Source: Alphaproteobacteria bacterium (GTDB taxonomy: Bacteria; Pseudomonadota; Alphaproteobacteria; RF32; CAG-239). From it: a DNA stretch of 64,000 bases. Shown here piece after piece: positions 1 to 64,000 of this stretch (position 1 is its first letter; the number at the start of each line of letters is the position of its first letter). Under the pieces are notes generated by a model. That model did not search any database. It saw only the letters and a list, made by a program, of their open reading frames with translations, and was not told the DNA's origin. Both the position numbers and the translations under genes were made by a program. Location: positions 14,869 to 78,868 of the forward strand of contig JAFUSH010000052.1 of assembly GCA_017471705.1 (NCBI GenBank). The letters run 5' to 3'.

Positions 1-40
1 TTCTTAAATCGGCCTATATTCTTAAATGTTAATTCATATA

Positions 41-262
41 TCATTGCGGCCGGCCTTTCTCTTCATCACTTATACTCATCATCAAAAGTGGCAGGTTTTT
101 GTAGATGTTGTTAAGAATGCTTTGAATTGCTTGCCGGATCTCTTTCGGTGTGGTTGCGTTAATTTCGCCGTGTTGATGAATACCGACGCCGTTTTGATTG
201 TGTATATCTTCGGCGACAAATTCAAGTATATAGCGGCCATAAACTTTTTGTTCTTTAGACAT
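41..262 (-). CDS. hypothetical early protein (73 aa)
   Basis: ORF in a tightly packed co-directional leftward operon whose ends overlap its neighbours. No motif recognised. Confidence 0.5.
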   Translation of the reverse strand: MSKEQKVYGRYILEFVAEDIHNQNGVGIHQHGEINATTPKEIRQAIQSILNNIYKNLPLLMMSISDEEKGRPQ

Positions 263-437
263 TTTCTTTCTCCTTAATGTATTTACCGGCGCAGCGGTGG
301 TATTGTGATCTTTTGACTTTTATGACGTCTATTTGCCATTTGGCGCAAAAGTGATACCAGTGACGCTGCGCATATTTGTTTGGCCAGTTTTCTAAATACT
401 GGCAATATTTACAATTTTGGCACATGGTGACTTTCAT
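255..437 (-). CDS. small Cys-rich (zinc-binding-like) protein (60 aa)
   Basis: CQNCKYC...C...C pattern. Overlapping start/stop with both neighbours suggests translational coupling. Confidence 0.45.
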   Translation of the reverse strand: MKVTMCQNCKYCQYLENWPNKYAQRHWYHFCAKWQIDVIKVKRSQYHRCAGKYIKEKENV

Positions 438-799
438 TTTTTAGCTTTCGTATATGGACAAGTTAAATATGGGTGATCACTTTGGCCAAAGAGGCGGCAA
501 ACTTCCGGCCTCTTGTTATAGATTTTACATGAACAAATACCGACAGCATTGCGCTCCAAGAACGGACAAACAAGACTTTCAACAGTAGCCTTAAGTTTAT
601 CGTCCGGCATTTGTGGGTTTATGCTTTCCATTTTGCGCAGCAGGCTCTTTGGATAAAAGACAAGCTGATCATTAAGCGTGGCTTTTACAAAAGATACATG
701 CAGCTCTTTAGCCTCGCGCTTGATCGCGCGGTATTCTTTAGCCGTGAACGGCACAAAGCCGCAGCAGCGGCCGCAGCGGTGGCAGATAAAATCAGACAT
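434..799 (-). CDS. YkgJ-family CxxCxxCC cysteine-cluster protein (UPF0153-like)
   Basis: N-terminal CHRCGRCC plus C-terminal CPF...CSCKIY...RPEVCRLF motif layout, typical of PF03692. Confidence 0.7.
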   Translation of the reverse strand: MSDFICHRCGRCCGFVPFTAKEYRAIKREAKELHVSFVKATLNDQLVFYPKSLLRKMESINPQMPDDKLKATVESLVCPFLERNAVGICSCKIYNKRPEVCRLFGQSDHPYLTCPYTKAKK

Positions 800-1208
800 T
801 TAATTTCTCCTGTAATTTAGCTAAAGCCTTTTCATTATGAAACTGCTCTAATTTGGCCAATGCTTTTTCTATACGGATTTGCGGCTCAATGTTTTTTGCT
901 GATAATATGCTGCGCATACAATATCTAAATATTTCTATTTCTTCCTGTAGTGCTGCAGATGATACAAAATTGAGTAGTGCTGTATCTTTGCGTTTAGCCG
1001 GTGTTTTAATGACTTCAATGGCGCGTGTTTTGCCTTTGAGCCTGCGAATATAACCGCGATCTTCAAGTGCCGTTAAAAGAGTATGAATACCGGATTTTGA
1101 TTTTAAACCAAGCGCAGTGCGCATATCATCATAAGACGGTGCAATGCCGGTGCGTTGTATATACTGACGGATATATGCAAACAGTTTGTTTTGGGTTTTA
1201 GTCATCAT
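792..1208 (-). CDS. LexA N-terminal DNA-binding-domain protein lacking the S24 peptidase domain
   Basis: MMTKTQNKLFAYIRQYIQRTGIAPSYDDMRTALGLKSKSGIHTLLTALEDRGYIRRL matches the LexA winged-helix pattern. The C-terminus is a helical repeat (EKALAKL x2). GGAGG lies 5 nt before ATGATG. Internal start chosen over the ORF-track start at 1235. Confidence 0.65.
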   Translation of the reverse strand: MMTKTQNKLFAYIRQYIQRTGIAPSYDDMRTALGLKSKSGIHTLLTALEDRGYIRRLKGKTRAIEVIKTPAKRKDTALLNFVSSAALQEEIEIFRYCMRSILSAKNIEPQIRIEKALAKLEQFHNEKALAKLQEKLNV

Positions 1209-1569
1209 CGGCCTCCGTTTGCAGCACTTTTTCACAATCTCTTAGGATCTGCTTTGTTGTGTCGTCAAGTTCGTCAACACTGCTTGAGAGGTCTTGCACT
1301 TCATAGCGTAGCGTTTCAAGGCGATCAACAATGTCGTTAATATCGTGTTGCCGGCGTGAAAGTGGTAGAGGCAACAGTGCGCGCATATCAGGATCGGTGC
1401 ATATTTCATAAAAAATCTCATCATCTTTTGCGTTAATTTCAGCAATACGCTGCTTGACTGTTTCCTCCGGCTGTGCAACCCATTCATAACGCTCGGCCGC
1501 TCTCGTTTGTTTGTTGCGGCGTATGGCCAAAATCATATCTTCTTTATTGCTGTTTAATATTGTCGCCAT
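1198..1569 (-). CDS. hypothetical acidic protein (123 aa)
   Basis: ORF in the operon. Its stop overlaps the start of the LexA-like gene. Confidence 0.5.
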   Translation of the reverse strand: MATILNSNKEDMILAIRRNKQTRAAERYEWVAQPEETVKQRIAEINAKDDEIFYEICTDPDMRALLPLPLSRRQHDINDIVDRLETLRYEVQDLSSSVDELDDTTKQILRDCEKVLQTEADDD

Positions 1570-1741
1570 TTGTTTTCTCCTTTGTTTTGATTTGTCTGGC
1601 TATGCAGTAGGCGGTAAAAAGTTTAAGCACGCGCTGGCGGCTTTCCACATTACGAAACTCTTGAGAACGTGTGCCACGTGTCCAGTCTTGCAGTGCGCGG
1701 TGGGTGAGTTCTAAAATTTCAGTCTTGTTTAGTTTGGCCAT
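1544..1741 (-). CDS. hypothetical protein (65 aa, MAKLNKTEILEL...)
   Basis: Internal ATG at 1741 preceded by GGAGG. The longer ORF-track version overlaps the upstream gene extensively. Confidence 0.45.
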   Translation of the reverse strand: MAKLNKTEILELTHRALQDWTRGTRSQEFRNVESRQRVLKLFTAYCIARQIKTKEKTNGDNIKQQ

Positions 1742-2000
1742 AATTAGTGTCCTCCATAAAATTATCACGCAGCCAATTCTGCAGATAGGTGATTTTATCT
1801 TGATCCCAAGTATTAGCGCGCAGGCGTTCAAGATCGTGAATAACTGGATTGATAGCCGCACGTGCGCTGTGTCTTTCAATTCTTGCACCATCACACGCTC
1901 CGATCCGGTGCGCATTATGCACTAAAACATGAAGAGTGCCGACGGTTGTTAAAACTGGTCGATGGTTTTTAAGCCAGTGAATGAGTTTATTTTTTATCAT
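1719..2000 (-). CDS. hypothetical protein (93 aa)
   Basis: ORF in operon context. Confidence 0.5.
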   Translation of the reverse strand: MIKNKLIHWLKNHRPVLTTVGTLHVLVHNAHRIGACDGARIERHSARAAINPVIHDLERLRANTWDQDKITYLQNWLRDNFMEDTNYGQTKQD

Positions 2001-2085
2001 AATGGTTCTCCATAAATTTTGTTAAGGCAAACGCGCCGATAATAATAGCCACGCCTGCAACAATAATGATTGTGTTAATTGACAA
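1987..2085 (-). CDS. possible 32-aa single-pass membrane peptide (TTG start)
   Basis: AAGGGAG lies 8 nt upstream of TTG. The product (M)SINTIIIVAGVAIIIGAFALTKFMENHYDKK is hydrophobic. It fills the only gap in the operon. Not in the ORF track (under 60 aa). Confidence 0.25.
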   Translation of the reverse strand: MSINTIIIVAGVAIIIGAFALTKFMENHYDKK

Positions 2086-2090
2086 TGATT

Positions 2091-2550
2091 TTACTCCCTT
2101 GCTGTGATGTCTTTTTTGAAATAAATGATGACAGTGCCGGAATTATTACCTTTGGCCGCTCTACCGGTAGCCGGATCCACAAAGCTAACTCTGCCGGATA
2201 AAATCTCGTAAAAGAATTTTTTGTAAATGTATTGATGGAAAGCGCGGCAGTCTGTGCAATTTGAGGGCAATACCATGACGACAATGGCACAATCGCCGTT
2301 GATGACTTCATCATAAGCTTTGGCGATAAAAGCGGCTTTTTGGCTGAATGGTGGATTACAAAAGACACGTTCCCCCCCCCCATGAGGTTTGCAGGGCGTT
2401 AATACCCTGATCAAAATACAAGCCGCGTGGTGCTTTGCAGTTGGCGGTGGTGCAAGCAGCGTCAAGTGTGAAATTAAAAACACGATCAAGCTGCCGATAA
2501 AGAAAATCCGGTGTTTCAAAGCCGTCGTTACCTTTAACATTCATCTTCAT
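2091..2550 (-). pseudogene. Dam-family DNA N6-adenine methyltransferase interrupted by a poly-G(10) frameshift (OFF state)
   Basis: N-terminal half is MKMNVKGNDGFETPDFLYRQLDRVFNFTLDAAC...SWGGG. The catalytic half ERVFCNPPFSQKAAFIAKAYDE... lies in another frame. The two are joined at the C run 2372-2381. With 10 G the N-terminal frame reads TCLL-stop. Confidence 0.8.
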
Positions 2551-2726
2551 TTTTTCTGTCCTTTAATGGGTTTAAGATCCTTTAAGAGTTCACGTGCAGC
2601 GATTTTTACGCGCGCAAGCTCGCTAAAAGGGTTGCTATAGCTTTCAGTGGCCAGATCTGCAACACGCTCGATAACTTTCGGATCAACAGCAATTTTGCGT
2701 TTGAATGGGTTAAGCTCTAGTTTCAT
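2547..2726 (-). CDS. hypothetical protein (59 aa, MKLELNPFKRK...)
   Basis: Internal ATG at 2726 lies just after the dUTPase stop and has an upstream AGGA-type RBS. The longer ORF-track form overlaps dut. Confidence 0.45.
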   Translation of the reverse strand: MKLELNPFKRKIAVDPKVIERVADLATESYSNPFSELARVKIAARELLKDLKPIKGQKK

Positions 2727-2728
2727 AC

Positions 2729-3175
2729 TTAATCCTTTCCGGTGCTGCCAAACCCTCGCGTGCCGCGCTCGGTGGGTGTGAGTTCTTTGGCTGTGACGAC
2801 TATCGGTTTGAAAATCGGGCAAACAACAAGCTGCGCAATGCGCTCGTTCGGCTCGATGGTTACCGGTGAGCTACTAAAATTAAACAGTGTGATTTGAATT
2901 TCACCACGATAAGAGGCGTCTATTGTGCCGAATTGGGCAACAATACCCTTAACAGTGTGGCCGGAGCGTGGTCTGACTTGCAGCTCATATTCAAGCGGAG
3001 CAAGCCGCTGCGCTGTGTCGATTTCAACAGCAATGCCGGTGCCGACAGTTGCGCGGCCATGCGGATCTATAACAAGAGGATCTTTGATTGCAGCACGCAG
3101 ATCGTAGCCGCTGTCGCCGGCGCGTGTGTGCAGTTCTTCTGTTTCAGGGAATAGATATTTAACTTTAAGCTGCAT
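2729..3175 (-). CDS. dut: dUTP diphosphatase (trimeric dUTPase)
   Basis: Motifs AGDSGYDLRA, RPRSGH, GTIDASYRGEI and the C-terminal ERGTRGFGSTG. Confidence 0.9.
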   Translation of the reverse strand: MQLKVKYLFPETEELHTRAGDSGYDLRAAIKDPLVIDPHGRATVGTGIAVEIDTAQRLAPLEYELQVRPRSGHTVKGIVAQFGTIDASYRGEIQITLFNFSSSPVTIEPNERIAQLVVCPIFKPIVVTAKELTPTERGTRGFGSTGKD

Positions 3176-3449
3176 TTTCTTTCTCCATAATTTTCATAAG
3201 TTGATGATAAGACGGCACTGGTGAAAGCACGGTGAGCGTGTTGAGGTTGGTGCCGATAAATACGCCGTCACCGGTGAATTTCGGTTGCGGTTTAGGTAAC
3301 CCTGCGGCCTCACGTTGTTTGATTTCTGCGGCGGTCGGATATGTCCATTTACAGATATGGTAAGCGCCACAATAAATGTGATACCACCCTGCTTTCAATT
3401 CGCCTGCGTGATAGGCCTTTGTGAGTTCGTTGCTATCAGGATTTTGCAT
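3165..3449 (-). CDS. hypothetical protein (94 aa)
   Basis: ATG at 3449 preceded by GGAGG. Overlaps the upstream gene end by 14 nt. Confidence 0.5.
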   Translation of the reverse strand: MQNPDSNELTKAYHAGELKAGWYHIYCGAYHICKWTYPTAAEIKQREAAGLPKPQPKFTGDGVFIGTNLNTLTVLSPVPSYHQLMKIMEKENAA

Positions 3450-3678
3450 GAACAGCCTCCAGTCTGGCAGCAAGCCATTTAATAAGATCTTCTTTGTTAT
3501 AAACAACTTTAGAGCCTATTTTGTGGCTATTTGGCACGCCGCACCCACGATAATCATAGGTTGCCATTGTTTTTGGAGTATATAAGCCGCCGGTATATTT
3601 AGCTATATCAGCGCGTGCAATAATTTCCGGCCAAGCAGCGCGGAAGTTAGCACAAATTTCTGCAATTTTTTTATCCAT
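3436..3678 (-). CDS. helix-turn-helix DNA-binding protein, excisionase/AlpA-like
   Basis: 80 aa. The pattern ...ARADIAKYTGGLYTPKTMATYDYRGCGVPNSHKIGSKVVYNKEDLIKWL resembles the excisionase-family HTH_17 layout. Confidence 0.45.
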   Translation of the reverse strand: MDKKIAEICANFRAAWPEIIARADIAKYTGGLYTPKTMATYDYRGCGVPNSHKIGSKVVYNKEDLIKWLAARLEAVHAKS

Positions 3679-3695
3679 TTGCTTTTATCCTTTCT

Positions 3696-3956
3696 TTATG
3701 AATGTGATGGAAGTTGAATGAAATATTTAACATCAAAAGAATTGCCATAATTGGCATAATAGACGTGGTCTATAGCCTGCCATTTATCGCCAAGCCATAA
3801 AGCTTGCTCTACACGGTAACGTGGTGTATTTTCGTTAAAACCATGCTTATTGATGTAATAAGGGTTAGGAATAAGCACCACATAATCAGCTTTTTGTGCT
3901 GCGGCGGTGTTTTCCGGTTTGTATTTTGGGTATGGTAGCCAATTATTCATAATCAA
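3696..3956 (-). CDS. hypothetical protein (86 aa)
   Basis: ORF in operon. Confidence 0.5.
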   Translation of the reverse strand: MIMNNWLPYPKYKPENTAAAQKADYVVLIPNPYYINKHGFNENTPRYRVEQALWLGDKWQAIDHVYYANYGNSFDVKYFIQLPSHS

Positions 3957-4272
3957 CTACCTCACCCATTTGAGCGCGTAGCTCGTTAATCTCTTGATCT
4001 AAAATTGCCGTGTTAGCATGAATTTGTTCAAGCAACGCCTCGCAGCGGTCAAAAGATTGATTATATTCATAGATATTGTAAAAAGTGAAAGCGGCGGCAA
4101 AAATGCCGATAACAAAACAAACCGCCGTGATAAAGCATTGTAAAATACCTTTTGCTGCGCGTCTTTCTCTTTCTTTATCTGCGATCAAACGCAACCGCTC
4201 AAAATGATCTATTGTCATTTGACCTTTTGGCGATGGTGAACAATCTTTATATTTGTTAAGTAAATCGGTCAT
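3943..4272 (-). CDS. membrane-anchored coiled-coil protein (109 aa)
   Basis: Central hydrophobic segment ILQCFITAVCFVIGIFAAAFTF followed by a heptad-like C-terminus. Confidence 0.5.
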   Translation of the reverse strand: MTDLLNKYKDCSPSPKGQMTIDHFERLRLIADKERERRAAKGILQCFITAVCFVIGIFAAAFTFYNIYEYNQSFDRCEALLEQIHANTAILDQEINELRAQMGEVVDYE

Positions 4273-4275
4273 AGT

Positions 4276-4563
4276 TTAAGCCTCCAAAGAGTAGTTAAGA
4301 CGGATATGATTGACACCATAAGTGTCGGTAAAAGTTGAAAATGTGAGATTGTATTTTTGAACAAGTGAGGCAAAGGCCGGTGTGTCAATTACTCTGGCTT
4401 TGATTTCTTCCGGTTTCCAGTTGTCGCAGTTGAGTGTAGCAGTGTTGTTCTTTATTTGCCGCTCTGTCATCATTGCCTTTGGTGTTGCATAATAACCACC
4501 GGCCGTGCGAATGCCTTTTGCAAGCTTTTGCAGATCTTTTTTAAGTTGGGTTGTATTAAGCAT
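4276..4563 (-). CDS. hypothetical protein (95 aa), first gene of the leftward early operon
   Basis: AAGGAG RBS. Lies immediately downstream of the operator-bearing promoter. Confidence 0.55.
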   Translation of the reverse strand: MLNTTQLKKDLQKLAKGIRTAGGYYATPKAMMTERQIKNNTATLNCDNWKPEEIKARVIDTPAFASLVQKYNLTFSTFTDTYGVNHIRLNYSLEA

Positions 4564-4604
4564 TTATTTTCTCCTTAAATTTAGATTTAACACGATTTAA
4601 GGAT

Positions 4605-4659
4605 AAAATATGCCAATTTGGCACAAATGTCAATATAAAAATATGCCAATTAAGCATAT
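4605..4659 (-). promoter_or_regulatory. Leftward early promoter with operator palindrome in the spacer, plus an upstream operator-like site
   Basis: On the minus strand: TTGACA (4633-4628), then a 17-nt spacer containing TGCCAAATTGGCA (4611-4623), then TATTTT (4610-4605). A second imperfect palindrome, ATATGCCAATTAAGCATAT, lies at 4641-4659. Confidence 0.6.
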
Positions 4660-4664
4660 TTTTA

Positions 4665-4708
4665 TTCACAACAAGAGAAAAGCCTGAAAAATAAAGGCTT
4701 TCAGGCTT
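4665..4708 (-). terminator. Intrinsic terminator ending the repressor/membrane-protein transcript
   Basis: 10-bp stem AAGCCTGAAA/TTTCAGGCTT (4680-4689 / 4699-4708) followed on the minus strand by TTTCTCTTGTT. Confidence 0.7.
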
Positions 4709-4744
4709 GTGAAAAAATTTAGATTTACTTTAATTTAACGTGAT

Positions 4745-5104
4745 TTACTTTGCTATATAAGGTCTATTCATGGCTACATAAATTATAAATATCGGTATAT
4801 TAACGTAAAAAAATGCAGATGTCGGTATATACCAAAATAAATATATACCGGCGCTGATCATATATATATAATAAACCAAAAAGCCTCCCTCCGGCGCTGA
4901 ATATAGTGTAATATAATGCCGGCCATACTTTCCGGGGGCAATTAAACCTATGTGTAAAAAGAAGTATATGCCGATAATGTATCTGGCAAAACTTTTCATA
5001 TTGCTGTCGTATGCGCCGCCTGAATGTTCCGGCAGTATATAATATGCAATAATAAGCGCAAATAAAAACAAGATCTTTGCTATGTTATACCAAGATATTT
5101 TCAT
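4745..5104 (-). CDS. polytopic inner-membrane protein co-transcribed with the repressor (superinfection-exclusion candidate)
   Basis: 119 aa, about 4 hydrophobic helices. Starts 4 nt after the repressor stop. Confidence 0.6.
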   Translation of the reverse strand: MKISWYNIAKILFLFALIIAYYILPEHSGGAYDSNMKSFARYIIGIYFFLHIGLIAPGKYGRHYITLYSAPEGGFLVYYIYMISAGIYLFWYIPTSAFFYVNIPIFIIYVAMNRPYIAK

Positions 5105-5107
5105 GCA

Positions 5108-5464
5108 CTATCTTTCATTTGATTTTTGCGGTGGCGTGAGCGGTTGGCCAGAATGTTCAGAACTGTCTGTTTGTGTTGATATATTCTGATTATTTCCGCT
5201 TTGCGGTGTGGTTGTTTTACGGATCATGCGTAAAATTTCGCGCTCTTCCGGTGTAATTTCTTCCGGCTGCCATTCTTTTGGTAGTAGCTCGTATGGCTTG
5301 ACATCAAGCGCAGCGGCGATTGCCGGTATATACTCCATATCAAGGCCGCGCTCCCCTTTTTCTATGCGGCCAAGATTTGTATAAGACATACCGATTTTCT
5401 CCGCAAGCTGCTGCTGCGTTAATTTTCGCGCTTGTCTTAATTCTTTTATTCGGTTTGTCTGCAT
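5108..5464 (-). CDS. CI-like XRE-family repressor (no S24 peptidase domain)
   Basis: HTH IKELRQARKLTQQQLAEKIGMSYTNLGRIEKGERGL. Divergent from a Cro-like gene. Operators lie in the intergenic region. Confidence 0.8.
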   Translation of the reverse strand: MQTNRIKELRQARKLTQQQLAEKIGMSYTNLGRIEKGERGLDMEYIPAIAAALDVKPYELLPKEWQPEEITPEEREILRMIRKTTTPQSGNNQNISTQTDSSEHSGQPLTPPQKSNER

Positions 5465-5480
5465 TTTAAATCTCCTTATC

Positions 5481-5516
5481 TGGCATAATTATATGCCAAA
5501 AAGGATTATTTTTCAA
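5481..5516 (-). promoter_or_regulatory. Repressor (maintenance) promoter overlapped by an operator palindrome
   Basis: On the minus strand: TTGAAA (5516-5511), N17, TATAAT (5493-5488). The palindrome TGGCATAATTATATGCCA (5481-5498) covers the -10. AAGGAG RBS lies 7 nt before the ATG at 5464. Confidence 0.65.
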
Positions 5517-5567
5517 GAGGTTTAAATAATAAAAATAAAAAATGTGTCAAAAAAGCATATTTTAATA

Positions 5568-5597
5568 TTGACACATTGTGCCAATTTGGCATATAAG
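5568..5597 (+). promoter_or_regulatory. Rightward early promoter (PR-like) with operator in the spacer
   Basis: TTGACA (5568-5573), a spacer containing the perfect palindrome TGCCAATTTGGCA (5579-5591), then TATAAG (5592-5597). AATGTGTCAA (5541-5550) is the inverted partner of TTGACACATT (5568-5577). Confidence 0.65.
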
Positions 5598-5620
5598 GGT
5601 TTTCAGGAGGTAAAACCGCA

Positions 5621-5848
5621 ATGATAAAACTTCAAGAATACTTAGACAATAATAAAAAGACGGTAGCCGATCTGGCTCGCGCAATCAATGTGCCGCATTG
5701 TGTGGCTTTGCGGTGGGCAAACGGTGCGCGCATACCGTCAAGAGAGAATATGCAAAAAATCTTTGCATACACGGACGGCCAAGTTGAGCCGAACGATTTT
5801 TATAATATTAACACAGAAGAAGAAAAGGAGCTTAACAGTGTCAACTGA
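5621..5848 (+). CDS. Cro-like HTH regulator (75 aa)
   Basis: HTH TVADLARAINVPHCVALRWANGARIPS. GGAGG RBS. Divergent from the repressor. Confidence 0.7.
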   Translation: MIKLQEYLDNNKKTVADLARAINVPHCVALRWANGARIPSRENMQKIFAYTDGQVEPNDFYNINTEEEKELNSVN

Positions 5849-6125
5849 TAACATTATCAAATACACGCCGGAAGATGTTCAGCGCATTATGGCCGAACGC
5901 GTTAGGGTTAATTACAGATCTGCAACGTTTAAGGCCGGTATGATTGCCGAATATTGCTTTGAATATCCGAACGGCAAAATCCACGCCGATGTTGTGTGTG
6001 CTTTTCCGGTTGATCCGGCAAACGCAGATTATGACAACGGCGTGATTGTTTGTAACAAAAAGATTGAGGCGCAAATTTGGCCTTTAATCGGACAATATTC
6101 ACTTATTACAGGAGAAAAATTGTGA
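5838..6125 (+). CDS. hypothetical protein (95 aa, GTG start)
   Basis: AAGGAG lies 7 nt before the GTG at 5838. The upstream part of ORF 5688-6125 overlaps cro out of frame. Confidence 0.5.
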   Translation: MSTDNIIKYTPEDVQRIMAERVRVNYRSATFKAGMIAEYCFEYPNGKIHADVVCAFPVDPANADYDNGVIVCNKKIEAQIWPLIGQYSLITGEKL

Positions 6126-6505
6126 GTAACGATATTAAAGATTTCAGCCGAATGATCGGCGAATTAGAGGACGGCCAATTCAATGCCGACTGCTCGCAGC
6201 AGTTTGAAAAGGCATTGCAGGCCGTTAAAGAACGTTGTGAGATTGACGGTGCAAAGTCGGCCACGGCCACAATAGCCGTCAATTTGAAAATCAGTTTTGT
6301 GAGCGGTAATATTGAGGTGAACGCCGATGTTTCAAGCAAGCTGCCGGCTAAACCACGCAACCGCTCAATCTTCTGGCTTTCAGAGGACGGCAAAGGGATT
6401 TGCCGCGAAAATCCTAAACAGCCGCGGTTGCCGTTTGATGTTATTGCCGGCAAGCGTGAAGTAGTCAACTATGATAACGAAAGGAAAGATATACATGGAG
6501 AATAA
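6122..6505 (+). CDS. hypothetical protein (127 aa, GTG start)
   Basis: AGGAGA RBS before the GTG at 6122, which overlaps the preceding stop. Confidence 0.5.
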   Translation: MSNDIKDFSRMIGELEDGQFNADCSQQFEKALQAVKERCEIDGAKSATATIAVNLKISFVSGNIEVNADVSSKLPAKPRNRSIFWLSEDGKGICRENPKQPRLPFDVIAGKREVVNYDNERKDIHGE

Positions 6506-7382
6506 TGAAAACACCGTTGTTGCGGTTAAGGATATTGTTGAAAAATATTTTGATCCGCGTGTTGTGCCGGTTGAGGGCACTAAAGGCTTGCTTATTGCAC
6601 CGGGTGGCATGAGTGTTGCTCATGTTAAGCGGTTTATTGATGATGAACGCACTACACCGGAAACATTAAAAGGCAGCACAACATTGCATAATTGCCAGAG
6701 CTTTATTGACTTTGTTAATCGCTACAAAGATGATACTTCGGCTATTTTTTATAATCAAGATAAGCAAAAAGTTACCTGCATATTTGATTGTGCGACAAAA
6801 AATAATACAAGTTTTGAGCAGCACAAAGCTGATTATGCTTTCCCTTTCAGTGATGAGCTGAAAGAATGGAAAGAGCATAACGGTGATGTTATGACACAAA
6901 TTGACTTTGCTTTTTTCATTGAAAAAAATGTTTTAGATTTGGCCGATCCGGACAAGACGGCTGAAAGTGAGGCCTTAAAAGAGATTAGACTGCGCATTGG
7001 TGGCCATTTTGCTGCCGTTAGCAAAATGGTGGAACTCTCCAGAGGCATTTCAATCCATAGTGATGAACGCGCTACGGTTAAATATGATCCGAATACCGGT
7101 GAAAGCACTGTTGATTTTTCAAGTGAGCATACCGACGCTACCGGTGAAAAGGTGAAAGTGCCGAATATGTTTTTGATCGTGATCCCTATCCTTAAAGGTG
7201 GTAAATCATATCAGCTGCCATGTCGGCTGCGCCACCGCTTAAAGAATGGGCAGATTATATGGTGGTATGAAGTTATTGATCTTGATAAAGCCATCGCTGC
7301 TGCGATTGACGAAGAATTGAACAAGATTAAAGAAGATATTGCTTTGCCGGTGTTCTATGGAGATTTGCCGTCGGGCAGATAG
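6495..7382 (+). CDS. DUF2303/YfdQ-family prophage early protein
   Basis: 295 aa from MENNEN. The pattern ...LKGSTTLHNCQSFIDFVNRYKDDTSAIFYN... resembles the YfdQ family (recalled from memory, not searched). Confidence 0.5.
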   Translation: MENNENTVVAVKDIVEKYFDPRVVPVEGTKGLLIAPGGMSVAHVKRFIDDERTTPETLKGSTTLHNCQSFIDFVNRYKDDTSAIFYNQDKQKVTCIFDCATKNNTSFEQHKADYAFPFSDELKEWKEHNGDVMTQIDFAFFIEKNVLDLADPDKTAESEALKEIRLRIGGHFAAVSKMVELSRGISIHSDERATVKYDPNTGESTVDFSSEHTDATGEKVKVPNMFLIVIPILKGGKSYQLPCRLRHRLKNGQIIWWYEVIDLDKAIAAAIDEELNKIKEDIALPVFYGDLPSGR

Positions 7383-7391
7383 TATGATTAA

Positions 7392-7416
7392 AGGCGGTGG
7401 TGTTTTACCACCGCCT
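7392..7416 (+). terminator. Hairpin after the YfdQ-like gene
   Basis: AGGCGGTGGT-gtttt-ACCACCGCCT. No clean T tract follows. Confidence 0.45.
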
Positions 7417-7476
7417 GCACTGGTATTATTACGATATTACAATATAAGAGCTTAATTTATCAAAGGGTTAAAAATA

Positions 7477-7761
7477 ATGGTTGAAGAAACAGAAAAGAAA
7501 AAAGGTTGGGTTGTGCCGGTCGCCGCCGTTGAGGCTTTGCGATTAGAGGACGCAGAACTGTTTAAGGAGGCATTTTTGGCCATGCATGACTACAATATGA
7601 ACGGTGATGTTGATGTGACGACTATGACGCCCGCCGCACGCGTGTTGTTCAGTTTGTTTAAGGAAACGATTGACAGTAATGTGCGCCGCTATGAGGCTAT
7701 AAAAAAACGCAATCAGGAAACAGCCAAGAGCCGAAAACCGCGCAAGAAAAGAGGAGAATAA
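7477..7761 (+). CDS. hypothetical protein with basic C-terminal tail (94 aa), possibly origin-associated
   Basis: ORF directly upstream of the origin-like region. C-terminus is KKRNQETAKSRKPRKKRGE. Function not recognised with confidence. Confidence 0.5.
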   Translation: MVEETEKKKGWVVPVAAVEALRLEDAELFKEAFLAMHDYNMNGDVDVTTMTPAARVLFSLFKETIDSNVRRYEAIKKRNQETAKSRKPRKKRGE

Positions 7762-7765
7762 AAAT

Positions 7766-7827
7766 TTTTACCAAAAATTACCAGTGGTAAAAAAACACGC
7801 AAAATTTTACCAAAAATTACCAGTGGT
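7766..7827. repeat. Two 23-bp direct repeats (iteron-like), each built from TTACCA half-sites
   Basis: TTTTACCAAAAATTACCAGTGGT at 7766-7788 and 7805-7827. TTACCAGTGGTAA (7778-7790) is a perfect 6-1-6 palindrome. Further TGGTR half-sites lie at 7897-7920. Confidence 0.8.
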
Positions 7828-7869
7828 GACGAAAAACAAATAAAAGCAGCCAAAACCGGCCGCAAACGC

Positions 7870-8070
7870 AGTAAAATGATTTTTAGTTAAAAATTTGGTA
7901 GCAGTTGGTGAGGTTTGGTGAAAAAAAGAAAAGAAAAAAGAAGCAAAAAAGAAAATAAATAAAAAAACTTGGTTGTAGGTTAAAAGGTTATTGGTTTTAT
8001 GGTTAAAGGTTGAAATTATGGATAACAGGGAAAAGGTTAAGAGGGTTAAAGGGAGAAAGGAAAAGGTTGC
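7870..8070. other. C-depleted, A-rich tract with GGTTAAAGG-type repeats (DNA-unwinding-element candidate)
   Basis: I count only 5 C residues in ~200 nt on the top strand. An A/G run spans 7921-7967. GGTTAAA(A)GG-like motifs start at about 7978, 8001, 8034 and 8044. Confidence 0.6.
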
Positions 8071-8076
8071 AAAACT

Positions 8077-8106
8077 TGTGGATAAATCCACGCGTTTTGT
8101 GGATAA
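8077..8106 (-). promoter_or_regulatory. Two perfect DnaA boxes (TTATCCACA) in direct orientation, 21 bp apart
   Basis: TGTGGATAA at 8077-8085 and 8098-8106 on the top strand. Both are embedded in the identical 12-mer TTGTGGATAAAT. Confidence 0.65.
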
Positions 8107-8345
8107 ATGCTTGTCACATAAACGCGCCTTTGCGGACAAGCCTGCCGGCTTACCCTTGCAAAGACTGCGTTATACAAGCATTTTAGAGATGATTGCAGAA
8201 AAATCTGCAATCATTGGTGCGCAAGTTGAAACTTGCTTATTGCGCCTATCGGCGCAGGCTCGGCAAGGGAAAGGAGCGCGTTTTTGGCTTTGTGCAGCAA
8301 TTTCTGTCTATTTTTTAGTTGCAAGTGTTGTATGGGAGGTTAGGA

Positions 8346-8735
8346 ATGTTATCAAAAATCAGAACGATTGAAGATGTTAAGTTTGAATTGACGCGCTATT
8401 TTGAAACGTTGCACGCACTGCCGGCGCCAAAATTGCCGGATTATGCAAAAAATTACCTTTGGCAGCTTTTATTGGTTGAGCCGAATGATGATGATAAAGA
8501 GGCCGCCGGCCGCCGCTTTGAGCCTACAACGGCAGATATTGCTGATTGTTGGTATATGGACGCAAATTTTATCCCACTTCTTACAAAATTTGAATACAAT
8601 TTGCTACATGATCGGCTGCGTGATAAGCCGCTGCCGTGGAAATTGATTGAACATAAAACAAAATATTCGCGGCAATGGCTTAAAATCTATATGGATAAGG
8701 CCTTGCAACGCCTTTTTGTCCACATGAAAAGTTAA
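8346..8735 (+). CDS. putative late-gene regulator (sigma region-4-like HTH / antiterminator candidate), 129 aa
   Basis: GGGAGG RBS before the ATG at 8346. The C-terminus LTKFEYNLLHDRLRDKPLPWKLIEHKTKYSRQWLKIYMDKALQRL fits a sigma70 region-4-type pattern. Located directly upstream of the late operon control region. Confidence 0.45.
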   Translation: MLSKIRTIEDVKFELTRYFETLHALPAPKLPDYAKNYLWQLLLVEPNDDDKEAAGRRFEPTTADIADCWYMDANFIPLLTKFEYNLLHDRLRDKPLPWKLIEHKTKYSRQWLKIYMDKALQRLFVHMKS

Positions 8736-8812
8736 TTTTTAGACACAAAATGAGTTATTAAAAGATATAAAATAAACAAATAATATGATAAATCAAGCAC
8801 TTATGATAATAA

Positions 8813-8911
8813 TTTACATCACTTTACAAACACTTTACATCAATTTACAAAAAATGACTTTACAAAAAGGCGTAAATCTAAATATAAAAAATGTAGGATA
8901 GGGTTTTTACA
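8813..8911 (+). repeat. Six TTTACA hexamers, the first four spaced 10-11 bp apart
   Basis: TTTACA at 8813, 8823, 8834, 8844, 8859 and 8906. Confidence 0.75.
8859..8888 (+). promoter_or_regulatory. Candidate late promoter
   Basis: TTTACA (8859-8864), N18, TATAAA (8883-8888). The predicted ~60-nt transcript would end at the terminator at 8922-8954. Confidence 0.4.
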
Positions 8912-8921
8912 CTCTATTCGG

Positions 8922-8954
8922 AGGCCACTCAATTTTTGAGCGGCCTTTTTGTTT
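8922..8954 (+). terminator. Strong intrinsic terminator upstream of terS
   Basis: AGGCCACTCAA-ttt-TTGAGCGGCCT (11 bp, one mismatch) followed by TTTTTGTTT. Confidence 0.75.
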
Positions 8955-8999
8955 GGTGTAACACTGAACAATGACCCTGCGATGGGTTAAGCTCCAAAG

Positions 9000-9034
9000 G
9001 CTATGCGCTCTCAACCGGCGCATAGCTTTCTTGT
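9000..9034 (+). terminator. Second hairpin with T-rich tail immediately before the terS start
   Basis: GCTATGCGC (9000-9008) pairs with GCGCATAGC (9018-9026), followed by TTTCTTGT. Confidence 0.45.
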
Positions 9035-9562
9035 ATGGTGAATGAAATGGCAAAGGAAAAGAGAACAGTAAAGGCAAAAAAATCAGTTGGCCGTCCGAAA
9101 GTGAAATGGAAGAGCAAGGCAAACGCTGATAGAATTTTTGCGCTCATGCAAGATGGAAAGAGCTTACGGCAGATTTGCAGAGAGAATGGTTGGCCACATA
9201 GCACCGTGCTTGCTTGGTTGAATAGTGAGTTTTCTGACCAATACACGCAAGCGCAGGAGCGACGCGCGGATTATTACTTTGAAGAAATACTTGAAATTGC
9301 TGACAGTTGTCCGGCTGATAAGGAGGAAGTGGCTGCAGCCAAGTTAAGAATTGATACACGCAAGTGGATTATGGGGCGCATGAGCCCAAAAAAATACAGC
9401 GACAGGGTTAATGTTGATATGAGTGGCGAAACAAAGGTGACGCATGACGGAACAGTTGAATTTACCCCGACAGATATGGCAATATCGCGTCTTGATGAAA
9501 TCATTGGCCGCGTTGTCGGGACAGGAAAAGATACAAGCATGGAGGACACTAGCAAAGAATGA
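9035..9562 (+). CDS. terS: terminase small subunit
   Basis: N-terminal HTH (SLRQICRENGWPHSTVLAWL) followed by ...AAAKLRIDTRKWIMGRMSPKKYSDR, typical of terS families. Directly upstream of terL. Confidence 0.8.
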   Translation: MVNEMAKEKRTVKAKKSVGRPKVKWKSKANADRIFALMQDGKSLRQICRENGWPHSTVLAWLNSEFSDQYTQAQERRADYYFEEILEIADSCPADKEEVAAAKLRIDTRKWIMGRMSPKKYSDRVNVDMSGETKVTHDGTVEFTPTDMAISRLDEIIGRVVGTGKDTSMEDTSKE

Positions 9563-10946
9563 TTTGTTTTTTCTTCTGGTTTATGTGCTTGGCGTTAGCT
9601 TTGCAAATAATCAGTGGGTGCTTGACCGCTGCCGTGAATACCAAGAAGAGCCATACGGCTATTTGGATCTATGGGCGCGCGGCCATTTTAAGAGCACAAT
9701 TATTACATACGCACATACGATCTTTGAAATTTTGAACGATCCGGAGATCACAATCGGAATTTTCAGCCATAAGCTGCCGATTGCCAGAGCTTTTGTGATC
9801 CAGATAAAAAACACGTTGGAAAGCAACGAGTTATTAAAGCTCTTGTTTCCCGATATTTTATATAAAAATCCAAAAGATTTGCGCAATGGATCGCCAAAGT
9901 GGACGGAAGAAAAAATATGCGTGAAGAGAAAATCAACACGTAAAGAGATGACGGTTGAGGCCTGCGGTGTGGTTGAGGGGCAGCCGACAGGCATGCACTT
10001 TGATCGCTTGATTTATGATGACTTGGTTACATTAGAGAGTGTTAACACGCCGGAGCAGATCCTTAAAACAACGGCGGCGTATAAAATGAGCTTAAACTTA
10101 GGCAGCGCAACAGCAAAGCGCGCCATGATCGGCACGTTTTATGCGTTTAATGATACATATAATGTGATTATTGATGAGGGTGGCGTTATCCCTCGGATAT
10201 ATCCGGCAATGACAGATCCGACGGATTTTAACACTTCTGTCTTTTTACCGCCGGAAGAGTTGAAACAAAAACGTATTGAAATGGGTGCGGCAACATTTGG
10301 CACGCAGATGTTATTGGATCCATCTATTGCAAATAACAGATATTTTCTGCCGGAATGGGTGAAATACTATGACGGCAAAGGTTGGAACACAATGACAAGA
10401 TATATTATTGTTGATCCGGCCTCAAGCAAGGAGAAACGCAGCGACTATACCGTCATGCTTGTTTTAGGACTTGGCAAAGACGGTAATTATTATGTGATTG
10501 ACGGCATACGCGATCGGCTCAATCTGACTGAACGAACAAATATTTTATTCAGTCTTGTTGAGCAATACCGGCCGAATGCGGTATGGTATGAAAGCTATGG
10601 GCAACAGGCCGATAATGAGCATATTCAGGCTGAAATGTCTGCGCGACATTTTCGGTTTGCAATTCATCGGCTTGGCGGCACTATGGCTAAAAAAACAAGA
10701 ATTGAGCGCTTGCAGCCGTTATTTGAACAGGGTAAAATCTGGTTTCCGACACGTTTACCGTTTTTAACGGTTGATAATGGTTATCAAGATTTTACTAAGC
10801 TGTTTTTGGACGACGAATATTTGAAATATCCGGCTTGCAATCATGACGATATGATTGATTGTTTAGCGCGGTTGTTTGATATAAATGCGGTCTTTCCACA
10901 AAACGGCGCAGCATATCAAACAATTTTCTATAATAAGAAAGGATAG
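9444..10946 (+). CDS. terL: terminase large subunit
   Basis: Walker-A-like GHFKST, Walker-B LIYDDL, and nuclease acidic motifs (IIVDPASS..DYTV, NHDDMIDCL). The start is uncertain (9444, 9495 or a TTG at 9513). Overlaps terS out of frame by at least 50 nt. Confidence 0.9.
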   Translation: MTEQLNLPRQIWQYRVLMKSLAALSGQEKIQAWRTLAKNDLFFLLVYVLGVSFANNQWVLDRCREYQEEPYGYLDLWARGHFKSTIITYAHTIFEILNDPEITIGIFSHKLPIARAFVIQIKNTLESNELLKLLFPDILYKNPKDLRNGSPKWTEEKICVKRKSTRKEMTVEACGVVEGQPTGMHFDRLIYDDLVTLESVNTPEQILKTTAAYKMSLNLGSATAKRAMIGTFYAFNDTYNVIIDEGGVIPRIYPAMTDPTDFNTSVFLPPEELKQKRIEMGAATFGTQMLLDPSIANNRYFLPEWVKYYDGKGWNTMTRYIIVDPASSKEKRSDYTVMLVLGLGKDGNYYVIDGIRDRLNLTERTNILFSLVEQYRPNAVWYESYGQQADNEHIQAEMSARHFRFAIHRLGGTMAKKTRIERLQPLFEQGKIWFPTRLPFLTVDNGYQDFTKLFLDDEYLKYPACNHDDMIDCLARLFDINAVFPQNGAAYQTIFYNKKG

Positions 10947-10951
10947 ATAAA

Positions 10952-11344
10952 ATGGGATTAGGTAAAAGCTTAAAAAAAGCCGTCAAAAAAGTTACAAAGG
11001 CAGTAACAAAAGTGGTTGGTAGCCGTGTAACTGCAGGCATTGACGCAATTAAATCTGTGGCCAAAGGAGATTTAACCGGTGTGGCTGATGCTGCTACGCG
11101 TGTGGCAAGTGGTGGAACAATATCACTAAAGGATAAAGGTTTGCTTAATGCAAATTTAGGGATTGAGCAAAATGTTGAGGCTCCTCCGATACAAACAGAG
11201 CAACCCTATGATGGTTTGCTTGCTTATGTGACTGATCAGAGAAACCGCAGAGCAAAGCGAAACCGTCAAAGCACAAACAATACAAGCGGATCTAACACGG
11301 TTGACGGTAATAAATTGTCCGGCACAACTGCATTAGGAGTGTAA
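10952..11344 (+). CDS. small basic low-complexity virion-module protein (130 aa), C-terminus ...GTTALGV
   Basis: ORF between terL and portal. Shares a C-terminal motif with the next gene. Confidence 0.55.
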   Translation: MGLGKSLKKAVKKVTKAVTKVVGSRVTAGIDAIKSVAKGDLTGVADAATRVASGGTISLKDKGLLNANLGIEQNVEAPPIQTEQPYDGLLAYVTDQRNRRAKRNRQSTNNTSGSNTVDGNKLSGTTALGV

Positions 11345-11348
11345 AATC

Positions 11349-11657
11349 ATGATGTTTAGAAGATTATTCAAGCGCATACGTCAAAAGGCTCTTTTAGATA
11401 AAATAAACGCAGCTAAAAAAGCTCAAACAGACGCAAAAGCAGCGGCAGAGCAAACGCAAGCGACAGCACAAGCTGCAGCCACGGATCCGGCAACAACTCA
11501 ACCGACAACACCGCCGGTGCAAACGACAGCTACGCCGGCCGCCGAAAATAATGATCTTGATTTGTATATTAACACAATGAAAAATCGGCGCAAAAAGGGT
11601 GCACAGTTGCCAGATGTGGCCGCACTGTTAGGACAAACAGCTACATTGGGAGTTTAG
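11349..11657 (+). CDS. small basic Ala/Thr/Gln/Pro-rich protein (102 aa), C-terminus ...GQTATLGV
   Basis: ORF between terL and portal. Paralogous C-terminal ~30 aa. Confidence 0.55.
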   Translation: MMFRRLFKRIRQKALLDKINAAKKAQTDAKAAAEQTQATAQAAATDPATTQPTTPPVQTTATPAAENNDLDLYINTMKNRRKKGAQLPDVAALLGQTATLGV

Positions 11658-11660
11658 ACA

Positions 11661-13382
11661 ATGGATAATATTGATGATGTGGCCACACGCATTGTCAAAG
11701 GGTTGAGTAATTTGCAGAGCAGACGTCAACCTTTAGAGAATGTTTGGCAAAAAATTATGGAAATGGTTGATCCGGCCAATGCTTTTATTACACGTGAATA
11801 TTCAGCAGAACAGATGTTTAAGGAGGATCTTTATTCAACTACTGCTTTGCGTGCAATACCAAAGTTTGTGGCCGCTTTACAATCAACCGTTACACCACCG
11901 AATGAGCAATGGCACCGGTTGATACCACCGACACGTAAGCTTAAAAAAGATCAAAAATGTATTTCTTGGCTTGAAGAATTAGCAGAGGATTTGTTTGAGC
12001 GCAGGTATAGACCGGCCGCCGGATTTAATAAGGCTATTATTAAAATTTGGTATAGTATGGCAAAAATCGGCGTCGGCTGTATGTTTATAGATGAGGCAAG
12101 TGATGGCTCCGGTGCTGAATATACCTGCGTTAATATGAAAGATTTTTATGTTAGCCTGTATGATAATGGCCAGATCAAAAAATGTTATCGTAAAATCAAA
12201 AAAAGCTTTTGGGAAGTTTGCGAAGATTTGGAAAATAAAGGAGTTGATCCGCAGTCTGTTATCCCTCAAGAGATATATAATCGCTGCATTAAAGAGCCGA
12301 ATACTGAACTTAATCTTATTCATGCAGTAAAAAAACTAAGCAACAAGGAAATTAAAACTTGTCAAATTGAAATGAATAAGGTGGACGGCTCAAAGGAAAT
12401 TATTAAACGCCGTTACAGATCTTACTTAGTTTTGACTGATAGCGGAAAGCCTGTTGTGTTGCATGATGGGTATTTCTTTACATGCCCTTATCAATTTGCA
12501 CGTTTCAAAGAGCTTGATTTTGATATTTATTCAAACTCTCCATCTATGCAAGGCCTGCCTGATATTCAGATGTTGCAGCGTATGCGTAAATCAATGATTG
12601 AGGCCGGTGAAAAAGCTGTTGATCCTACAATCTTGGCTAAACAAGACGCAGCAATGGGCGGTATTCAACCAGTTGCCGGCGCGATTATTCCGGGAGGATT
12701 GGACGATCAAGGTAAAGAAAACCTGAAAGCGTTGAATGTCACCGGATCAGCCTCGCTTGGTGTTGATTTAGAAGAGCTTATCACAAAAGGAATTGAGGAC
12801 TTTTATCTTGTGCCGCTATACATGATGTATTACCAAGAGGGCAAGATGACGGCTACTGAAATAAATCAGCGCGCGATGGAAAGAGCAATGCTGATGTCAA
12901 TCAATGTCTTTCCGGTTGAAAATGAGTTGCTTTCGCCGATGGTGGCTAGGGAGCTTGATATTATGGAGCGTTTAGGAGTATTGCCACCGGAAATACCGCC
13001 AGAATTATCAGAGCTTTTGAATAAAGATTTACCTTATTATGCAATCCAGTATGAGGGAGAGCAGCATAAGGCGCAAGAGATCATCAAAGCTAATGGTATT
13101 ATGGTGACTTTGGAGGGTGCGGCAACTTTAAGCCAGTATGAGCCGACTGTCGGTATGGCAATCAAAGGATATGATTGCTTGGCTACACTTGGCCGCGCAA
13201 ACGGTATGCCGATGGATCATTTATTGACAGCCAAAGAATATAAAAGCAAGACTGATCAATATCAACAAGAGCAGTTAGCTCAAGCACAAGCTGCCGCTGC
13301 GGCCGTTGATCCTCGTGCCGCTGAAACGGCAGGTAACACAGCCGATCGGTATGCTACACAACTTGCAAGTATGAGGTATTGA
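11661..13382 (+). CDS. portal (head-to-tail connector) protein, T7 gp8-type
   Basis: 573 aa immediately after the terminase genes. Size and position match the T7 gp8 slot. N-terminal ...SRRQPLENVWQKI... and ...DLYSTTALRAI... resemble podovirus portals. Confidence 0.8.
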   Translation: MDNIDDVATRIVKGLSNLQSRRQPLENVWQKIMEMVDPANAFITREYSAEQMFKEDLYSTTALRAIPKFVAALQSTVTPPNEQWHRLIPPTRKLKKDQKCISWLEELAEDLFERRYRPAAGFNKAIIKIWYSMAKIGVGCMFIDEASDGSGAEYTCVNMKDFYVSLYDNGQIKKCYRKIKKSFWEVCEDLENKGVDPQSVIPQEIYNRCIKEPNTELNLIHAVKKLSNKEIKTCQIEMNKVDGSKEIIKRRYRSYLVLTDSGKPVVLHDGYFFTCPYQFARFKELDFDIYSNSPSMQGLPDIQMLQRMRKSMIEAGEKAVDPTILAKQDAAMGGIQPVAGAIIPGGLDDQGKENLKALNVTGSASLGVDLEELITKGIEDFYLVPLYMMYYQEGKMTATEINQRAMERAMLMSINVFPVENELLSPMVARELDIMERLGVLPPEIPPELSELLNKDLPYYAIQYEGEQHKAQEIIKANGIMVTLEGAATLSQYEPTVGMAIKGYDCLATLGRANGMPMDHLLTAKEYKSKTDQYQQEQLAQAQAAAAAVDPRAAETAGNTADRYATQLASMRY

Positions 13383-13383
13383 C

Positions 13384-13674
13384 ATGGCTTTAAGTAAAGA
13401 AAGTAAAGAAAAAATCTGCCTGAATGTGCGGCTTGTTAAAGAGGCTTATGTTAAAGCATTTGCCGGTAATCAGGTGATTATGCAAGATTTGCGCAGCTTT
13501 TGCGATGTTAATGTGCCGACGGATATGAATCCGACGATGGGCAATATTGACGTGAGCAAAGTATTGGTTAAAACCGGCCGCGCAAGTGTGTTTCAGCGTA
13601 TTGAATATTGGCTGAACACGCCGGTTGAACAAATTGAAACAGATACTTTAAATAAATGGGAGCAATTAGCATGA
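13384..13674 (+). CDS. hypothetical head-module protein (96 aa)
   Basis: ORF between portal and scaffold. ATGA overlap with the next gene. Confidence 0.55.
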   Translation: MALSKESKEKICLNVRLVKEAYVKAFAGNQVIMQDLRSFCDVNVPTDMNPTMGNIDVSKVLVKTGRASVFQRIEYWLNTPVEQIETDTLNKWEQLA

Positions 13675-14360
13675 GCGAAGAAAACTCAACCGCTGCCGAT
13701 CCGGCAGTAACAAACGCAGGGGAAAATGTCGGCAATGAGCCGGCTTTTTTGTTTGAGAACGCTGACGCCTCCGGCTATGGTGAGGAAAATGTCAACTTCT
13801 TAAAGGAGAACAATTTAAGCAATATGTCTGATTTGGTTGCGTTGGCCACAAAAGGTAAAAATGCCTTACAGTTACCAAGCGATGATGATCAAGATAGTTT
13901 GCTCAATTTCCGTAAAGCCTGCGGTTATCCTGAAACCGCTGACGGTTATGGATTTAAGGCTGAAACGGAAGAAGAAAAGAATATTGCTGATTTTGTGCAT
14001 AAATGCCAGTTAGATAAATGGGCAGCTAAGGCGGTATATAATCAAATTATTGCAAATATCAAAGCAGAGGACGCCGAAGACAAAAAGCAATATGCCGCCG
14101 AAGTGGCCAAAGTAAAAGGCAACTGGGGTGAAAATGCACAAGGCAATGAAAGCTTACTGCAGCGCGGTGTTGCGGCAATCGGATTGTCGGAGCAACAACT
14201 GCAGGAAATCTCCGGTATTATCGGAGTGGAGGCGGCGCTCAATCTTATGTTGACGCTTGGCCGCGTAAAGTCTGATCATTCGGGCGTTACCGGAACAACC
14301 GGCGGCGGCAGCGGTGATGAGAGCTTGGATAGTTTTATATACAGACGCCGCGATATGTAG
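13671..14360 (+). CDS. scaffolding protein (229 aa)
   Basis: Acidic helical protein between portal and capsid (T7 gp9 slot). ATG at 13671 overlaps the preceding stop. Followed by a terminator. Confidence 0.6.
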   Translation: MSEENSTAADPAVTNAGENVGNEPAFLFENADASGYGEENVNFLKENNLSNMSDLVALATKGKNALQLPSDDDQDSLLNFRKACGYPETADGYGFKAETEEEKNIADFVHKCQLDKWAAKAVYNQIIANIKAEDAEDKKQYAAEVAKVKGNWGENAQGNESLLQRGVAAIGLSEQQLQEISGIIGVEAALNLMLTLGRVKSDHSGVTGTTGGGSGDESLDSFIYRRRDM

Positions 14361-14388
14361 TGTTTGAATATAAAACATTGTTTTAACC

Positions 14389-14411
14389 GGAGGCGTTTGC
14401 CTCCATTTTTT
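14389..14411 (+). terminator. Intrinsic terminator after the scaffold gene
   Basis: GGAGGC-gttt-GCCTCC followed by ATTTTTT. Confidence 0.75.
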
Positions 14412-14427
14412 ATATAGGATAAAATAA

Positions 14428-15414
14428 ATGGATAACGATACTTTACAACGAATTGCGCTTAATCAATCTAAGACGCAACAAAAAGTAGTTGATCACTTTA
14501 CAAAACCTACGGAATTTTTGAAAAGAGTGCCTTTTATTGTTTCAAGTCACGGCTTTGTCAATGATTACGAAGAGTGGTCAAACGTTGAGGGCGGCGAGTT
14601 CAGAGAATTTGACGCACCTTATTCACCGATGACTGCCGATACAAGCTTAAGACAAGTTAAGCTTGGTGTTATGGGTGGTGAAATGAGTGTTGGCGAAGAG
14701 GCTGCATTGCACATGTTTAGTGGTGTTACCACTGATAGTGCAGAGGCTGCAGCAAAATACTTTGCTAAACAAACACCGCAGATCTTGAATAAGTCCGGTA
14801 GAAATACCGAATTGCATTTTATTTATAACATTTTGTATGGCGAAATGAAAAAATACAACGCCAAGAATGCGGCTGACACCACAAAACATACTATGTTTAA
14901 TGCAGGCGGCACCGGCAATACAAACTATTCAATCTTTGCAATCCGTCAAGCACCGGAATTAAACTGCGGTTTATATTCTCCTTGCGGTAAAAACAAAGAT
15001 GAAACCATGTATATGGAATGGCTGAACGGCGGTGAACGTCACTATATTGCCACCGGTAAAGATCAAGGCAAAATCGGCTATGAGGCTACATGGAAAGCCT
15101 TTTTAGGCTATCAGTTGGCTTGTCCTGAATATTTGGGCGGTATTTTCAATATCGATCCGGCAAACAATCACAATGTTACAGCTGCGATGATTGATGACTT
15201 GCTTGACGCTGTTGAGGCTGATACCTCCGATACTGTTCTTGTTATGGCTCGCACCATGAAGAGCAAGATCGGCGCCTTGAAGTGGGATAAAGTTGAGCTT
15301 GAAAATCGTGAAGAAAATATCAATACCAAGGTTTTGACTTGGAACGGTATTGAAATTATTGGCACGAATACCATGCTCAAAGGCACTGAAAGCAAGGTTA
15401 TCTTGCCTTACTAG
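14428..15414 (+). CDS. major capsid protein (328 aa)
   Basis: T7 gp10 slot after the scaffold, bracketed by intrinsic terminators. Size is typical for a capsid protein. Confidence 0.7.
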   Translation: MDNDTLQRIALNQSKTQQKVVDHFTKPTEFLKRVPFIVSSHGFVNDYEEWSNVEGGEFREFDAPYSPMTADTSLRQVKLGVMGGEMSVGEEAALHMFSGVTTDSAEAAAKYFAKQTPQILNKSGRNTELHFIYNILYGEMKKYNAKNAADTTKHTMFNAGGTGNTNYSIFAIRQAPELNCGLYSPCGKNKDETMYMEWLNGGERHYIATGKDQGKIGYEATWKAFLGYQLACPEYLGGIFNIDPANNHNVTAAMIDDLLDAVEADTSDTVLVMARTMKSKIGALKWDKVELENREENINTKVLTWNGIEIIGTNTMLKGTESKVILPY

Positions 15415-15430
15415 GGAAATAAGCACCTCT

Positions 15431-15460
15431 TTAAGGGGTGCTTTGTTTTTAATCTTTTTT
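15431..15460 (+). terminator. Intrinsic terminator after the capsid gene
   Basis: AAGCACC...GGTGCTT followed by TGTTTTT. Confidence 0.7.
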
Positions 15461-15477
15461 AAGAAAAGGAAAAAAAT

Positions 15478-15867
15478 ATGACTAAAAATTTCGGTTTTTA
15501 TAGAGGAAACTTTACCGATGAAGCTGCCGCAGCTGCAAGTATTTCAGGCACACGCGGCTTGCGTGTCGGTGGTGCATTAGGCCATGTTTATGCGCAATGC
15601 GTAGCCGGCGCCGGTGGATTTTCTATTGCCGCCGGCAAAGCTGTGACTTTAACCGGTAAAGAATGCGATACAGTTGATGGCACTTATGCTGCAAACGGTG
15701 TGACAGTTGTCCGCACTTTTGCTGCTGCCACAACTTTTGCAGAGGGTGAAGTTATTGCAGAGATCCATTTTGCTGAATATTCAAAAGAATACGGCAAAGT
15801 TGATTTTGCTTGCAACGACACTGGTGCAACCGGCGCAATCAAGATTGTGCCTAACGCAATGGGGTAG
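15478..15867 (+). CDS. Ala/Gly-rich head protein (129 aa), decoration/cement candidate
   Basis: AAAGGAAAAAAATATG start region. Position directly after the capsid gene. Confidence 0.5.
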   Translation: MTKNFGFYRGNFTDEAAAAASISGTRGLRVGGALGHVYAQCVAGAGGFSIAAGKAVTLTGKECDTVDGTYAANGVTVVRTFAAATTFAEGEVIAEIHFAEYSKEYGKVDFACNDTGATGAIKIVPNAMG

Positions 15868-15871
15868 TAAC

Positions 15872-16270
15872 ATGGCTCAATACAAAGCAATACATGACAC
15901 TATGTATAATTTTGCGTTGGTTAAAAAAGGCAAAATTATATTCGGCGGTGACGAGTTGAAGTCTAATGAGCATTTTGAGCTTGTTGGCAATGAAAACAAA
16001 GCACCGGCCGCCGGTGAAAATGGAAACGCTACCGGTGCAACCACTGCGACAGCAGATCCTAAACAACAGATGAACTTTAATCAGCTTGTTAAATACGCTC
16101 AAAGTATTGGCGTAGAGGGTGCAAACAGAATGAAAAAGCCTGAACTCTTGGCCGCAATCGCAGCTAAAGAGGCGGAAACTGCTGCACCTAAGGCTGACGA
16201 AGTTGTCACCGAAGATGGAAAAGATGGCAATGTTGATGGCGATAGCGTCAATATTCAGCCGGTAGCTTAA
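15872..16270 (+). CDS. head-module protein with Rho-N/SAP-like HeH motif (132 aa)
   Basis: ATG at 15872 (MAQYKAIHDT...). Motif NFNQLVKYAQSIGVEGANRMKKPELLAAIAAKE. The upstream part of ORF 15707-16270 is out-of-frame overlap. Confidence 0.55.
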   Translation: MAQYKAIHDTMYNFALVKKGKIIFGGDELKSNEHFELVGNENKAPAAGENGNATGATTATADPKQQMNFNQLVKYAQSIGVEGANRMKKPELLAAIAAKEAETAAPKADEVVTEDGKDGNVDGDSVNIQPVA

Positions 16271-16277
16271 TGATATT

Positions 16278-16307
16278 GAGGAGGCTTAAACGGCCTCCTC
16301 TTTTTTT
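16278..16307 (+). terminator. Intrinsic terminator
   Basis: GAGGAGGC-ttaaacg-GCCTCCTC followed by TTTTTTT. Confidence 0.8.
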
Positions 16308-16319
16308 GGAGAATATAAG

Positions 16320-16970
16320 ATGGTAGCGACTTGCAGAACAGAATTAGATATTTTTAATATGGCAGCTTTAGCACTCGGCGCAAAAAGAAGTATATCAACA
16401 AACGATAAAACGAATATAGCCGAAGAAATGCAGGCCGCTTTTAGGTTGGTGAGAGATAACTTAATAAGATCTTATAATTGGGATTGCTGCCAAAAAGAGG
16501 ACACTTTGGCCTTAAAAGAGGTTAAAGATGGGGAACGTCTGGCGTATGTTTATCAAGTGCCAAGTGATTGCCTGCAAATAATCAGCTTAAATGGAATACA
16601 AACCGGTTATTCAGGGGTTGAACGTGTTGAGTTTTATGATCCTCTTTATAAAATCCGTGGCCATAATTTATTTACAAAACTAAAAGCACCGTTAAAAGTT
16701 GAATATAGCTATCGCAACGAAGATATTACGAGTTATGACGCTTGTTTTTGTAAAGTATTAGCTCTTGATTTAGCTATTGCTGTATGCGATAGAGCAACAA
16801 ACAGCGACAGCAAAAAGGAATCCTTAAAACGTGATCGTCGTGAGGCAATCAATGACGCATTAAGATCTAATGCGCTTGAGATACCGGCACGGCCAAAAAT
16901 TACCGGAAACTGGCTAAAATCAAGACAACGCCAGAATGATCTTTTGTTGGTAAAGAATGCGGAGTTTTAA
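16320..16970 (+). CDS. tail tubular protein A / adaptor (T7 gp11-type)
   Basis: 216 aa. N-terminal ...DIFNMAALALGAKRSIS...AFRLVRDNLIRSYNWDC pattern. Precedes the gp12-type gene. Confidence 0.7.
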   Translation: MVATCRTELDIFNMAALALGAKRSISTNDKTNIAEEMQAAFRLVRDNLIRSYNWDCCQKEDTLALKEVKDGERLAYVYQVPSDCLQIISLNGIQTGYSGVERVEFYDPLYKIRGHNLFTKLKAPLKVEYSYRNEDITSYDACFCKVLALDLAIAVCDRATNSDSKKESLKRDRREAINDALRSNALEIPARPKITGNWLKSRQRQNDLLLVKNAEF

Positions 16971-16973
16971 GAT

Positions 16974-19256
16974 ATGGTGCAGAAAAGAGTTTTAAGATCT
17001 TTCAATGCCGGTGAGGTTAGCCCTGATTTATATGGTCGTGACGATATACCAAAGGTTAACGGCGGTATGAAAGTATGTGAAAATATGATATTAACAATAC
17101 AGGGCGCTGCTTATTATCGTGGCGGTATGAAATATGCTCATGCTACAAAAAATAATACCGGCGTTTTGTTACGTGATTTTAGTTATAATGATAATGACTG
17201 CTATACTCTTGAATTTGGTGATCATTATGTGCGTTTTTATCGCAATCAGCAGCTTATGGTTGGTAATGATAATCAACCGCTTGAGCTTACGACACCTTAT
17301 GCTTTGAGCGATTTGTTTGACACGCAAGGCCGTCCGGCTATTTCAAAAGCACAATCAGCAGATTTAATGTATTTATTTCAAAGTGAGGGAAAATATCCGG
17401 TGCAACGTTTGGAACGCAATGCAGATGGCAGTTTTTCACAACAAGAAGTTGACTACGCAGAAGATGGTGGCTTTGAAGATATTAACATGGATAAAGAAAA
17501 ACGCGTTTATGCGAGTGCGCAAACTGGCGATAATATAACCATAACGGCCACGCATAGCATTTTCAAAAGCGGTCATGTGGGTGATATTTTCTATATTGAG
17601 CCGATCAATTTTGATGGCATTTATACATGGGCAGAGGGTAAAAGCGTTTCAGCCGGCCAAAGAATTATATCAAACTATAAGACATATACGGCAGAGGCCG
17701 CCGGCACCACCGGTTATGCAACGCCAAAACATCAAGAGGGAACGGCAACAGATGGCGCTGTGCGCTGGCGATATGAAGATTGCGGTTATGGAATTGCTAA
17801 GATTTTGACAGTTGCGGCAGATGGAAAAAGCTGCACAGCTAAAGTGTTGCTGCCTTTTCCGTATGCTTGCACCGGATCTGACCGGAATACATGGAAGTGG
17901 AAATTTGGCAGTTGGTGTGCCGAATATGGTTATCCGACAACCGGCTGCTTTCATCGTGAACGCCTATGTTTAGCCAGAAAATCAAGAATGTGGTTTAGTT
18001 GGAGTGACGATTTTGAAAGTTTTGCCGAAAAAGACGCCGGACAGATCACAAGTGAGTGCGGTTGGGGGTTTGGTGTTTCTTCCGGTATTACGGTTGGTAA
18101 TATTGCATGGATGCAGAGCGGTCGTGATTTATTGCTTGGCACTGATGTTAATGTGGTTGGTGTGGGTGAAAGCTCAAGCGACGCTCTTTTTTATTCAAGT
18201 AACTGCCGCAGCTATGAGCAAACACGTGAGGGTTGCGCCGCTATTCAACCGGTGAGGATCGGCAGCAGGTTTGTGTTTATGGATATTACCGGCAAAAATA
18301 TGGACACTTTAGCTTATGACGCAAACACATACCAATACAACAGCGACACAATACAAACATACGCCAAGCATATCAATGTTGAGGGCGTTATTGATATTGT
18401 GCGGATCCGTGAGCCGTTTGATGTGATTTATTGCCTTAAAAGCAACGGTGAATTAAGCTGCAGCCTTTATTCGCCGACACAGGAGGGTTTGGCTTGGTAT
18501 AGGATTAAAACCGACGGTGATGTGGTTAGTATAAGTAAAGACGGTAATAGTTTGGCCATGTGCGTTTGTCGCAAGAAAATTATAGACGGCCAAACAGTTA
18601 ATAGCTATGGTGTTGAGTTTTTACAAAATCCTTTTCAAGGCTTTTTCTCAAAAACAATAGCAGATTTTGAAAGCCAAAATGACTATCAGCAGTATTGTAT
18701 TGACAGTCTTTTGGAAGTGCAAAAAGAGGCTTGTTATTTAGACGCTGCAATTATTGTGAGCAGCGACACTGCATTTACAGAAGTTAATACAAACTTAGAT
18801 CACTTGGCCGGCCGCACTGTGAGTATTGTATCAGAGGGCGGTATTGAGCCAAGCCAAGAGGTTAAGCTTGTAAATGGTCAATGGACAGTGCAGCTTAAAT
18901 GGCCGTCAAAAATTGCGATTGTAGGTTTGCCATATAAAGGCGTGATTATACCGACAAGCATGGAGGGTGACGGCGAAACAAGTGCTCGCGGCCGAATTAA
19001 ACGTATCAATGCAGTCGGGTTTAGAGTTTGTAACTCAATGGGCGGTATGGCCGGAGATAAGATGGAGAACTTAAAGGATATTTTGAGCCGATCCGGTAGA
19101 GATAACCTGAACAATCCGATACCATTATTTACCGGTGATGTGCCACTTGCTATGTTTAGCGGCGATTATGAGGAGGCAGAGCAACTGATATTTATTCAAC
19201 CTTATCCGTTACCGTTTATGCTGCAGGCAATCGTTTTTGAGTTTGAAATTTCTTAA
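16974..19256 (+). CDS. tail tubular protein B / nozzle (T7 gp12-type)
   Basis: 760 aa. N-terminal RSFNAGEVSPDLYGRDDIPKVNGGMKVCENMILTIQGAAYYRGG is typical of this family. Synteny supports the call. Confidence 0.8.
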   Translation: MVQKRVLRSFNAGEVSPDLYGRDDIPKVNGGMKVCENMILTIQGAAYYRGGMKYAHATKNNTGVLLRDFSYNDNDCYTLEFGDHYVRFYRNQQLMVGNDNQPLELTTPYALSDLFDTQGRPAISKAQSADLMYLFQSEGKYPVQRLERNADGSFSQQEVDYAEDGGFEDINMDKEKRVYASAQTGDNITITATHSIFKSGHVGDIFYIEPINFDGIYTWAEGKSVSAGQRIISNYKTYTAEAAGTTGYATPKHQEGTATDGAVRWRYEDCGYGIAKILTVAADGKSCTAKVLLPFPYACTGSDRNTWKWKFGSWCAEYGYPTTGCFHRERLCLARKSRMWFSWSDDFESFAEKDAGQITSECGWGFGVSSGITVGNIAWMQSGRDLLLGTDVNVVGVGESSSDALFYSSNCRSYEQTREGCAAIQPVRIGSRFVFMDITGKNMDTLAYDANTYQYNSDTIQTYAKHINVEGVIDIVRIREPFDVIYCLKSNGELSCSLYSPTQEGLAWYRIKTDGDVVSISKDGNSLAMCVCRKKIIDGQTVNSYGVEFLQNPFQGFFSKTIADFESQNDYQQYCIDSLLEVQKEACYLDAAIIVSSDTAFTEVNTNLDHLAGRTVSIVSEGGIEPSQEVKLVNGQWTVQLKWPSKIAIVGLPYKGVIIPTSMEGDGETSARGRIKRINAVGFRVCNSMGGMAGDKMENLKDILSRSGRDNLNNPIPLFTGDVPLAMFSGDYEEAEQLIFIQPYPLPFMLQAIVFEFEIS

Positions 19257-19267
19257 GGAGTAAAAAT

Positions 19268-19858
19268 ATGGTAGCACCTATTATTGCCGCCGTTGCCGCT
19301 AGTGCAGCGCTCGGCGCGATTGGCTCGCTTGCACAAAACAAGAGCCAGATTAAACAGTTAAAGCAACAAGCTGCGCTCAAAAATCTTGAGGGTGATATTT
19401 ATGAAAAAAATGCGCACATGCAGGCAGAGGCTGACAGCTACAATGAAAGTGTGGCCAGAAACGAACGCAACGAAACGTTGGCGCGCTTGAGGGTAGCACA
19501 AGCACAAAGCGGTGTTACCGGTGGCACTTTGCTTGAAATACAAATGCGCAGCGAACAAGAGGCCGAACTTGATGATATGATGGCTCGTTACAATAATCAC
19601 ACAAAGTATGTGGCCACAATGTATGAGGCTCAAAAATCAAGATCAGAGGCACAGCAACTTTTGGCTAATGCTAAGAGCTTAAAGAAAAACAGGTGGTTTA
19701 ATGCTATTTTGGCAGGCGCAAATAGCGGTATGTCAACGGCAACAAGTCAATATTTATTCAGTAACAGCGGCAGCACAAACGGTGTGGAAGATATGAGCGG
19801 TCAATCGAGCGGTTGGAATCCGTCAATGTCTGCGCCTGCAGCCAAACCGGCAAGATAA
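19268..19858 (+). CDS. internal virion protein (T7 gp14 slot, 196 aa)
   Basis: N-terminal hydrophobic segment followed by coiled coil. Same size and position as T7 gp14. Confidence 0.6.
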   Translation: MVAPIIAAVAASAALGAIGSLAQNKSQIKQLKQQAALKNLEGDIYEKNAHMQAEADSYNESVARNERNETLARLRVAQAQSGVTGGTLLEIQMRSEQEAELDDMMARYNNHTKYVATMYEAQKSRSEAQQLLANAKSLKKNRWFNAILAGANSGMSTATSQYLFSNSGSTNGVEDMSGQSSGWNPSMSAPAAKPAR

Positions 19859-19869
19859 GGAGTATTAAA

Positions 19870-21444
19870 ATGGCTATGAATAACACATATACGCGCCAAG
19901 TGCAAGCTGCACCGACAGATCTTAATCCACATCAGAACTATGTGGAAGAGTATGACGCAATGAACGAATTGGTGCAAAACGCCGTTGCAACCGGCCAGAA
20001 TATTATCAATACCTACGCAAAAGCGCGTGATGATAATGAGCGCGAAACAACAAAATTACTTGTTGATGAACGCAATGAAAAGCTGAAAAATGCTATGCGT
20101 GAGGTGCAGCTCAATCAAGATCCGGCAACATGGGAAGAAAATTACAAGCAGCGTTTTGATGAAATTGATGAAGAATACAAAGGCCGAGTGCCGGCTAGAT
20201 ATACCGACGAATACAACCGGTGGAATGAATTAAATGACAGTCGCAACTTGATGGATCTACGCTTTGCTCAAACGAAAAAAACGCAGGAAATAAACCGCGA
20301 ATTGTTGTTTGATCGGGTGGAACGTAACGCTAAAAATGCGATTGGCGCTGACGCCGGAACGATGGCCATGCTTGACGCTGATACCAAAAACAGCTTAGCC
20401 GGTGCCTTAAAGCGCGGCCAGATTAGCCGATTACAATATGACAAAGCTATGCGCAACTATGGTGAAAGCAAAACATACAACACGCTTTCAGATCGGTTAA
20501 TCAGAGATCCGGAGGGATTAAAGCTTGACTTGGAAAAAAATGCGTATGGCCTGAACGCTAAAGATTTGAAGAGTTGGAAGTCAAAAGTTGATCATGAATT
20601 GAAGATAAACGACTTAACAAATAAGACGGCTGAAAATAATCAAATTGAGGCGCAGGCTTTGACAGCGATGGAAATGATTAAAAATAAGCAGCAGCCGCCA
20701 CAAACATTGCTTGATCAATTACCGGAAAAGACAAAAGAGGCAATGCAAAAAGTGCAGTTTTATGCCGTTACCGGTGATGATGTTCCGACGGACACACAAA
20801 CATACGGCTTTTTGAATGATATGCGGCAGAATTATCCTGAACGGTTTAAGAACTTGAATTTGTATGATTATGCCGGATCTTTAAGCGGTGAGGATTTACA
20901 AGCCTTACGCTATGCGCAGCAGTCAATCGTGATCGGTTTGGACGGTAAAGCAAAGGTTAATCCGACAATTAGCCATAACGATCAAGTGCTGAAAGTAGCA
21001 CATAGCAGCTTAGGATTTAAGCAAAACAGTCAAGAAGCTTATGATTTTGACAGGCTTTATGATGGTGAAGTGCGCGCTATTATCAATGAAAAAGGCCGTA
21101 TGCCGACACAAACGGAGCAAGATGATATTATCAAGCGCCTGCGCAAGTCGGTGGCCACACGTCGTGACTGGTGGTTTGACGGTGACAAAGAGGCTCGCAC
21201 TTTGGAAGAAGATGACAGGCCTTATGTTAAAATGGAAGACATTGCGCCGAACACTAAAGAGGCGATCCTAAACATTATCAAAAACGATAAAAACTTTAAC
21301 ACGCTGCTCAAGCTTAACGATGAAGAACAAAATCAGATGGTTGAGGAAATGGCCGGCGTTTATGAGCGGCCGAATGAGCAATGGAATGACGCCACAAGAA
21401 ACGTCATAAACAGATATTTGGATATTGCAAGCAGGAGAAAATAA
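19870..21444 (+). CDS. internal virion protein (T7 gp15 slot, 524 aa)
   Basis: ATG at 19870 follows an AAGGAG RBS. Helical, charged protein. Synteny supports the call. Confidence 0.6.
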   Translation: MAMNNTYTRQVQAAPTDLNPHQNYVEEYDAMNELVQNAVATGQNIINTYAKARDDNERETTKLLVDERNEKLKNAMREVQLNQDPATWEENYKQRFDEIDEEYKGRVPARYTDEYNRWNELNDSRNLMDLRFAQTKKTQEINRELLFDRVERNAKNAIGADAGTMAMLDADTKNSLAGALKRGQISRLQYDKAMRNYGESKTYNTLSDRLIRDPEGLKLDLEKNAYGLNAKDLKSWKSKVDHELKINDLTNKTAENNQIEAQALTAMEMIKNKQQPPQTLLDQLPEKTKEAMQKVQFYAVTGDDVPTDTQTYGFLNDMRQNYPERFKNLNLYDYAGSLSGEDLQALRYAQQSIVIGLDGKAKVNPTISHNDQVLKVAHSSLGFKQNSQEAYDFDRLYDGEVRAIINEKGRMPTQTEQDDIIKRLRKSVATRRDWWFDGDKEARTLEEDDRPYVKMEDIAPNTKEAILNIIKNDKNFNTLLKLNDEEQNQMVEEMAGVYERPNEQWNDATRNVINRYLDIASRRK

Positions 21445-21445
21445 A

Positions 21446-24400
21446 ATGGGTGTATTTGATGAAATTAAACAGCAAGAACAGCAGAGCTTGAACACAAGTG
21501 ATCAAGCTAGTGATCAAGCTGCTGCGCCGGTATTAACGGAGAATGTTTTTGCGCCGGTTGCAACCGATAGTCAAACTATGAAAGATAATCAAATACAAGT
21601 GTTTTCTCGTGATTGGCGTCAACAAAGCGATGATGATATGGAGCAACATATTGCCGCCGGATTTATTAAGCGTGAAGACGCCGATCCGGTGCGTTGGAAG
21701 TCTGCGATTGAAACCGCAAAAGGCTTGGGTTATGACGAAAAAAGCTACGATTTGATTTATGATGACTTGCCGGAATATCAAAAACAGTGGAAAGAAAAAG
21801 AATTGCGCCGTTATTATGATAATTGCGACACAATGAAAAATATGTGTATAACTGATAAAAATTTCTTGAACACGCTTGATGATAAAACAGCTAAAGATTT
21901 GTATGACATCAATTTTAATTTGGCCGTATATGGTCAACCGAATGAGCCGAATGCGGTATGGGCGTTTGGTCAAAGAGTTGCTTATCAAACCGGTCGGAGT
22001 GAGAAAAGCATACAAACCGGAAAACTGGCCGGCAATATTCGTGGCAAGCGTGGTGATGAACGCGCTGCAGCGATTGCCGCATGGCGTAAAGAACATGATC
22101 AGTTAATCAGAATGCCGGAAATAGATACCTCCGGCTATGGCGTAGAAGATTTTGTTATGGCAGCAGCAGATCAGTTGCCGATTATGGCCAGAACAACGGG
22201 CGCAGTTGTTGGTGGAACTCTCGCCGGTGGTGCAGCCGGTGCCGGTGTTGGCTCGGCGGTGCCGGTAGTCGGAACAGCCGCCGGTGGTGTGGCCGGTGCA
22301 AAGGCTGGTTGGGTTGCCGGCAACGCTTTGGCCGCTTATGAAAGCTATCAAATTGAGGCAAACAGCATGACTGAAAGCCTTTTGGATATTACTGATAAAG
22401 ACGGTCTGCCGCTTGAGGATTGGGTTGTTGACGGTGCGTCATACGCTTATGGCGCGATTGCAGCCGCGATTGAACTTGTGCCGATGAAAGCAGTAACAAA
22501 CACAATCCCCGGAATGAAAAACATCACAAAGGTTGGAATTAAGCAGGCTCTTAAAGAGGCAGTAAAAGACAAGACAAAGCGGCAAGTGATTATGCAGATC
22601 ATTAAAGATTATGGTTTGGCGGTTGCCGGTGAAAGTGCCGAAGAGGCTGCGCAACAATTTACACAGGCTGAATTTACACGCGGTGCAAAGGCTTTAATGA
22701 ATGCTTTGTATGACACAAGTTTTGAACAGCAATCTTTTGCAAATGATTTGGCTGAAAGCGCGGAGGCTGCTATACAGGCCGGTAAAGCAACCGCAGTGAT
22801 GGCCGGTGCAAGCAGTGCAACAAGAGTGCGGCCGGAATTGCGCACATGGCAACGCGATCAGGAGGCAAAGCAACTTAAACGCGGTCAAGAGGTAAAGGCA
22901 CAATATGACGCGCAGCGCATGGACGAAGTGGCAGAGGCCGCGCAATCGTATATGCAAAAACCAAGTGCAGAACGAGCAACGCTCAAAAAATATATGCAGC
23001 AAGCCAAAAACAGCAGCGTTTATCAAGATATTTATATGTCGGCCGATGACGCACGCGCGGTGATGATTTCAGAGGCGGTGCAGAAAAATAAAGCTGCGCT
23101 GCAGGAAAGCGGCTTATATGATGATATTGAGCGGCAAATTGAGCAGGCTGATCAACTCGGAACGCCGGTGCGTATTGCTTTTGAAACTTTTGGCTCGGAA
23201 ATTATGGCCAGTCAAGAGCTGTATGCTGCATTTAAGGACGTTATTAAAACTTATGAGAACGGTATCACTATGCAAGAATTGCGCGTGGAGGCCGAACAAC
23301 GGCAGCAGGTGCGCAACAATATTGAAAAAGCAGCCAAAGACAATGCCAGTGATTATGAATACGCTTATCAGTATATTTTGGAGCAAGAGGTTGCCGGTGG
23401 TATTGATCAACAACGCAGAGGCTATACAGCAGAAATGTTGGCCAAAGTTATGACTTATATGGCCAAAGAAACAAAACAGCCGATCAATGAAGTCATGGCA
23501 AAGTATGCGCCAAGTTTTGAGCGCTCTTTTGATGGTAGTGTTGGTGGTGGCCAGACGGTGCAAGATATTATCAGCACAATCAGAAAATCGGCGCAAGATA
23601 AGGAAGTGCAAAACCTTATGAAACGCGCCGGAGAACTCGGCAAGCGTGACGCACGCAAGATTGCAAAGATCTTAGGCAAACATTTGGATAATGCAGCCGC
23701 CGGAGATGTGCAGCAATTTATGCGTGTTGTTAATGCAATCGGCGATATGAAACTCAATATTGAGGCTATGACTGACGAAGATATTGCAAACAGTTTGGAT
23801 AGTTATACAAAATCCGGTGATGTGCAACTCAATATTAAGCGTGATGACGCAGATAGAGTAAAAAGCGGCATTTTCTCGGCTAGTGAAAAGGCTTTGAGCG
23901 ATATACAGGCAAACGGTCAAGACAGCGATTATGTTGTGGTTGGCGGTGGCAGAATACCGGTGCAATATCAAATTGTTGAGCTGAATAATATGATCACCTC
24001 ACATGATGACGCCGGTGCGGTCAATGAGAACTATCCGCAAGAGCTGCAACCACGCGACAGATCCAGATCGGCAAGCGATACGCAAATTGCAAGTATTGTC
24101 AATAATTTTGCGCCGGAACGTGTCGGACAGGCAGAAATTGCAACAGAGGGCGCGCCGATTGTGACGCCGGAGGGGTTTGTTGCCGTCGGTAACGGCCGCG
24201 CAATGGCTATCCGTCAAGTGTATAAAAATGCCGAAAAAGCGCAAGCATACAAGGATTATTTGGCCGGCAAAGGTTATGATCTGAACGGATTTGAGCAGCC
24301 GGTATTGGTGCGCAGATTAGCCATAGAGATGAATAATGAGCAGTTAAAGGCTTTGGTTGATGACGCAAACACGGCCGGAACTATGCAATATTCAGACAGT

Positions 24401-27400
24401 GAAAACGCTTTGCGTGACGCTGATAAAATGAGCGGCAATTTGCTTGATTTGCTTGATATGGAGGCAGATATTGACAGCGCAGCAAACAGACGCTTTTTGA
24501 ACGCATTTTTTGCCGAAGTTGTGCCGACGGCCGAACGCAATGCTTATTTGGATAAAGACGATAAGATTACACGCAAAGGTGTTGAGCGCGTTGAAAATGC
24601 TATTGTGGCCAAGTTATTACCTGACGCCAGAATGCTCTCAATCTTGGTGGAAAATCCTGACAATAATATCCGCAAAGTTACAAAAGAGTTAGCAAAGGCT
24701 GCGCCGGCAATTATCTCGTTTGAGAATGATATTGCCGCCGGCCGGATCAATGCTGATTATTCTATTGCCGGTGATGTTACAGGCGCGGTGGATTTACTCA
24801 AACGCGCAAAGGATCGCAATGTTACGGCAGCAGAGTTTATTGCTATGCGTGATATGTTTGAAGAGCCGATTTCCTCAAGCACGCAAAATATGGTGCAACT
24901 CTTTGAAAAATCTACCGGTGCGACTGATTTCCTCAACAAGATCCGCAGCTATATCCGGCAAGCCGGCGAACAAGGCGATATGAGCCAAGATAATATGTTT
25001 GGTATGCAGCCGGTGAGCAAAACGGAATTATTGGATAATTTGGCCAGACAAGAGAGTTTGTTTCAATTCGCCGGTGTGAAAGCACAAACCGCAGCGATGG
25101 ATCAGCTTGAACAAGCCAAGCGGCTTGAGGCTCAAGGTGTTGACGCTGAACAGATCCGGCAGCAAACAGGTTGGTTTAAGGGTGCTGATGGTAAATACAG
25201 ATTTGAAATATCTGATAAAGATCTTAGTATTGGTGAAAAGTATCACAGCGCAAAATGGAGATCAGAACACCTTGTTTATGCAGGTCTTAGTCACAATCTT
25301 GATGGCATTATAAAACACGATAAATTATTTGCCGCATATCCGCATTTACGGAAGTTGCAAGTTGAATTTTCTTTCCAGTTACCGGAGGGTGTTTTAGGTA
25401 ATTATGAAGACAATCGTATTACGCTTTCAAATAAAATGGATCAGTCGCAAACACTTTCAGTTTTAATGCATGAAGTGCAGCACGCAATACAGGAATATGA
25501 GAACTTTGCGCGTGGTGGTAATAGTAACACGATAGCAGAACAAATTGAGTATTATAAAGAAGTTATCCGTCGGTATAATACTTCGGCTGACGCGGTAGAG
25601 CTTGAGAATGCTATCGATAACTATGAATTTATTGGTGACGTTATCAATACAATAGAGGTATCAGAAAAACCTGAAAAAGTCATGAAAAAAGCATGGTATC
25701 GTGAGCATGTATTTGGCACGCCAAGAGGCAAAGCAGCTAAGGCTTTCTTGCAAGAAAAAGCTCAAAACTATATTGACGATTTGCGCGATAAATATAAAGC
25801 CGCTGGCAATGTTGTTTATATGGATTATCTTGATATTCTGCAAAATGGCAACATGAACGATCTGAAAAAGCAATATAAATCTATTCAGGCCAGAATTAAA
25901 CGTTTGCGCGAAAAAGCTTTTCCGAAAGAATATACAGCTGCACATGAGTGGATTGCTCGGTTTGAGGACGGTAAATTGAGTAGCCAAGAGTTATATAAGC
26001 GCTTGGCCGGTGAAATAGAGGCACGCAATACACAAGCACGCCTTAATATGACGGAAGAAGAACGTAAAGCAACGTCACCGGAAAGCACTCAAGATGTGAA
26101 AAATGCTGACGCTATTGTTGTATTTGATGACGGCACGGCGATGGATTATGAGCCTAAAACTCAACGTAAAGGCCATAAAGTGCATAGTGTTTTTGATTTA
26201 AGAGTTGGCGATAAGACGGCAATCGGTGATGTGCAAGAAATTAACGCCGAAAACCGCACAATCAAAATCAATGATAAATTACACTCTATGCTTATGCTTG
26301 ATACGCAGATACAGTATAAAGGCTTAACTGTATATGATAGCCAAGAGCAAAAAGAGGTTGTTGATATGCCGGAAGAACAAACGCCGGCAGATGTTAAAAA
26401 GGCAACCGGTGATCTATCGGTTATAAAGGAACAAAAAAAACATAATACTGAATATAACAAAGCGGCGATAGAATATTTTGGCCTAACAAATAAACTTTCG
26501 GAAACCGGATATATTTTGACTGACGGTAACCTTTTGGATTTGAGCGGCAAAAATTTTGGCGGATCGCCGAATATCAGATCACTTGATCATAGAGATGTGT
26601 TAAAACCTTTAGAGCCGTGGCACGCTAAAATGGAAGAATTTATCAATTCGGGTAATATTCGCTATTTACCAGAGGGGGATAAATTACTTATGAGCAATAT
26701 GCCGACGCCGGCACAGCTCAAGGTTATTGAGCGTATTATTGATAAAACTGGCGGCAATATTACGATTGAGTTAATGGGCGACGCTAACCGTTGGGGAATG
26801 AATAAAAATGATTTCTACAATGAATATACAAACACATCATTTAATCAAGTAAAGCGTGATATAAATGCTTTTTATAAAGGTGATGGTGTGCGTGAAATTA
26901 CGCGGTATTATCAAAAAACACCGGTAACAAACGCCAAAATCGCCAAGCTACAAGAGGGTTTGCAACAGTGGGAAAAGTATCTTGCCGAAGTTGTTGAGCC
27001 GAATAAATACGGTTGGTATGCTGACGCAGTGGAAGATAACCGGAAAAACGCAAAGCGCAAGATTGCTCAATTTAAGAAAGAGATTAAAAAAGAGCAAGAA
27101 AAAGCCGCCGTGCCGGTTGGCGAAAAGTTGTATGCAACGCATAACATGAGTTTGGCCGGTGTTAAAGGCGCATTAAATCTTGGCGGTTTAGCTATGCCAT
27201 CACTTGCTTTACGGAAAGTATCACAAGGGAATATCAATCAATTTGGCGACATTGTTTTTGTGGCTAATGAGAAAATGGTTGAGCCAAGTCGAACAACGGA
27301 TATTTTTGACCGTGACGCATGGACACCAAGCATTGCTAATTCTATGCGCTACGAATTACTGCCAAGCGGTAATACATTTATAAAGAATGTGTTGGCTAAA

Positions 27401-30400
27401 GTCGGCAGAGAAAATGAGCTGTCGGTATTTGTGTATAATATCAGCGACAATCTCGATACGCCAAAAAGTAATGATATGGCACTGGAATTATATGCACTTG
27501 ACAAGGGAATTGAGCTTGATCCTTATGAAACGCTACACAGCCAAGAATATCTTGACTGGTATGATGAAAATATTATGGGTAATTCAGAGCCATATTTATG
27601 GACTGAAAATGCTAGTAATACGGACATGGTGGCCAAGAAATTCACGCTTGATAATATCATGAAGATCTTAAAAAAACAGGAACGCGCAGGCGGCGGCTTT
27701 TTAGGTGATCAGGTTTTCAGCGCAAGAAATTTGCTTAACTTTATGGCTAAAAAATATAAAAATCTTGACGAAGTGCGCAAAGATAAGCACAAACTTGTAT
27801 CTGCCGAAGAGCAAAATGCTTTCTTTCAAAAGATTGATGAGAGATTTTGGGATTTGGCCGCAGAGCTTAAACTTGAAGATCGTGACTATAATTACGGCAG
27901 CGATCGCATGGGGTTGGCTGTTGCGGCTATCAATGCGGACAATGGCGATGATGTTATTAAAAAACGCTTAGCCGGATATTATCTTGACACTTCTGACGCA
28001 GCAGTGGCTAAAGTTAAAGAATTTAGCAATATGATGAAAGAGGTATTAACCGATTATTTTGAGGTTAAACCGCGTCGTGTTGTCAATTTTAGTGAGTTTT
28101 CCGGTGTAATTATACCGGAAGGCAAGGAATATGACGACGTGGCCAAGCAGCTTGAGCAGGAATATATTACGGTTGAGCGCGTTAAAAAAGGTGACACCGC
28201 TGATTATGAGCGCGCTTTAATGAATATCCAAGCGAATGCTGAAACAACGTTTTTCCAAAATCAAAAGATTGATATGGAGGCGTTGGGTGCATATACGCCG
28301 GCAGAGCGCAAGATCACTCTTTTCCGCAACAACAATCTTTCAACGCTTATTCATGAAAGCGGCCACTATTGGCTTGATATGTTGCAGCAATTTGCGCAAC
28401 TGCCGACAGCCAGTGAAAAGCTGAAAAATGATTGGGCAACCGTTAAAAATTGGCTCGGCGTTGGCGACGATAACGTGGTCACAGAAGAGCAGCACGAAAA
28501 ATTTGCGCGCGGCGTTGAAAAGTATTTTTTGACACGTAAAGCACCATCTGCCGGCTTAGCCAAAATATTTGACACTTTCCGGCGGTGGCTCGTTTCGGTG
28601 TATAAAGATGTGAAAGAGCTTGACGTTGATTTGAATGATGATGTTGAGCGCGTTTTTGATCACATGCTCGCAAGTGAAAGTGAGATTGAAGAGTATGCAC
28701 AAGCGCAGCAATTTGCCGACATGATGGAGGCAAGCACCAAAGGCTTAAGCAAAGCAGATCTTGAAAAGTATGCAACGCTTACCGAACAGGCAATGACAAT
28801 GGCCAAGGATAAACACTTGACGGATAAGGTGGCTTTAATCCTGAAAGAAGAAACGGAGGCCTACAAAGAAAAGCAGCAGCAGCTTAAAGATCAGGTTTTG
28901 GAAGAGTGGAGCAAGGATAACACAAACAAAGCTGTTTATATTCTGGTGACAGGCGAAGTGCCGCACGGTCACTTAGATATTAAGATCAATACAGAAGAGC
29001 TGCGCAATTTGCTTGGTGAAAACTTTGATAAATATGCGACTTTTGGCGGCCGGCCGATTTTTGCCGATGACGGCATAAGTTTGACTGATTTGCAGGAATT
29101 TACCGGATTAACAAAAGATCAGGTAAAGGCTGCGCTTTTGACAGCGCGGCAGCGTATGCGTAACTTTAAGCAAGCACTACAACGCCGCACGCATGAGGAG
29201 CTTGGCGATCCGGTAACCTATGATGATGTGCAAAAGCAGGTGATTGCTGCTTATTATAACGATAAGCGCGCGCAACTGTTGGATTTGGATCTGAAAAGTT
29301 TGGCCGGCGATAACGCAAAGCGACAAGCTGTATCTACACAAGGCTTTAAGAAGTGGGCAACCGACACAATCAGCCGGATTGCAATTAAAGACTTAAACCC
29401 TGAACAATACAGCAGAGCCATGCAATTTGCCGGTGATAAGGCGATGGCTGCACTTAATCACGGACAGCGTGACTTAGCTTATAGGTTTAAAATTCAGCAG
29501 ATCCGCAATTTTGTGCTGTTTCGTGAGGCTAAAGACAGACAGGCCGAAGTTGAAAGCACACTGCGCCGGTTGAAGCAGATCGGCAAGCAGGAAGTCAACC
29601 ACGATATTGATCAGGTTTATCAAGACGCCGTGCGCGCACTCTTAAGCCGCTTTACTCTCTCCAGAGCCTTAACGCAAAAGGCAAAAGAACGGCTTGGTAA
29701 TTTGAGCGCATGGATCTTGGAGCAACGCAGCAACGGCTATGATATTGTTGTGCCGGCAGATTTGTTGGAGAAAAACAACGGCACAAGCTATGCAGAGCTG
29801 ACGGTTGATGAATTTCTGACACTTGGTGAAAGCGTCAAAAGTTTGGTCACAAACGGCCGCGCAATCAAACAATTTGAGCTTGAGGGTGAACTGATTGAAA
29901 GATCTAAACTTTTGAATGAGTTTGCCGCGCAACTGCGTAAAACATACAAAGGCCGCGATATTCAACGCACCGGTAAAAAACATTTTAAGGGTATATCTGA
30001 AATGCTTGCACCGGCCGACGCAGCAATCGTGATGTTTGGTGATTTATCTAACCGGATTGACGGCTATGACACAAACGGTGTTTTTCACCGGTTATTCTTA
30101 CGGCCGATGACGGAGAGCCAAAACAGAGAAAATGAACTGCTGCGGCTCTACGGTGGCAAGATGAAAGAGCTGCAAGAGGCATTACCGGAATGGGTAAAAA
30201 AGCAGTTGTTTGAGAATGTGGCGGGCGCAAAAGATGTGCTTGGCGCGGATTATACGCGCGGCGAATTGATAAGCATTGCCTTAAATATGGGTAACTTAAG
30301 CAACCTGCAGCGTTTGCAAGACGGTAATGGATTTTCTGACGAACAGCTTGCATGGGTGGCCGGCACGTTAAGTCAAGAAGAATGGGATTATATTCAAGGT

Positions 30401-31996
30401 GTATGGGACACGCTTGAAAGTATGTATCCTATGCTTGCAGAGCACCATAAAAAAATGAGCGGCTTGGACATGGATCATGTTTTAGCCTCTCCGGTGGTCA
30501 CGCCGTATGGTGTTTATAAAGGCGGTTATTTTCCGTTGTTCTACGACAGATCGGCTGAAATAGAGGCGCGACGCAATAACAGTTTAGAGCAAGCACTGCT
30601 TGAAAGTGATTACGGCCGCGCAACAACAAGCGCCGGATATACAAAACAACGTCAAAACATTGTTAAAGAGGCGGTTAAGTTTGATCTTGGATTGATACAG
30701 CGGCATTTAGCAAGCGCAATTCATGATCTGGCTTGGCGCGGTAATATCCGGCAGATGTGGAATATGGCGAATAATCCTGAATTTATGGCCACAATGGACG
30801 GCTATTTACATGAAAGCTATCGGCAGCAGCTTATGAAGTTAATCAAAGATTTGGCAAACTCTACAAACAGAGAGGCTAGAGAGATGACTTTTGCTGAACG
30901 TATGGCGCGCAACATGCGTGTTGCACGCACCACAATCGGCTTAGGCTTTAGGGTTAAGACTGCGGTTAAGCAGCTCACCGGTTTTGCTCAATCTACGGCT
31001 ATTATGAAACGCTACGGCCATAAAAATAAAGGCAAGCACAGCGGCACATATTGGCTCGTTAAAGGCACAAAGGCTTTCGCAAGCGATAAAGCGACACGTG
31101 AATGGTGCTTGGCAAACAGCGGAGAGCTGCGCACGCGCTTGAATAACATGGACGCAAATATTGCGGAGGCCATGAAAGGTGTTGCCTCAAAGCAATCTAA
31201 ACTGCAGAAGATCGATGAAAGCATTTATAATGCCGCCTTTTGGGCAATCGGCAAGGTTGATGTTTTCACTGCAGAGAGCACTTGGTATGGCGCATATTTG
31301 CAGGCAATCAATGACTTTGGCTATAAACATAAGGACGCGGTATTTTATGCCGACAGAGTTATGATTGAAAGTCAAGGCTCCGGTAACCTGAAAGATAAGC
31401 CGGCTATGCAACGCAAAAACGAATGGGAAAAAATGTTTTTGATGTTTTACTCACCGTTTAGCGGTATGTATGGCTTATGGACTTCGGTCATGCGTGACAT
31501 ACGCGATGGTAAAGAACGCAGCAAAGCACTTGCTGATTTGGCGGTGGCTATGTGTCTGCCGGCTTGGCTTGACGCATTGGTTGACGGTGATCAACCGGAC
31601 GGCGATGATGATTTGGCTGAATGGTTAAAATTCTTCTTGCTGCGGCCGATAATGTTTTGGGCGTCAACAATGCCGATCACGAGAGATTTAGCAAGCTACT
31701 TTGAATTTGGCCGCGCTCAAGGCTTTTTCGGTGATACATTTAAGGCAATAGCAGATCTGCCGAAAGTTATCACAAGCGATAAATGGACAGCCGGCAAGCG
31801 TGTTAATACAGTGATGAACGCAACAGCGCAAATTGCCGGCACGCTCGGATATAATATACCGATCGGAGGACAGCTCGCTGACTGGACGCAATGGCTGACA
31901 GATGTGGCCGCCGGTAATATCAAAATCGAAAGTCCTATGAATGTGATCTGGGGCGTTTGGCGTGGTAAAGACGGCAAGCCGCAAGATAAAAAATAA
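21446..31996 (+). CDS. giant polyvalent internal virion / ejection protein (3516 aa; T7 gp16 slot)
   Basis: Single uninterrupted ORF. ATG at 21446 follows a GGAGAAAATAAA RBS region and the previous stop. Gly-zipper hydrophobic block at ~22189-22340. ParB-like ...NYPQELQPRDRSR...VAVGNGRAMAI at ~23935-24325. Zincin motifs HEVQH (25469-25483) and HESGH (28352-28366). Confidence 0.85.
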   Translation: MGVFDEIKQQEQQSLNTSDQASDQAAAPVLTENVFAPVATDSQTMKDNQIQVFSRDWRQQSDDDMEQHIAAGFIKREDADPVRWKSAIETAKGLGYDEKSYDLIYDDLPEYQKQWKEKELRRYYDNCDTMKNMCITDKNFLNTLDDKTAKDLYDINFNLAVYGQPNEPNAVWAFGQRVAYQTGRSEKSIQTGKLAGNIRGKRGDERAAAIAAWRKEHDQLIRMPEIDTSGYGVEDFVMAAADQLPIMARTTGAVVGGTLAGGAAGAGVGSAVPVVGTAAGGVAGAKAGWVAGNALAAYESYQIEANSMTESLLDITDKDGLPLEDWVVDGASYAYGAIAAAIELVPMKAVTNTIPGMKNITKVGIKQALKEAVKDKTKRQVIMQIIKDYGLAVAGESAEEAAQQFTQAEFTRGAKALMNALYDTSFEQQSFANDLAESAEAAIQAGKATAVMAGASSATRVRPELRTWQRDQEAKQLKRGQEVKAQYDAQRMDEVAEAAQSYMQKPSAERATLKKYMQQAKNSSVYQDIYMSADDARAVMISEAVQKNKAALQESGLYDDIERQIEQADQLGTPVRIAFETFGSEIMASQELYAAFKDVIKTYENGITMQELRVEAEQRQQVRNNIEKAAKDNASDYEYAYQYILEQEVAGGIDQQRRGYTAEMLAKVMTYMAKETKQPINEVMAKYAPSFERSFDGSVGGGQTVQDIISTIRKSAQDKEVQNLMKRAGELGKRDARKIAKILGKHLDNAAAGDVQQFMRVVNAIGDMKLNIEAMTDEDIANSLDSYTKSGDVQLNIKRDDADRVKSGIFSASEKALSDIQANGQDSDYVVVGGGRIPVQYQIVELNNMITSHDDAGAVNENYPQELQPRDRSRSASDTQIASIVNNFAPERVGQAEIATEGAPIVTPEGFVAVGNGRAMAIRQVYKNAEKAQAYKDYLAGKGYDLNGFEQPVLVRRLAIEMNNEQLKALVDDANTAGTMQYSDSENALRDADKMSGNLLDLLDMEADIDSAANRRFLNAFFAEVVPTAERNAYLDKDDKITRKGVERVENAIVAKLLPDARMLSILVENPDNNIRKVTKELAKAAPAIISFENDIAAGRINADYSIAGDVTGAVDLLKRAKDRNVTAAEFIAMRDMFEEPISSSTQNMVQLFEKSTGATDFLNKIRSYIRQAGEQGDMSQDNMFGMQPVSKTELLDNLARQESLFQFAGVKAQTAAMDQLEQAKRLEAQGVDAEQIRQQTGWFKGADGKYRFEISDKDLSIGEKYHSAKWRSEHLVYAGLSHNLDGIIKHDKLFAAYPHLRKLQVEFSFQLPEGVLGNYEDNRITLSNKMDQSQTLSVLMHEVQHAIQEYENFARGGNSNTIAEQIEYYKEVIRRYNTSADAVELENAIDNYEFIGDVINTIEVSEKPEKVMKKAWYREHVFGTPRGKAAKAFLQEKAQNYIDDLRDKYKAAGNVVYMDYLDILQNGNMNDLKKQYKSIQARIKRLREKAFPKEYTAAHEWIARFEDGKLSSQELYKRLAGEIEARNTQARLNMTEEERKATSPESTQDVKNADAIVVFDDGTAMDYEPKTQRKGHKVHSVFDLRVGDKTAIGDVQEINAENRTIKINDKLHSMLMLDTQIQYKGLTVYDSQEQKEVVDMPEEQTPADVKKATGDLSVIKEQKKHNTEYNKAAIEYFGLTNKLSETGYILTDGNLLDLSGKNFGGSPNIRSLDHRDVLKPLEPWHAKMEEFINSGNIRYLPEGDKLLMSNMPTPAQLKVIERIIDKTGGNITIELMGDANRWGMNKNDFYNEYTNTSFNQVKRDINAFYKGDGVREITRYYQKTPVTNAKIAKLQEGLQQWEKYLAEVVEPNKYGWYADAVEDNRKNAKRKIAQFKKEIKKEQEKAAVPVGEKLYATHNMSLAGVKGALNLGGLAMPSLALRKVSQGNINQFGDIVFVANEKMVEPSRTTDIFDRDAWTPSIANSMRYELLPSGNTFIKNVLAKVGRENELSVFVYNISDNLDTPKSNDMALELYALDKGIELDPYETLHSQEYLDWYDENIMGNSEPYLWTENASNTDMVAKKFTLDNIMKILKKQERAGGGFLGDQVFSARNLLNFMAKKYKNLDEVRKDKHKLVSAEEQNAFFQKIDERFWDLAAELKLEDRDYNYGSDRMGLAVAAINADNGDDVIKKRLAGYYLDTSDAAVAKVKEFSNMMKEVLTDYFEVKPRRVVNFSEFSGVIIPEGKEYDDVAKQLEQEYITVERVKKGDTADYERALMNIQANAETTFFQNQKIDMEALGAYTPAERKITLFRNNNLSTLIHESGHYWLDMLQQFAQLPTASEKLKNDWATVKNWLGVGDDNVVTEEQHEKFARGVEKYFLTRKAPSAGLAKIFDTFRRWLVSVYKDVKELDVDLNDDVERVFDHMLASESEIEEYAQAQQFADMMEASTKGLSKADLEKYATLTEQAMTMAKDKHLTDKVALILKEETEAYKEKQQQLKDQVLEEWSKDNTNKAVYILVTGEVPHGHLDIKINTEELRNLLGENFDKYATFGGRPIFADDGISLTDLQEFTGLTKDQVKAALLTARQRMRNFKQALQRRTHEELGDPVTYDDVQKQVIAAYYNDKRAQLLDLDLKSLAGDNAKRQAVSTQGFKKWATDTISRIAIKDLNPEQYSRAMQFAGDKAMAALNHGQRDLAYRFKIQQIRNFVLFREAKDRQAEVESTLRRLKQIGKQEVNHDIDQVYQDAVRALLSRFTLSRALTQKAKERLGNLSAWILEQRSNGYDIVVPADLLEKNNGTSYAELTVDEFLTLGESVKSLVTNGRAIKQFELEGELIERSKLLNEFAAQLRKTYKGRDIQRTGKKHFKGISEMLAPADAAIVMFGDLSNRIDGYDTNGVFHRLFLRPMTESQNRENELLRLYGGKMKELQEALPEWVKKQLFENVAGAKDVLGADYTRGELISIALNMGNLSNLQRLQDGNGFSDEQLAWVAGTLSQEEWDYIQGVWDTLESMYPMLAEHHKKMSGLDMDHVLASPVVTPYGVYKGGYFPLFYDRSAEIEARRNNSLEQALLESDYGRATTSAGYTKQRQNIVKEAVKFDLGLIQRHLASAIHDLAWRGNIRQMWNMANNPEFMATMDGYLHESYRQQLMKLIKDLANSTNREAREMTFAERMARNMRVARTTIGLGFRVKTAVKQLTGFAQSTAIMKRYGHKNKGKHSGTYWLVKGTKAFASDKATREWCLANSGELRTRLNNMDANIAEAMKGVASKQSKLQKIDESIYNAAFWAIGKVDVFTAESTWYGAYLQAINDFGYKHKDAVFYADRVMIESQGSGNLKDKPAMQRKNEWEKMFLMFYSPFSGMYGLWTSVMRDIRDGKERSKALADLAVAMCLPAWLDALVDGDQPDGDDDLAEWLKFFLLRPIMFWASTMPITRDLASYFEFGRAQGFFGDTFKAIADLPKVITSDKWTAGKRVNTVMNATAQIAGTLGYNIPIGGQLADWTQWLTDVAAGNIKIESPMNVIWGVWRGKDGKPQDKK

Positions 31997-32082
31997 AGTT
32001 TTCTCCTTGTTTATTATTATGAATTTTGTTGAACAACAGGGCGGTGGTGACACTGCCCTATTTTATTGAAAGGTAAAAAAAT

Positions 32083-34764
32083 ATGACTATTCCTGCAAGT
32101 ATGCCGGCAAAGGCCACCTATCTGGGTGATGGGGTAACGGTTAATTTTCCGGTGCCATTTATATATTTTGAAAATACCGACGGAACAAAGCAAATAAAAG
32201 TTATTCTTGCCGATGAAAATGGTGAAAATGAAGTTGTGCAGGTAGAAAATACCGACTTCACAATCACCGACGCCGGCCAAAGTAACGGAACATTAACGAT
32301 GTTAAGCGCGCCGCCGGAAGACTATATTTTAACAATCGCTTATGATATACCGGTTGAACAACTCGTTGATTGGGAGGAGTTCGGTCGCTTACCAAGCGAA
32401 AGTATAGAGGCTGCGGTTGATAAAATAACGGCAATTATAAAACAAATTTATGAAATATTGGGGCGTTGCGTTAAGGTAACAATAAGCGGCAAACAAACCC
32501 CGGAAGAGTTGCTTGCTACAGTTTATGAAAAATTAGACAGTGCAAGTGCGATTGCGGCGCAGGCAATCACTGCTGCTGATAATGCCACAACAGCGGCTAA
32601 CAATGCAACCGCGGCGGTGGCAAGTGCAGAGCAAACGCTTGAAAATGTTACAGCTTATGTTGACGCGGCAGAGGAAGAGATAAGAGAGATTAAAGCCGCA
32701 GCTGAAAGTGAGATTGACACTAAGGTTACAACCGCAAAAGGTGAGATTGACGGTGCAATATCCAGTGCTATTGAGGACGTTGAGGCGGCAGCTATTGCGG
32801 CGGCTCAAGAAGTTATTGACAGTGCGGCTGAAAGCGCAACGGAAACAGCTAAAGCAAATCTTGACACTTATGTTGATGAAACAGTTGAGCCAAGTTTGCA
32901 GTCGTTTGTTGACGCGGCGCAGGCACAAGCCGGTAGTGCGTCATCTTCTGCCTCGTCTGCGGCACAAACTTTAAGCACTATTCAAACAACAGCCGCGCAG
33001 TTTGATACGAATTATACAACAAAACTTTCGGCATTTAATCAGAACGCAACGGATAAGACAACAGCTTTTAACAGCAATGCGTCTGACAAAACAACGGCGT
33101 TTAATGATAATGCGGCGGCTAAACAAGCTCTTATTGACACAAGTGCAACCGCGGCACAAAACGCGGCAAGTGCGGCGGCAACAAGTGAAACAAACAGCGC
33201 AAATTCAGAAGAAAATGCGTATAAATCGGAATTGAAAGCGGCGGCTTATGCTGAACGCGTTAGAAGTGAGGGAATCCCTATGAGCATTATTGAAAACAAA
33301 AAAATTGAAATATCCGGCAATACGGTAAAACTTTACTGGCGCGATCCGCGTGACACGATTATTGACGGCTTTGTCTTATCGTCTTGGAAAAGCACAACGA
33401 TTGTGAAAAAACAAGGTAGTGAGCCGGAAGATATTGACGACGGCGATATTGTCGCAATCGTGACAACGCGCAATCAATACGCAAATACACCGCTTGAAGA
33501 TACACAAGCAAACGCAGAGCAATGGCATTACCGTGCATTTCCTTTATCGGTTAATGGCGTTTATTCGCTTGATAAGCGCAACATTTTCGGCACGGTGCTA
33601 TATGGGTATAGGATAAACAATGTTGATGGTGTGCCGTCATCTAAAGTTGAATATTTGCCATATTGCGATAACTACTTTTATGATCCGTGTGTTATGGATT
33701 TTCTCGGTGATAAATTTAACTGGGGTGACTGGGAAAAAGCCTTTTTTATCCCTAAACCTTGCTTGTTATCAACCGCCGGAACGGTTACATATTACCTTTC
33801 AAAGGATAACTTTAACTATCGTGAGGACGGCGTTACGGCAAGTGATGTGTCCAATTCAGGCGTAAATGGTAATTTTATGTGTGAGTTTCCGTCTATCTTT
33901 GTTAAGGTATGGGAAGAAAAGAACTATATCAACGTGCTTGTATCAAACAAAAAACTTGATGACGATTTTGAATGTTGGGCAACCAAAAAATCTGACGGCA
34001 CTTATGCTGATAACTTTTATTTACCGATGTTTGAGGGAACAAGTATCAATAATGTTATGCGCTCTATTGCCACAAACGGCAAACCTACAGGAAGCTTAAA
34101 CGCAGAAACAGAGGCGACACACGCAACCGCAAACGGCACCGGTTGGAACACAACCACTTGGGCAGATGAAATGCTTATGATGTTGCTGTTTCCGCTGTTG
34201 TTTAAGTCAACAGACAGTCAAACGGTGTTAGGATATGGTGGCTCAAGTTCTTCAAGCGCGCTGACGGTTAATAATAATGCCGCACTTGATAAGGGTTTGA
34301 TGTATGGCACAAGCGCTGGCAGTGCCTATGGTATGACTTATTTAGGCTTACATAACTGGTGGGGGCATAGGTGGCGCCGTCCTAACGGTTTAATGAATGA
34401 TAACGGCAATTATAAATTTAAGCTGACACATAGCACAGTGGACGGCTCAACCGTTACCGGTTATAATCGGAGCGGCAACGGCTATATTTCAAGCGGTGTT
34501 AGACCGCCGGAGGCAAGCGGTAGTTATATCAATTATTATCAGCCTATCGGTAAATTTGGTATAGTGCCAAAGCTGACAAGCGGCTCAAGCACAACACACT
34601 ATTGCGATGGTATGTGGACGAATAACGGACAACTGGATCAGCTTTTTCTCGGTGGCTCTGTTAATTACGGTGCTCTCTGTGGCGTTTTCGCGTTTAATGT
34701 TTACAACCTACCTTCGAACACTTATTGGTACTTCGGCGCGTCGCTCTCTTATCATCACCTTTAA
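32083..34764 (+). CDS. tail fibre / receptor-binding protein with C-terminal DGR variable region
   Basis: N-terminus ATYLGDGVTVNFPVPFIYF is like the T7-type fibre N-domain. An Ala/Thr-rich coiled shaft follows. The C-terminal ...GGSVNYGALCGVFAFNVYNLPSNTYWYFGASL pattern resembles C-type-lectin-fold VR sequences. Occupies the gp17 slot. Confidence 0.85.
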   Translation: MTIPASMPAKATYLGDGVTVNFPVPFIYFENTDGTKQIKVILADENGENEVVQVENTDFTITDAGQSNGTLTMLSAPPEDYILTIAYDIPVEQLVDWEEFGRLPSESIEAAVDKITAIIKQIYEILGRCVKVTISGKQTPEELLATVYEKLDSASAIAAQAITAADNATTAANNATAAVASAEQTLENVTAYVDAAEEEIREIKAAAESEIDTKVTTAKGEIDGAISSAIEDVEAAAIAAAQEVIDSAAESATETAKANLDTYVDETVEPSLQSFVDAAQAQAGSASSSASSAAQTLSTIQTTAAQFDTNYTTKLSAFNQNATDKTTAFNSNASDKTTAFNDNAAAKQALIDTSATAAQNAASAAATSETNSANSEENAYKSELKAAAYAERVRSEGIPMSIIENKKIEISGNTVKLYWRDPRDTIIDGFVLSSWKSTTIVKKQGSEPEDIDDGDIVAIVTTRNQYANTPLEDTQANAEQWHYRAFPLSVNGVYSLDKRNIFGTVLYGYRINNVDGVPSSKVEYLPYCDNYFYDPCVMDFLGDKFNWGDWEKAFFIPKPCLLSTAGTVTYYLSKDNFNYREDGVTASDVSNSGVNGNFMCEFPSIFVKVWEEKNYINVLVSNKKLDDDFECWATKKSDGTYADNFYLPMFEGTSINNVMRSIATNGKPTGSLNAETEATHATANGTGWNTTTWADEMLMMLLFPLLFKSTDSQTVLGYGGSSSSSALTVNNNAALDKGLMYGTSAGSAYGMTYLGLHNWWGHRWRRPNGLMNDNGNYKFKLTHSTVDGSTVTGYNRSGNGYISSGVRPPEASGSYINYYQPIGKFGIVPKLTSGSSTTHYCDGMWTNNGQLDQLFLGGSVNYGALCGVFAFNVYNLPSNTYWYFGASLSYHHL
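33031..33129 (+). repeat. Three tandem 33-nt (11-aa) repeats within the fibre shaft
   Basis: AFNQNATDKTT / AFNSNASDKTT / AFNDNAAAKQA, with synonymous differences between units. Confidence 0.7.
34641..34746 (+). repeat. DGR variable repeat (VR)
   Basis: Ungapped 106-bp alignment to 34929-35034 with 12 mismatches. Eleven of these lie opposite TR adenines. Confidence 0.9.
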
Positions 34765-34773
34765 GGGGGTTGC

Positions 34774-34795
34774 AAAGGGGGATTTCTCCCCCTTT
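34774..34795 (+). promoter_or_regulatory. GC-rich hairpin downstream of VR (DGR target-recognition element candidate)
   Basis: AAAGGGGGA-tttc-TCCCCCTTT, a perfect 9-bp stem with a 4-nt loop, 28 nt after the VR end. No T tract follows. Confidence 0.6.
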
Positions 34796-34928
34796 AGCAT
34801 TAAGCTCGGCGTTAGCCGAATCGTTTAAAATATTATTATGGAGTGCAACGAAAATTTAACCTTTTGTTGTATAAAAGATAAACGGGATTGTGTGGGCGAC
34901 CTGTCGGGCGCTGTTTTTCCCTTTTCGG

Positions 34929-35034
34929 GCTTATTCTCGGTGGCAATGTTAATAACGGTGCTATCTGTGGCGTTTTCGCGTTTAATGTTAACAACCTACC
35001 TACGAACACGAATTGGAACAACGGCGCGTCGCTC
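34929..35034 (+). repeat. DGR template repeat (TR)
   Basis: Adenine-rich invariant copy. In the VR frame it reads LILGGNVNNGAICGVFAFNVNNLPTNTNWNNGASL, with many AAC/AAT codons. Lies 124 nt upstream of the RT gene. Confidence 0.9.
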
Positions 35035-35157
35035 AACCTTATAGGTAAAAGTTCTCTATAATGCCCTATCAATTCCTTGCTAGGTATGGCAAAAATAACG
35101 CTGAAAAAGGCACGGATTAGTAGGTAATCGCTGAATACCCGTGAAGCTATAAGAGAG

Positions 35158-36291
35158 ATGAAAACATACAACGGATTGTTTGAAAAAATTGTTGATGAGA
35201 AAAATATCCAAAAGGCTATATTAAAAGCCTCTCTCGGCAAACGTAAAAAGTCAAGCGTCCGGCGCACGTTATCTCACTTAACCGAAGTGGCGCACGATTT
35301 AAGCGAACAGCTTAAAAATGGAACGTGGCGACCGTTGGATATACACCAAACCACGCAAATAAATGACGGCGTGGAGCTTAAAAAGCGGTATATCGTATGT
35401 CCGAATTTTGCACGTGAGCAATGCGTCCATCACGCTATTATGAATATTTGTGAGCCATTATTCAGAAAAAAGTTTTATAAATATAGTTGCGGCAGTGTCA
35501 AAGGGCGCGGCGGCGACCAAGCAAAGAAGTATATTGCAAAAATTATTAGGAAATATCCGGCGAAAACAAAGTATGTAGCAAAACTTGATATTAAAAAATT
35601 TTTTCATAATGTTAAGCCAAGCTATGTATTTCACGAGATACGCCGAACAATCCGCGATAAAAGAGTGTTGTGGTTGTTTGCTCTTATCCTACGTGCCAAT
35701 AAGCAAATTATTGACGGCGTGACAGTTAAGGGTGGTATTCCTATCGGCTTTTATACAAGTCCTATTTTTGCAAATATTTTACTTAACGCTTTAGATCACT
35801 ACATAAAAGAGGTTTTAGGCGTTGAGTTTTATGTCCGCTATATGGACGATATTGTTATGTTTAGCCCGAATAAGCGCAAACTTAAAAAGGCGTGTCTTGC
35901 AATACAAGGTTATATTGAGGCTCGTAAAATGAAACTCAAACCGACGTGGCAGATACACCGCTTTAGGAGTGTTAATTTTATCGGGTATCAATTCAAACGC
36001 GGTGGGCAAGTCCGGCTTAGAGATAGAGTATTTTTGAAATCTATCCGGCTGATCCGGCGCGTTTCTCGCAAAACAAAGCTGACGATATATGATTGCCTCC
36101 GTGTATTAAGTTATATGGGGCGATTTAAGGCGGCGCATACATACGCCGCATTTAAGTTGCACATTTCGCCGTATGTTAATATCAGGGAATTACGCAAGCG
36201 CGTATCTCGGCACGATAAAAAGTTAAACCAGTTAGAAAAAGAAAGGAAAGCTAATGCAATACAGGAAAGCGGAAAGCCGGCAACAGCCTAA
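35158..36291 (+). CDS. DGR reverse transcriptase
   Basis: RT motifs KRYIVCPNFAREQCVHHAI, SCGSVKGRG, LDIKKFFHNV, GIPIGFYTSPIFANILLNALDHYI and YVRYMDDIVMF (YMDD at 35839-35850). Adjacent to TR/VR. Confidence 0.9.
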   Translation: MKTYNGLFEKIVDEKNIQKAILKASLGKRKKSSVRRTLSHLTEVAHDLSEQLKNGTWRPLDIHQTTQINDGVELKKRYIVCPNFAREQCVHHAIMNICEPLFRKKFYKYSCGSVKGRGGDQAKKYIAKIIRKYPAKTKYVAKLDIKKFFHNVKPSYVFHEIRRTIRDKRVLWLFALILRANKQIIDGVTVKGGIPIGFYTSPIFANILLNALDHYIKEVLGVEFYVRYMDDIVMFSPNKRKLKKACLAIQGYIEARKMKLKPTWQIHRFRSVNFIGYQFKRGGQVRLRDRVFLKSIRLIRRVSRKTKLTIYDCLRVLSYMGRFKAAHTYAAFKLHISPYVNIRELRKRVSRHDKKLNQLEKERKANAIQESGKPATA

Positions 36292-36520
36292 AGAAATTGA
36301 ACAGGCAACCGCCGGACGTTATTATATCCGAAAAAATATCAAAAAAGAAAGCCGCACCGATGAAAAAGGAGCGGCTTTTGATTTATGGGTTTATGATGAG
36401 GCGGTGGCAAGTGAGGCAGAATATGCCGCATACTTGGCAATACAGGGCGCGGAGTTGCGCCGTGAGGCTGAAATCGTGGACGACTACACACTGCAACTTA
36501 TTGAGGAGGGCACACTATGA
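36254..36520 (+). CDS. hypothetical acidic protein (88 aa) preceding the XkdX-like gene
   Basis: ATGA overlap with the next gene. Overlaps the RT 3' end by 38 nt. C-terminus is ...EIVDDYTLQLIEEGTL. Confidence 0.5.
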   Translation: MQYRKAESRQQPKEIEQATAGRYYIRKNIKKESRTDEKGAAFDLWVYDEAVASEAEYAAYLAIQGAELRREAEIVDDYTLQLIEEGTL

Positions 36521-36660
36521 GAGTGATTGTTGAGAGCTTAAAACGTCTTTATGAACAAGGGCGATTAACAAAAGAGCAAGTTATGGAGCGTGTTGAAAAA
36601 GGCACAATTACCATAGACGAATATCATTATATTGTCGGAGATGAAGAACAAGGGGCATAA
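36517..36660 (+). CDS. XkdX-family small phage protein (47 aa)
   Basis: MRVIVESLKRLYEQGRLTKEQVMERVEKGTITIDEYHYIVGDE matches the XkdX pattern (Y..G.xTKEQV...V.KG.IT.EY..I.G). Not in the ORF track (under 60 aa). A hairpin follows at 36649-36669. Confidence 0.65.
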   Translation: MRVIVESLKRLYEQGRLTKEQVMERVEKGTITIDEYHYIVGDEEQGA

Positions 36661-36789
36661 AGCCCCTTGCACTCCGGACGTTTTTGTTTATATGTAGAAA
36701 GATTAAGATTGTAAAACAAAAATAAATATATTATTCTTTAGGTGAGCTTAATGAGTGGGGTCATTGTTTGCTTTTAAGGAATGTAAACA

Positions 36790-37227
36790 ATGACTAAAGA
36801 AAGAGATATTGATACGTTGGCGCGCACGCTTTATGGTGAGGCGCGTGGGGAGGACAGGCAAGGCAAAATCGCTGTTGCCTGCGTTGTTTTAAATAGGGTA
36901 AAAAAGCGAATTATGGCCGGTTATCGGATTATTAGCGGTATGAAAGTGCCGACGATTGACGCAACCTGCCTGAAACCGTGGCAATTTTCTTGTTGGAATG
37001 ACAACGATCCGAATAAAAAAATTATTCAAAATGTTGATTTGGCAAATAAACGCTTTGCGGAATGCTATGAAATTGCAACACTGGCCGTTAACGGAGGGCT
37101 TGAGGATATAACAAAAGGCGCAACGCATTATTATAACCCAAAGGCCTGCAATCAGCCAAAGTGGGCAAAAGGCAAAACGCCATGTGTAGTGCTTGGCCAT
37201 CATCTTTTCTTTAACAATATAGATTAA
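36790..37227 (+). CDS. endolysin, SleB-type cell-wall hydrolase (Hydrolase_2)
   Basis: LARTLYGEARGE...IAVACVVLNRV...PWQFSCWN motif series. First gene of the lysis cassette. Confidence 0.8.
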   Translation: MTKERDIDTLARTLYGEARGEDRQGKIAVACVVLNRVKKRIMAGYRIISGMKVPTIDATCLKPWQFSCWNDNDPNKKIIQNVDLANKRFAECYEIATLAVNGGLEDITKGATHYYNPKACNQPKWAKGKTPCVVLGHHLFFNNID

Positions 37228-37239
37228 GAGGGCGATGGT

Positions 37240-37587
37240 ATGCTGAAAGCAATAAAAGATTTAATTTTGGAGTTCGGATTGATCGGGTTAATTTTCGGCA
37301 CATTGTCGGTGGTCTGGTCAAAAGAGCCATTATCGCCGGCTGATAAAATCAAAAAGGTTGTTGCCTCAATTACATTAAGCCTAATTATCGGTAGTATTTG
37401 TATGGGAATTGGCGTCAATGAATATCTGACTTTTGCGATCATAGGCGGTGGTTGCAGTTTTGCTAGAGAATTTTTTGACGTATTAACTAACCTTTTAAAA
37501 TTGTTGGCCGACAAACCGCTAAACACGATCAAGCAACTGGTTGATATTATCAGAGGGGTGCGTCATGACAAAGGCCAAGATAATTGA
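37240..37587 (+). CDS. holin (3 predicted TM segments)
   Basis: Hydrophobic segments LILEFGLIGLIFGTLSVVW, VVASITLSLIIGSICMGIGV and LTFAIIGGGCSFA with a charged C-terminus. Lies between the endolysin and the spanins. Confidence 0.6.
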   Translation: MLKAIKDLILEFGLIGLIFGTLSVVWSKEPLSPADKIKKVVASITLSLIIGSICMGIGVNEYLTFAIIGGGCSFAREFFDVLTNLLKLLADKPLNTIKQLVDIIRGVRHDKGQDN

Positions 37588-37831
37588 TTTAATATTGCGC
37601 TGCGTGCTGATTATTATAGCCGTCGGTGCATTTTTCTTATGGAGCAATCACCAAGTTGAAAAACGTGTTAAAGCTGAATGTGAGCTGAAAGCGGTGCAAC
37701 AGGTGGTAATTACAACAGAGGCAAAGCAAAAGGAGGTTGAAGATGTGGCAAAGGCTAAGGCTGTTATTCATAGTAGGCCTAACGCTAACCGCGACAGCTT
37801 GCTCAACGCAATGCGTAACGGTGCATTATGA
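37565..37831 (+). CDS. i-spanin (Rz-like)
   Basis: N-terminal TM LILRCVLIIIAVGAFFLW followed by a coiled-coil periplasmic domain. Overlaps the o-spanin gene. Confidence 0.65.
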   Translation: MTKAKIIDLILRCVLIIIAVGAFFLWSNHQVEKRVKAECELKAVQQVVITTEAKQKEVEDVAKAKAVIHSRPNANRDSLLNAMRNGAL

Positions 37832-37973
37832 TTTTTGTCCGGTCTATCCGGTGGCCGGTAAAGCGGTGGCTGACGAATTAGAAAACGCCAGTATTGACGA
37901 CTATCCGGCAACATGGGAGTGGATCGGCCGAATTGATAAATTAAGGCAGGAGCTTGAAATATGTCAAAAGTAA
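37737..37973 (+). CDS. o-spanin (Rz1-like outer-membrane lipoprotein), overlapped architecture
   Basis: Signal peptide MKMWQRLRLLFIVGLTLTATA-C with a lipobox-like TATAC. Starts in a different frame inside the i-spanin 3' end and extends beyond it. Confidence 0.6.
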   Translation: MKMWQRLRLLFIVGLTLTATACSTQCVTVHYDFCPVYPVAGKAVADELENASIDDYPATWEWIGRIDKLRQELEICQK

Positions 37974-38167
37974 ATGTTTGGATTTATTGGCCTAACCGGA
38001 GGCAAAAGGTCGATCCTGAATTGTGCTATACGCCACAAGGGCAATCTTTTCATGAGTGGCAACGCGATCAGGAGGAGGCTTATCAATATAAAGTTGAGCT
38101 GATTAAGCGCAAACTTGAGGCGGCCAGAAAACCGAACAAGCATTTTGTGGAGGATTATTGGCGATGA
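37961..38167 (+). CDS. hypothetical protein (68 aa)
   Basis: ORF overlapping the o-spanin stop. Confidence 0.45.
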   Translation: MSKVNVWIYWPNRRQKVDPELCYTPQGQSFHEWQRDQEEAYQYKVELIKRKLEAARKPNKHFVEDYWR

Positions 38168-38514
38168 AAGAAGAAAGGATCCCTTTCCCTGACTATCCAC
38201 CGGAAGAGCAGGAAAAAGACGCGCAACGCGCAAAGCAAATAAAAATGATACGGCACGCATACCTTATGAAAATCAGTGGCGAATGGGCGCATTTTATAAT
38301 AAGCCAAGGTGGTGAGAATATAGACTTTTATGAGGATATGAAACTGCCGGAAGTTTGCGCAAAATTAAAGCGTAAATTTCCCGATTATCAGCCGCGCGTG
38401 ATTATGAATGAGGGGCTTGAGAATTATTTGCGTGATCAAAGGCCTAGAATTATGCGCGGCCGTAACAAACAATTAACAATTAACTTTAACGGAGGGCAAA
38501 ATAATGAGCGATAA
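38164..38514 (+). CDS. hypothetical protein (116 aa)
   Basis: ATG at 38164 lies 9 nt after GGAGG. The ORF-track start at 38158 is a TTG too close to the RBS. Confidence 0.5.
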   Translation: MKEERIPFPDYPPEEQEKDAQRAKQIKMIRHAYLMKISGEWAHFIISQGGENIDFYEDMKLPEVCAKLKRKFPDYQPRVIMNEGLENYLRDQRPRIMRGRNKQLTINFNGGQNNER

Positions 38515-38722
38515 TATTGAGTTGAAAGACGAAGAACGGCAAAAATGTGAGATTTGGACACGTGTCATGGGTTATCATCGGCCGGTGTCTGAATTTAACA
38601 AAGGCAAGAAGTCTGAATATTACAGCCGCAAGTGTTTTACGGAGGCAAATGCGGTGGCCGGAATTGAAAAAATAGAGGTTCAGGCCTCTTCTGATTGTGG
38701 CTGTTCAATAGCAGCTGAATAG
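38504..38722 (+). CDS. stand-alone NrdD-type glycyl-radical domain protein (72 aa)
   Basis: CEIWTRVMGYHRPVSEFNKGKKSEYYSRKCF matches the C-terminal glycyl-radical segment of class III ribonucleotide reductases (R-x-x-G-Y ... N-x-G-K-x-x-E ... R). Confidence 0.6.
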   Translation: MSDNIELKDEERQKCEIWTRVMGYHRPVSEFNKGKKSEYYSRKCFTEANAVAGIEKIEVQASSDCGCSIAAE

Positions 38723-39933
38723 TCTGGTATGGCGTTGATGGTTTCACTTAAAAGTGGCAGCGGATTTTCTAAACAGTTGACAGCGCTATCAAATTTGTTT
38801 GGCGCAAGGTGCATATATCGCTTAGTCATTTCAAGCGTAGCGTGCCCCATTAGCTCACTGATAGTGTTAATATCAACGCCGTCCATTGCAAGCCATGACG
38901 CAAAAGTATGGCGCAGCGTATGAAAAACAACCTTATTGCGGTCATCAGTAATGTCTTTGTTAAATAATTCATCAACAATGCGTTGATATTGATCTGAAAT
39001 AGTATTTACATGTTCAGATCTGTCTGCTTTCATAAATAGATAATCATTAGGTTTAAGGTCTGCACAGCGGCGTTTGAGCATATCAAAAACAATTTGCGTT
39101 AATGGTAATGCACGATTAACAACCCCTTTAGGATCACGAACATAGAGCCTGCGCGCGGTAAAGTTAATATCTACAGCTTGTAATTTGCATATTTCACCGG
39201 CACGCAAGCCGCAACATAAAGCAAGCAGTGACATATCAAAAACAGTGCTTGTCGGCATTTTACTTAATCTTTCAAATAGTATTGCGGCCTCTTCTCTTGA
39301 TAAAAAACGGATTCGGCGATTATCTATTTTAAGTTTTTTGACTTTTGAGGCCGGATTGTCACCGGCAAAATATTCATTATTTTTAGCCATATTAAATACA
39401 TGGCCGATATAAATTAAAATCTTATTAACGCTTGACGGCGCAAGGCCGGCGGTAATCATATTTGCTTTAATTGTTTCAAGATGTATAGGCTTTATATCCA
39501 CAAGACGCATATCGCCAATCACCGGCAAAATATGGTTATTATGCGCGCCGACTTTCCCCTCTTTAGGTTTATTCTCGTCAATATAGCTAGGTTTGTAAAC
39601 TTCTTCAAAAAATTGCCGGTATGTAATATTTTCTCTTTCTTGAATTGCTGCAGCGGTGGCCTCGGCTTTTTTCTTAGCCTCGGCCATTTCTGCTTTTTCT
39701 TTTAAGCTGAAATAACCGGAGCCGTTTTTAATGTTGTTGCGAATAATTTCTATTTCTGCAGCAGCCTTTGCCTCTGTATATCCGGCACTTTCCCACCCAA
39801 AACCCTCTTCACGCTGCTTGCCGTTGACGGTGTAGCGTAAATAAAAATATCTATCCTTACGGATCTGTCCGTTTTTGCGTGTTGGGTGTTCACGATAATA
39901 AACGCCGCGTATTTTTGTTTTTACTCTATCCAT
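38680..39933 (-). CDS. int: tyrosine integrase
   Basis: C-terminal HTLRHTFASWLAMDGVDINTISELMGHATLEMTKRYMHL (R..H-x-x-R..Y catalytic signature). N-terminal arm-binding-type domain. Adjacent to the tRNA. Confidence 0.9.
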   Translation of the reverse strand: MDRVKTKIRGVYYREHPTRKNGQIRKDRYFYLRYTVNGKQREEGFGWESAGYTEAKAAAEIEIIRNNIKNGSGYFSLKEKAEMAEAKKKAEATAAAIQERENITYRQFFEEVYKPSYIDENKPKEGKVGAHNNHILPVIGDMRLVDIKPIHLETIKANMITAGLAPSSVNKILIYIGHVFNMAKNNEYFAGDNPASKVKKLKIDNRRIRFLSREEAAILFERLSKMPTSTVFDMSLLALCCGLRAGEICKLQAVDINFTARRLYVRDPKGVVNRALPLTQIVFDMLKRRCADLKPNDYLFMKADRSEHVNTISDQYQRIVDELFNKDITDDRNKVVFHTLRHTFASWLAMDGVDINTISELMGHATLEMTKRYMHLAPNKFDSAVNCLENPLPLLSETINAIPDYSAAIEQPQSEEA

Positions 39934-39936
39934 ATA

Positions 39937-39989
39937 TTTACCCCTAAATTACCCCTAAATTTTGGTCAAAATATATCATTATAAATCTA
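39937..39989 (+). repeat. 53-bp direct repeat, copy A (tandem ACCCCTAAATT 11-mers plus AATATATCATTATAAATCTA); candidate Int arm-type sites
   Basis: 50/53 identical to 40309-40361. Lies 119 bp from the tRNA 5' end and abuts the int start codon. Confidence 0.8.
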
Positions 39990-40108
39990 TATAAATCTAA
40001 AACCAATATACAAACAAAATCCTTGATTGTCAATACTTTTGCAATATAAATCGTGATAAATTAAAGTAAATCTAAAACAATATAAAAACGCATTCGTAAA
40101 GAGTTTAG

Positions 40109-40184
40109 GCCGTGGTAGCTCAGTTGGTAGAGCAAACGATTCGTAATCGTTAGGTCGGAAGTTCAAATCTTCTCCACGGCACCA
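40109..40184 (+). tRNA. tRNA-Thr (anticodon CGU)
   Basis: Manual cloverleaf. Acceptor GCCGTGG/CCACGGC, D arm GCTC/GAGC, anticodon arm AACGA-TTCGTAA-TCGTT (CGT at 40142-40144), T arm GGAAG-TTCAAAT-CTTCT, encoded CCA. Confidence 0.85.
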
Positions 40185-40189
40185 GTTCA

Positions 40190-40220
40190 AAGCCTTGAAA
40201 ATCAAGGCTTTTATTTTTTT
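40190..40220 (+). terminator. Intrinsic terminator after the tRNA
   Basis: AAGCCTTGA-aaa-TCAAGGCTT followed by TTATTTTTTT. Confidence 0.8.
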
Positions 40221-40308
40221 ACTACTGTTATAATAAGCAGACTAATTTTATAAATTTAAGTAAATTTTTGCCGCTCCGGTGATGGTGTTTTGAGGTGGAT
40301 TTTGAAAT

Positions 40309-40361
40309 TTTACCCCTAAATTACCCCTAAATTTTAATCTAAATATATCATTATAAATCTA
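40309..40361 (+). repeat. 53-bp direct repeat, copy B
   Basis: Same orientation as copy A. Lies 124 bp from the tRNA 3' end. Confidence 0.8.
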
Positions 40362-40558
40362 AAAATGATTTAGGATCCTGCGCGTCATTTAAGTTCAAAA
40401 ATGACTTACAAATTAAACTTATGTATCATGATGATAGATTTATGTTTAGCAAATTAAACTTAGATTTTAAATGACATCTCATGACATATAATATCGTTGT
40501 TATATCAATATATTAAGCTGATTTAGGATAGATTTTAAATATGAAAATGACACAAAAG

Positions 40559-40586
40559 AACGTCTTGCCGGTGTTAGCAAGACGTT
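40559..40586 (-). terminator. Hairpin terminator at the distal end of the leftward early operon (bidirectional)
   Basis: AACGTCTTGC-cggtgtta-GCAAGACGTT, with T-rich flanks on both strands. Lies 24 nt past the stop at 40610. Confidence 0.65.
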
Positions 40587-40609
40587 TTAATAGAGAGCTA
40601 AGGCGGTGG

Positions 40610-40948
40610 CTATTCACGCCAAGTGTCATATATTTCAATTTCCGGCAGTTCAATATCTTCGTTTGGGGTTATAACAATGCTGCCGTATTTATCCATAAAT
40701 TTTATAAGCTCGTCTATGCTGTTTATTTCTATGGTAAAGGCTTTTTCTTTTCCTTTCACTTTATAACAGCCATTAGCACCATTTCTTAATGTTTTATTTA
40801 TATAATCATTAAACCGCTCACCGTGATTTTTTACCATTTCCTCTCTTGATACACTTCTAAAGTCTATATACTCAAGCTCGGCCTCTTGCGCCTCTTCGCA
40901 AGGCTTTTCCTCTCTCCATGCCGATGTTCTTGTAATTTTAAATTTCAT
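40610..40948 (-). CDS. hypothetical protein (112 aa), last gene of the leftward operon
   Basis: ORF overlapping the upstream gene stop. Confidence 0.5.
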   Translation of the reverse strand: MKFKITRTSAWREEKPCEEAQEAELEYIDFRSVSREEMVKNHGERFNDYINKTLRNGANGCYKVKGKEKAFTIEINSIDELIKFMDKYGSIVITPNEDIELPEIEIYDTWRE

Positions 40949-41316
40949 TTCATACGCCTCCCTAATTCAATATCATAAACAAGCTCGTTGATATGTAAAT
41001 CTGTGTCTTTACCGTCAACAAGACGCATATCGGTCACTTCAAACAGCATTTTTGTTTTGGTATAACCGCGGTGAAATTCAACAGTTTTATAAAAACAATC
41101 AAGCCGTTTGCGCCAGTGCGCACTCTGCCGACGGTATTCGTGAGTTTTCCGGCCGGCCTCAATCTTATCATACCATTCAGATTTTAGAAAAAGCACAAGT
41201 TTGTCTTTTGTTTCTGCCTGTTCAAGGTTGATCTGATATAGGCATTTATCGCAAAACATATCATCTTGGTAAATTTTCTCAAATTCTTGCCTGCATATAT
41301 CGCACTTAATTTTCAT
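40945..41316 (-). CDS. ASCH-domain protein with N-terminal zinc-ribbon (123 aa)
   Basis: ATG at 41316 follows GGAGG. CDIC...CDKC ribbon. LKSEWYDKIEAGRKTHEYRR resembles the ASCH signature. Confidence 0.55.
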   Translation of the reverse strand: MKIKCDICRQEFEKIYQDDMFCDKCLYQINLEQAETKDKLVLFLKSEWYDKIEAGRKTHEYRRQSAHWRKRLDCFYKTVEFHRGYTKTKMLFEVTDMRLVDGKDTDLHINELVYDIELGRRMK

Positions 41317-41317
41317 T

Positions 41318-41596
41318 TTATACCTCCGTGTCGCTAAAAGCAAAAGACAAACGAATAGCATGACGCATTGATAAATTATCTAACAACCCGTTTTCATAGG
41401 CTTTTTTATAATGGCTTTTAACTTTATTTAAAAATCCTTTTGAATAATTATCTTGAATGAGTGGCATACAAGCAAGTATATCCCACGATTGACAATCAAA
41501 AACCTCAATATATTGATCTACAAATTTTTCAATTTCCTTATAGTTTTTGTTATTGATTGCCTTAACTAATTCTTTTTTTTGTTCCCATGTAATCAT
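41318..41596 (-). CDS. hypothetical protein (92 aa)
   Basis: ORF in operon. Confidence 0.5.
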   Translation of the reverse strand: MITWEQKKELVKAINNKNYKEIEKFVDQYIEVFDCQSWDILACMPLIQDNYSKGFLNKVKSHYKKAYENGLLDNLSMRHAIRLSFAFSDTEV

Positions 41597-41597
41597 C

Positions 41598-41972
41598 TTA
41601 TTTTAACTCCTCAAAAAGTGGTAATTTCTTGTTGTTGCGCCGATTCTCTCGGTGCTGCTCAATATCGTGGTTGAGGTGGCATTTTTGGCATAATGCGCGC
41701 AGGTTTGCCGGATCATTATTTTGTGGGTTATGATCCAAGTGCGCGATGGTTAAGACAATCTTGATAATATGGAGGCCGTCAAGAGCGTCTGCCTCTTGCT
41801 GCATACCGCAACTCTCTACAAAATGACCGTTCTCGTCACGGTAACCCTCTGCATAGTTTTCTACGCCACAAAACTCGCAGCGATTGCCGGCACGTTTTAA
41901 GATGGCCTGCCGGATCTCTTTCCAGTTTTTAGGGTAAAGTTTTTTATTTTCCGGCGATATTGGCATATTCAT
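41598..41972 (-). CDS. HNH endonuclease
   Basis: AGNRCEFCG...HLDHNPQNNDPANLRALCQKCHLNHD (HNH core with flanking Cys pairs). Confidence 0.85.
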   Translation of the reverse strand: MNMPISPENKKLYPKNWKEIRQAILKRAGNRCEFCGVENYAEGYRDENGHFVESCGMQQEADALDGLHIIKIVLTIAHLDHNPQNNDPANLRALCQKCHLNHDIEQHRENRRNNKKLPLFEELK

Positions 41973-42174
41973 TTTTCCTTATAGTAAAATCCCATGAATA
42001 CCACCCCGCATATATCTGGCCAGCTGTTTCATCAGCGTTAATCCAAAAATCAAGTTGCGAGAAAAAATACGGCTTAAATGCTTTTGATAAACAAGAATAG
42101 TTTAGGCGTTTAACCTTAACTGTGCCGCTTTTCTTAAATCGGCCTATATTCTTAAATGTTAATTCATATATCAT
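41944..42174 (-). CDS. hypothetical protein (76 aa)
   Basis: ORF in operon. It spans the copy-1/copy-2 boundary without any discontinuity. Confidence 0.45.
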   Translation of the reverse strand: MIYELTFKNIGRFKKSGTVKVKRLNYSCLSKAFKPYFFSQLDFWINADETAGQIYAGWYSWDFTIRKNEYANIAGK

Positions 42175-42392
42175 TGCGGCCGGCCTTTCTCTTCATCACT
42201 TATACTCATCATCAAAAGTGGCAGGTTTTTGTAGATGTTGTTAAGAATGCTTTGAATTGCTTGCCGGATCTCTTTCGGTGTGGTTGCGTTAATTTCGCCG
42301 TGTTGATGAATACCGACGCCGTTTTGATTGTGTATATCTTCGGCGACAAATTCAAGTATATAGCGGCCATAAACTTTTTGTTCTTTAGACAT
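42171..42392 (-). CDS. hypothetical early protein (73 aa), second copy
   Basis: Translation identical to 41..262. Confidence 0.5.
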   Translation of the reverse strand: MSKEQKVYGRYILEFVAEDIHNQNGVGIHQHGEINATTPKEIRQAIQSILNNIYKNLPLLMMSISDEEKGRPQ

Positions 42393-42567
42393 TTTCTTTC
42401 TCCTTAATGTATTTACCGGCGCAGCGGTGGTATTGTGATCTTTTGACTTTTATGACGTCTATTTGCCATTTGGCGCAAAAGTGATACCAGTGACGCTGCG
42501 CATATTTGTTTGGCCAGTTTTCTAAATACTGGCAATATTTACAATTTTGGCACATGGTGACTTTCAT
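42385..42567 (-). CDS. small Cys-rich protein, second copy
   Basis: Identical to 255..437. Confidence 0.45.
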   Translation of the reverse strand: MKVTMCQNCKYCQYLENWPNKYAQRHWYHFCAKWQIDVIKVKRSQYHRCAGKYIKEKENV

Positions 42568-42929
42568 TTTTTAGCTTTCGTATATGGACAAGTTAAATAT
42601 GGGTGATCACTTTGGCCAAAGAGGCGGCAAACTTCCGGCCTCTTGTTATAGATTTTACATGAACAAATACCGACAGCATTGCGCTCCAAGAACGGACAAA
42701 CAAGACTTTCAACAGTAGCCTTAAGTTTATCGTCCGGCATTTGTGGGTTTATGCTTTCCATTTTGCGCAGCAGGCTCTTTGGATAAAAGACAAGCTGATC
42801 ATTAAGCGTGGCTTTTACAAAAGATACATGCAGCTCTTTAGCCTCGCGCTTGATCGCGCGGTATTCTTTAGCCGTGAACGGCACAAAGCCGCAGCAGCGG
42901 CCGCAGCGGTGGCAGATAAAATCAGACAT
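42564..42929 (-). CDS. YkgJ-family CxxCxxCC protein, second copy
   Basis: Identical to 434..799. Confidence 0.7.
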   Translation of the reverse strand: MSDFICHRCGRCCGFVPFTAKEYRAIKREAKELHVSFVKATLNDQLVFYPKSLLRKMESINPQMPDDKLKATVESLVCPFLERNAVGICSCKIYNKRPEVCRLFGQSDHPYLTCPYTKAKK

Positions 42930-43338
42930 TTAATTTCTCCTGTAATTTAGCTAAAGCCTTTTCATTATGAAACTGCTCTAATTTGGCCAATGCTTTTTCT
43001 ATACGGATTTGCGGCTCAATGTTTTTTGCTGATAATATGCTGCGCATACAATATCTAAATATTTCTATTTCTTCCTGTAGTGCTGCAGATGATACAAAAT
43101 TGAGTAGTGCTGTATCTTTGCGTTTAGCCGGTGTTTTAATGACTTCAATGGCGCGTGTTTTGCCTTTGAGCCTGCGAATATAACCGCGATCTTCAAGTGC
43201 CGTTAAAAGAGTATGAATACCGGATTTTGATTTTAAACCAAGCGCAGTGCGCATATCATCATAAGACGGTGCAATGCCGGTGCGTTGTATATACTGACGG
43301 ATATATGCAAACAGTTTGTTTTGGGTTTTAGTCATCAT
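42922..43338 (-). CDS. LexA DNA-binding-domain-only protein, second copy
   Basis: Identical to 792..1208. Confidence 0.65.
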   Translation of the reverse strand: MMTKTQNKLFAYIRQYIQRTGIAPSYDDMRTALGLKSKSGIHTLLTALEDRGYIRRLKGKTRAIEVIKTPAKRKDTALLNFVSSAALQEEIEIFRYCMRSILSAKNIEPQIRIEKALAKLEQFHNEKALAKLQEKLNV

Positions 43339-43699
43339 CGGCCTCCGTTTGCAGCACTTTTTCACAATCTCTTAGGATCTGCTTTGTTGTGTCGTCAAGT
43401 TCGTCAACACTGCTTGAGAGGTCTTGCACTTCATAGCGTAGCGTTTCAAGGCGATCAACAATGTCGTTAATATCGTGTTGCCGGCGTGAAAGTGGTAGAG
43501 GCAACAGTGCGCGCATATCAGGATCGGTGCATATTTCATAAAAAATCTCATCATCTTTTGCGTTAATTTCAGCAATACGCTGCTTGACTGTTTCCTCCGG
43601 CTGTGCAACCCATTCATAACGCTCGGCCGCTCTCGTTTGTTTGTTGCGGCGTATGGCCAAAATCATATCTTCTTTATTGCTGTTTAATATTGTCGCCAT
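43328..43699 (-). CDS. hypothetical acidic protein, second copy
   Basis: Identical to 1198..1569. Confidence 0.5.
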   Translation of the reverse strand: MATILNSNKEDMILAIRRNKQTRAAERYEWVAQPEETVKQRIAEINAKDDEIFYEICTDPDMRALLPLPLSRRQHDINDIVDRLETLRYEVQDLSSSVDELDDTTKQILRDCEKVLQTEADDD

Positions 43700-43871
43700 T
43701 TGTTTTCTCCTTTGTTTTGATTTGTCTGGCTATGCAGTAGGCGGTAAAAAGTTTAAGCACGCGCTGGCGGCTTTCCACATTACGAAACTCTTGAGAACGT
43801 GTGCCACGTGTCCAGTCTTGCAGTGCGCGGTGGGTGAGTTCTAAAATTTCAGTCTTGTTTAGTTTGGCCAT
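43674..43871 (-). CDS. hypothetical protein (65 aa), second copy
   Basis: Identical to 1544..1741. Confidence 0.45.
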   Translation of the reverse strand: MAKLNKTEILELTHRALQDWTRGTRSQEFRNVESRQRVLKLFTAYCIARQIKTKEKTNGDNIKQQ

Positions 43872-44130
43872 AATTAGTGTCCTCCATAAAATTATCACGC
43901 AGCCAATTCTGCAGATAGGTGATTTTATCTTGATCCCAAGTATTAGCGCGCAGGCGTTCAAGATCGTGAATAACTGGATTGATAGCCGCACGTGCGCTGT
44001 GTCTTTCAATTCTTGCACCATCACACGCTCCGATCCGGTGCGCATTATGCACTAAAACATGAAGAGTGCCGACGGTTGTTAAAACTGGTCGATGGTTTTT
44101 AAGCCAGTGAATGAGTTTATTTTTTATCAT
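43849..44130 (-). CDS. hypothetical protein (93 aa), second copy
   Basis: Identical to 1719..2000. Confidence 0.5.
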   Translation of the reverse strand: MIKNKLIHWLKNHRPVLTTVGTLHVLVHNAHRIGACDGARIERHSARAAINPVIHDLERLRANTWDQDKITYLQNWLRDNFMEDTNYGQTKQD

Positions 44131-44220
44131 AATGGTTCTCCATAAATTTTGTTAAGGCAAACGCGCCGATAATAATAGCCACGCCTGCAACAATAATGAT
44201 TGTGTTAATTGACAATGATT

Positions 44221-44681
44221 TTACTCCCTTGCTGTGATGTCTTTTTTGAAATAAATGATGACAGTGCCGGAATTATTACCTTTGGCCGCTCTACCGGTAG
44301 CCGGATCCACAAAGCTAACTCTGCCGGATAAAATCTCGTAAAAGAATTTTTTGTAAATGTATTGATGGAAAGCGCGGCAGTCTGTGCAATTTGAGGGCAA
44401 TACCATGACGACAATGGCACAATCGCCGTTGATGACTTCATCATAAGCTTTGGCGATAAAAGCGGCTTTTTGGCTGAATGGTGGATTACAAAAGACACGT
44501 TCCCCCCCCCCCATGAGGTTTGCAGGGCGTTAATACCCTGATCAAAATACAAGCCGCGTGGTGCTTTGCAGTTGGCGGTGGTGCAAGCAGCGTCAAGTGT
44601 GAAATTAAAAACACGATCAAGCTGCCGATAAAGAAAATCCGGTGTTTCAAAGCCGTCGTTACCTTTAACATTCATCTTCAT
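44221..44681 (-). pseudogene. Dam-family N6-adenine methyltransferase with poly-G(11) tract (OFF state, different wrong frame)
   Basis: C run 44502-44512 has 11 residues. The N-terminal frame continues as ...SWGGGNVSFVIHH... (158-aa ORF). The catalytic half GGGERVFCNPPFS lies in another frame. Confidence 0.8.
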
Positions 44682-44857
44682 TTTTTCTGTCCTTTAATGG
44701 GTTTAAGATCCTTTAAGAGTTCACGTGCAGCGATTTTTACGCGCGCAAGCTCGCTAAAAGGGTTGCTATAGCTTTCAGTGGCCAGATCTGCAACACGCTC
44801 GATAACTTTCGGATCAACAGCAATTTTGCGTTTGAATGGGTTAAGCTCTAGTTTCAT
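44678..44857 (-). CDS. hypothetical protein (59 aa), second copy
   Basis: Identical to 2547..2726. Confidence 0.45.
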   Translation of the reverse strand: MKLELNPFKRKIAVDPKVIERVADLATESYSNPFSELARVKIAARELLKDLKPIKGQKK

Positions 44858-44859
44858 AC

Positions 44860-45306
44860 TTAATCCTTTCCGGTGCTGCCAAACCCTCGCGTGCCGCGCT
44901 CGGTGGGTGTGAGTTCTTTGGCTGTGACGACTATCGGTTTGAAAATCGGGCAAACAACAAGCTGCGCAATGCGCTCGTTCGGCTCGATGGTTACCGGTGA
45001 GCTACTAAAATTAAACAGTGTGATTTGAATTTCACCACGATAAGAGGCGTCTATTGTGCCGAATTGGGCAACAATACCCTTAACAGTGTGGCCGGAGCGT
45101 GGTCTGACTTGCAGCTCATATTCAAGCGGAGCAAGCCGCTGCGCTGTGTCGATTTCAACAGCAATGCCGGTGCCGACAGTTGCGCGGCCATGCGGATCTA
45201 TAACAAGAGGATCTTTGATTGCAGCACGCAGATCGTAGCCGCTGTCGCCGGCGCGTGTGTGCAGTTCTTCTGTTTCAGGGAATAGATATTTAACTTTAAG
45301 CTGCAT
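44860..45306 (-). CDS. dut: dUTPase, second copy
   Basis: Identical to 2729..3175. Confidence 0.9.
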   Translation of the reverse strand: MQLKVKYLFPETEELHTRAGDSGYDLRAAIKDPLVIDPHGRATVGTGIAVEIDTAQRLAPLEYELQVRPRSGHTVKGIVAQFGTIDASYRGEIQITLFNFSSSPVTIEPNERIAQLVVCPIFKPIVVTAKELTPTERGTRGFGSTGKD

Positions 45307-45580
45307 TTTCTTTCTCCATAATTTTCATAAGTTGATGATAAGACGGCACTGGTGAAAGCACGGTGAGCGTGTTGAGGTTGGTGCCGATAAATACGCCGTC
45401 ACCGGTGAATTTCGGTTGCGGTTTAGGTAACCCTGCGGCCTCACGTTGTTTGATTTCTGCGGCGGTCGGATATGTCCATTTACAGATATGGTAAGCGCCA
45501 CAATAAATGTGATACCACCCTGCTTTCAATTCGCCTGCGTGATAGGCCTTTGTGAGTTCGTTGCTATCAGGATTTTGCAT
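45296..45580 (-). CDS. hypothetical protein (94 aa), second copy
   Basis: Identical to 3165..3449. Confidence 0.5.
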   Translation of the reverse strand: MQNPDSNELTKAYHAGELKAGWYHIYCGAYHICKWTYPTAAEIKQREAAGLPKPQPKFTGDGVFIGTNLNTLTVLSPVPSYHQLMKIMEKENAA

Positions 45581-45809
45581 GAACAGCCTCCAGTCTGGCA
45601 GCAAGCCATTTAATAAGATCTTCTTTGTTATAAACAACTTTAGAGCCTATTTTGTGGCTATTTGGCACGCCGCACCCACGATAATCATAGGTTGCCATTG
45701 TTTTTGGAGTATATAAGCCGCCGGTATATTTAGCTATATCAGCGCGTGCAATAATTTCCGGCCAAGCAGCGCGGAAGTTAGCACAAATTTCTGCAATTTT
45801 TTTATCCAT
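45567..45809 (-). CDS. excisionase/AlpA-like HTH protein, second copy
   Basis: Identical to 3436..3678. Confidence 0.45.
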   Translation of the reverse strand: MDKKIAEICANFRAAWPEIIARADIAKYTGGLYTPKTMATYDYRGCGVPNSHKIGSKVVYNKEDLIKWLAARLEAVHAKS

Positions 45810-45826
45810 TTGCTTTTATCCTTTCT

Positions 45827-46087
45827 TTATGAATGTGATGGAAGTTGAATGAAATATTTAACATCAAAAGAATTGCCATAATTGGCATAATAGACGTGGT
45901 CTATAGCCTGCCATTTATCGCCAAGCCATAAAGCTTGCTCTACACGGTAACGTGGTGTATTTTCGTTAAAACCATGCTTATTGATGTAATAAGGGTTAGG
46001 AATAAGCACCACATAATCAGCTTTTTGTGCTGCGGCGGTGTTTTCCGGTTTGTATTTTGGGTATGGTAGCCAATTATTCATAATCAA
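45827..46087 (-). CDS. hypothetical protein (86 aa), second copy
   Basis: Identical to 3696..3956. Confidence 0.5.
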   Translation of the reverse strand: MIMNNWLPYPKYKPENTAAAQKADYVVLIPNPYYINKHGFNENTPRYRVEQALWLGDKWQAIDHVYYANYGNSFDVKYFIQLPSHS

Positions 46088-46403
46088 CTACCTCACCCAT
46101 TTGAGCGCGTAGCTCGTTAATCTCTTGATCTAAAATTGCCGTGTTAGCATGAATTTGTTCAAGCAACGCCTCGCAGCGGTCAAAAGATTGATTATATTCA
46201 TAGATATTGTAAAAAGTGAAAGCGGCGGCAAAAATGCCGATAACAAAACAAACCGCCGTGATAAAGCATTGTAAAATACCTTTTGCTGCGCGTCTTTCTC
46301 TTTCTTTATCTGCGATCAAACGCAACCGCTCAAAATGATCTATTGTCATTTGACCTTTTGGCGATGGTGAACAATCTTTATATTTGTTAAGTAAATCGGT
46401 CAT
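46074..46403 (-). CDS. membrane-anchored coiled-coil protein, second copy
   Basis: Identical to 3943..4272. Confidence 0.5.
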   Translation of the reverse strand: MTDLLNKYKDCSPSPKGQMTIDHFERLRLIADKERERRAAKGILQCFITAVCFVIGIFAAAFTFYNIYEYNQSFDRCEALLEQIHANTAILDQEINELRAQMGEVVDYE

Positions 46404-46406
46404 AGT

Positions 46407-46694
46407 TTAAGCCTCCAAAGAGTAGTTAAGACGGATATGATTGACACCATAAGTGTCGGTAAAAGTTGAAAATGTGAGATTGTATTTTTGAACAAGTGAG
46501 GCAAAGGCCGGTGTGTCAATTACTCTGGCTTTGATTTCTTCCGGTTTCCAGTTGTCGCAGTTGAGTGTAGCAGTGTTGTTCTTTATTTGCCGCTCTGTCA
46601 TCATTGCCTTTGGTGTTGCATAATAACCACCGGCCGTGCGAATGCCTTTTGCAAGCTTTTGCAGATCTTTTTTAAGTTGGGTTGTATTAAGCAT
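46407..46694 (-). CDS. hypothetical protein (95 aa), second copy
   Basis: Identical to 4276..4563. Confidence 0.55.
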   Translation of the reverse strand: MLNTTQLKKDLQKLAKGIRTAGGYYATPKAMMTERQIKNNTATLNCDNWKPEEIKARVIDTPAFASLVQKYNLTFSTFTDTYGVNHIRLNYSLEA

Positions 46695-46875
46695 TTATTT
46701 TCTCCTTAAATTTAGATTTAACACGATTTAAGGATAAAATATGCCAATTTGGCACAAATGTCAATATAAAAATATGCCAATTAAGCATATTTTTATTCAC
46801 AACAAGAGAAAAGCCTGAAAAATAAAGGCTTTCAGGCTTGTGAAAAAATTTAGATTTACTTTAATTTAACGTGAT

Positions 46876-47235
46876 TTACTTTGCTATATAAGGTCTATTC
46901 ATGGCTACATAAATTATAAATATCGGTATATTAACGTAAAAAAATGCAGATGTCGGTATATACCAAAATAAATATATACCGGCGCTGATCATATATATAT
47001 AATAAACCAAAAAGCCTCCCTCCGGCGCTGAATATAGTGTAATATAATGCCGGCCATACTTTCCGGGGGCAATTAAACCTATGTGTAAAAAGAAGTATAT
47101 GCCGATAATGTATCTGGCAAAACTTTTCATATTGCTGTCGTATGCGCCGCCTGAATGTTCCGGCAGTATATAATATGCAATAATAAGCGCAAATAAAAAC
47201 AAGATCTTTGCTATGTTATACCAAGATATTTTCAT
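46876..47235 (-). CDS. polytopic membrane protein, second copy
   Basis: Identical to 4745..5104. Confidence 0.6.
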   Translation of the reverse strand: MKISWYNIAKILFLFALIIAYYILPEHSGGAYDSNMKSFARYIIGIYFFLHIGLIAPGKYGRHYITLYSAPEGGFLVYYIYMISAGIYLFWYIPTSAFFYVNIPIFIIYVAMNRPYIAK

Positions 47236-47238
47236 GCA

Positions 47239-47595
47239 CTATCTTTCATTTGATTTTTGCGGTGGCGTGAGCGGTTGGCCAGAATGTTCAGAACTGTCTG
47301 TTTGTGTTGATATATTCTGATTATTTCCGCTTTGCGGTGTGGTTGTTTTACGGATCATGCGTAAAATTTCGCGCTCTTCCGGTGTAATTTCTTCCGGCTG
47401 CCATTCTTTTGGTAGTAGCTCGTATGGCTTGACATCAAGCGCAGCGGCGATTGCCGGTATATACTCCATATCAAGGCCGCGCTCCCCTTTTTCTATGCGG
47501 CCAAGATTTGTATAAGACATACCGATTTTCTCCGCAAGCTGCTGCTGCGTTAATTTTCGCGCTTGTCTTAATTCTTTTATTCGGTTTGTCTGCAT
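47239..47595 (-). CDS. CI-like repressor, second copy
   Basis: Identical to 5108..5464. Confidence 0.8.
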   Translation of the reverse strand: MQTNRIKELRQARKLTQQQLAEKIGMSYTNLGRIEKGERGLDMEYIPAIAAALDVKPYELLPKEWQPEEITPEEREILRMIRKTTTPQSGNNQNISTQTDSSEHSGQPLTPPQKSNER

Positions 47596-47751
47596 TTTAA
47601 ATCTCCTTATCTGGCATAATTATATGCCAAAAAGGATTATTTTTCAAGAGGTTTAAATAATAAAAATAAAAAATGTGTCAAAAAAGCATATTTTAATATT
47701 GACACATTGTGCCAATTTGGCATATAAGGGTTTTCAGGAGGTAAAACCGCA

Positions 47752-47979
47752 ATGATAAAACTTCAAGAATACTTAGACAATAATAAAAAGACGGTAGCCG
47801 ATCTGGCTCGCGCAATCAATGTGCCGCATTGTGTGGCTTTGCGGTGGGCAAACGGTGCGCGCATACCGTCAAGAGAGAATATGCAAAAAATCTTTGCATA
47901 CACGGACGGCCAAGTTGAGCCGAACGATTTTTATAATATTAACACAGAAGAAGAAAAGGAGCTTAACAGTGTCAACTGA
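47752..47979 (+). CDS. Cro-like regulator, second copy
   Basis: Identical to 5621..5848. Confidence 0.7.
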   Translation: MIKLQEYLDNNKKTVADLARAINVPHCVALRWANGARIPSRENMQKIFAYTDGQVEPNDFYNINTEEEKELNSVN

Positions 47980-48256
47980 TAACATTATCAAATACACGCC
48001 GGAAGATGTTCAGCGCATTATGGCCGAACGCGTTAGGGTTAATTACAGATCTGCAACGTTTAAGGCCGGTATGATTGCCGAATATTGCTTTGAATATCCG
48101 AACGGCAAAATCCACGCCGATGTTGTGTGTGCTTTTCCGGTTGATCCGGCAAACGCAGATTATGACAACGGCGTGATTGTTTGTAACAAAAAGATTGAGG
48201 CGCAAATTTGGCCTTTAATCGGACAATATTCACTTATTACAGGAGAAAAATTGTGA
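47969..48256 (+). CDS. hypothetical protein (95 aa), second copy
   Basis: Identical to 5838..6125. Confidence 0.5.
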   Translation: MSTDNIIKYTPEDVQRIMAERVRVNYRSATFKAGMIAEYCFEYPNGKIHADVVCAFPVDPANADYDNGVIVCNKKIEAQIWPLIGQYSLITGEKL

Positions 48257-48636
48257 GTAACGATATTAAAGATTTCAGCCGAATGATCGGCGAATTAGAG
48301 GACGGCCAATTCAATGCCGACTGCTCGCAGCAGTTTGAAAAGGCATTGCAGGCCGTTAAAGAACGTTGTGAGATTGACGGTGCAAAGTCGGCCACGGCCA
48401 CAATAGCCGTCAATTTGAAAATCAGTTTTGTGAGCGGTAATATTGAGGTGAACGCCGATGTTTCAAGCAAGCTGCCGGCTAAACCACGCAACCGCTCAAT
48501 CTTCTGGCTTTCAGAGGACGGCAAAGGGATTTGCCGCGAAAATCCTAAACAGCCGCGGTTGCCGTTTGATGTTATTGCCGGCAAGCGTGAAGTAGTCAAC
48601 TATGATAACGAAAGGAAAGATATACATGGAGAATAA
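48253..48636 (+). CDS. hypothetical protein (127 aa), second copy
   Basis: Identical to 6122..6505. Confidence 0.5.
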   Translation: MSNDIKDFSRMIGELEDGQFNADCSQQFEKALQAVKERCEIDGAKSATATIAVNLKISFVSGNIEVNADVSSKLPAKPRNRSIFWLSEDGKGICRENPKQPRLPFDVIAGKREVVNYDNERKDIHGE

Positions 48637-49513
48637 TGAAAACACCGTTGTTGCGGTTAAGGATATTGTTGAAAAATATTTTGATCCGCGTGTTGTGCCG
48701 GTTGAGGGCACTAAAGGCTTGCTTATTGCACCGGGTGGCATGAGTGTTGCTCATGTTAAGCGGTTTATTGATGATGAACGCACTACACCGGAAACATTAA
48801 AAGGCAGCACAACATTGCATAATTGCCAGAGCTTTATTGACTTTGTTAATCGCTACAAAGATGATACTTCGGCTATTTTTTATAATCAAGATAAGCAAAA
48901 AGTTACCTGCATATTTGATTGTGCGACAAAAAATAATACAAGTTTTGAGCAGCACAAAGCTGATTATGCTTTCCCTTTCAGTGATGAGCTGAAAGAATGG
49001 AAAGAGCATAACGGTGATGTTATGACACAAATTGACTTTGCTTTTTTCATTGAAAAAAATGTTTTAGATTTGGCCGATCCGGACAAGACGGCTGAAAGTG
49101 AGGCCTTAAAAGAGATTAGACTGCGCATTGGTGGCCATTTTGCTGCCGTTAGCAAAATGGTGGAACTCTCCAGAGGCATTTCAATCCATAGTGATGAACG
49201 CGCTACGGTTAAATATGATCCGAATACCGGTGAAAGCACTGTTGATTTTTCAAGTGAGCATACCGACGCTACCGGTGAAAAGGTGAAAGTGCCGAATATG
49301 TTTTTGATCGTGATCCCTATCCTTAAAGGTGGTAAATCATATCAGCTGCCATGTCGGCTGCGCCACCGCTTAAAGAATGGGCAGATTATATGGTGGTATG
49401 AAGTTATTGATCTTGATAAAGCCATCGCTGCTGCGATTGACGAAGAATTGAACAAGATTAAAGAAGATATTGCTTTGCCGGTGTTCTATGGAGATTTGCC
49501 GTCGGGCAGATAG
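48626..49513 (+). CDS. DUF2303/YfdQ-family protein, second copy
   Basis: Identical to 6495..7382. Confidence 0.5.
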   Translation: MENNENTVVAVKDIVEKYFDPRVVPVEGTKGLLIAPGGMSVAHVKRFIDDERTTPETLKGSTTLHNCQSFIDFVNRYKDDTSAIFYNQDKQKVTCIFDCATKNNTSFEQHKADYAFPFSDELKEWKEHNGDVMTQIDFAFFIEKNVLDLADPDKTAESEALKEIRLRIGGHFAAVSKMVELSRGISIHSDERATVKYDPNTGESTVDFSSEHTDATGEKVKVPNMFLIVIPILKGGKSYQLPCRLRHRLKNGQIIWWYEVIDLDKAIAAAIDEELNKIKEDIALPVFYGDLPSGR

Positions 49514-49607
49514 TATGATTAAAGGCGGTGGTGTTTTACCACCGCCTGCACTGGTATTATTACGATATTACAATATAAGAGCTTAATTTATCAAAGGGTT
49601 AAAAATA

Positions 49608-49892
49608 ATGGTTGAAGAAACAGAAAAGAAAAAAGGTTGGGTTGTGCCGGTCGCCGCCGTTGAGGCTTTGCGATTAGAGGACGCAGAACTGTTTAAGGAG
49701 GCATTTTTGGCCATGCATGACTACAATATGAACGGTGATGTTGATGTGACGACTATGACGCCCGCCGCACGCGTGTTGTTCAGTTTGTTTAAGGAAACGA
49801 TTGACAGTAATGTGCGCCGCTATGAGGCTATAAAAAAACGCAATCAGGAAACAGCCAAGAGCCGAAAACCGCGCAAGAAAAGAGGAGAATAA
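49608..49892 (+). CDS. hypothetical basic-tailed protein, second copy
   Basis: Identical to 7477..7761. Confidence 0.5.
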   Translation: MVEETEKKKGWVVPVAAVEALRLEDAELFKEAFLAMHDYNMNGDVDVTTMTPAARVLFSLFKETIDSNVRRYEAIKKRNQETAKSRKPRKKRGE

Positions 49893-50476
49893 AAATTTTT
49901 ACCAAAAATTACCAGTGGTAAAAAAACACGCAAAATTTTACCAAAAATTACCAGTGGTGACGAAAAACAAATAAAAGCAGCCAAAACCGGCCGCAAACGC
50001 AGTAAAATGATTTTTAGTTAAAAATTTGGTAGCAGTTGGTGAGGTTTGGTGAAAAAAAGAAAAGAAAAAAGAAGCAAAAAAGAAAATAAATAAAAAAACT
50101 TGGTTGTAGGTTAAAAGGTTATTGGTTTTATGGTTAAAGGTTGAAATTATGGATAACAGGGAAAAGGTTAAGAGGGTTAAAGGGAGAAAGGAAAAGGTTG
50201 CAAAACTTGTGGATAAATCCACGCGTTTTGTGGATAAATGCTTGTCACATAAACGCGCCTTTGCGGACAAGCCTGCCGGCTTACCCTTGCAAAGACTGCG
50301 TTATACAAGCATTTTAGAGATGATTGCAGAAAAATCTGCAATCATTGGTGCGCAAGTTGAAACTTGCTTATTGCGCCTATCGGCGCAGGCTCGGCAAGGG
50401 AAAGGAGCGCGTTTTTGGCTTTGTGCAGCAATTTCTGTCTATTTTTTAGTTGCAAGTGTTGTATGGGAGGTTAGGA
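49893..50476. other. Origin-like non-coding region, second copy
   Basis: Same as 7762..8345. Iterons at 49897-49958. DnaA boxes at 50208-50237. Confidence 0.55.
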
Positions 50477-50866
50477 ATGTTATCAAAAATCAGAACGATT
50501 GAAGATGTTAAGTTTGAATTGACGCGCTATTTTGAAACGTTGCACGCACTGCCGGCGCCAAAATTGCCGGATTATGCAAAAAATTACCTTTGGCAGCTTT
50601 TATTGGTTGAGCCGAATGATGATGATAAAGAGGCCGCCGGCCGCCGCTTTGAGCCTACAACGGCAGATATTGCTGATTGTTGGTATATGGACGCAAATTT
50701 TATCCCACTTCTTACAAAATTTGAATACAATTTGCTACATGATCGGCTGCGTGATAAGCCGCTGCCGTGGAAATTGATTGAACATAAAACAAAATATTCG
50801 CGGCAATGGCTTAAAATCTATATGGATAAGGCCTTGCAACGCCTTTTTGTCCACATGAAAAGTTAA
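50477..50866 (+). CDS. putative late-gene regulator, second copy
   Basis: Identical to 8346..8735. Confidence 0.45.
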   Translation: MLSKIRTIEDVKFELTRYFETLHALPAPKLPDYAKNYLWQLLLVEPNDDDKEAAGRRFEPTTADIADCWYMDANFIPLLTKFEYNLLHDRLRDKPLPWKLIEHKTKYSRQWLKIYMDKALQRLFVHMKS

Positions 50867-50943
50867 TTTTTAGACACAAAATGAGTTATTAAAAGATATA
50901 AAATAAACAAATAATATGATAAATCAAGCACTTATGATAATAA

Positions 50944-51165
50944 TTTACATCACTTTACAAACACTTTACATCAATTTACAAAAAATGACTTTACAAAAAG
51001 GCGTAAATCTAAATATAAAAAATGTAGGATAGGGTTTTTACACTCTATTCGGAGGCCACTCAATTTTTGAGCGGCCTTTTTGTTTGGTGTAACACTGAAC
51101 AATGACCCTGCGATGGGTTAAGCTCCAAAGGCTATGCGCTCTCAACCGGCGCATAGCTTTCTTGT
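50944..51165 (+). promoter_or_regulatory. TTTACA array, candidate late promoter and tandem terminators, second copy
   Basis: Same as 8813..9034. Terminator stem at 51053-51077. Confidence 0.55.
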
Positions 51166-51693
51166 ATGGTGAATGAAATGGCAAAGGAAAAGAGAACAGT
51201 AAAGGCAAAAAAATCAGTTGGCCGTCCGAAAGTGAAATGGAAGAGCAAGGCAAACGCTGATAGAATTTTTGCGCTCATGCAAGATGGAAAGAGCTTACGG
51301 CAGATTTGCAGAGAGAATGGTTGGCCACATAGCACCGTGCTTGCTTGGTTGAATAGTGAGTTTTCTGACCAATACACGCAAGCGCAGGAGCGACGCGCGG
51401 ATTATTACTTTGAAGAAATACTTGAAATTGCTGACAGTTGTCCGGCTGATAAGGAGGAAGTGGCTGCAGCCAAGTTAAGAATTGATACACGCAAGTGGAT
51501 TATGGGGCGCATGAGCCCAAAAAAATACAGCGACAGGGTTAATGTTGATATGAGTGGCGAAACAAAGGTGACGCATGACGGAACAGTTGAATTTACCCCG
51601 ACAGATATGGCAATATCGCGTCTTGATGAAATCATTGGCCGCGTTGTCGGGACAGGAAAAGATACAAGCATGGAGGACACTAGCAAAGAATGA
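51166..51693 (+). CDS. terS: terminase small subunit, second copy
   Basis: Identical to 9035..9562. Confidence 0.8.
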   Translation: MVNEMAKEKRTVKAKKSVGRPKVKWKSKANADRIFALMQDGKSLRQICRENGWPHSTVLAWLNSEFSDQYTQAQERRADYYFEEILEIADSCPADKEEVAAAKLRIDTRKWIMGRMSPKKYSDRVNVDMSGETKVTHDGTVEFTPTDMAISRLDEIIGRVVGTGKDTSMEDTSKE

Positions 51694-53077
51694 TTTGTTT
51701 TTTCTTCTGGTTTATGTGCTTGGCGTTAGCTTTGCAAATAATCAGTGGGTGCTTGACCGCTGCCGTGAATACCAAGAAGAGCCATACGGCTATTTGGATC
51801 TATGGGCGCGCGGCCATTTTAAGAGCACAATTATTACATACGCACATACGATCTTTGAAATTTTGAACGATCCGGAGATCACAATCGGAATTTTCAGCCA
51901 TAAGCTGCCGATTGCCAGAGCTTTTGTGATCCAGATAAAAAACACGTTGGAAAGCAACGAGTTATTAAAGCTCTTGTTTCCCGATATTTTATATAAAAAT
52001 CCAAAAGATTTGCGCAATGGATCGCCAAAGTGGACGGAAGAAAAAATATGCGTGAAGAGAAAATCAACACGTAAAGAGATGACGGTTGAGGCCTGCGGTG
52101 TGGTTGAGGGGCAGCCGACAGGCATGCACTTTGATCGCTTGATTTATGATGACTTGGTTACATTAGAGAGTGTTAACACGCCGGAGCAGATCCTTAAAAC
52201 AACGGCGGCGTATAAAATGAGCTTAAACTTAGGCAGCGCAACAGCAAAGCGCGCCATGATCGGCACGTTTTATGCGTTTAATGATACATATAATGTGATT
52301 ATTGATGAGGGTGGCGTTATCCCTCGGATATATCCGGCAATGACAGATCCGACGGATTTTAACACTTCTGTCTTTTTACCGCCGGAAGAGTTGAAACAAA
52401 AACGTATTGAAATGGGTGCGGCAACATTTGGCACGCAGATGTTATTGGATCCATCTATTGCAAATAACAGATATTTTCTGCCGGAATGGGTGAAATACTA
52501 TGACGGCAAAGGTTGGAACACAATGACAAGATATATTATTGTTGATCCGGCCTCAAGCAAGGAGAAACGCAGCGACTATACCGTCATGCTTGTTTTAGGA
52601 CTTGGCAAAGACGGTAATTATTATGTGATTGACGGCATACGCGATCGGCTCAATCTGACTGAACGAACAAATATTTTATTCAGTCTTGTTGAGCAATACC
52701 GGCCGAATGCGGTATGGTATGAAAGCTATGGGCAACAGGCCGATAATGAGCATATTCAGGCTGAAATGTCTGCGCGACATTTTCGGTTTGCAATTCATCG
52801 GCTTGGCGGCACTATGGCTAAAAAAACAAGAATTGAGCGCTTGCAGCCGTTATTTGAACAGGGTAAAATCTGGTTTCCGACACGTTTACCGTTTTTAACG
52901 GTTGATAATGGTTATCAAGATTTTACTAAGCTGTTTTTGGACGACGAATATTTGAAATATCCGGCTTGCAATCATGACGATATGATTGATTGTTTAGCGC
53001 GGTTGTTTGATATAAATGCGGTCTTTCCACAAAACGGCGCAGCATATCAAACAATTTTCTATAATAAGAAAGGATAG
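51575..53077 (+). CDS. terL: terminase large subunit, second copy
   Basis: Identical to 9444..10946. Confidence 0.9.
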   Translation: MTEQLNLPRQIWQYRVLMKSLAALSGQEKIQAWRTLAKNDLFFLLVYVLGVSFANNQWVLDRCREYQEEPYGYLDLWARGHFKSTIITYAHTIFEILNDPEITIGIFSHKLPIARAFVIQIKNTLESNELLKLLFPDILYKNPKDLRNGSPKWTEEKICVKRKSTRKEMTVEACGVVEGQPTGMHFDRLIYDDLVTLESVNTPEQILKTTAAYKMSLNLGSATAKRAMIGTFYAFNDTYNVIIDEGGVIPRIYPAMTDPTDFNTSVFLPPEELKQKRIEMGAATFGTQMLLDPSIANNRYFLPEWVKYYDGKGWNTMTRYIIVDPASSKEKRSDYTVMLVLGLGKDGNYYVIDGIRDRLNLTERTNILFSLVEQYRPNAVWYESYGQQADNEHIQAEMSARHFRFAIHRLGGTMAKKTRIERLQPLFEQGKIWFPTRLPFLTVDNGYQDFTKLFLDDEYLKYPACNHDDMIDCLARLFDINAVFPQNGAAYQTIFYNKKG

Positions 53078-53082
53078 ATAAA

Positions 53083-53475
53083 ATGGGATTAGGTAAAAGC
53101 TTAAAAAAAGCCGTCAAAAAAGTTACAAAGGCAGTAACAAAAGTGGTTGGTAGCCGTGTAACTGCAGGCATTGACGCAATTAAATCTGTGGCCAAAGGAG
53201 ATTTAACCGGTGTGGCTGATGCTGCTACGCGTGTGGCAAGTGGTGGAACAATATCACTAAAGGATAAAGGTTTGCTTAATGCAAATTTAGGGATTGAGCA
53301 AAATGTTGAGGCTCCTCCGATACAAACAGAGCAACCCTATGATGGTTTGCTTGCTTATGTGACTGATCAGAGAAACCGCAGAGCAAAGCGAAACCGTCAA
53401 AGCACAAACAATACAAGCGGATCTAACACGGTTGACGGTAATAAATTGTCCGGCACAACTGCATTAGGAGTGTAA
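53083..53475 (+). CDS. small basic protein (...TALGV), second copy
   Basis: Identical to 10952..11344. Confidence 0.55.
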   Translation: MGLGKSLKKAVKKVTKAVTKVVGSRVTAGIDAIKSVAKGDLTGVADAATRVASGGTISLKDKGLLNANLGIEQNVEAPPIQTEQPYDGLLAYVTDQRNRRAKRNRQSTNNTSGSNTVDGNKLSGTTALGV

Positions 53476-53479
53476 AATC

Positions 53480-53788
53480 ATGATGTTTAGAAGATTATTC
53501 AAGCGCATACGTCAAAAGGCTCTTTTAGATAAAATAAACGCAGCTAAAAAAGCTCAAACAGACGCAAAAGCAGCGGCAGAGCAAACGCAAGCGACAGCAC
53601 AAGCTGCAGCCACGGATCCGGCAACAACTCAACCGACAACACCGCCGGTGCAAACGACAGCTACGCCGGCCGCCGAAAATAATGATCTTGATTTGTATAT
53701 TAACACAATGAAAAATCGGCGCAAAAAGGGTGCACAGTTGCCAGATGTGGCCGCACTGTTAGGACAAACAGCTACATTGGGAGTTTAG
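53480..53788 (+). CDS. small basic protein (...TATLGV), second copy
   Basis: Identical to 11349..11657. Confidence 0.55.
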   Translation: MMFRRLFKRIRQKALLDKINAAKKAQTDAKAAAEQTQATAQAAATDPATTQPTTPPVQTTATPAAENNDLDLYINTMKNRRKKGAQLPDVAALLGQTATLGV

Positions 53789-53791
53789 ACA

Positions 53792-55513
53792 ATGGATAAT
53801 ATTGATGATGTGGCCACACGCATTGTCAAAGGGTTGAGTAATTTGCAGAGCAGACGTCAACCTTTAGAGAATGTTTGGCAAAAAATTATGGAAATGGTTG
53901 ATCCGGCCAATGCTTTTATTACACGTGAATATTCAGCAGAACAGATGTTTAAGGAGGATCTTTATTCAACTACTGCTTTGCGTGCAATACCAAAGTTTGT
54001 GGCCGCTTTACAATCAACCGTTACACCACCGAATGAGCAATGGCACCGGTTGATACCACCGACACGTAAGCTTAAAAAAGATCAAAAATGTATTTCTTGG
54101 CTTGAAGAATTAGCAGAGGATTTGTTTGAGCGCAGGTATAGACCGGCCGCCGGATTTAATAAGGCTATTATTAAAATTTGGTATAGTATGGCAAAAATCG
54201 GCGTCGGCTGTATGTTTATAGATGAGGCAAGTGATGGCTCCGGTGCTGAATATACCTGCGTTAATATGAAAGATTTTTATGTTAGCCTGTATGATAATGG
54301 CCAGATCAAAAAATGTTATCGTAAAATCAAAAAAAGCTTTTGGGAAGTTTGCGAAGATTTGGAAAATAAAGGAGTTGATCCGCAGTCTGTTATCCCTCAA
54401 GAGATATATAATCGCTGCATTAAAGAGCCGAATACTGAACTTAATCTTATTCATGCAGTAAAAAAACTAAGCAACAAGGAAATTAAAACTTGTCAAATTG
54501 AAATGAATAAGGTGGACGGCTCAAAGGAAATTATTAAACGCCGTTACAGATCTTACTTAGTTTTGACTGATAGCGGAAAGCCTGTTGTGTTGCATGATGG
54601 GTATTTCTTTACATGCCCTTATCAATTTGCACGTTTCAAAGAGCTTGATTTTGATATTTATTCAAACTCTCCATCTATGCAAGGCCTGCCTGATATTCAG
54701 ATGTTGCAGCGTATGCGTAAATCAATGATTGAGGCCGGTGAAAAAGCTGTTGATCCTACAATCTTGGCTAAACAAGACGCAGCAATGGGCGGTATTCAAC
54801 CAGTTGCCGGCGCGATTATTCCGGGAGGATTGGACGATCAAGGTAAAGAAAACCTGAAAGCGTTGAATGTCACCGGATCAGCCTCGCTTGGTGTTGATTT
54901 AGAAGAGCTTATCACAAAAGGAATTGAGGACTTTTATCTTGTGCCGCTATACATGATGTATTACCAAGAGGGCAAGATGACGGCTACTGAAATAAATCAG
55001 CGCGCGATGGAAAGAGCAATGCTGATGTCAATCAATGTCTTTCCGGTTGAAAATGAGTTGCTTTCGCCGATGGTGGCTAGGGAGCTTGATATTATGGAGC
55101 GTTTAGGAGTATTGCCACCGGAAATACCGCCAGAATTATCAGAGCTTTTGAATAAAGATTTACCTTATTATGCAATCCAGTATGAGGGAGAGCAGCATAA
55201 GGCGCAAGAGATCATCAAAGCTAATGGTATTATGGTGACTTTGGAGGGTGCGGCAACTTTAAGCCAGTATGAGCCGACTGTCGGTATGGCAATCAAAGGA
55301 TATGATTGCTTGGCTACACTTGGCCGCGCAAACGGTATGCCGATGGATCATTTATTGACAGCCAAAGAATATAAAAGCAAGACTGATCAATATCAACAAG
55401 AGCAGTTAGCTCAAGCACAAGCTGCCGCTGCGGCCGTTGATCCTCGTGCCGCTGAAACGGCAGGTAACACAGCCGATCGGTATGCTACACAACTTGCAAG
55501 TATGAGGTATTGA
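53792..55513 (+). CDS. portal protein, second copy
   Basis: Identical to 11661..13382. Confidence 0.8.
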   Translation: MDNIDDVATRIVKGLSNLQSRRQPLENVWQKIMEMVDPANAFITREYSAEQMFKEDLYSTTALRAIPKFVAALQSTVTPPNEQWHRLIPPTRKLKKDQKCISWLEELAEDLFERRYRPAAGFNKAIIKIWYSMAKIGVGCMFIDEASDGSGAEYTCVNMKDFYVSLYDNGQIKKCYRKIKKSFWEVCEDLENKGVDPQSVIPQEIYNRCIKEPNTELNLIHAVKKLSNKEIKTCQIEMNKVDGSKEIIKRRYRSYLVLTDSGKPVVLHDGYFFTCPYQFARFKELDFDIYSNSPSMQGLPDIQMLQRMRKSMIEAGEKAVDPTILAKQDAAMGGIQPVAGAIIPGGLDDQGKENLKALNVTGSASLGVDLEELITKGIEDFYLVPLYMMYYQEGKMTATEINQRAMERAMLMSINVFPVENELLSPMVARELDIMERLGVLPPEIPPELSELLNKDLPYYAIQYEGEQHKAQEIIKANGIMVTLEGAATLSQYEPTVGMAIKGYDCLATLGRANGMPMDHLLTAKEYKSKTDQYQQEQLAQAQAAAAAVDPRAAETAGNTADRYATQLASMRY

Positions 55514-55514
55514 C

Positions 55515-55805
55515 ATGGCTTTAAGTAAAGAAAGTAAAGAAAAAATCTGCCTGAATGTGCGGCTTGTTAAAGAGGCTTATGTTAAAGCATTTGCCGGTAA
55601 TCAGGTGATTATGCAAGATTTGCGCAGCTTTTGCGATGTTAATGTGCCGACGGATATGAATCCGACGATGGGCAATATTGACGTGAGCAAAGTATTGGTT
55701 AAAACCGGCCGCGCAAGTGTGTTTCAGCGTATTGAATATTGGCTGAACACGCCGGTTGAACAAATTGAAACAGATACTTTAAATAAATGGGAGCAATTAG
55801 CATGA
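55515..55805 (+). CDS. hypothetical head-module protein, second copy
   Basis: Identical to 13384..13674. Confidence 0.55.
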   Translation: MALSKESKEKICLNVRLVKEAYVKAFAGNQVIMQDLRSFCDVNVPTDMNPTMGNIDVSKVLVKTGRASVFQRIEYWLNTPVEQIETDTLNKWEQLA

Positions 55806-56491
55806 GCGAAGAAAACTCAACCGCTGCCGATCCGGCAGTAACAAACGCAGGGGAAAATGTCGGCAATGAGCCGGCTTTTTTGTTTGAGAACGCTGACGCC
55901 TCCGGCTATGGTGAGGAAAATGTCAACTTCTTAAAGGAGAACAATTTAAGCAATATGTCTGATTTGGTTGCGTTGGCCACAAAAGGTAAAAATGCCTTAC
56001 AGTTACCAAGCGATGATGATCAAGATAGTTTGCTCAATTTCCGTAAAGCCTGCGGTTATCCTGAAACCGCTGACGGTTATGGATTTAAGGCTGAAACGGA
56101 AGAAGAAAAGAATATTGCTGATTTTGTGCATAAATGCCAGTTAGATAAATGGGCAGCTAAGGCGGTATATAATCAAATTATTGCAAATATCAAAGCAGAG
56201 GACGCCGAAGACAAAAAGCAATATGCCGCCGAAGTGGCCAAAGTAAAAGGCAACTGGGGTGAAAATGCACAAGGCAATGAAAGCTTACTGCAGCGCGGTG
56301 TTGCGGCAATCGGATTGTCGGAGCAACAACTGCAGGAAATCTCCGGTATTATCGGAGTGGAGGCGGCGCTCAATCTTATGTTGACGCTTGGCCGCGTAAA
56401 GTCTGATCATTCGGGCGTTACCGGAACAACCGGCGGCGGCAGCGGTGATGAGAGCTTGGATAGTTTTATATACAGACGCCGCGATATGTAG
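55802..56491 (+). CDS. scaffolding protein, second copy
   Basis: Identical to 13671..14360. Confidence 0.6.
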   Translation: MSEENSTAADPAVTNAGENVGNEPAFLFENADASGYGEENVNFLKENNLSNMSDLVALATKGKNALQLPSDDDQDSLLNFRKACGYPETADGYGFKAETEEEKNIADFVHKCQLDKWAAKAVYNQIIANIKAEDAEDKKQYAAEVAKVKGNWGENAQGNESLLQRGVAAIGLSEQQLQEISGIIGVEAALNLMLTLGRVKSDHSGVTGTTGGGSGDESLDSFIYRRRDM

Positions 56492-56558
56492 TGTTTGAAT
56501 ATAAAACATTGTTTTAACCGGAGGCGTTTGCCTCCATTTTTTATATAGGATAAAATAA

Positions 56559-57545
56559 ATGGATAACGATACTTTACAACGAATTGCGCTTAATCAATCT
56601 AAGACGCAACAAAAAGTAGTTGATCACTTTACAAAACCTACGGAATTTTTGAAAAGAGTGCCTTTTATTGTTTCAAGTCACGGCTTTGTCAATGATTACG
56701 AAGAGTGGTCAAACGTTGAGGGCGGCGAGTTCAGAGAATTTGACGCACCTTATTCACCGATGACTGCCGATACAAGCTTAAGACAAGTTAAGCTTGGTGT
56801 TATGGGTGGTGAAATGAGTGTTGGCGAAGAGGCTGCATTGCACATGTTTAGTGGTGTTACCACTGATAGTGCAGAGGCTGCAGCAAAATACTTTGCTAAA
56901 CAAACACCGCAGATCTTGAATAAGTCCGGTAGAAATACCGAATTGCATTTTATTTATAACATTTTGTATGGCGAAATGAAAAAATACAACGCCAAGAATG
57001 CGGCTGACACCACAAAACATACTATGTTTAATGCAGGCGGCACCGGCAATACAAACTATTCAATCTTTGCAATCCGTCAAGCACCGGAATTAAACTGCGG
57101 TTTATATTCTCCTTGCGGTAAAAACAAAGATGAAACCATGTATATGGAATGGCTGAACGGCGGTGAACGTCACTATATTGCCACCGGTAAAGATCAAGGC
57201 AAAATCGGCTATGAGGCTACATGGAAAGCCTTTTTAGGCTATCAGTTGGCTTGTCCTGAATATTTGGGCGGTATTTTCAATATCGATCCGGCAAACAATC
57301 ACAATGTTACAGCTGCGATGATTGATGACTTGCTTGACGCTGTTGAGGCTGATACCTCCGATACTGTTCTTGTTATGGCTCGCACCATGAAGAGCAAGAT
57401 CGGCGCCTTGAAGTGGGATAAAGTTGAGCTTGAAAATCGTGAAGAAAATATCAATACCAAGGTTTTGACTTGGAACGGTATTGAAATTATTGGCACGAAT
57501 ACCATGCTCAAAGGCACTGAAAGCAAGGTTATCTTGCCTTACTAG
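56559..57545 (+). CDS. major capsid protein, second copy
   Basis: Identical to 14428..15414. Confidence 0.7.
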   Translation: MDNDTLQRIALNQSKTQQKVVDHFTKPTEFLKRVPFIVSSHGFVNDYEEWSNVEGGEFREFDAPYSPMTADTSLRQVKLGVMGGEMSVGEEAALHMFSGVTTDSAEAAAKYFAKQTPQILNKSGRNTELHFIYNILYGEMKKYNAKNAADTTKHTMFNAGGTGNTNYSIFAIRQAPELNCGLYSPCGKNKDETMYMEWLNGGERHYIATGKDQGKIGYEATWKAFLGYQLACPEYLGGIFNIDPANNHNVTAAMIDDLLDAVEADTSDTVLVMARTMKSKIGALKWDKVELENREENINTKVLTWNGIEIIGTNTMLKGTESKVILPY

Positions 57546-57608
57546 GGAAATAAGCACCTCTTTAAGGGGTGCTTTGTTTTTAATCTTTTTTAAGAAAAGG
57601 AAAAAAAT

Positions 57609-57998
57609 ATGACTAAAAATTTCGGTTTTTATAGAGGAAACTTTACCGATGAAGCTGCCGCAGCTGCAAGTATTTCAGGCACACGCGGCTTGCGTGTCGG
57701 TGGTGCATTAGGCCATGTTTATGCGCAATGCGTAGCCGGCGCCGGTGGATTTTCTATTGCCGCCGGCAAAGCTGTGACTTTAACCGGTAAAGAATGCGAT
57801 ACAGTTGATGGCACTTATGCTGCAAACGGTGTGACAGTTGTCCGCACTTTTGCTGCTGCCACAACTTTTGCAGAGGGTGAAGTTATTGCAGAGATCCATT
57901 TTGCTGAATATTCAAAAGAATACGGCAAAGTTGATTTTGCTTGCAACGACACTGGTGCAACCGGCGCAATCAAGATTGTGCCTAACGCAATGGGGTAG
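57609..57998 (+). CDS. Ala/Gly-rich head protein, second copy
   Basis: Identical to 15478..15867. Confidence 0.5.
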   Translation: MTKNFGFYRGNFTDEAAAAASISGTRGLRVGGALGHVYAQCVAGAGGFSIAAGKAVTLTGKECDTVDGTYAANGVTVVRTFAAATTFAEGEVIAEIHFAEYSKEYGKVDFACNDTGATGAIKIVPNAMG

Positions 57999-58002
57999 TA
58001 AC

Positions 58003-58401
58003 ATGGCTCAATACAAAGCAATACATGACACTATGTATAATTTTGCGTTGGTTAAAAAAGGCAAAATTATATTCGGCGGTGACGAGTTGAAGTCTAATGA
58101 GCATTTTGAGCTTGTTGGCAATGAAAACAAAGCACCGGCCGCCGGTGAAAATGGAAACGCTACCGGTGCAACCACTGCGACAGCAGATCCTAAACAACAG
58201 ATGAACTTTAATCAGCTTGTTAAATACGCTCAAAGTATTGGCGTAGAGGGTGCAAACAGAATGAAAAAGCCTGAACTCTTGGCCGCAATCGCAGCTAAAG
58301 AGGCGGAAACTGCTGCACCTAAGGCTGACGAAGTTGTCACCGAAGATGGAAAAGATGGCAATGTTGATGGCGATAGCGTCAATATTCAGCCGGTAGCTTA
58401 A
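58003..58401 (+). CDS. HeH/Rho-N-motif head protein, second copy
   Basis: Identical to 15872..16270. Confidence 0.55.
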   Translation: MAQYKAIHDTMYNFALVKKGKIIFGGDELKSNEHFELVGNENKAPAAGENGNATGATTATADPKQQMNFNQLVKYAQSIGVEGANRMKKPELLAAIAAKEAETAAPKADEVVTEDGKDGNVDGDSVNIQPVA

Positions 58402-58450
58402 TGATATTGAGGAGGCTTAAACGGCCTCCTCTTTTTTTGGAGAATATAAG

Positions 58451-59101
58451 ATGGTAGCGACTTGCAGAACAGAATTAGATATTTTTAATATGGCAGCTTT
58501 AGCACTCGGCGCAAAAAGAAGTATATCAACAAACGATAAAACGAATATAGCCGAAGAAATGCAGGCCGCTTTTAGGTTGGTGAGAGATAACTTAATAAGA
58601 TCTTATAATTGGGATTGCTGCCAAAAAGAGGACACTTTGGCCTTAAAAGAGGTTAAAGATGGGGAACGTCTGGCGTATGTTTATCAAGTGCCAAGTGATT
58701 GCCTGCAAATAATCAGCTTAAATGGAATACAAACCGGTTATTCAGGGGTTGAACGTGTTGAGTTTTATGATCCTCTTTATAAAATCCGTGGCCATAATTT
58801 ATTTACAAAACTAAAAGCACCGTTAAAAGTTGAATATAGCTATCGCAACGAAGATATTACGAGTTATGACGCTTGTTTTTGTAAAGTATTAGCTCTTGAT
58901 TTAGCTATTGCTGTATGCGATAGAGCAACAAACAGCGACAGCAAAAAGGAATCCTTAAAACGTGATCGTCGTGAGGCAATCAATGACGCATTAAGATCTA
59001 ATGCGCTTGAGATACCGGCACGGCCAAAAATTACCGGAAACTGGCTAAAATCAAGACAACGCCAGAATGATCTTTTGTTGGTAAAGAATGCGGAGTTTTA
59101 A
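58451..59101 (+). CDS. tail tubular protein A, second copy
   Basis: Identical to 16320..16970. Confidence 0.7.
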   Translation: MVATCRTELDIFNMAALALGAKRSISTNDKTNIAEEMQAAFRLVRDNLIRSYNWDCCQKEDTLALKEVKDGERLAYVYQVPSDCLQIISLNGIQTGYSGVERVEFYDPLYKIRGHNLFTKLKAPLKVEYSYRNEDITSYDACFCKVLALDLAIAVCDRATNSDSKKESLKRDRREAINDALRSNALEIPARPKITGNWLKSRQRQNDLLLVKNAEF

Positions 59102-59104
59102 GAT

Positions 59105-61387
59105 ATGGTGCAGAAAAGAGTTTTAAGATCTTTCAATGCCGGTGAGGTTAGCCCTGATTTATATGGTCGTGACGATATACCAAAGGTTAACGGCGGTATG
59201 AAAGTATGTGAAAATATGATATTAACAATACAGGGCGCTGCTTATTATCGTGGCGGTATGAAATATGCTCATGCTACAAAAAATAATACCGGCGTTTTGT
59301 TACGTGATTTTAGTTATAATGATAATGACTGCTATACTCTTGAATTTGGTGATCATTATGTGCGTTTTTATCGCAATCAGCAGCTTATGGTTGGTAATGA
59401 TAATCAACCGCTTGAGCTTACGACACCTTATGCTTTGAGCGATTTGTTTGACACGCAAGGCCGTCCGGCTATTTCAAAAGCACAATCAGCAGATTTAATG
59501 TATTTATTTCAAAGTGAGGGAAAATATCCGGTGCAACGTTTGGAACGCAATGCAGATGGCAGTTTTTCACAACAAGAAGTTGACTACGCAGAAGATGGTG
59601 GCTTTGAAGATATTAACATGGATAAAGAAAAACGCGTTTATGCGAGTGCGCAAACTGGCGATAATATAACCATAACGGCCACGCATAGCATTTTCAAAAG
59701 CGGTCATGTGGGTGATATTTTCTATATTGAGCCGATCAATTTTGATGGCATTTATACATGGGCAGAGGGTAAAAGCGTTTCAGCCGGCCAAAGAATTATA
59801 TCAAACTATAAGACATATACGGCAGAGGCCGCCGGCACCACCGGTTATGCAACGCCAAAACATCAAGAGGGAACGGCAACAGATGGCGCTGTGCGCTGGC
59901 GATATGAAGATTGCGGTTATGGAATTGCTAAGATTTTGACAGTTGCGGCAGATGGAAAAAGCTGCACAGCTAAAGTGTTGCTGCCTTTTCCGTATGCTTG
60001 CACCGGATCTGACCGGAATACATGGAAGTGGAAATTTGGCAGTTGGTGTGCCGAATATGGTTATCCGACAACCGGCTGCTTTCATCGTGAACGCCTATGT
60101 TTAGCCAGAAAATCAAGAATGTGGTTTAGTTGGAGTGACGATTTTGAAAGTTTTGCCGAAAAAGACGCCGGACAGATCACAAGTGAGTGCGGTTGGGGGT
60201 TTGGTGTTTCTTCCGGTATTACGGTTGGTAATATTGCATGGATGCAGAGCGGTCGTGATTTATTGCTTGGCACTGATGTTAATGTGGTTGGTGTGGGTGA
60301 AAGCTCAAGCGACGCTCTTTTTTATTCAAGTAACTGCCGCAGCTATGAGCAAACACGTGAGGGTTGCGCCGCTATTCAACCGGTGAGGATCGGCAGCAGG
60401 TTTGTGTTTATGGATATTACCGGCAAAAATATGGACACTTTAGCTTATGACGCAAACACATACCAATACAACAGCGACACAATACAAACATACGCCAAGC
60501 ATATCAATGTTGAGGGCGTTATTGATATTGTGCGGATCCGTGAGCCGTTTGATGTGATTTATTGCCTTAAAAGCAACGGTGAATTAAGCTGCAGCCTTTA
60601 TTCGCCGACACAGGAGGGTTTGGCTTGGTATAGGATTAAAACCGACGGTGATGTGGTTAGTATAAGTAAAGACGGTAATAGTTTGGCCATGTGCGTTTGT
60701 CGCAAGAAAATTATAGACGGCCAAACAGTTAATAGCTATGGTGTTGAGTTTTTACAAAATCCTTTTCAAGGCTTTTTCTCAAAAACAATAGCAGATTTTG
60801 AAAGCCAAAATGACTATCAGCAGTATTGTATTGACAGTCTTTTGGAAGTGCAAAAAGAGGCTTGTTATTTAGACGCTGCAATTATTGTGAGCAGCGACAC
60901 TGCATTTACAGAAGTTAATACAAACTTAGATCACTTGGCCGGCCGCACTGTGAGTATTGTATCAGAGGGCGGTATTGAGCCAAGCCAAGAGGTTAAGCTT
61001 GTAAATGGTCAATGGACAGTGCAGCTTAAATGGCCGTCAAAAATTGCGATTGTAGGTTTGCCATATAAAGGCGTGATTATACCGACAAGCATGGAGGGTG
61101 ACGGCGAAACAAGTGCTCGCGGCCGAATTAAACGTATCAATGCAGTCGGGTTTAGAGTTTGTAACTCAATGGGCGGTATGGCCGGAGATAAGATGGAGAA
61201 CTTAAAGGATATTTTGAGCCGATCCGGTAGAGATAACCTGAACAATCCGATACCATTATTTACCGGTGATGTGCCACTTGCTATGTTTAGCGGCGATTAT
61301 GAGGAGGCAGAGCAACTGATATTTATTCAACCTTATCCGTTACCGTTTATGCTGCAGGCAATCGTTTTTGAGTTTGAAATTTCTTAA
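59105..61387 (+). CDS. tail tubular protein B, second copy
   Basis: Identical to 16974..19256. Confidence 0.8.
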   Translation: MVQKRVLRSFNAGEVSPDLYGRDDIPKVNGGMKVCENMILTIQGAAYYRGGMKYAHATKNNTGVLLRDFSYNDNDCYTLEFGDHYVRFYRNQQLMVGNDNQPLELTTPYALSDLFDTQGRPAISKAQSADLMYLFQSEGKYPVQRLERNADGSFSQQEVDYAEDGGFEDINMDKEKRVYASAQTGDNITITATHSIFKSGHVGDIFYIEPINFDGIYTWAEGKSVSAGQRIISNYKTYTAEAAGTTGYATPKHQEGTATDGAVRWRYEDCGYGIAKILTVAADGKSCTAKVLLPFPYACTGSDRNTWKWKFGSWCAEYGYPTTGCFHRERLCLARKSRMWFSWSDDFESFAEKDAGQITSECGWGFGVSSGITVGNIAWMQSGRDLLLGTDVNVVGVGESSSDALFYSSNCRSYEQTREGCAAIQPVRIGSRFVFMDITGKNMDTLAYDANTYQYNSDTIQTYAKHINVEGVIDIVRIREPFDVIYCLKSNGELSCSLYSPTQEGLAWYRIKTDGDVVSISKDGNSLAMCVCRKKIIDGQTVNSYGVEFLQNPFQGFFSKTIADFESQNDYQQYCIDSLLEVQKEACYLDAAIIVSSDTAFTEVNTNLDHLAGRTVSIVSEGGIEPSQEVKLVNGQWTVQLKWPSKIAIVGLPYKGVIIPTSMEGDGETSARGRIKRINAVGFRVCNSMGGMAGDKMENLKDILSRSGRDNLNNPIPLFTGDVPLAMFSGDYEEAEQLIFIQPYPLPFMLQAIVFEFEIS

Positions 61388-61398
61388 GGAGTAAAAAT

Positions 61399-61989
61399 AT
61401 GGTAGCACCTATTATTGCCGCCGTTGCCGCTAGTGCAGCGCTCGGCGCGATTGGCTCGCTTGCACAAAACAAGAGCCAGATTAAACAGTTAAAGCAACAA
61501 GCTGCGCTCAAAAATCTTGAGGGTGATATTTATGAAAAAAATGCGCACATGCAGGCAGAGGCTGACAGCTACAATGAAAGTGTGGCCAGAAACGAACGCA
61601 ACGAAACGTTGGCGCGCTTGAGGGTAGCACAAGCACAAAGCGGTGTTACCGGTGGCACTTTGCTTGAAATACAAATGCGCAGCGAACAAGAGGCCGAACT
61701 TGATGATATGATGGCTCGTTACAATAATCACACAAAGTATGTGGCCACAATGTATGAGGCTCAAAAATCAAGATCAGAGGCACAGCAACTTTTGGCTAAT
61801 GCTAAGAGCTTAAAGAAAAACAGGTGGTTTAATGCTATTTTGGCAGGCGCAAATAGCGGTATGTCAACGGCAACAAGTCAATATTTATTCAGTAACAGCG
61901 GCAGCACAAACGGTGTGGAAGATATGAGCGGTCAATCGAGCGGTTGGAATCCGTCAATGTCTGCGCCTGCAGCCAAACCGGCAAGATAA
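61399..61989 (+). CDS. internal virion protein (gp14 slot), second copy
   Basis: Identical to 19268..19858. Confidence 0.6.
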   Translation: MVAPIIAAVAASAALGAIGSLAQNKSQIKQLKQQAALKNLEGDIYEKNAHMQAEADSYNESVARNERNETLARLRVAQAQSGVTGGTLLEIQMRSEQEAELDDMMARYNNHTKYVATMYEAQKSRSEAQQLLANAKSLKKNRWFNAILAGANSGMSTATSQYLFSNSGSTNGVEDMSGQSSGWNPSMSAPAAKPAR

Positions 61990-62000
61990 GGAGTATTAAA

Positions 62001-63575
62001 ATGGCTATGAATAACACATATACGCGCCAAGTGCAAGCTGCACCGACAGATCTTAATCCACATCAGAACTATGTGGAAGAGTATGACGCAATGAACGAAT
62101 TGGTGCAAAACGCCGTTGCAACCGGCCAGAATATTATCAATACCTACGCAAAAGCGCGTGATGATAATGAGCGCGAAACAACAAAATTACTTGTTGATGA
62201 ACGCAATGAAAAGCTGAAAAATGCTATGCGTGAGGTGCAGCTCAATCAAGATCCGGCAACATGGGAAGAAAATTACAAGCAGCGTTTTGATGAAATTGAT
62301 GAAGAATACAAAGGCCGAGTGCCGGCTAGATATACCGACGAATACAACCGGTGGAATGAATTAAATGACAGTCGCAACTTGATGGATCTACGCTTTGCTC
62401 AAACGAAAAAAACGCAGGAAATAAACCGCGAATTGTTGTTTGATCGGGTGGAACGTAACGCTAAAAATGCGATTGGCGCTGACGCCGGAACGATGGCCAT
62501 GCTTGACGCTGATACCAAAAACAGCTTAGCCGGTGCCTTAAAGCGCGGCCAGATTAGCCGATTACAATATGACAAAGCTATGCGCAACTATGGTGAAAGC
62601 AAAACATACAACACGCTTTCAGATCGGTTAATCAGAGATCCGGAGGGATTAAAGCTTGACTTGGAAAAAAATGCGTATGGCCTGAACGCTAAAGATTTGA
62701 AGAGTTGGAAGTCAAAAGTTGATCATGAATTGAAGATAAACGACTTAACAAATAAGACGGCTGAAAATAATCAAATTGAGGCGCAGGCTTTGACAGCGAT
62801 GGAAATGATTAAAAATAAGCAGCAGCCGCCACAAACATTGCTTGATCAATTACCGGAAAAGACAAAAGAGGCAATGCAAAAAGTGCAGTTTTATGCCGTT
62901 ACCGGTGATGATGTTCCGACGGACACACAAACATACGGCTTTTTGAATGATATGCGGCAGAATTATCCTGAACGGTTTAAGAACTTGAATTTGTATGATT
63001 ATGCCGGATCTTTAAGCGGTGAGGATTTACAAGCCTTACGCTATGCGCAGCAGTCAATCGTGATCGGTTTGGACGGTAAAGCAAAGGTTAATCCGACAAT
63101 TAGCCATAACGATCAAGTGCTGAAAGTAGCACATAGCAGCTTAGGATTTAAGCAAAACAGTCAAGAAGCTTATGATTTTGACAGGCTTTATGATGGTGAA
63201 GTGCGCGCTATTATCAATGAAAAAGGCCGTATGCCGACACAAACGGAGCAAGATGATATTATCAAGCGCCTGCGCAAGTCGGTGGCCACACGTCGTGACT
63301 GGTGGTTTGACGGTGACAAAGAGGCTCGCACTTTGGAAGAAGATGACAGGCCTTATGTTAAAATGGAAGACATTGCGCCGAACACTAAAGAGGCGATCCT
63401 AAACATTATCAAAAACGATAAAAACTTTAACACGCTGCTCAAGCTTAACGATGAAGAACAAAATCAGATGGTTGAGGAAATGGCCGGCGTTTATGAGCGG
63501 CCGAATGAGCAATGGAATGACGCCACAAGAAACGTCATAAACAGATATTTGGATATTGCAAGCAGGAGAAAATAA
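62001..63575 (+). CDS. internal virion protein (gp15 slot), second copy
   Basis: Identical to 19870..21444. Confidence 0.6.
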   Translation: MAMNNTYTRQVQAAPTDLNPHQNYVEEYDAMNELVQNAVATGQNIINTYAKARDDNERETTKLLVDERNEKLKNAMREVQLNQDPATWEENYKQRFDEIDEEYKGRVPARYTDEYNRWNELNDSRNLMDLRFAQTKKTQEINRELLFDRVERNAKNAIGADAGTMAMLDADTKNSLAGALKRGQISRLQYDKAMRNYGESKTYNTLSDRLIRDPEGLKLDLEKNAYGLNAKDLKSWKSKVDHELKINDLTNKTAENNQIEAQALTAMEMIKNKQQPPQTLLDQLPEKTKEAMQKVQFYAVTGDDVPTDTQTYGFLNDMRQNYPERFKNLNLYDYAGSLSGEDLQALRYAQQSIVIGLDGKAKVNPTISHNDQVLKVAHSSLGFKQNSQEAYDFDRLYDGEVRAIINEKGRMPTQTEQDDIIKRLRKSVATRRDWWFDGDKEARTLEEDDRPYVKMEDIAPNTKEAILNIIKNDKNFNTLLKLNDEEQNQMVEEMAGVYERPNEQWNDATRNVINRYLDIASRRK

Positions 63576-63576
63576 A

Positions 63577-64000
63577 ATGGGTGTATTTGATGAAATTAAA
63601 CAGCAAGAACAGCAGAGCTTGAACACAAGTGATCAAGCTAGTGATCAAGCTGCTGCGCCGGTATTAACGGAGAATGTTTTTGCGCCGGTTGCAACCGATA
63701 GTCAAACTATGAAAGATAATCAAATACAAGTGTTTTCTCGTGATTGGCGTCAACAAAGCGATGATGATATGGAGCAACATATTGCCGCCGGATTTATTAA
63801 GCGTGAAGACGCCGATCCGGTGCGTTGGAAGTCTGCGATTGAAACCGCAAAAGGCTTGGGTTATGACGAAAAAAGCTACGATTTGATTTATGATGACTTG
63901 CCGGAATATCAAAAACAGTGGAAAGAAAAAGAATTGCGCCGTTATTATGATAATTGCGACACAATGAAAAATATGTGTATAACTGATAAAAATTTCTTGA
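63577..64000 (+). CDS. giant polyvalent virion protein, second copy, 5' fragment truncated by the window end
   Basis: Same sequence as 21446..21869. Confidence 0.85.
   Translation, partial: MGVFDEIKQQEQQSLNTSDQASDQAAAPVLTENVFAPVATDSQTMKDNQIQVFSRDWRQQSDDDMEQHIAAGFIKREDADPVRWKSAIETAKGLGYDEKSYDLIYDDLPEYQKQWKEKELRRYYDNCDTMKNMCITDKNFL

Follow-up and report, generated by a model that had tools for sequence, protein, structure and literature searches.

An active DGR without an Avd gene in a gut phage of an Alphaproteobacteria-type host

The window analysed here, a stretch of 64,000 nt from Alphaproteobacteria bacterium (assembly GCA_017471705.1, contig JAFUSH010000052.1, hereafter C42), carries a complete DGR cassette that belongs to a 42.1-kb gut phage of an Alphaproteobacteria-type host. 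The element is currently active, diversifying its VR at TR-adenine positions, and the phage unit holds neither an Avd nor an HRDC gene. Probably it is an active DGR of a catalogued Avd-less branch, resembling lineage 3 and of the 'Architecture A1' described by Wu et al. (2018), that works by an RT plus RNA mechanism, while the two small proteins encoded after the reverse transcriptase (RT), p88 and XkdX, are part of the fibre module.

The cassette and its activity

The gene order is TG(VR)-TR-RT, all on one strand, and the parts are the following:

32083..34764, plus strand: target gene, 893-aa tail-fibre protein (phrog_5302 tail protein, 1.7e-68)
34641..34746, plus strand: VR (allele 2), 106 nt, final 35 codons of the 893-aa target gene (direct repeat)
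34735-34746, plus strand: GC-rich end of the VR/TR identity, GGCGCGTCGCTC, IMH-like (read from the sequence)
34774-34795, plus strand: hairpin AAAGGGGGA-TTTC-TCCCCCTTT, 9-bp stem and 4-nt loop (read from the sequence)
34747..34928, plus strand: VR-TR gap, 182 nt, gene-free
34929..35034, plus strand: TR, 106 nt, 25 adenines (the same in both genome copies)
35035-35157, plus strand: TR-RT spacer, 123 nt
35078..35157, plus strand: RT-18 RNA motif (Rfam RF03021; cmscan and covariation)
35158..36291, plus strand: DGR reverse transcriptase, 377 aa (RVT_1 1e-21, phrog_1423 3e-85)
36254..36520, plus strand: p88 (phrog_20201), 88 aa, acidic, post-RT
36517..36660, plus strand: XkdX-family peptide, 47 aa (PF09693, 6.8e-9)

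VR and TR differ at 12 positions; at 11 of these TR has an adenine, at the remaining one (34722) a G. The hairpin starts 28 nt downstream of VR and is present after VR only, not after TR. The C-terminal half of the fibre protein (~residues 401-893) was found in 17/17 clade loci and the N-terminal part in 4/17; of the 893 residues, the C-terminal half is the sole part conserved with the cassette in relatives. The XkdX peptide scores 36.1 bits with the Pfam HMM PF09693 (gathering score 23.5) and is present in 16 of the 17 clade loci by tblastn. Family matches of the neighbouring genes revealed no MutS-like gene flanking the cassette, and megablast of positions 30000-39000 against phages gave no match. 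The DGR sits at the end of the tail module, ahead of the lysis genes. The phage encodes spanins, and its nearest relatives lie in Alphaproteobacteria MAGs.

Contig C42 comprises 1.9 copies of the 42.1-kb unit at 99.968% identity, and VR allele 1 lies in the other genome copy, at C42 7379-7484, to the left of the window. The two phage copies, whose VR alleles both come from one assembly, are separated by 11 substitutions, all in VR (10 at TR adenines and one at a G site); the only other difference is one poly-C tract, and their TRs are identical. It is because the copies differ just at these VR sites and in this tract that the element is regarded as active, and the presence of two VR alleles rules out a relic. 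In relatives with an intact RT, TR adenines account for 12/13, 9/9, 17/17, 13/13, and 11/11 of the VR mismatches.

In the TR-RT spacer (35035-35157), all but the 5' third is taken up by a conserved structured RNA, Rfam RT-18, that is distinct from the BPP-1 spacer RNA (Rfam Phage_DGR). The cmscan match covers model positions 1-84 of 84 at 41.8 bits (gathering score 41.3; E 7.6e-6), and its two helices pair 35078-35082 with 35087-35091 and 35111-35117 with 35137-35143. In an alignment of 12 relatives, 93.8% of the cells are paired and nine of the 12 pairs show compensatory changes, a result that 0 of 500 shuffles reached. The RNA also contains an invariant GAAAAU block. The single-sequence fold of the spacer is no better than that of shuffles (z +1.19); the structure is visible by comparative analysis only. 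The motif itself was detected in seven relatives. LBR48 carries RT-18 and FP_Epona RT-4; other lineages have RT-4, RT-3 (as in BX-TP2), or Phage_DGR (as in BPP-1). RT-18 was first described with its function open, as an RNA that 'might function as part of' retroelements (Weinberg et al. 2017, PMC5737381). The present copy agrees with the Rfam entry RF03021 in its full-length match above the gathering score, its position directly upstream of the RT gene, and its two covarying helices; in contrast to the original description, the motif is here placed precisely between TR and a DGR RT.

Avd and the clade of the RT

The first-pass annotation of this DNA had drawn attention to the close spacing of VR, TR and RT, giving 182 nt and 124 nt for the two intervals, and had concluded that neither can hold an avd gene. 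The first figure is confirmed (34747-34928) and the spacer is short as claimed, albeit of 123 nt (35035-35157) instead of 124; at these lengths both intervals are indeed too short for avd. The two ORFs that cross them, 34838-35044 (plus) and 34836-35267 (minus), had rightly been taken for shadows of TR. Neither has a credible family match, the sole Pfam match, for 34838-35044, being at noise level (E 0.074). Of the plus-strand ORFs across TR, 34838-35044 and 34888-35061, the first reads the repeat out of frame and the second in frame.

The unit was searched for an Avd homologue in four ways, all with a negative result. A six-frame search of the whole assembly with PF05635, NF033474 and phrog_3206 (E<=10) gave no match on C42. 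A custom HMM built from nine diverse Avd seeds, run without filters (--max) on every window ORF of 40 aa or more, read from stop to stop, reached a best E of 3.8, for a shadow ORF; against all genome ORFs of at least 50 aa it gave no C42 match at E<=1. As positive controls, the same models recovered the Avd of another contig of the assembly (C67; E 4e-20 to 1e-44), BPP-1 Avd, and FP_Lagaffe Avd, true Avds scoring E 1e-20 to 1e-45 overall, and the four HMMs together recover the Avds of Bordetella, Vibrio, Pseudomonas, Faecalibacterium, and Clostridium phages. HRDC (PF00570) is likewise absent from C42.

The absence of Avd is no peculiarity of this phage. It is a lineage trait of an already catalogued branch of DGRs and not new; Avd-less DGRs are documented as a class: avd occurs in just 275 of 372 DGRs and nowhere else in the genomes of those without it, TR-RT without an accessory gene (Architecture A) makes up 75 of the 372, a TG-TR-RT architecture has been described, and lineage 3 is without avd (Wu et al. 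2018, PMC5758913). In our RT tree, where the window RT clusters with RTs of published DGR phages, the Avd-linked RTs form one clade (100/99) and the window RT falls in a separate clade of 24 RTs (99/99), none of them with Avd. The nearest outgroups of the latter clade, LBR48, an H. canis prophage, Perkons, and BX-TP2, are also Avd-less. The Avd-less RT of crAss LMMB (published lineage 3; PMC7290462) is placed beside the Avd clade at weak support (53/84), the support also of the deep node that joins the window clade to published lineage 3. The records of Idris, LBR48, FP_Epona, crAss LMMB, and BX-TP2, which are complete or nearly so, contain no Avd, and neither do three IMG/VR contigs. All members of the clade have a common layout: fibre C-terminal half with VR, a gap (98-337 nt between VR and TR), TR, a spacer (109-148 nt from TR to RT), RT, an acidic protein of 83-108 aa, and XkdX.

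Of the known systems, those of Architecture A1/lineage 3 (crAssphage LMMB and the Hankyphage-type Bacteroides phages) have the gene order seen here with neither avd nor HRDC; for crAssphage LMMB the TG-VR-TR-RT layout has been reported (PMC7290462). They further resemble the present element in their tail-fibre target, C-terminal VR, and adenine-specific mutagenesis, and the window RT stands with other Avd-less RTs outside the Avd-linked clade. It is, however, only ~28-31% identical to the crAss and Bacteroides RTs and lacks their C-terminal extension of ~100 aa; moreover, the spacer RNA is RT-18 here as against RT-3 in BX-TP2, and p88 and XkdX follow the RT. The closest RTs from isolated phages (31-35% identity) are those of the Butyrivibrio phages Idris/Arawn, Lactobacillus phage LBR48, and Faecalibacterium phage FP_Epona, which share the TG-VR-TR-RT layout and have a small gene after the RT. 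This gene is a p88 homologue in Idris and Epona, not detectably so in LBR48, and XkdX then was detected in Idris and Epona only. The hosts of these phages are Firmicutes, whereas the present phage has spanins and its nearest relatives in Alphaproteobacteria MAGs. The cassette resembles that of BPP-1 (mtd-avd-TR-Sp-brt) in several respects: VR encodes the C-terminus of the fibre, the changes relative to TR are adenine-only, the GC-rich IMH-like end precedes a hairpin whose loop measures 4 nt (PMC3240598, PMC12875486), a structured spacer of ~120-145 nt stands ahead of the RT, and the whole closes the tail module, ahead of the lysis genes. It differs from BPP-1 in having no Avd, in an RT identity of 26%, and in its spacer RNA, which is RT-18 (RF03021) and not Phage_DGR (RF03022).

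Candidate partners of the RT

The first-pass annotation left three options: an Avd among the small ORFs of the unit, a different accessory factor, or an RT working alone. The first is rejected, the four HMM searches being negative; the second has one candidate, the 88-aa protein; and the third is the best supported in the modified form of an RT that works with its own RNA. The annotation had correctly noted that neither post-RT protein, the 88-aa product or XkdX, resembles Avd. With a pI of 4.78 (Avd ~9.5), p88 has no Avd HMM or PDB match, and its AF2 model (pLDDT 82.8) shows a sheet of four beta-strands and one long helix instead of a four-helix bundle; it was therefore discarded as an Avd. 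Nor did p88 find a relative in the PDB, whether by family-profile sequence search or by Foldseek (best E 0.47), or any match in Pfam and NCBIfam; Pfam gave none for 18/18 family members, DUF4376 (PF14301) included. A tblastn search of phages found nothing. Compared by HHalign, the p88 family gave no significant match to BPP-1 bbp4, LBR48 gp02, or the DUF4376 protein of BX-TP2, nor to the C-terminal extensions of the BX-TP2 and crAss LMMB RTs, and phmmer with these two extensions retrieved nothing among the window ORFs.

Of the alternatives to an RT that needs only its RNA, the one that survives best takes p88 for the lineage's own accessory subunit, assuming part of Avd's role in the RT-RNA-protein complex, for example by holding RNA/cDNA or by bridging to the target. 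We consider it unlikely. Its strength lies in the position of the gene: members of the family (784 clusters) stand directly 3' of the RT in every sampled locus (~25), usually overlapping it by 14-90 nt (here the p88 ORF shares 38 nt with the end of the RT gene and 4 nt with the beginning of XkdX), and the p88-linked RTs are one clade (99/99). Yet p88 and XkdX are kept intact in RT-deleted relatives with a decayed TR, one family member (P0111) is fused to XkdX, a family common in phages without DGRs, and p88 is conserved across the clade along with the fibre C-terminal half, as expected of a chaperone. The N-terminal domain of p88 has homologues in the post-RT proteins of cr50_1 and cr55_1, two crAss-like DGR phages (HHalign 92.2%, E 5.9e-7); Foldseek independently retrieved these two proteins, and an HMM of the crAss post-RT family alone has p88 ORFs as its next-best matches and none in eight Avd-bearing loci; in addition, Wu et al. 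(PMC5758913) proposed an accessory role for CH1, an acidic protein encoded after the RT in Bacteroides DGRs that have no Avd. Set against this are the acidity of the family (pI 4.2-4.8), which carries no nucleic-acid-binding signature, the fold of a beta-sheet with one long helix and no significant PDB match, and a weak structural link to the DUF4376 fibre chaperones (Foldseek E 0.019, TM 0.49; PMC7289586).

The DUF4376 proteins have been shown by experiment to be tail-fibre chaperones and are encoded just after fibre genes (PMC7289586, PMC10579305). They (Alteromonas phage V22 gp27; PMC7289586, PMC10579305) and CH1 are, like p88, acidic, of small size, and encoded directly behind the fibre gene or DGR. 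For p88 itself the position just after the fibre gene holds only if TR-RT is counted as an insertion. In Bacteroides phage BX-TP2 the post-RT gene encodes a DUF4376 protein which, judged by its size and pI only, may be CH1. A fibre chaperone is more likely for p88 than an Avd substitute, and most likely p88 and XkdX form a chaperone or assembly pair of the fibre-tip module into which TR-RT was inserted, and do not belong to the reverse-transcription machinery. In the ~25 loci sampled, p88 occurs only directly behind RTs of this clade, and its N-terminal domain recurs after the RT in crAss-like DGR phages without XkdX; both observations suit a function in the DGR no less than one in the fibre. 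A wider form of the subunit reading, which we offer as a rather speculative idea, extends to many of the phage DGRs without Avd, a large share of the total: in these the post-RT acidic protein would be a dedicated subunit that has so far escaped recognition, and together with spacer RNAs particular to each lineage (RT-18, RT-4, RT-3) it would stand in for the Avd pentamer. The idea builds on p88, the N-terminal domain shared with the crAss-like post-RT proteins, and perhaps also the N-terminal part of the DUF4376/CH1 protein from Bacteroides.

Supply of Avd in trans by the host is very improbable. The host genome does have bona fide Avd genes, on other contigs and within its own DGRs: contig C67 encodes a target gene, an Avd (NF033474 2.5e-20, phrog_3206 4.7e-28), and an RT, and the 2.3-kb contig C14 has an Avd-like ORF (phrog_3206 1.5e-9) beside what appears by eye to be an RT N-terminus; avd, TR, and brt of BPP-1 also function in trans from a plasmid (PMC5758913). 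However, the whole RT clade is Avd-less across unrelated hosts (Butyrivibrio, Faecalibacterium, Lactobacillus, Phascolarctobacterium, and Alphaproteobacteria), isolated phages with complete genomes among them, and stray avd genes are not found in genomes of Avd-less DGRs (Wu et al., PMC5758913). Besides, the RT of C67 and that of the window are no more than distant relatives (E 2.8e-20), and the binding of bRT to Avd is a specific protein-protein contact. Finally, a highly diverged Avd among the small basic ORFs without assignment (e.g. 7991-8371, 8319-8735, 38158-38514) is scarcely credible: Avd sequences are poorly conserved (PMC5758913) and several basic ORFs of 95-140 aa in the unit carry no annotation, but the four HMMs with working controls found no such match, and in the ~5-kb DGR flanks of 17 related loci four of the candidate ORFs occur in 0/17 and 38158-38514 in 1/17, just the fibre C-terminus, RT, p88, and XkdX being conserved there.

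Mechanism and significance

In the preferred reading, of an RT that acts with its own RNA, the RT, which is strongly basic (pI 10.35) and ends in a basic tail of ~45 aa specific to the clade, would bind its TR-RT-18 RNA directly, and would prime and make adenine-mutagenised cDNA without an Avd pentamer. The cDNA would then replace VR, with the GC-rich IMH-like end and, 28 nt downstream of it, the hairpin as guides. In BPP-1 the loss of avd abolishes activity (PMC12875486); for Avd-less DGRs an Avd-independent retrohoming has been proposed (PMC5758913), and we infer that RT plus RNA suffices in such a system.

The locus leaves what is known about the absence of Avd unchanged. It bears instead on the mechanism of cDNA synthesis in DGRs without Avd, the DGR biochemistry considered here being that of the bRT-Avd-RNA complex of BPP-1. 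It offers a compact and active example, in which TR through XkdX span ~2 kb and the parts are defined (TR, RT-18 RNA, a 377-aa RT, and an 88-aa candidate partner); these are suited to the E. coli reconstitution assays which now exist for DGRs (PMC12875486). Tools for targeted mutagenesis could likewise profit from a minimal DGR that needs no Avd.

Cassette architecture and activity

The diversity-generating retroelement (DGR) is marked by a 106-nt direct repeat (34641-34746 and 34929-35034), the first copy of which supplies the final 35 codons of a tail-fibre ORF (893 aa) and the second of which is non-coding. Since 11 of the 12 mismatches between the copies lie at adenines of the second copy (mostly at the first or second position of AAC-type codons; the remaining one lies at a G), the first copy is identified as the variable repeat (VR) and the second as the template repeat (TR). 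The VR-TR gap measures 182 nt and the spacer between TR and the reverse transcriptase (RT) gene 123 nt. The cassette reads as follows:

32083-34764, plus strand: tail-fibre ORF, 893 aa (phrog_5302, tail protein)
35158 (start), plus strand: RT gene (RVT_1, 1e-21; phrog_1423 'Reverse transcriptase', 3e-85)
36254-36520, plus strand: p88, acidic 88-aa protein (pI 4.78) directly after the RT gene, overlapping its end by 38 nt
36517-36660, plus strand: XkdX-family peptide, 47 aa (PF09693), after p88
Downstream of XkdX: SleB-type hydrolase, holin-like protein, spanin pair and integrase

Near the integrase lies a 72-aa NrdD-like ORF (38504-38722; glycyl-radical C-terminus) that 4 of 17 related loci share at 70-77% identity, and the lysis genes between the DGR and this ORF vary among related loci.

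The 80,052-nt contig (C42, of which the window spans 14869-78868) holds 1.9 head-to-tail copies of a phage unit of 42,130/42,131 nt, host flank being absent. The copies (contig positions 1-37921 and 42131-80052) match at 99.968% and show exactly 12 differences: 11 substitutions, all within VR (10 at TR-adenine positions and one at TR G82), and one homopolymer length (C10 versus C11; window 2371 / 44502). At 34722 the VR allele within the window has T where TR and the allele of the other copy have G, a non-adenine change amid an otherwise adenine-specific pattern. The poly-C tract sits in a minus-strand methyltransferase-like ORF (2091-2540 versus 44205-44681), a candidate phase-variable gene, as tract length shifts its reading frame. 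Because the copies differ only in VR and one homopolymer, the contig is either an assembled string of two population variants or a tandem/concatemeric form. TR is the same in both copies, and neither VR allele disrupts the reading frame. Ongoing mutagenic retrohoming is expected to yield just this, two VR alleles on genomes that are otherwise identical; from these alleles and the mismatch pattern of its relatives, the element is therefore judged to be active. In relatives with intact RT, mismatches fall at adenines in 12/13, 9/9, 17/17, 13/13 and 11/11 cases. The widespread relatives L017 (5346-6270), L031 and L049 carry an internal RT deletion that spares 35 codons at the N-terminal end and about 30 at the C-terminal end; in L017/L031 TR has decayed and only 8 of 20 mismatches are at adenines.

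Search for Avd and the lineage of the RT

The first-pass annotation had claimed that the cassette lacks a gene for Avd, the usual DGR accessory protein, the gaps around TR being too short for one, and had left room for an Avd among the small ORFs of the unit. A six-frame search of the whole assembly with PF05635, NF033474 (DivGenRetAVD) and phrog_3206 ('Avd protein of DGR') returned no Avd on this contig at E≤10. A custom HMM was built from nine Avds (BPP-1, Pseudomonas phage Bise, Pseudoalteromonas ACA2, Vibrio VP58.5, Faecalibacterium phages Lagaffe, Mushu and Toutatis, Clostridium phage Saumur, and the host's own) and run without heuristic filters on all stop-to-stop ORFs of at least 40 aa; its best match in the window was an antisense shadow ORF (E 3.8), and the whole-genome run gave nothing on the contig at E≤1. 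As positive controls, the Avd of a second DGR in the assembly scored 4e-20 to 1e-44, and Avd was recovered in BPP-1 and FP_Lagaffe. HRDC was not found on the contig, the unit's small basic ORFs had no Avd-like PHROG match, and the ORFs crossing the VR-TR gap or the TR-RT spacer had no credible family match, those of the plus strand across TR being readings of TR itself. The AF2 model of p88 (20-sequence alignment, pLDDT 82.8) predicts four beta-strands followed by one long helix and has no significant PDB neighbour, so that by predicted fold and acidity the protein is not Avd-like. The claimed absence is confirmed and its reading right in substance, with the four HMMs finding no Avd among the small ORFs, and the class itself was already known (Wu et al. 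2018).

According to Wu et al. 2018 (PMC5758913), avd is present in 275 of 372 DGRs and no stray copy was detected in the genomes without it; its absence is a lineage trait that is already documented. The closest RTs of isolated phages are those of Butyrivibrio phages Idris and Arawn (35%), Lactobacillus phage LBR48 (34%) and Faecalibacterium phage FP_Epona (31%), while nearer relatives (50-79%) occur in IMG/VR contigs, metagenomes and MAGs labelled Alphaproteobacteria, Phascolarctobacterium and Bacteroidales. All share one layout, namely a fibre gene with VR, a short gap (98-337 nt across the clade), TR, a spacer (109-148 nt), RT and a small gene, with XkdX in most. In a maximum-likelihood tree of 40 RTs every Avd-linked RT falls in one clade (support 100/99) and the window RT in a separate clade of 24 (99/99), whose nearest outgroups, LBR48, a Helicobacter canis prophage, Psychrobacillus phage Perkons and Bacteroides phage BX-TP2, all lack Avd, as does crAss LMMB. 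The deep node joining the last to the window's clade is weak (53/84), so formal membership of 'lineage 3' is likely and no firmer. No Avd was found in the full records of Idris, LBR48, Epona, crAss LMMB, BX-TP2 or three IMG/VR contigs. The Bacteroides and crAss RTs carry a C-terminal extension of about 100 aa, whereas the window RT lacks it and has instead a helical tail, basic and about 45 aa long, that is common to its own clade. The MAGs that hold the nearest relatives (loci L029-L031) are labelled Alphaproteobacteria, and the phage encodes a spanin pair (region 36790-37973), yet its DGR-XkdX module is of a kind otherwise typical of phages of Firmicutes; this suggests that the fibre-tip/DGR cassette has moved horizontally between phyla.

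The spacer RNA

An Rfam scan placed RF03021 ('RT-18 RNA') at full length on 35078-35157 (E 7.6e-6), with a score of 41.8 bits that is barely above the gathering score of 41.3; LBR48 and six more relatives have the same motif ahead of their RT. Alignment of the spacers of 12 relatives (RT identity 25-79%) revealed the invariant blocks AAUGCC, GAAAAU and AAAGGCACGG...AGUA...CCGUGAGG.AUAAGA, together with two helices:

35078-35082/35087-35091: helix 1
35111-35117/35137-35143: helix 2

Pairing holds in 93.8% of the helix cells and compensatory changes occur in 9 of the 12 pairs, values that none of 500 shuffles attained, and the covariation score is 0.59 for the structure versus at most 0.1 in slid controls. 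By homology and covariation, then, the spacer is a known structured RNA. RT-1 to RT-19 were described as motifs of unknown function adjoining RT genes (Weinberg et al. 2017, PMC5737381). The spacer RNA is RT-4 (RF03025) in FP_Epona, RT-3 (RF03068) in BX-TP2 and 'Phage_DGR' (RF03022) in BPP-1, where it holds the same position as RT-18 here, recruits bRT-Avd and supplies the priming adenosine (PMC12875486).

The post-RT protein and the host Avd

The p88 protein belongs to phrog_20201, a family of 784 clusters in a 5.8-billion-protein collection. Comparison found it unrelated to the extension at the C-terminus of the RTs of Bacteroides and crAss phages. In Butyrivibrio phage Idris (L002; MN882554.2 ~16934-17278) the post-RT gene is annotated as 71 aa (locus 6208-6423), seemingly from too late a start, since the p88 HMM match (6076-6420) lies in the same open frame and overlaps the RT end. 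Locus L053, an Anaerobutyricum-type prophage region, has two p88 homologues (4037-4357 and 8922-9242) flanking a serine-recombinase module, and in L052 the homologue is preceded by just the C-terminal part of RT; both suggest integration or rearrangement inside the RT-p88 region.

We lean towards reading p88 as a fibre-tip chaperone whose gene was parted from the fibre gene by insertion of TR-RT. The p88 and XkdX genes are intact in the RT-deleted relatives with decayed TR (L017, L031, L049); a 115-aa family member (P0111) carries the Pfam XkdX domain, a natural p88-XkdX fusion; and in the flanks of 17 non-redundant loci only the C-terminal half of the fibre, RT, p88 and XkdX are conserved, while the N-terminal part of the fibre, the tape measure and the lysis genes differ. 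Foldseek also matched p88 to a DUF4376 protein (E 0.019), the family of the post-RT protein of BX-TP2; DUF4376 proteins are experimentally shown tail-fibre chaperones with genes just after the fibre genes (PMC7289586, PMC10579305). These points, along with its acidity, rank the chaperone above a substitute for Avd, which we consider rather improbable. For a role in the DGR speak the same conserved set of genes, which includes RT, and the constant place of p88: in all of the roughly 25 distinct loci sampled it directly follows a window-clade RT gene or remnant, in most cases with an overlap, and directly precedes XkdX. Among viral models Foldseek paired p88 with a 111-aa protein of crAss-like cr55_1 (E 0.02) and a 114-aa protein of cr50_1 (E 0.11), both products of genes that overlap the DGR RT of their phage at its 3' end. 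Profile-profile comparison with this crAss-like post-RT family aligned the N-terminal 53 columns at 92.2% probability (E 5.9e-7), and the crAss family HMM alone found p88 ORFs as next-best matches and nothing in eight Avd-bearing loci.

The 1.8-Mb source assembly itself holds a canonical DGR on contig C67 (~3087-7100; L001), all genes on one strand:

Target: 345 aa, with a Cys/Gly-rich body
Avd: 129 aa (NF033474, 2.5e-20; phrog_3206, 4.7e-28)
RT: same strand as target and Avd

A 2.3-kb contig (C14:1-2352; L028) with a 321-aa ORF, a weakly Avd-like 143-aa ORF (phrog_3206, 1.5e-9) and a stretch resembling an RT N-terminus, judged by eye without support from any search, may represent part of a third DGR. 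Supply of Avd in trans from these host genes to the phage DGR is formally possible, but unlikely, because the whole RT clade lacks Avd across many unrelated hosts.

The locus is a new, well-defined and apparently active member of the Avd-less phage DGRs, and adds to that class. Its basic RT would most likely act directly on its own TR-RT-18 RNA, with the conserved post-RT protein p88 a possible but less likely participant.

Follow-up and report, generated by a model that had tools for sequence, protein, structure and literature searches.

Does a G tract that occurs with two lengths in one contig record slippage within a single phage molecule, or did the assembly bring together two alleles of a switching gene? 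The question arose from a window of 64,000 nucleotides (the whole stretch of DNA analysed, G000:C42:14869-78868, where C42 is the contig and G000 the binned genome). A small phage methyltransferase gene appears twice in this window, with 11 G in one copy and 10 in the other (hereafter G11 and G10, see Table 1). The answer that we consider probable is that a poly-G contingency locus governs this PF05869 methyltransferase and that G11 stands beside G10 in a computationally composite contig.

Table 1. Features of the methyltransferase locus and of the diversity-generating retroelement (DGR), in window positions
Feature	Position	Strand	Remarks
Poly-G tract, G11 copy (C11 on + strand)	44502..44512	-	W-G-G loop codons; frame +2, gene predicted OFF
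Poly-G tract, other contig copy (C10 on + strand, poly-G 10)	2372..2381	-	Frame +1; 64-aa truncated product; gene 2091-2550
Second copy of window 1-21869	42131..64000		One extra C in the tract is the sole difference
Predicted PF05869 Dam-family N6-adenine methyltransferase gene, split by the tract	44221..44681	-	N-terminal part 44513-44681; C-terminal part with NPPF 44221-44501
158-aa ORF actually encoded at G11	44205..44681	-	60 genuine and 98 out-of-frame residues
97-aa ORF from an ATG overlapping the TCA-TGG codons	44221..44514	-	Without upstream Shine-Dalgarno; without N-terminal third of the fold
Upstream 59-aa ORF	44678..44857	-	Stop overlaps methyltransferase start (ATGA)
DGR variable region, 3' end of the 893-aa tail-fibre gene (32083-34764)	34641..34746	+	Copies differ here too
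DGR template repeat (34929-35034) and reverse transcriptase (35158-36291)	34929..36291	+	

Both tracts named in the original prediction were present. They lie inside the same methyltransferase gene, of 150 aa when complete, and put it in different OFF frames, as had been claimed. Runs of this kind are rare in the phage: shuffles of the window gave an expectation of 0.02 for C runs of at least 10, and this tract is the only G/C run of six or more in the whole 42,130-bp phage unit. The proposal that it is prone to slippage was likewise upheld, lengths from G5 to G11 being found among near-identical phages.

The assignment of the gene rested on profile searches and on a structural model. Joined in frame, its two halves matched the PF05869 Dam profile with 77.7 bits (cut-off 28.1). 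The C-terminal 97 aa alone scored 40 bits, and the 158-aa product as encoded scored 26.2 bits, slightly below the cut-off. The region also matched phrog_111 ('DNA methyltransferase') at 7e-33. P0001, a 95%-identical relative in the ON state, obtained 63 bits with TIGR01712 (phage_N6A_met), below the equivalog cut-off of 97; it is related to that family, not an equivalog. P0001 was modelled with AlphaFold2 from 62 homologues; the model reached a pLDDT of 88 and had N6-adenine methyltransferases (CAPAM, KsgA and METTL16) as its best PDB matches. In this model the tract encodes a loop directly ahead of strand beta-4 and of NPPF (motif IV), the latter being located in the C-terminal half. The first 60 residues form one helix and two strands and carry the invariant D9, T13, F25, F27 and D30; D30 and other N-terminal residues were invariant among the 62 homologues, in agreement with a Rossmann-like fold that bears motif IV and an acidic AdoMet-binding residue near its N terminus. 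The gene is thus predicted, from profiles and model, to encode a small phage Dam-family N6-adenine DNA methyltransferase. A megablast of the region against cultured phages and an exact DNA pattern search of IMG/VR gave no match, and a PDB sequence search returned only chance hits to antibody chains.

The true start of the methyltransferase is preceded by an AAGGA Shine-Dalgarno sequence 8 nt upstream. Given the overlap with the 59-aa ORF, translational coupling of both genes is probable, as is their membership of an early operon together with the nearby dUTPase gene (44860-45306).

Homologues indicated how the tract should be read. Across it they display SW-GG-ERVFCNPPF, and P0001 spells this part TGG GGG GGG GAG, which corresponds to G9. 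Joining both halves in frame requires G9 or G12. Judged from the relatives, G9 would be the ON length, and both copies in the window would be OFF. The W-to-R spacing was three residues in 54 of 59 motif-matching homologues and two or four in the other five, so that in-frame G6 and G12 may work too and are probably functional. In the mechanism that we propose, polymerase slippage (slipped-strand mispairing) during phage or prophage replication would add or remove Gs. G9, read as TGG GGG GGG GAR (W-G-G-E) directly before the catalytic NPPF strand, would be ON, probably together with G6 and G12. The first OFF frame (G7 and G10) would end the protein after 63-64 aa, and the second (G5, G8 and G11) would continue into a nonsense tail. 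The G11 copy reads MKMN...SWGGG and then, out of frame, NVSFVIHH.... Its ORF does have the 158 aa initially announced; yet these are not nonsense throughout, since about 60 residues are genuine and only about 98 are out of frame.

The tract is not the only place where the two copies disagree. Over their 37.9-kb overlap, differences were found at two places only, namely the tract and the DGR variable region. The second variable-region allele lies outside the window (G000:C42:7383-7467), and the two alleles are separated by 11 substitutions within 85 bp. Against the template repeat each shows 12 differences, and adenine is the template base at 23 of these 24 sites. A third variable-region allele was encountered in another sample, in which the template repeat was unchanged. 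The DGR is visibly active, since variable-region alleles differ and the template repeat stays constant. An exact look-up of the tail-fibre protein found nothing on record.

Assemblies of single runs and samples gave a concordant picture. A Logan contig from SRR12529323 (7,337 bp) was 100% identical to the G11 copy, and one from SRR12529339 (10,129 bp) was identical save for G10. A 20-kb scaffold from SAMN15829948 matched the window except at the tract and for 15 substitutions in the variable region. As these near-identical contigs come from separate samples, the phage is clonal across samples except at its two diversifying loci.

These data bear on whether the 10/11 difference is biological at all. 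Homopolymer miscalls or PCR stutter, treated differently by different assemblers, could give two lengths where the sample holds one true allele; a single base is concerned, and short-read platforms are prone to errors in long G runs. We nevertheless regard a purely technical origin as unlikely. The overlap contains 25 A/T runs of 7-8, none of which differed between the copies; the 10/11 difference is therefore not general homopolymer noise. The variable-region difference, in turn, cannot be a sequencing error, which makes the read pool genuinely mixed. Independent per-run assemblies settled on either G11 or G10, and the lengths of 5 to 11 in relatives are too widely spread for consensus error. 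Illumina or PCR stutter, resolved differently by the assemblers, could still account for part of the G10 versus G11 difference in this sample.

The case for a contingency locus came mainly from relatives. Loci were retrieved by peptide patterns downstream of the tract and are hence unbiased for tract state. Ten loci were in frame and carried ON alleles (L011, L012, L032, L034, L035, L037, L038 and L048-50), and six were frameshifted and carried OFF alleles (L022, L031, L051, L053, L054 and L056). An exact-sequence cluster look-up in public assemblies recorded products matching every length from G5 to G11 (G5, G6, G7, G8, G9, G10 and G11). By contig count, this look-up gave about 42 ON versus 57 OFF, with some double counting possible. 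The spelling of the tract was also conserved. GGG represents only 26 of the 545 Gly codons of the phage (4.8%), yet every relative, as far as about 55-70% identity, writes W-G-G purely in G, while flanking synonymous sites diverge. Further out (below about 55% identity) the tract is absent and other residues are found. Values of dN/dS were 0.03-0.26 in both gene halves, OFF-OFF pairs included, and no second lesion was found in OFF alleles. Taken at the sequence level, the tract behaves as a genuine hypermutable contingency locus and not as a chance run. OFF states would be transient, not steps of decay, because second lesions are lacking and both halves are under purifying selection.

The clone in the window is less straightforward. 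For its exact protein, the OFF lengths G7, G8, G10 and G11 were recorded, and no in-frame version (G9, G6 or G12) is on record. This clone might thus be drifting among OFF states. A more radical reading is that its methyltransferase is a dead gene whose tract drifts among non-functional lengths without adaptive role. The all-OFF record would be expected under such a reading, but we find it improbable: the sister lineage, only two residues away, is mostly G9 ON, purifying selection is strong across lineages, and OFF alleles remain otherwise intact, with the pure-G spelling retained despite the low use of GGG.

How two alleles came to lie in one contig can be deduced from its structure. C42 measures 80,052 bp, i.e. 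1.9 phage units of 42,130 bp, and displayed no host DNA flanking the phage. Each end cuts a 3,523-aa gene at an arbitrary point, and neither shares sequence with another contig. Elsewhere in G000, contig ends overlap by exactly 141 nt, involving seven distinct sequences, which is the signature of a k=141 de Bruijn (MEGAHIT-type) short-read assembly. Such a graph is unable, alone, to emit a contig containing 38 kb twice, and with short reads no read can link sites 42 kb apart. Unit-length circles of this phage were recorded elsewhere, with 42,271 bp (unit + 141) and 42,185 bp (unit + 55).

Near-identical phage DNA was found in runs and samples labelled Xie et al. 2021. In that study, Minimus2 served to join, sample by sample, the contigs from MEGAHIT and IDBA-UD (OVERLAP=100, MINID=100; PMC8199421). 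Because of this near-identity and of the assembly signature, we infer that G000 probably stems from the same study. The two tract lengths would then most likely result from merging two assemblies of one circular phage genome. A MEGAHIT contig and an IDBA-UD contig, being different circular permutations of the 42,130-bp genome, would have been fused by Minimus2, each assembler having followed one branch at both polymorphic loci (DGR variable region and tract).

The original prediction had instead proposed replication slippage within a concatemer or tandem array, that is, within one molecule. A real head-to-tail concatemer or tandem prophage has some attraction: the record does contain 1.9 units in one sequence, terminase phages of such type do form concatemers, and both differing loci change in single steps (one slippage and one DGR homing event). 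It is nonetheless very improbable. Besides the missing host flanks, neither another copy nor an attB was detected in G000, and the k=141 signature implies that no physical link spans the 42 kb. Rolling-circle units copy one template, and for a fresh DGR event and a fresh slippage event to hit one molecule together would be a rare coincidence. Separate runs each yielded one allele. Finally, a Minimus2 merge accounts for the structure, including the 861-nt terminal self-overlap of contig C20.

C20 (8,433 bp) closes through this identical overlap into a 7.57-kb circle, and three other contigs of G000 (C28, C30 and C77) self-close by exactly 141 nt into circles of 1.6-2.1 kb. These four may be small circular elements or assembly artefacts.

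The G11 frame contains two further reading possibilities. The 97-aa ORF begins MGGGERVFCNPPFS, and its frame is that of the C-terminal half at G5, G8 or G11 only. No stop interrupts the alternative frame (44205-44501, minus strand) over 97 codons, and it extends beyond the normal stop. The closest relatives also have it open, but more distant tract-bearing relatives retain only 14-31 codons. A conserved overlapping gene in this frame was rejected on that ground, and since the frame shortens in distant relatives, its length here is probably due to chance. RNA-polymerase slippage is possible on long homopolymers. That OFF alleles leak, through transcriptional or ribosomal slippage restoring the enzyme or, as suggested originally, through an internal ATG yielding a working catalytic half, is nevertheless hardly credible: the 97-aa ORF with NPPF is present at G11 and its frame is open in the closest relatives, but the ATG has no Shine-Dalgarno and looks undesigned (TGG after A, G or T always gives a nominal start codon), and the fragment is devoid of helix 1, strands 1-2 and D9, T13, F25, F27 and D30, and therefore of the AdoMet-binding part, quite apart from the short alternative frame of the other tract-bearing relatives.

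The composition of the phage attracted attention in its own right. GTAC occurs once in the 42,130-bp phage (window 34728) versus about 55 expected. This lone site belongs to the variable region of the DGR in the present copy and was hence created by DGR mutagenesis. ATTAAT, GATATC, CAATTG and CATATG were absent from the phage unit, and TCGA occurred at 0.28 of expectation. This depletion is a strong restriction-avoidance signature. The other contigs of G000 displayed the opposite profile: they avoid CATG (0.12 of expectation), GATC (0.27) and GGCC (0.31), and do not avoid GTAC or TCGA.

The assignment of the phage to this bin may be erroneous. No attB and no integrated phage copy were detected in G000, where phage DNA outside C42 was limited to short tRNA-like matches. 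An integrated relative (L107, on an 82-kb contig) adjoins murD-mscS-asd-prfA, and the corresponding host proteins are 41-58% identical to those of G000. The phage contig may therefore have been mis-binned. The phage-host junction of this relative (L107 14900-15010, and window about 40087-40184) adjoins the phage tRNA-Thr, followed by a host tRNA remnant, which fits an attP at the phage tRNA-Thr. Within G000 itself, other G/C runs of 10-12 were noticed at C11:2954-2963, C22:29108-29118, C67:10931-10942 and C74:5033-5043. Their settings were upstream of a haemagglutinin-like two-partner-secretion protein, splitting a 287+330-aa ORF, at the 5' end of a Cys-rich 854-aa surface protein, and intergenic. 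These four runs are candidate bacterial contingency loci.

Several known systems resemble this locus in part. Liu et al. 2004 (cited in bioRxiv 10.1101/2025.10.21.683753) described a poly-G tract in the methylase gene bpm of Bordetella phage BPP-1, the archetypal DGR phage, and we observed a C8 run inside bpm at NC_005357 29922-29929. Like the phage studied here, BPP-1 is temperate and combines a tail-fibre DGR with a G homopolymer inside an adenine methyltransferase gene. Yet, the phages are unrelated, their hosts being Bordetella on the one hand and uncultured gut or rumen bacteria on the other. The bpm product (251 aa, DPPY motif) belongs to another methyltransferase family than PF05869. 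The present tract is longer than C8, and both OFF frames were seen across many natural genomes.

Hypermutable polyG tracts were also reported in Campylobacter Fletchervirus (Sorensen et al. 2021, Cell Rep 35:109214), and contingency loci in phages T2/T4 (bioRxiv 10.1101/2025.10.21.683753). These are phage homopolymers as well, with reversible frame shifts and mixed populations as bet-hedging. They occur mainly in receptor-binding or other structural genes and in defence-related genes of lytic phages, in contrast to the DNA-modification gene of a temperate phage described here.

Phasevarions of the Type III mod kind (Haemophilus, Neisseria, Helicobacter and Moraxella; for instance ModM of Moraxella catarrhalis, PMC6902483) likewise toggle methylation through repeats in an adenine methyltransferase ORF. 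Their genes are chromosomal, and the Mod proteins are large, contain target-recognition domains and regulate host genes, whereas the present enzyme is a phage orphan of 150 aa that has no restriction partner in its vicinity. Finally, Dam-type enzymes of the phage T1 kind (PF05869, TIGR01712) share the Pfam family, the small size, the NPPF motif IV and the location in the phage early region. Identity with members from cultured phages was 35% or less, the TIGR01712 score was sub-threshold, and relatives below about 55% identity displayed no poly-G tract.

As for its role, the DNA that the enzyme methylates would probably be that of the phage and, in lysogens, that of the host as well. The switch would then be a hedge, with shelter from methyl-sensitive restriction on one side and, on the other, exposure to methyl-dependent defence or to other costs that methylation entails. 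A wider scenario, which we put forward only tentatively and hold to be doubtful as a whole, is that the phage operates two simultaneous diversifiers, a tail-fibre DGR and a methylase poly-G switch hedging between hosts whose restriction attacks unmethylated DNA and others that attack methylated DNA, with GATC as target and with this clone selected to stay unmethylated. GATC occurs at 4.5 per kb in the phage versus about 0.9 in G000 and in the host flank of the lysogen (a flank of 5.5 kb, whose counts are uninformative). Its retention in the phage and scarcity in the other two would fit GATC as the protected target. The selection for an unmethylated state was suggested by the recorded lengths of the clone, all of which are OFF.

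The locus would provide a well-documented natural case of a phage homopolymer switch acting on the phage's own DNA-modification gene, with dozens of alleles in metagenomes instead of a single genome behind it. Across samples the phage genomes are otherwise clonal and differ solely at two hypermutable loci, this tract and the DGR variable region. More generally, merged short-read contigs longer than one unit can juxtapose two alleles of a population, and such a pair should not be taken for variation within one molecule.
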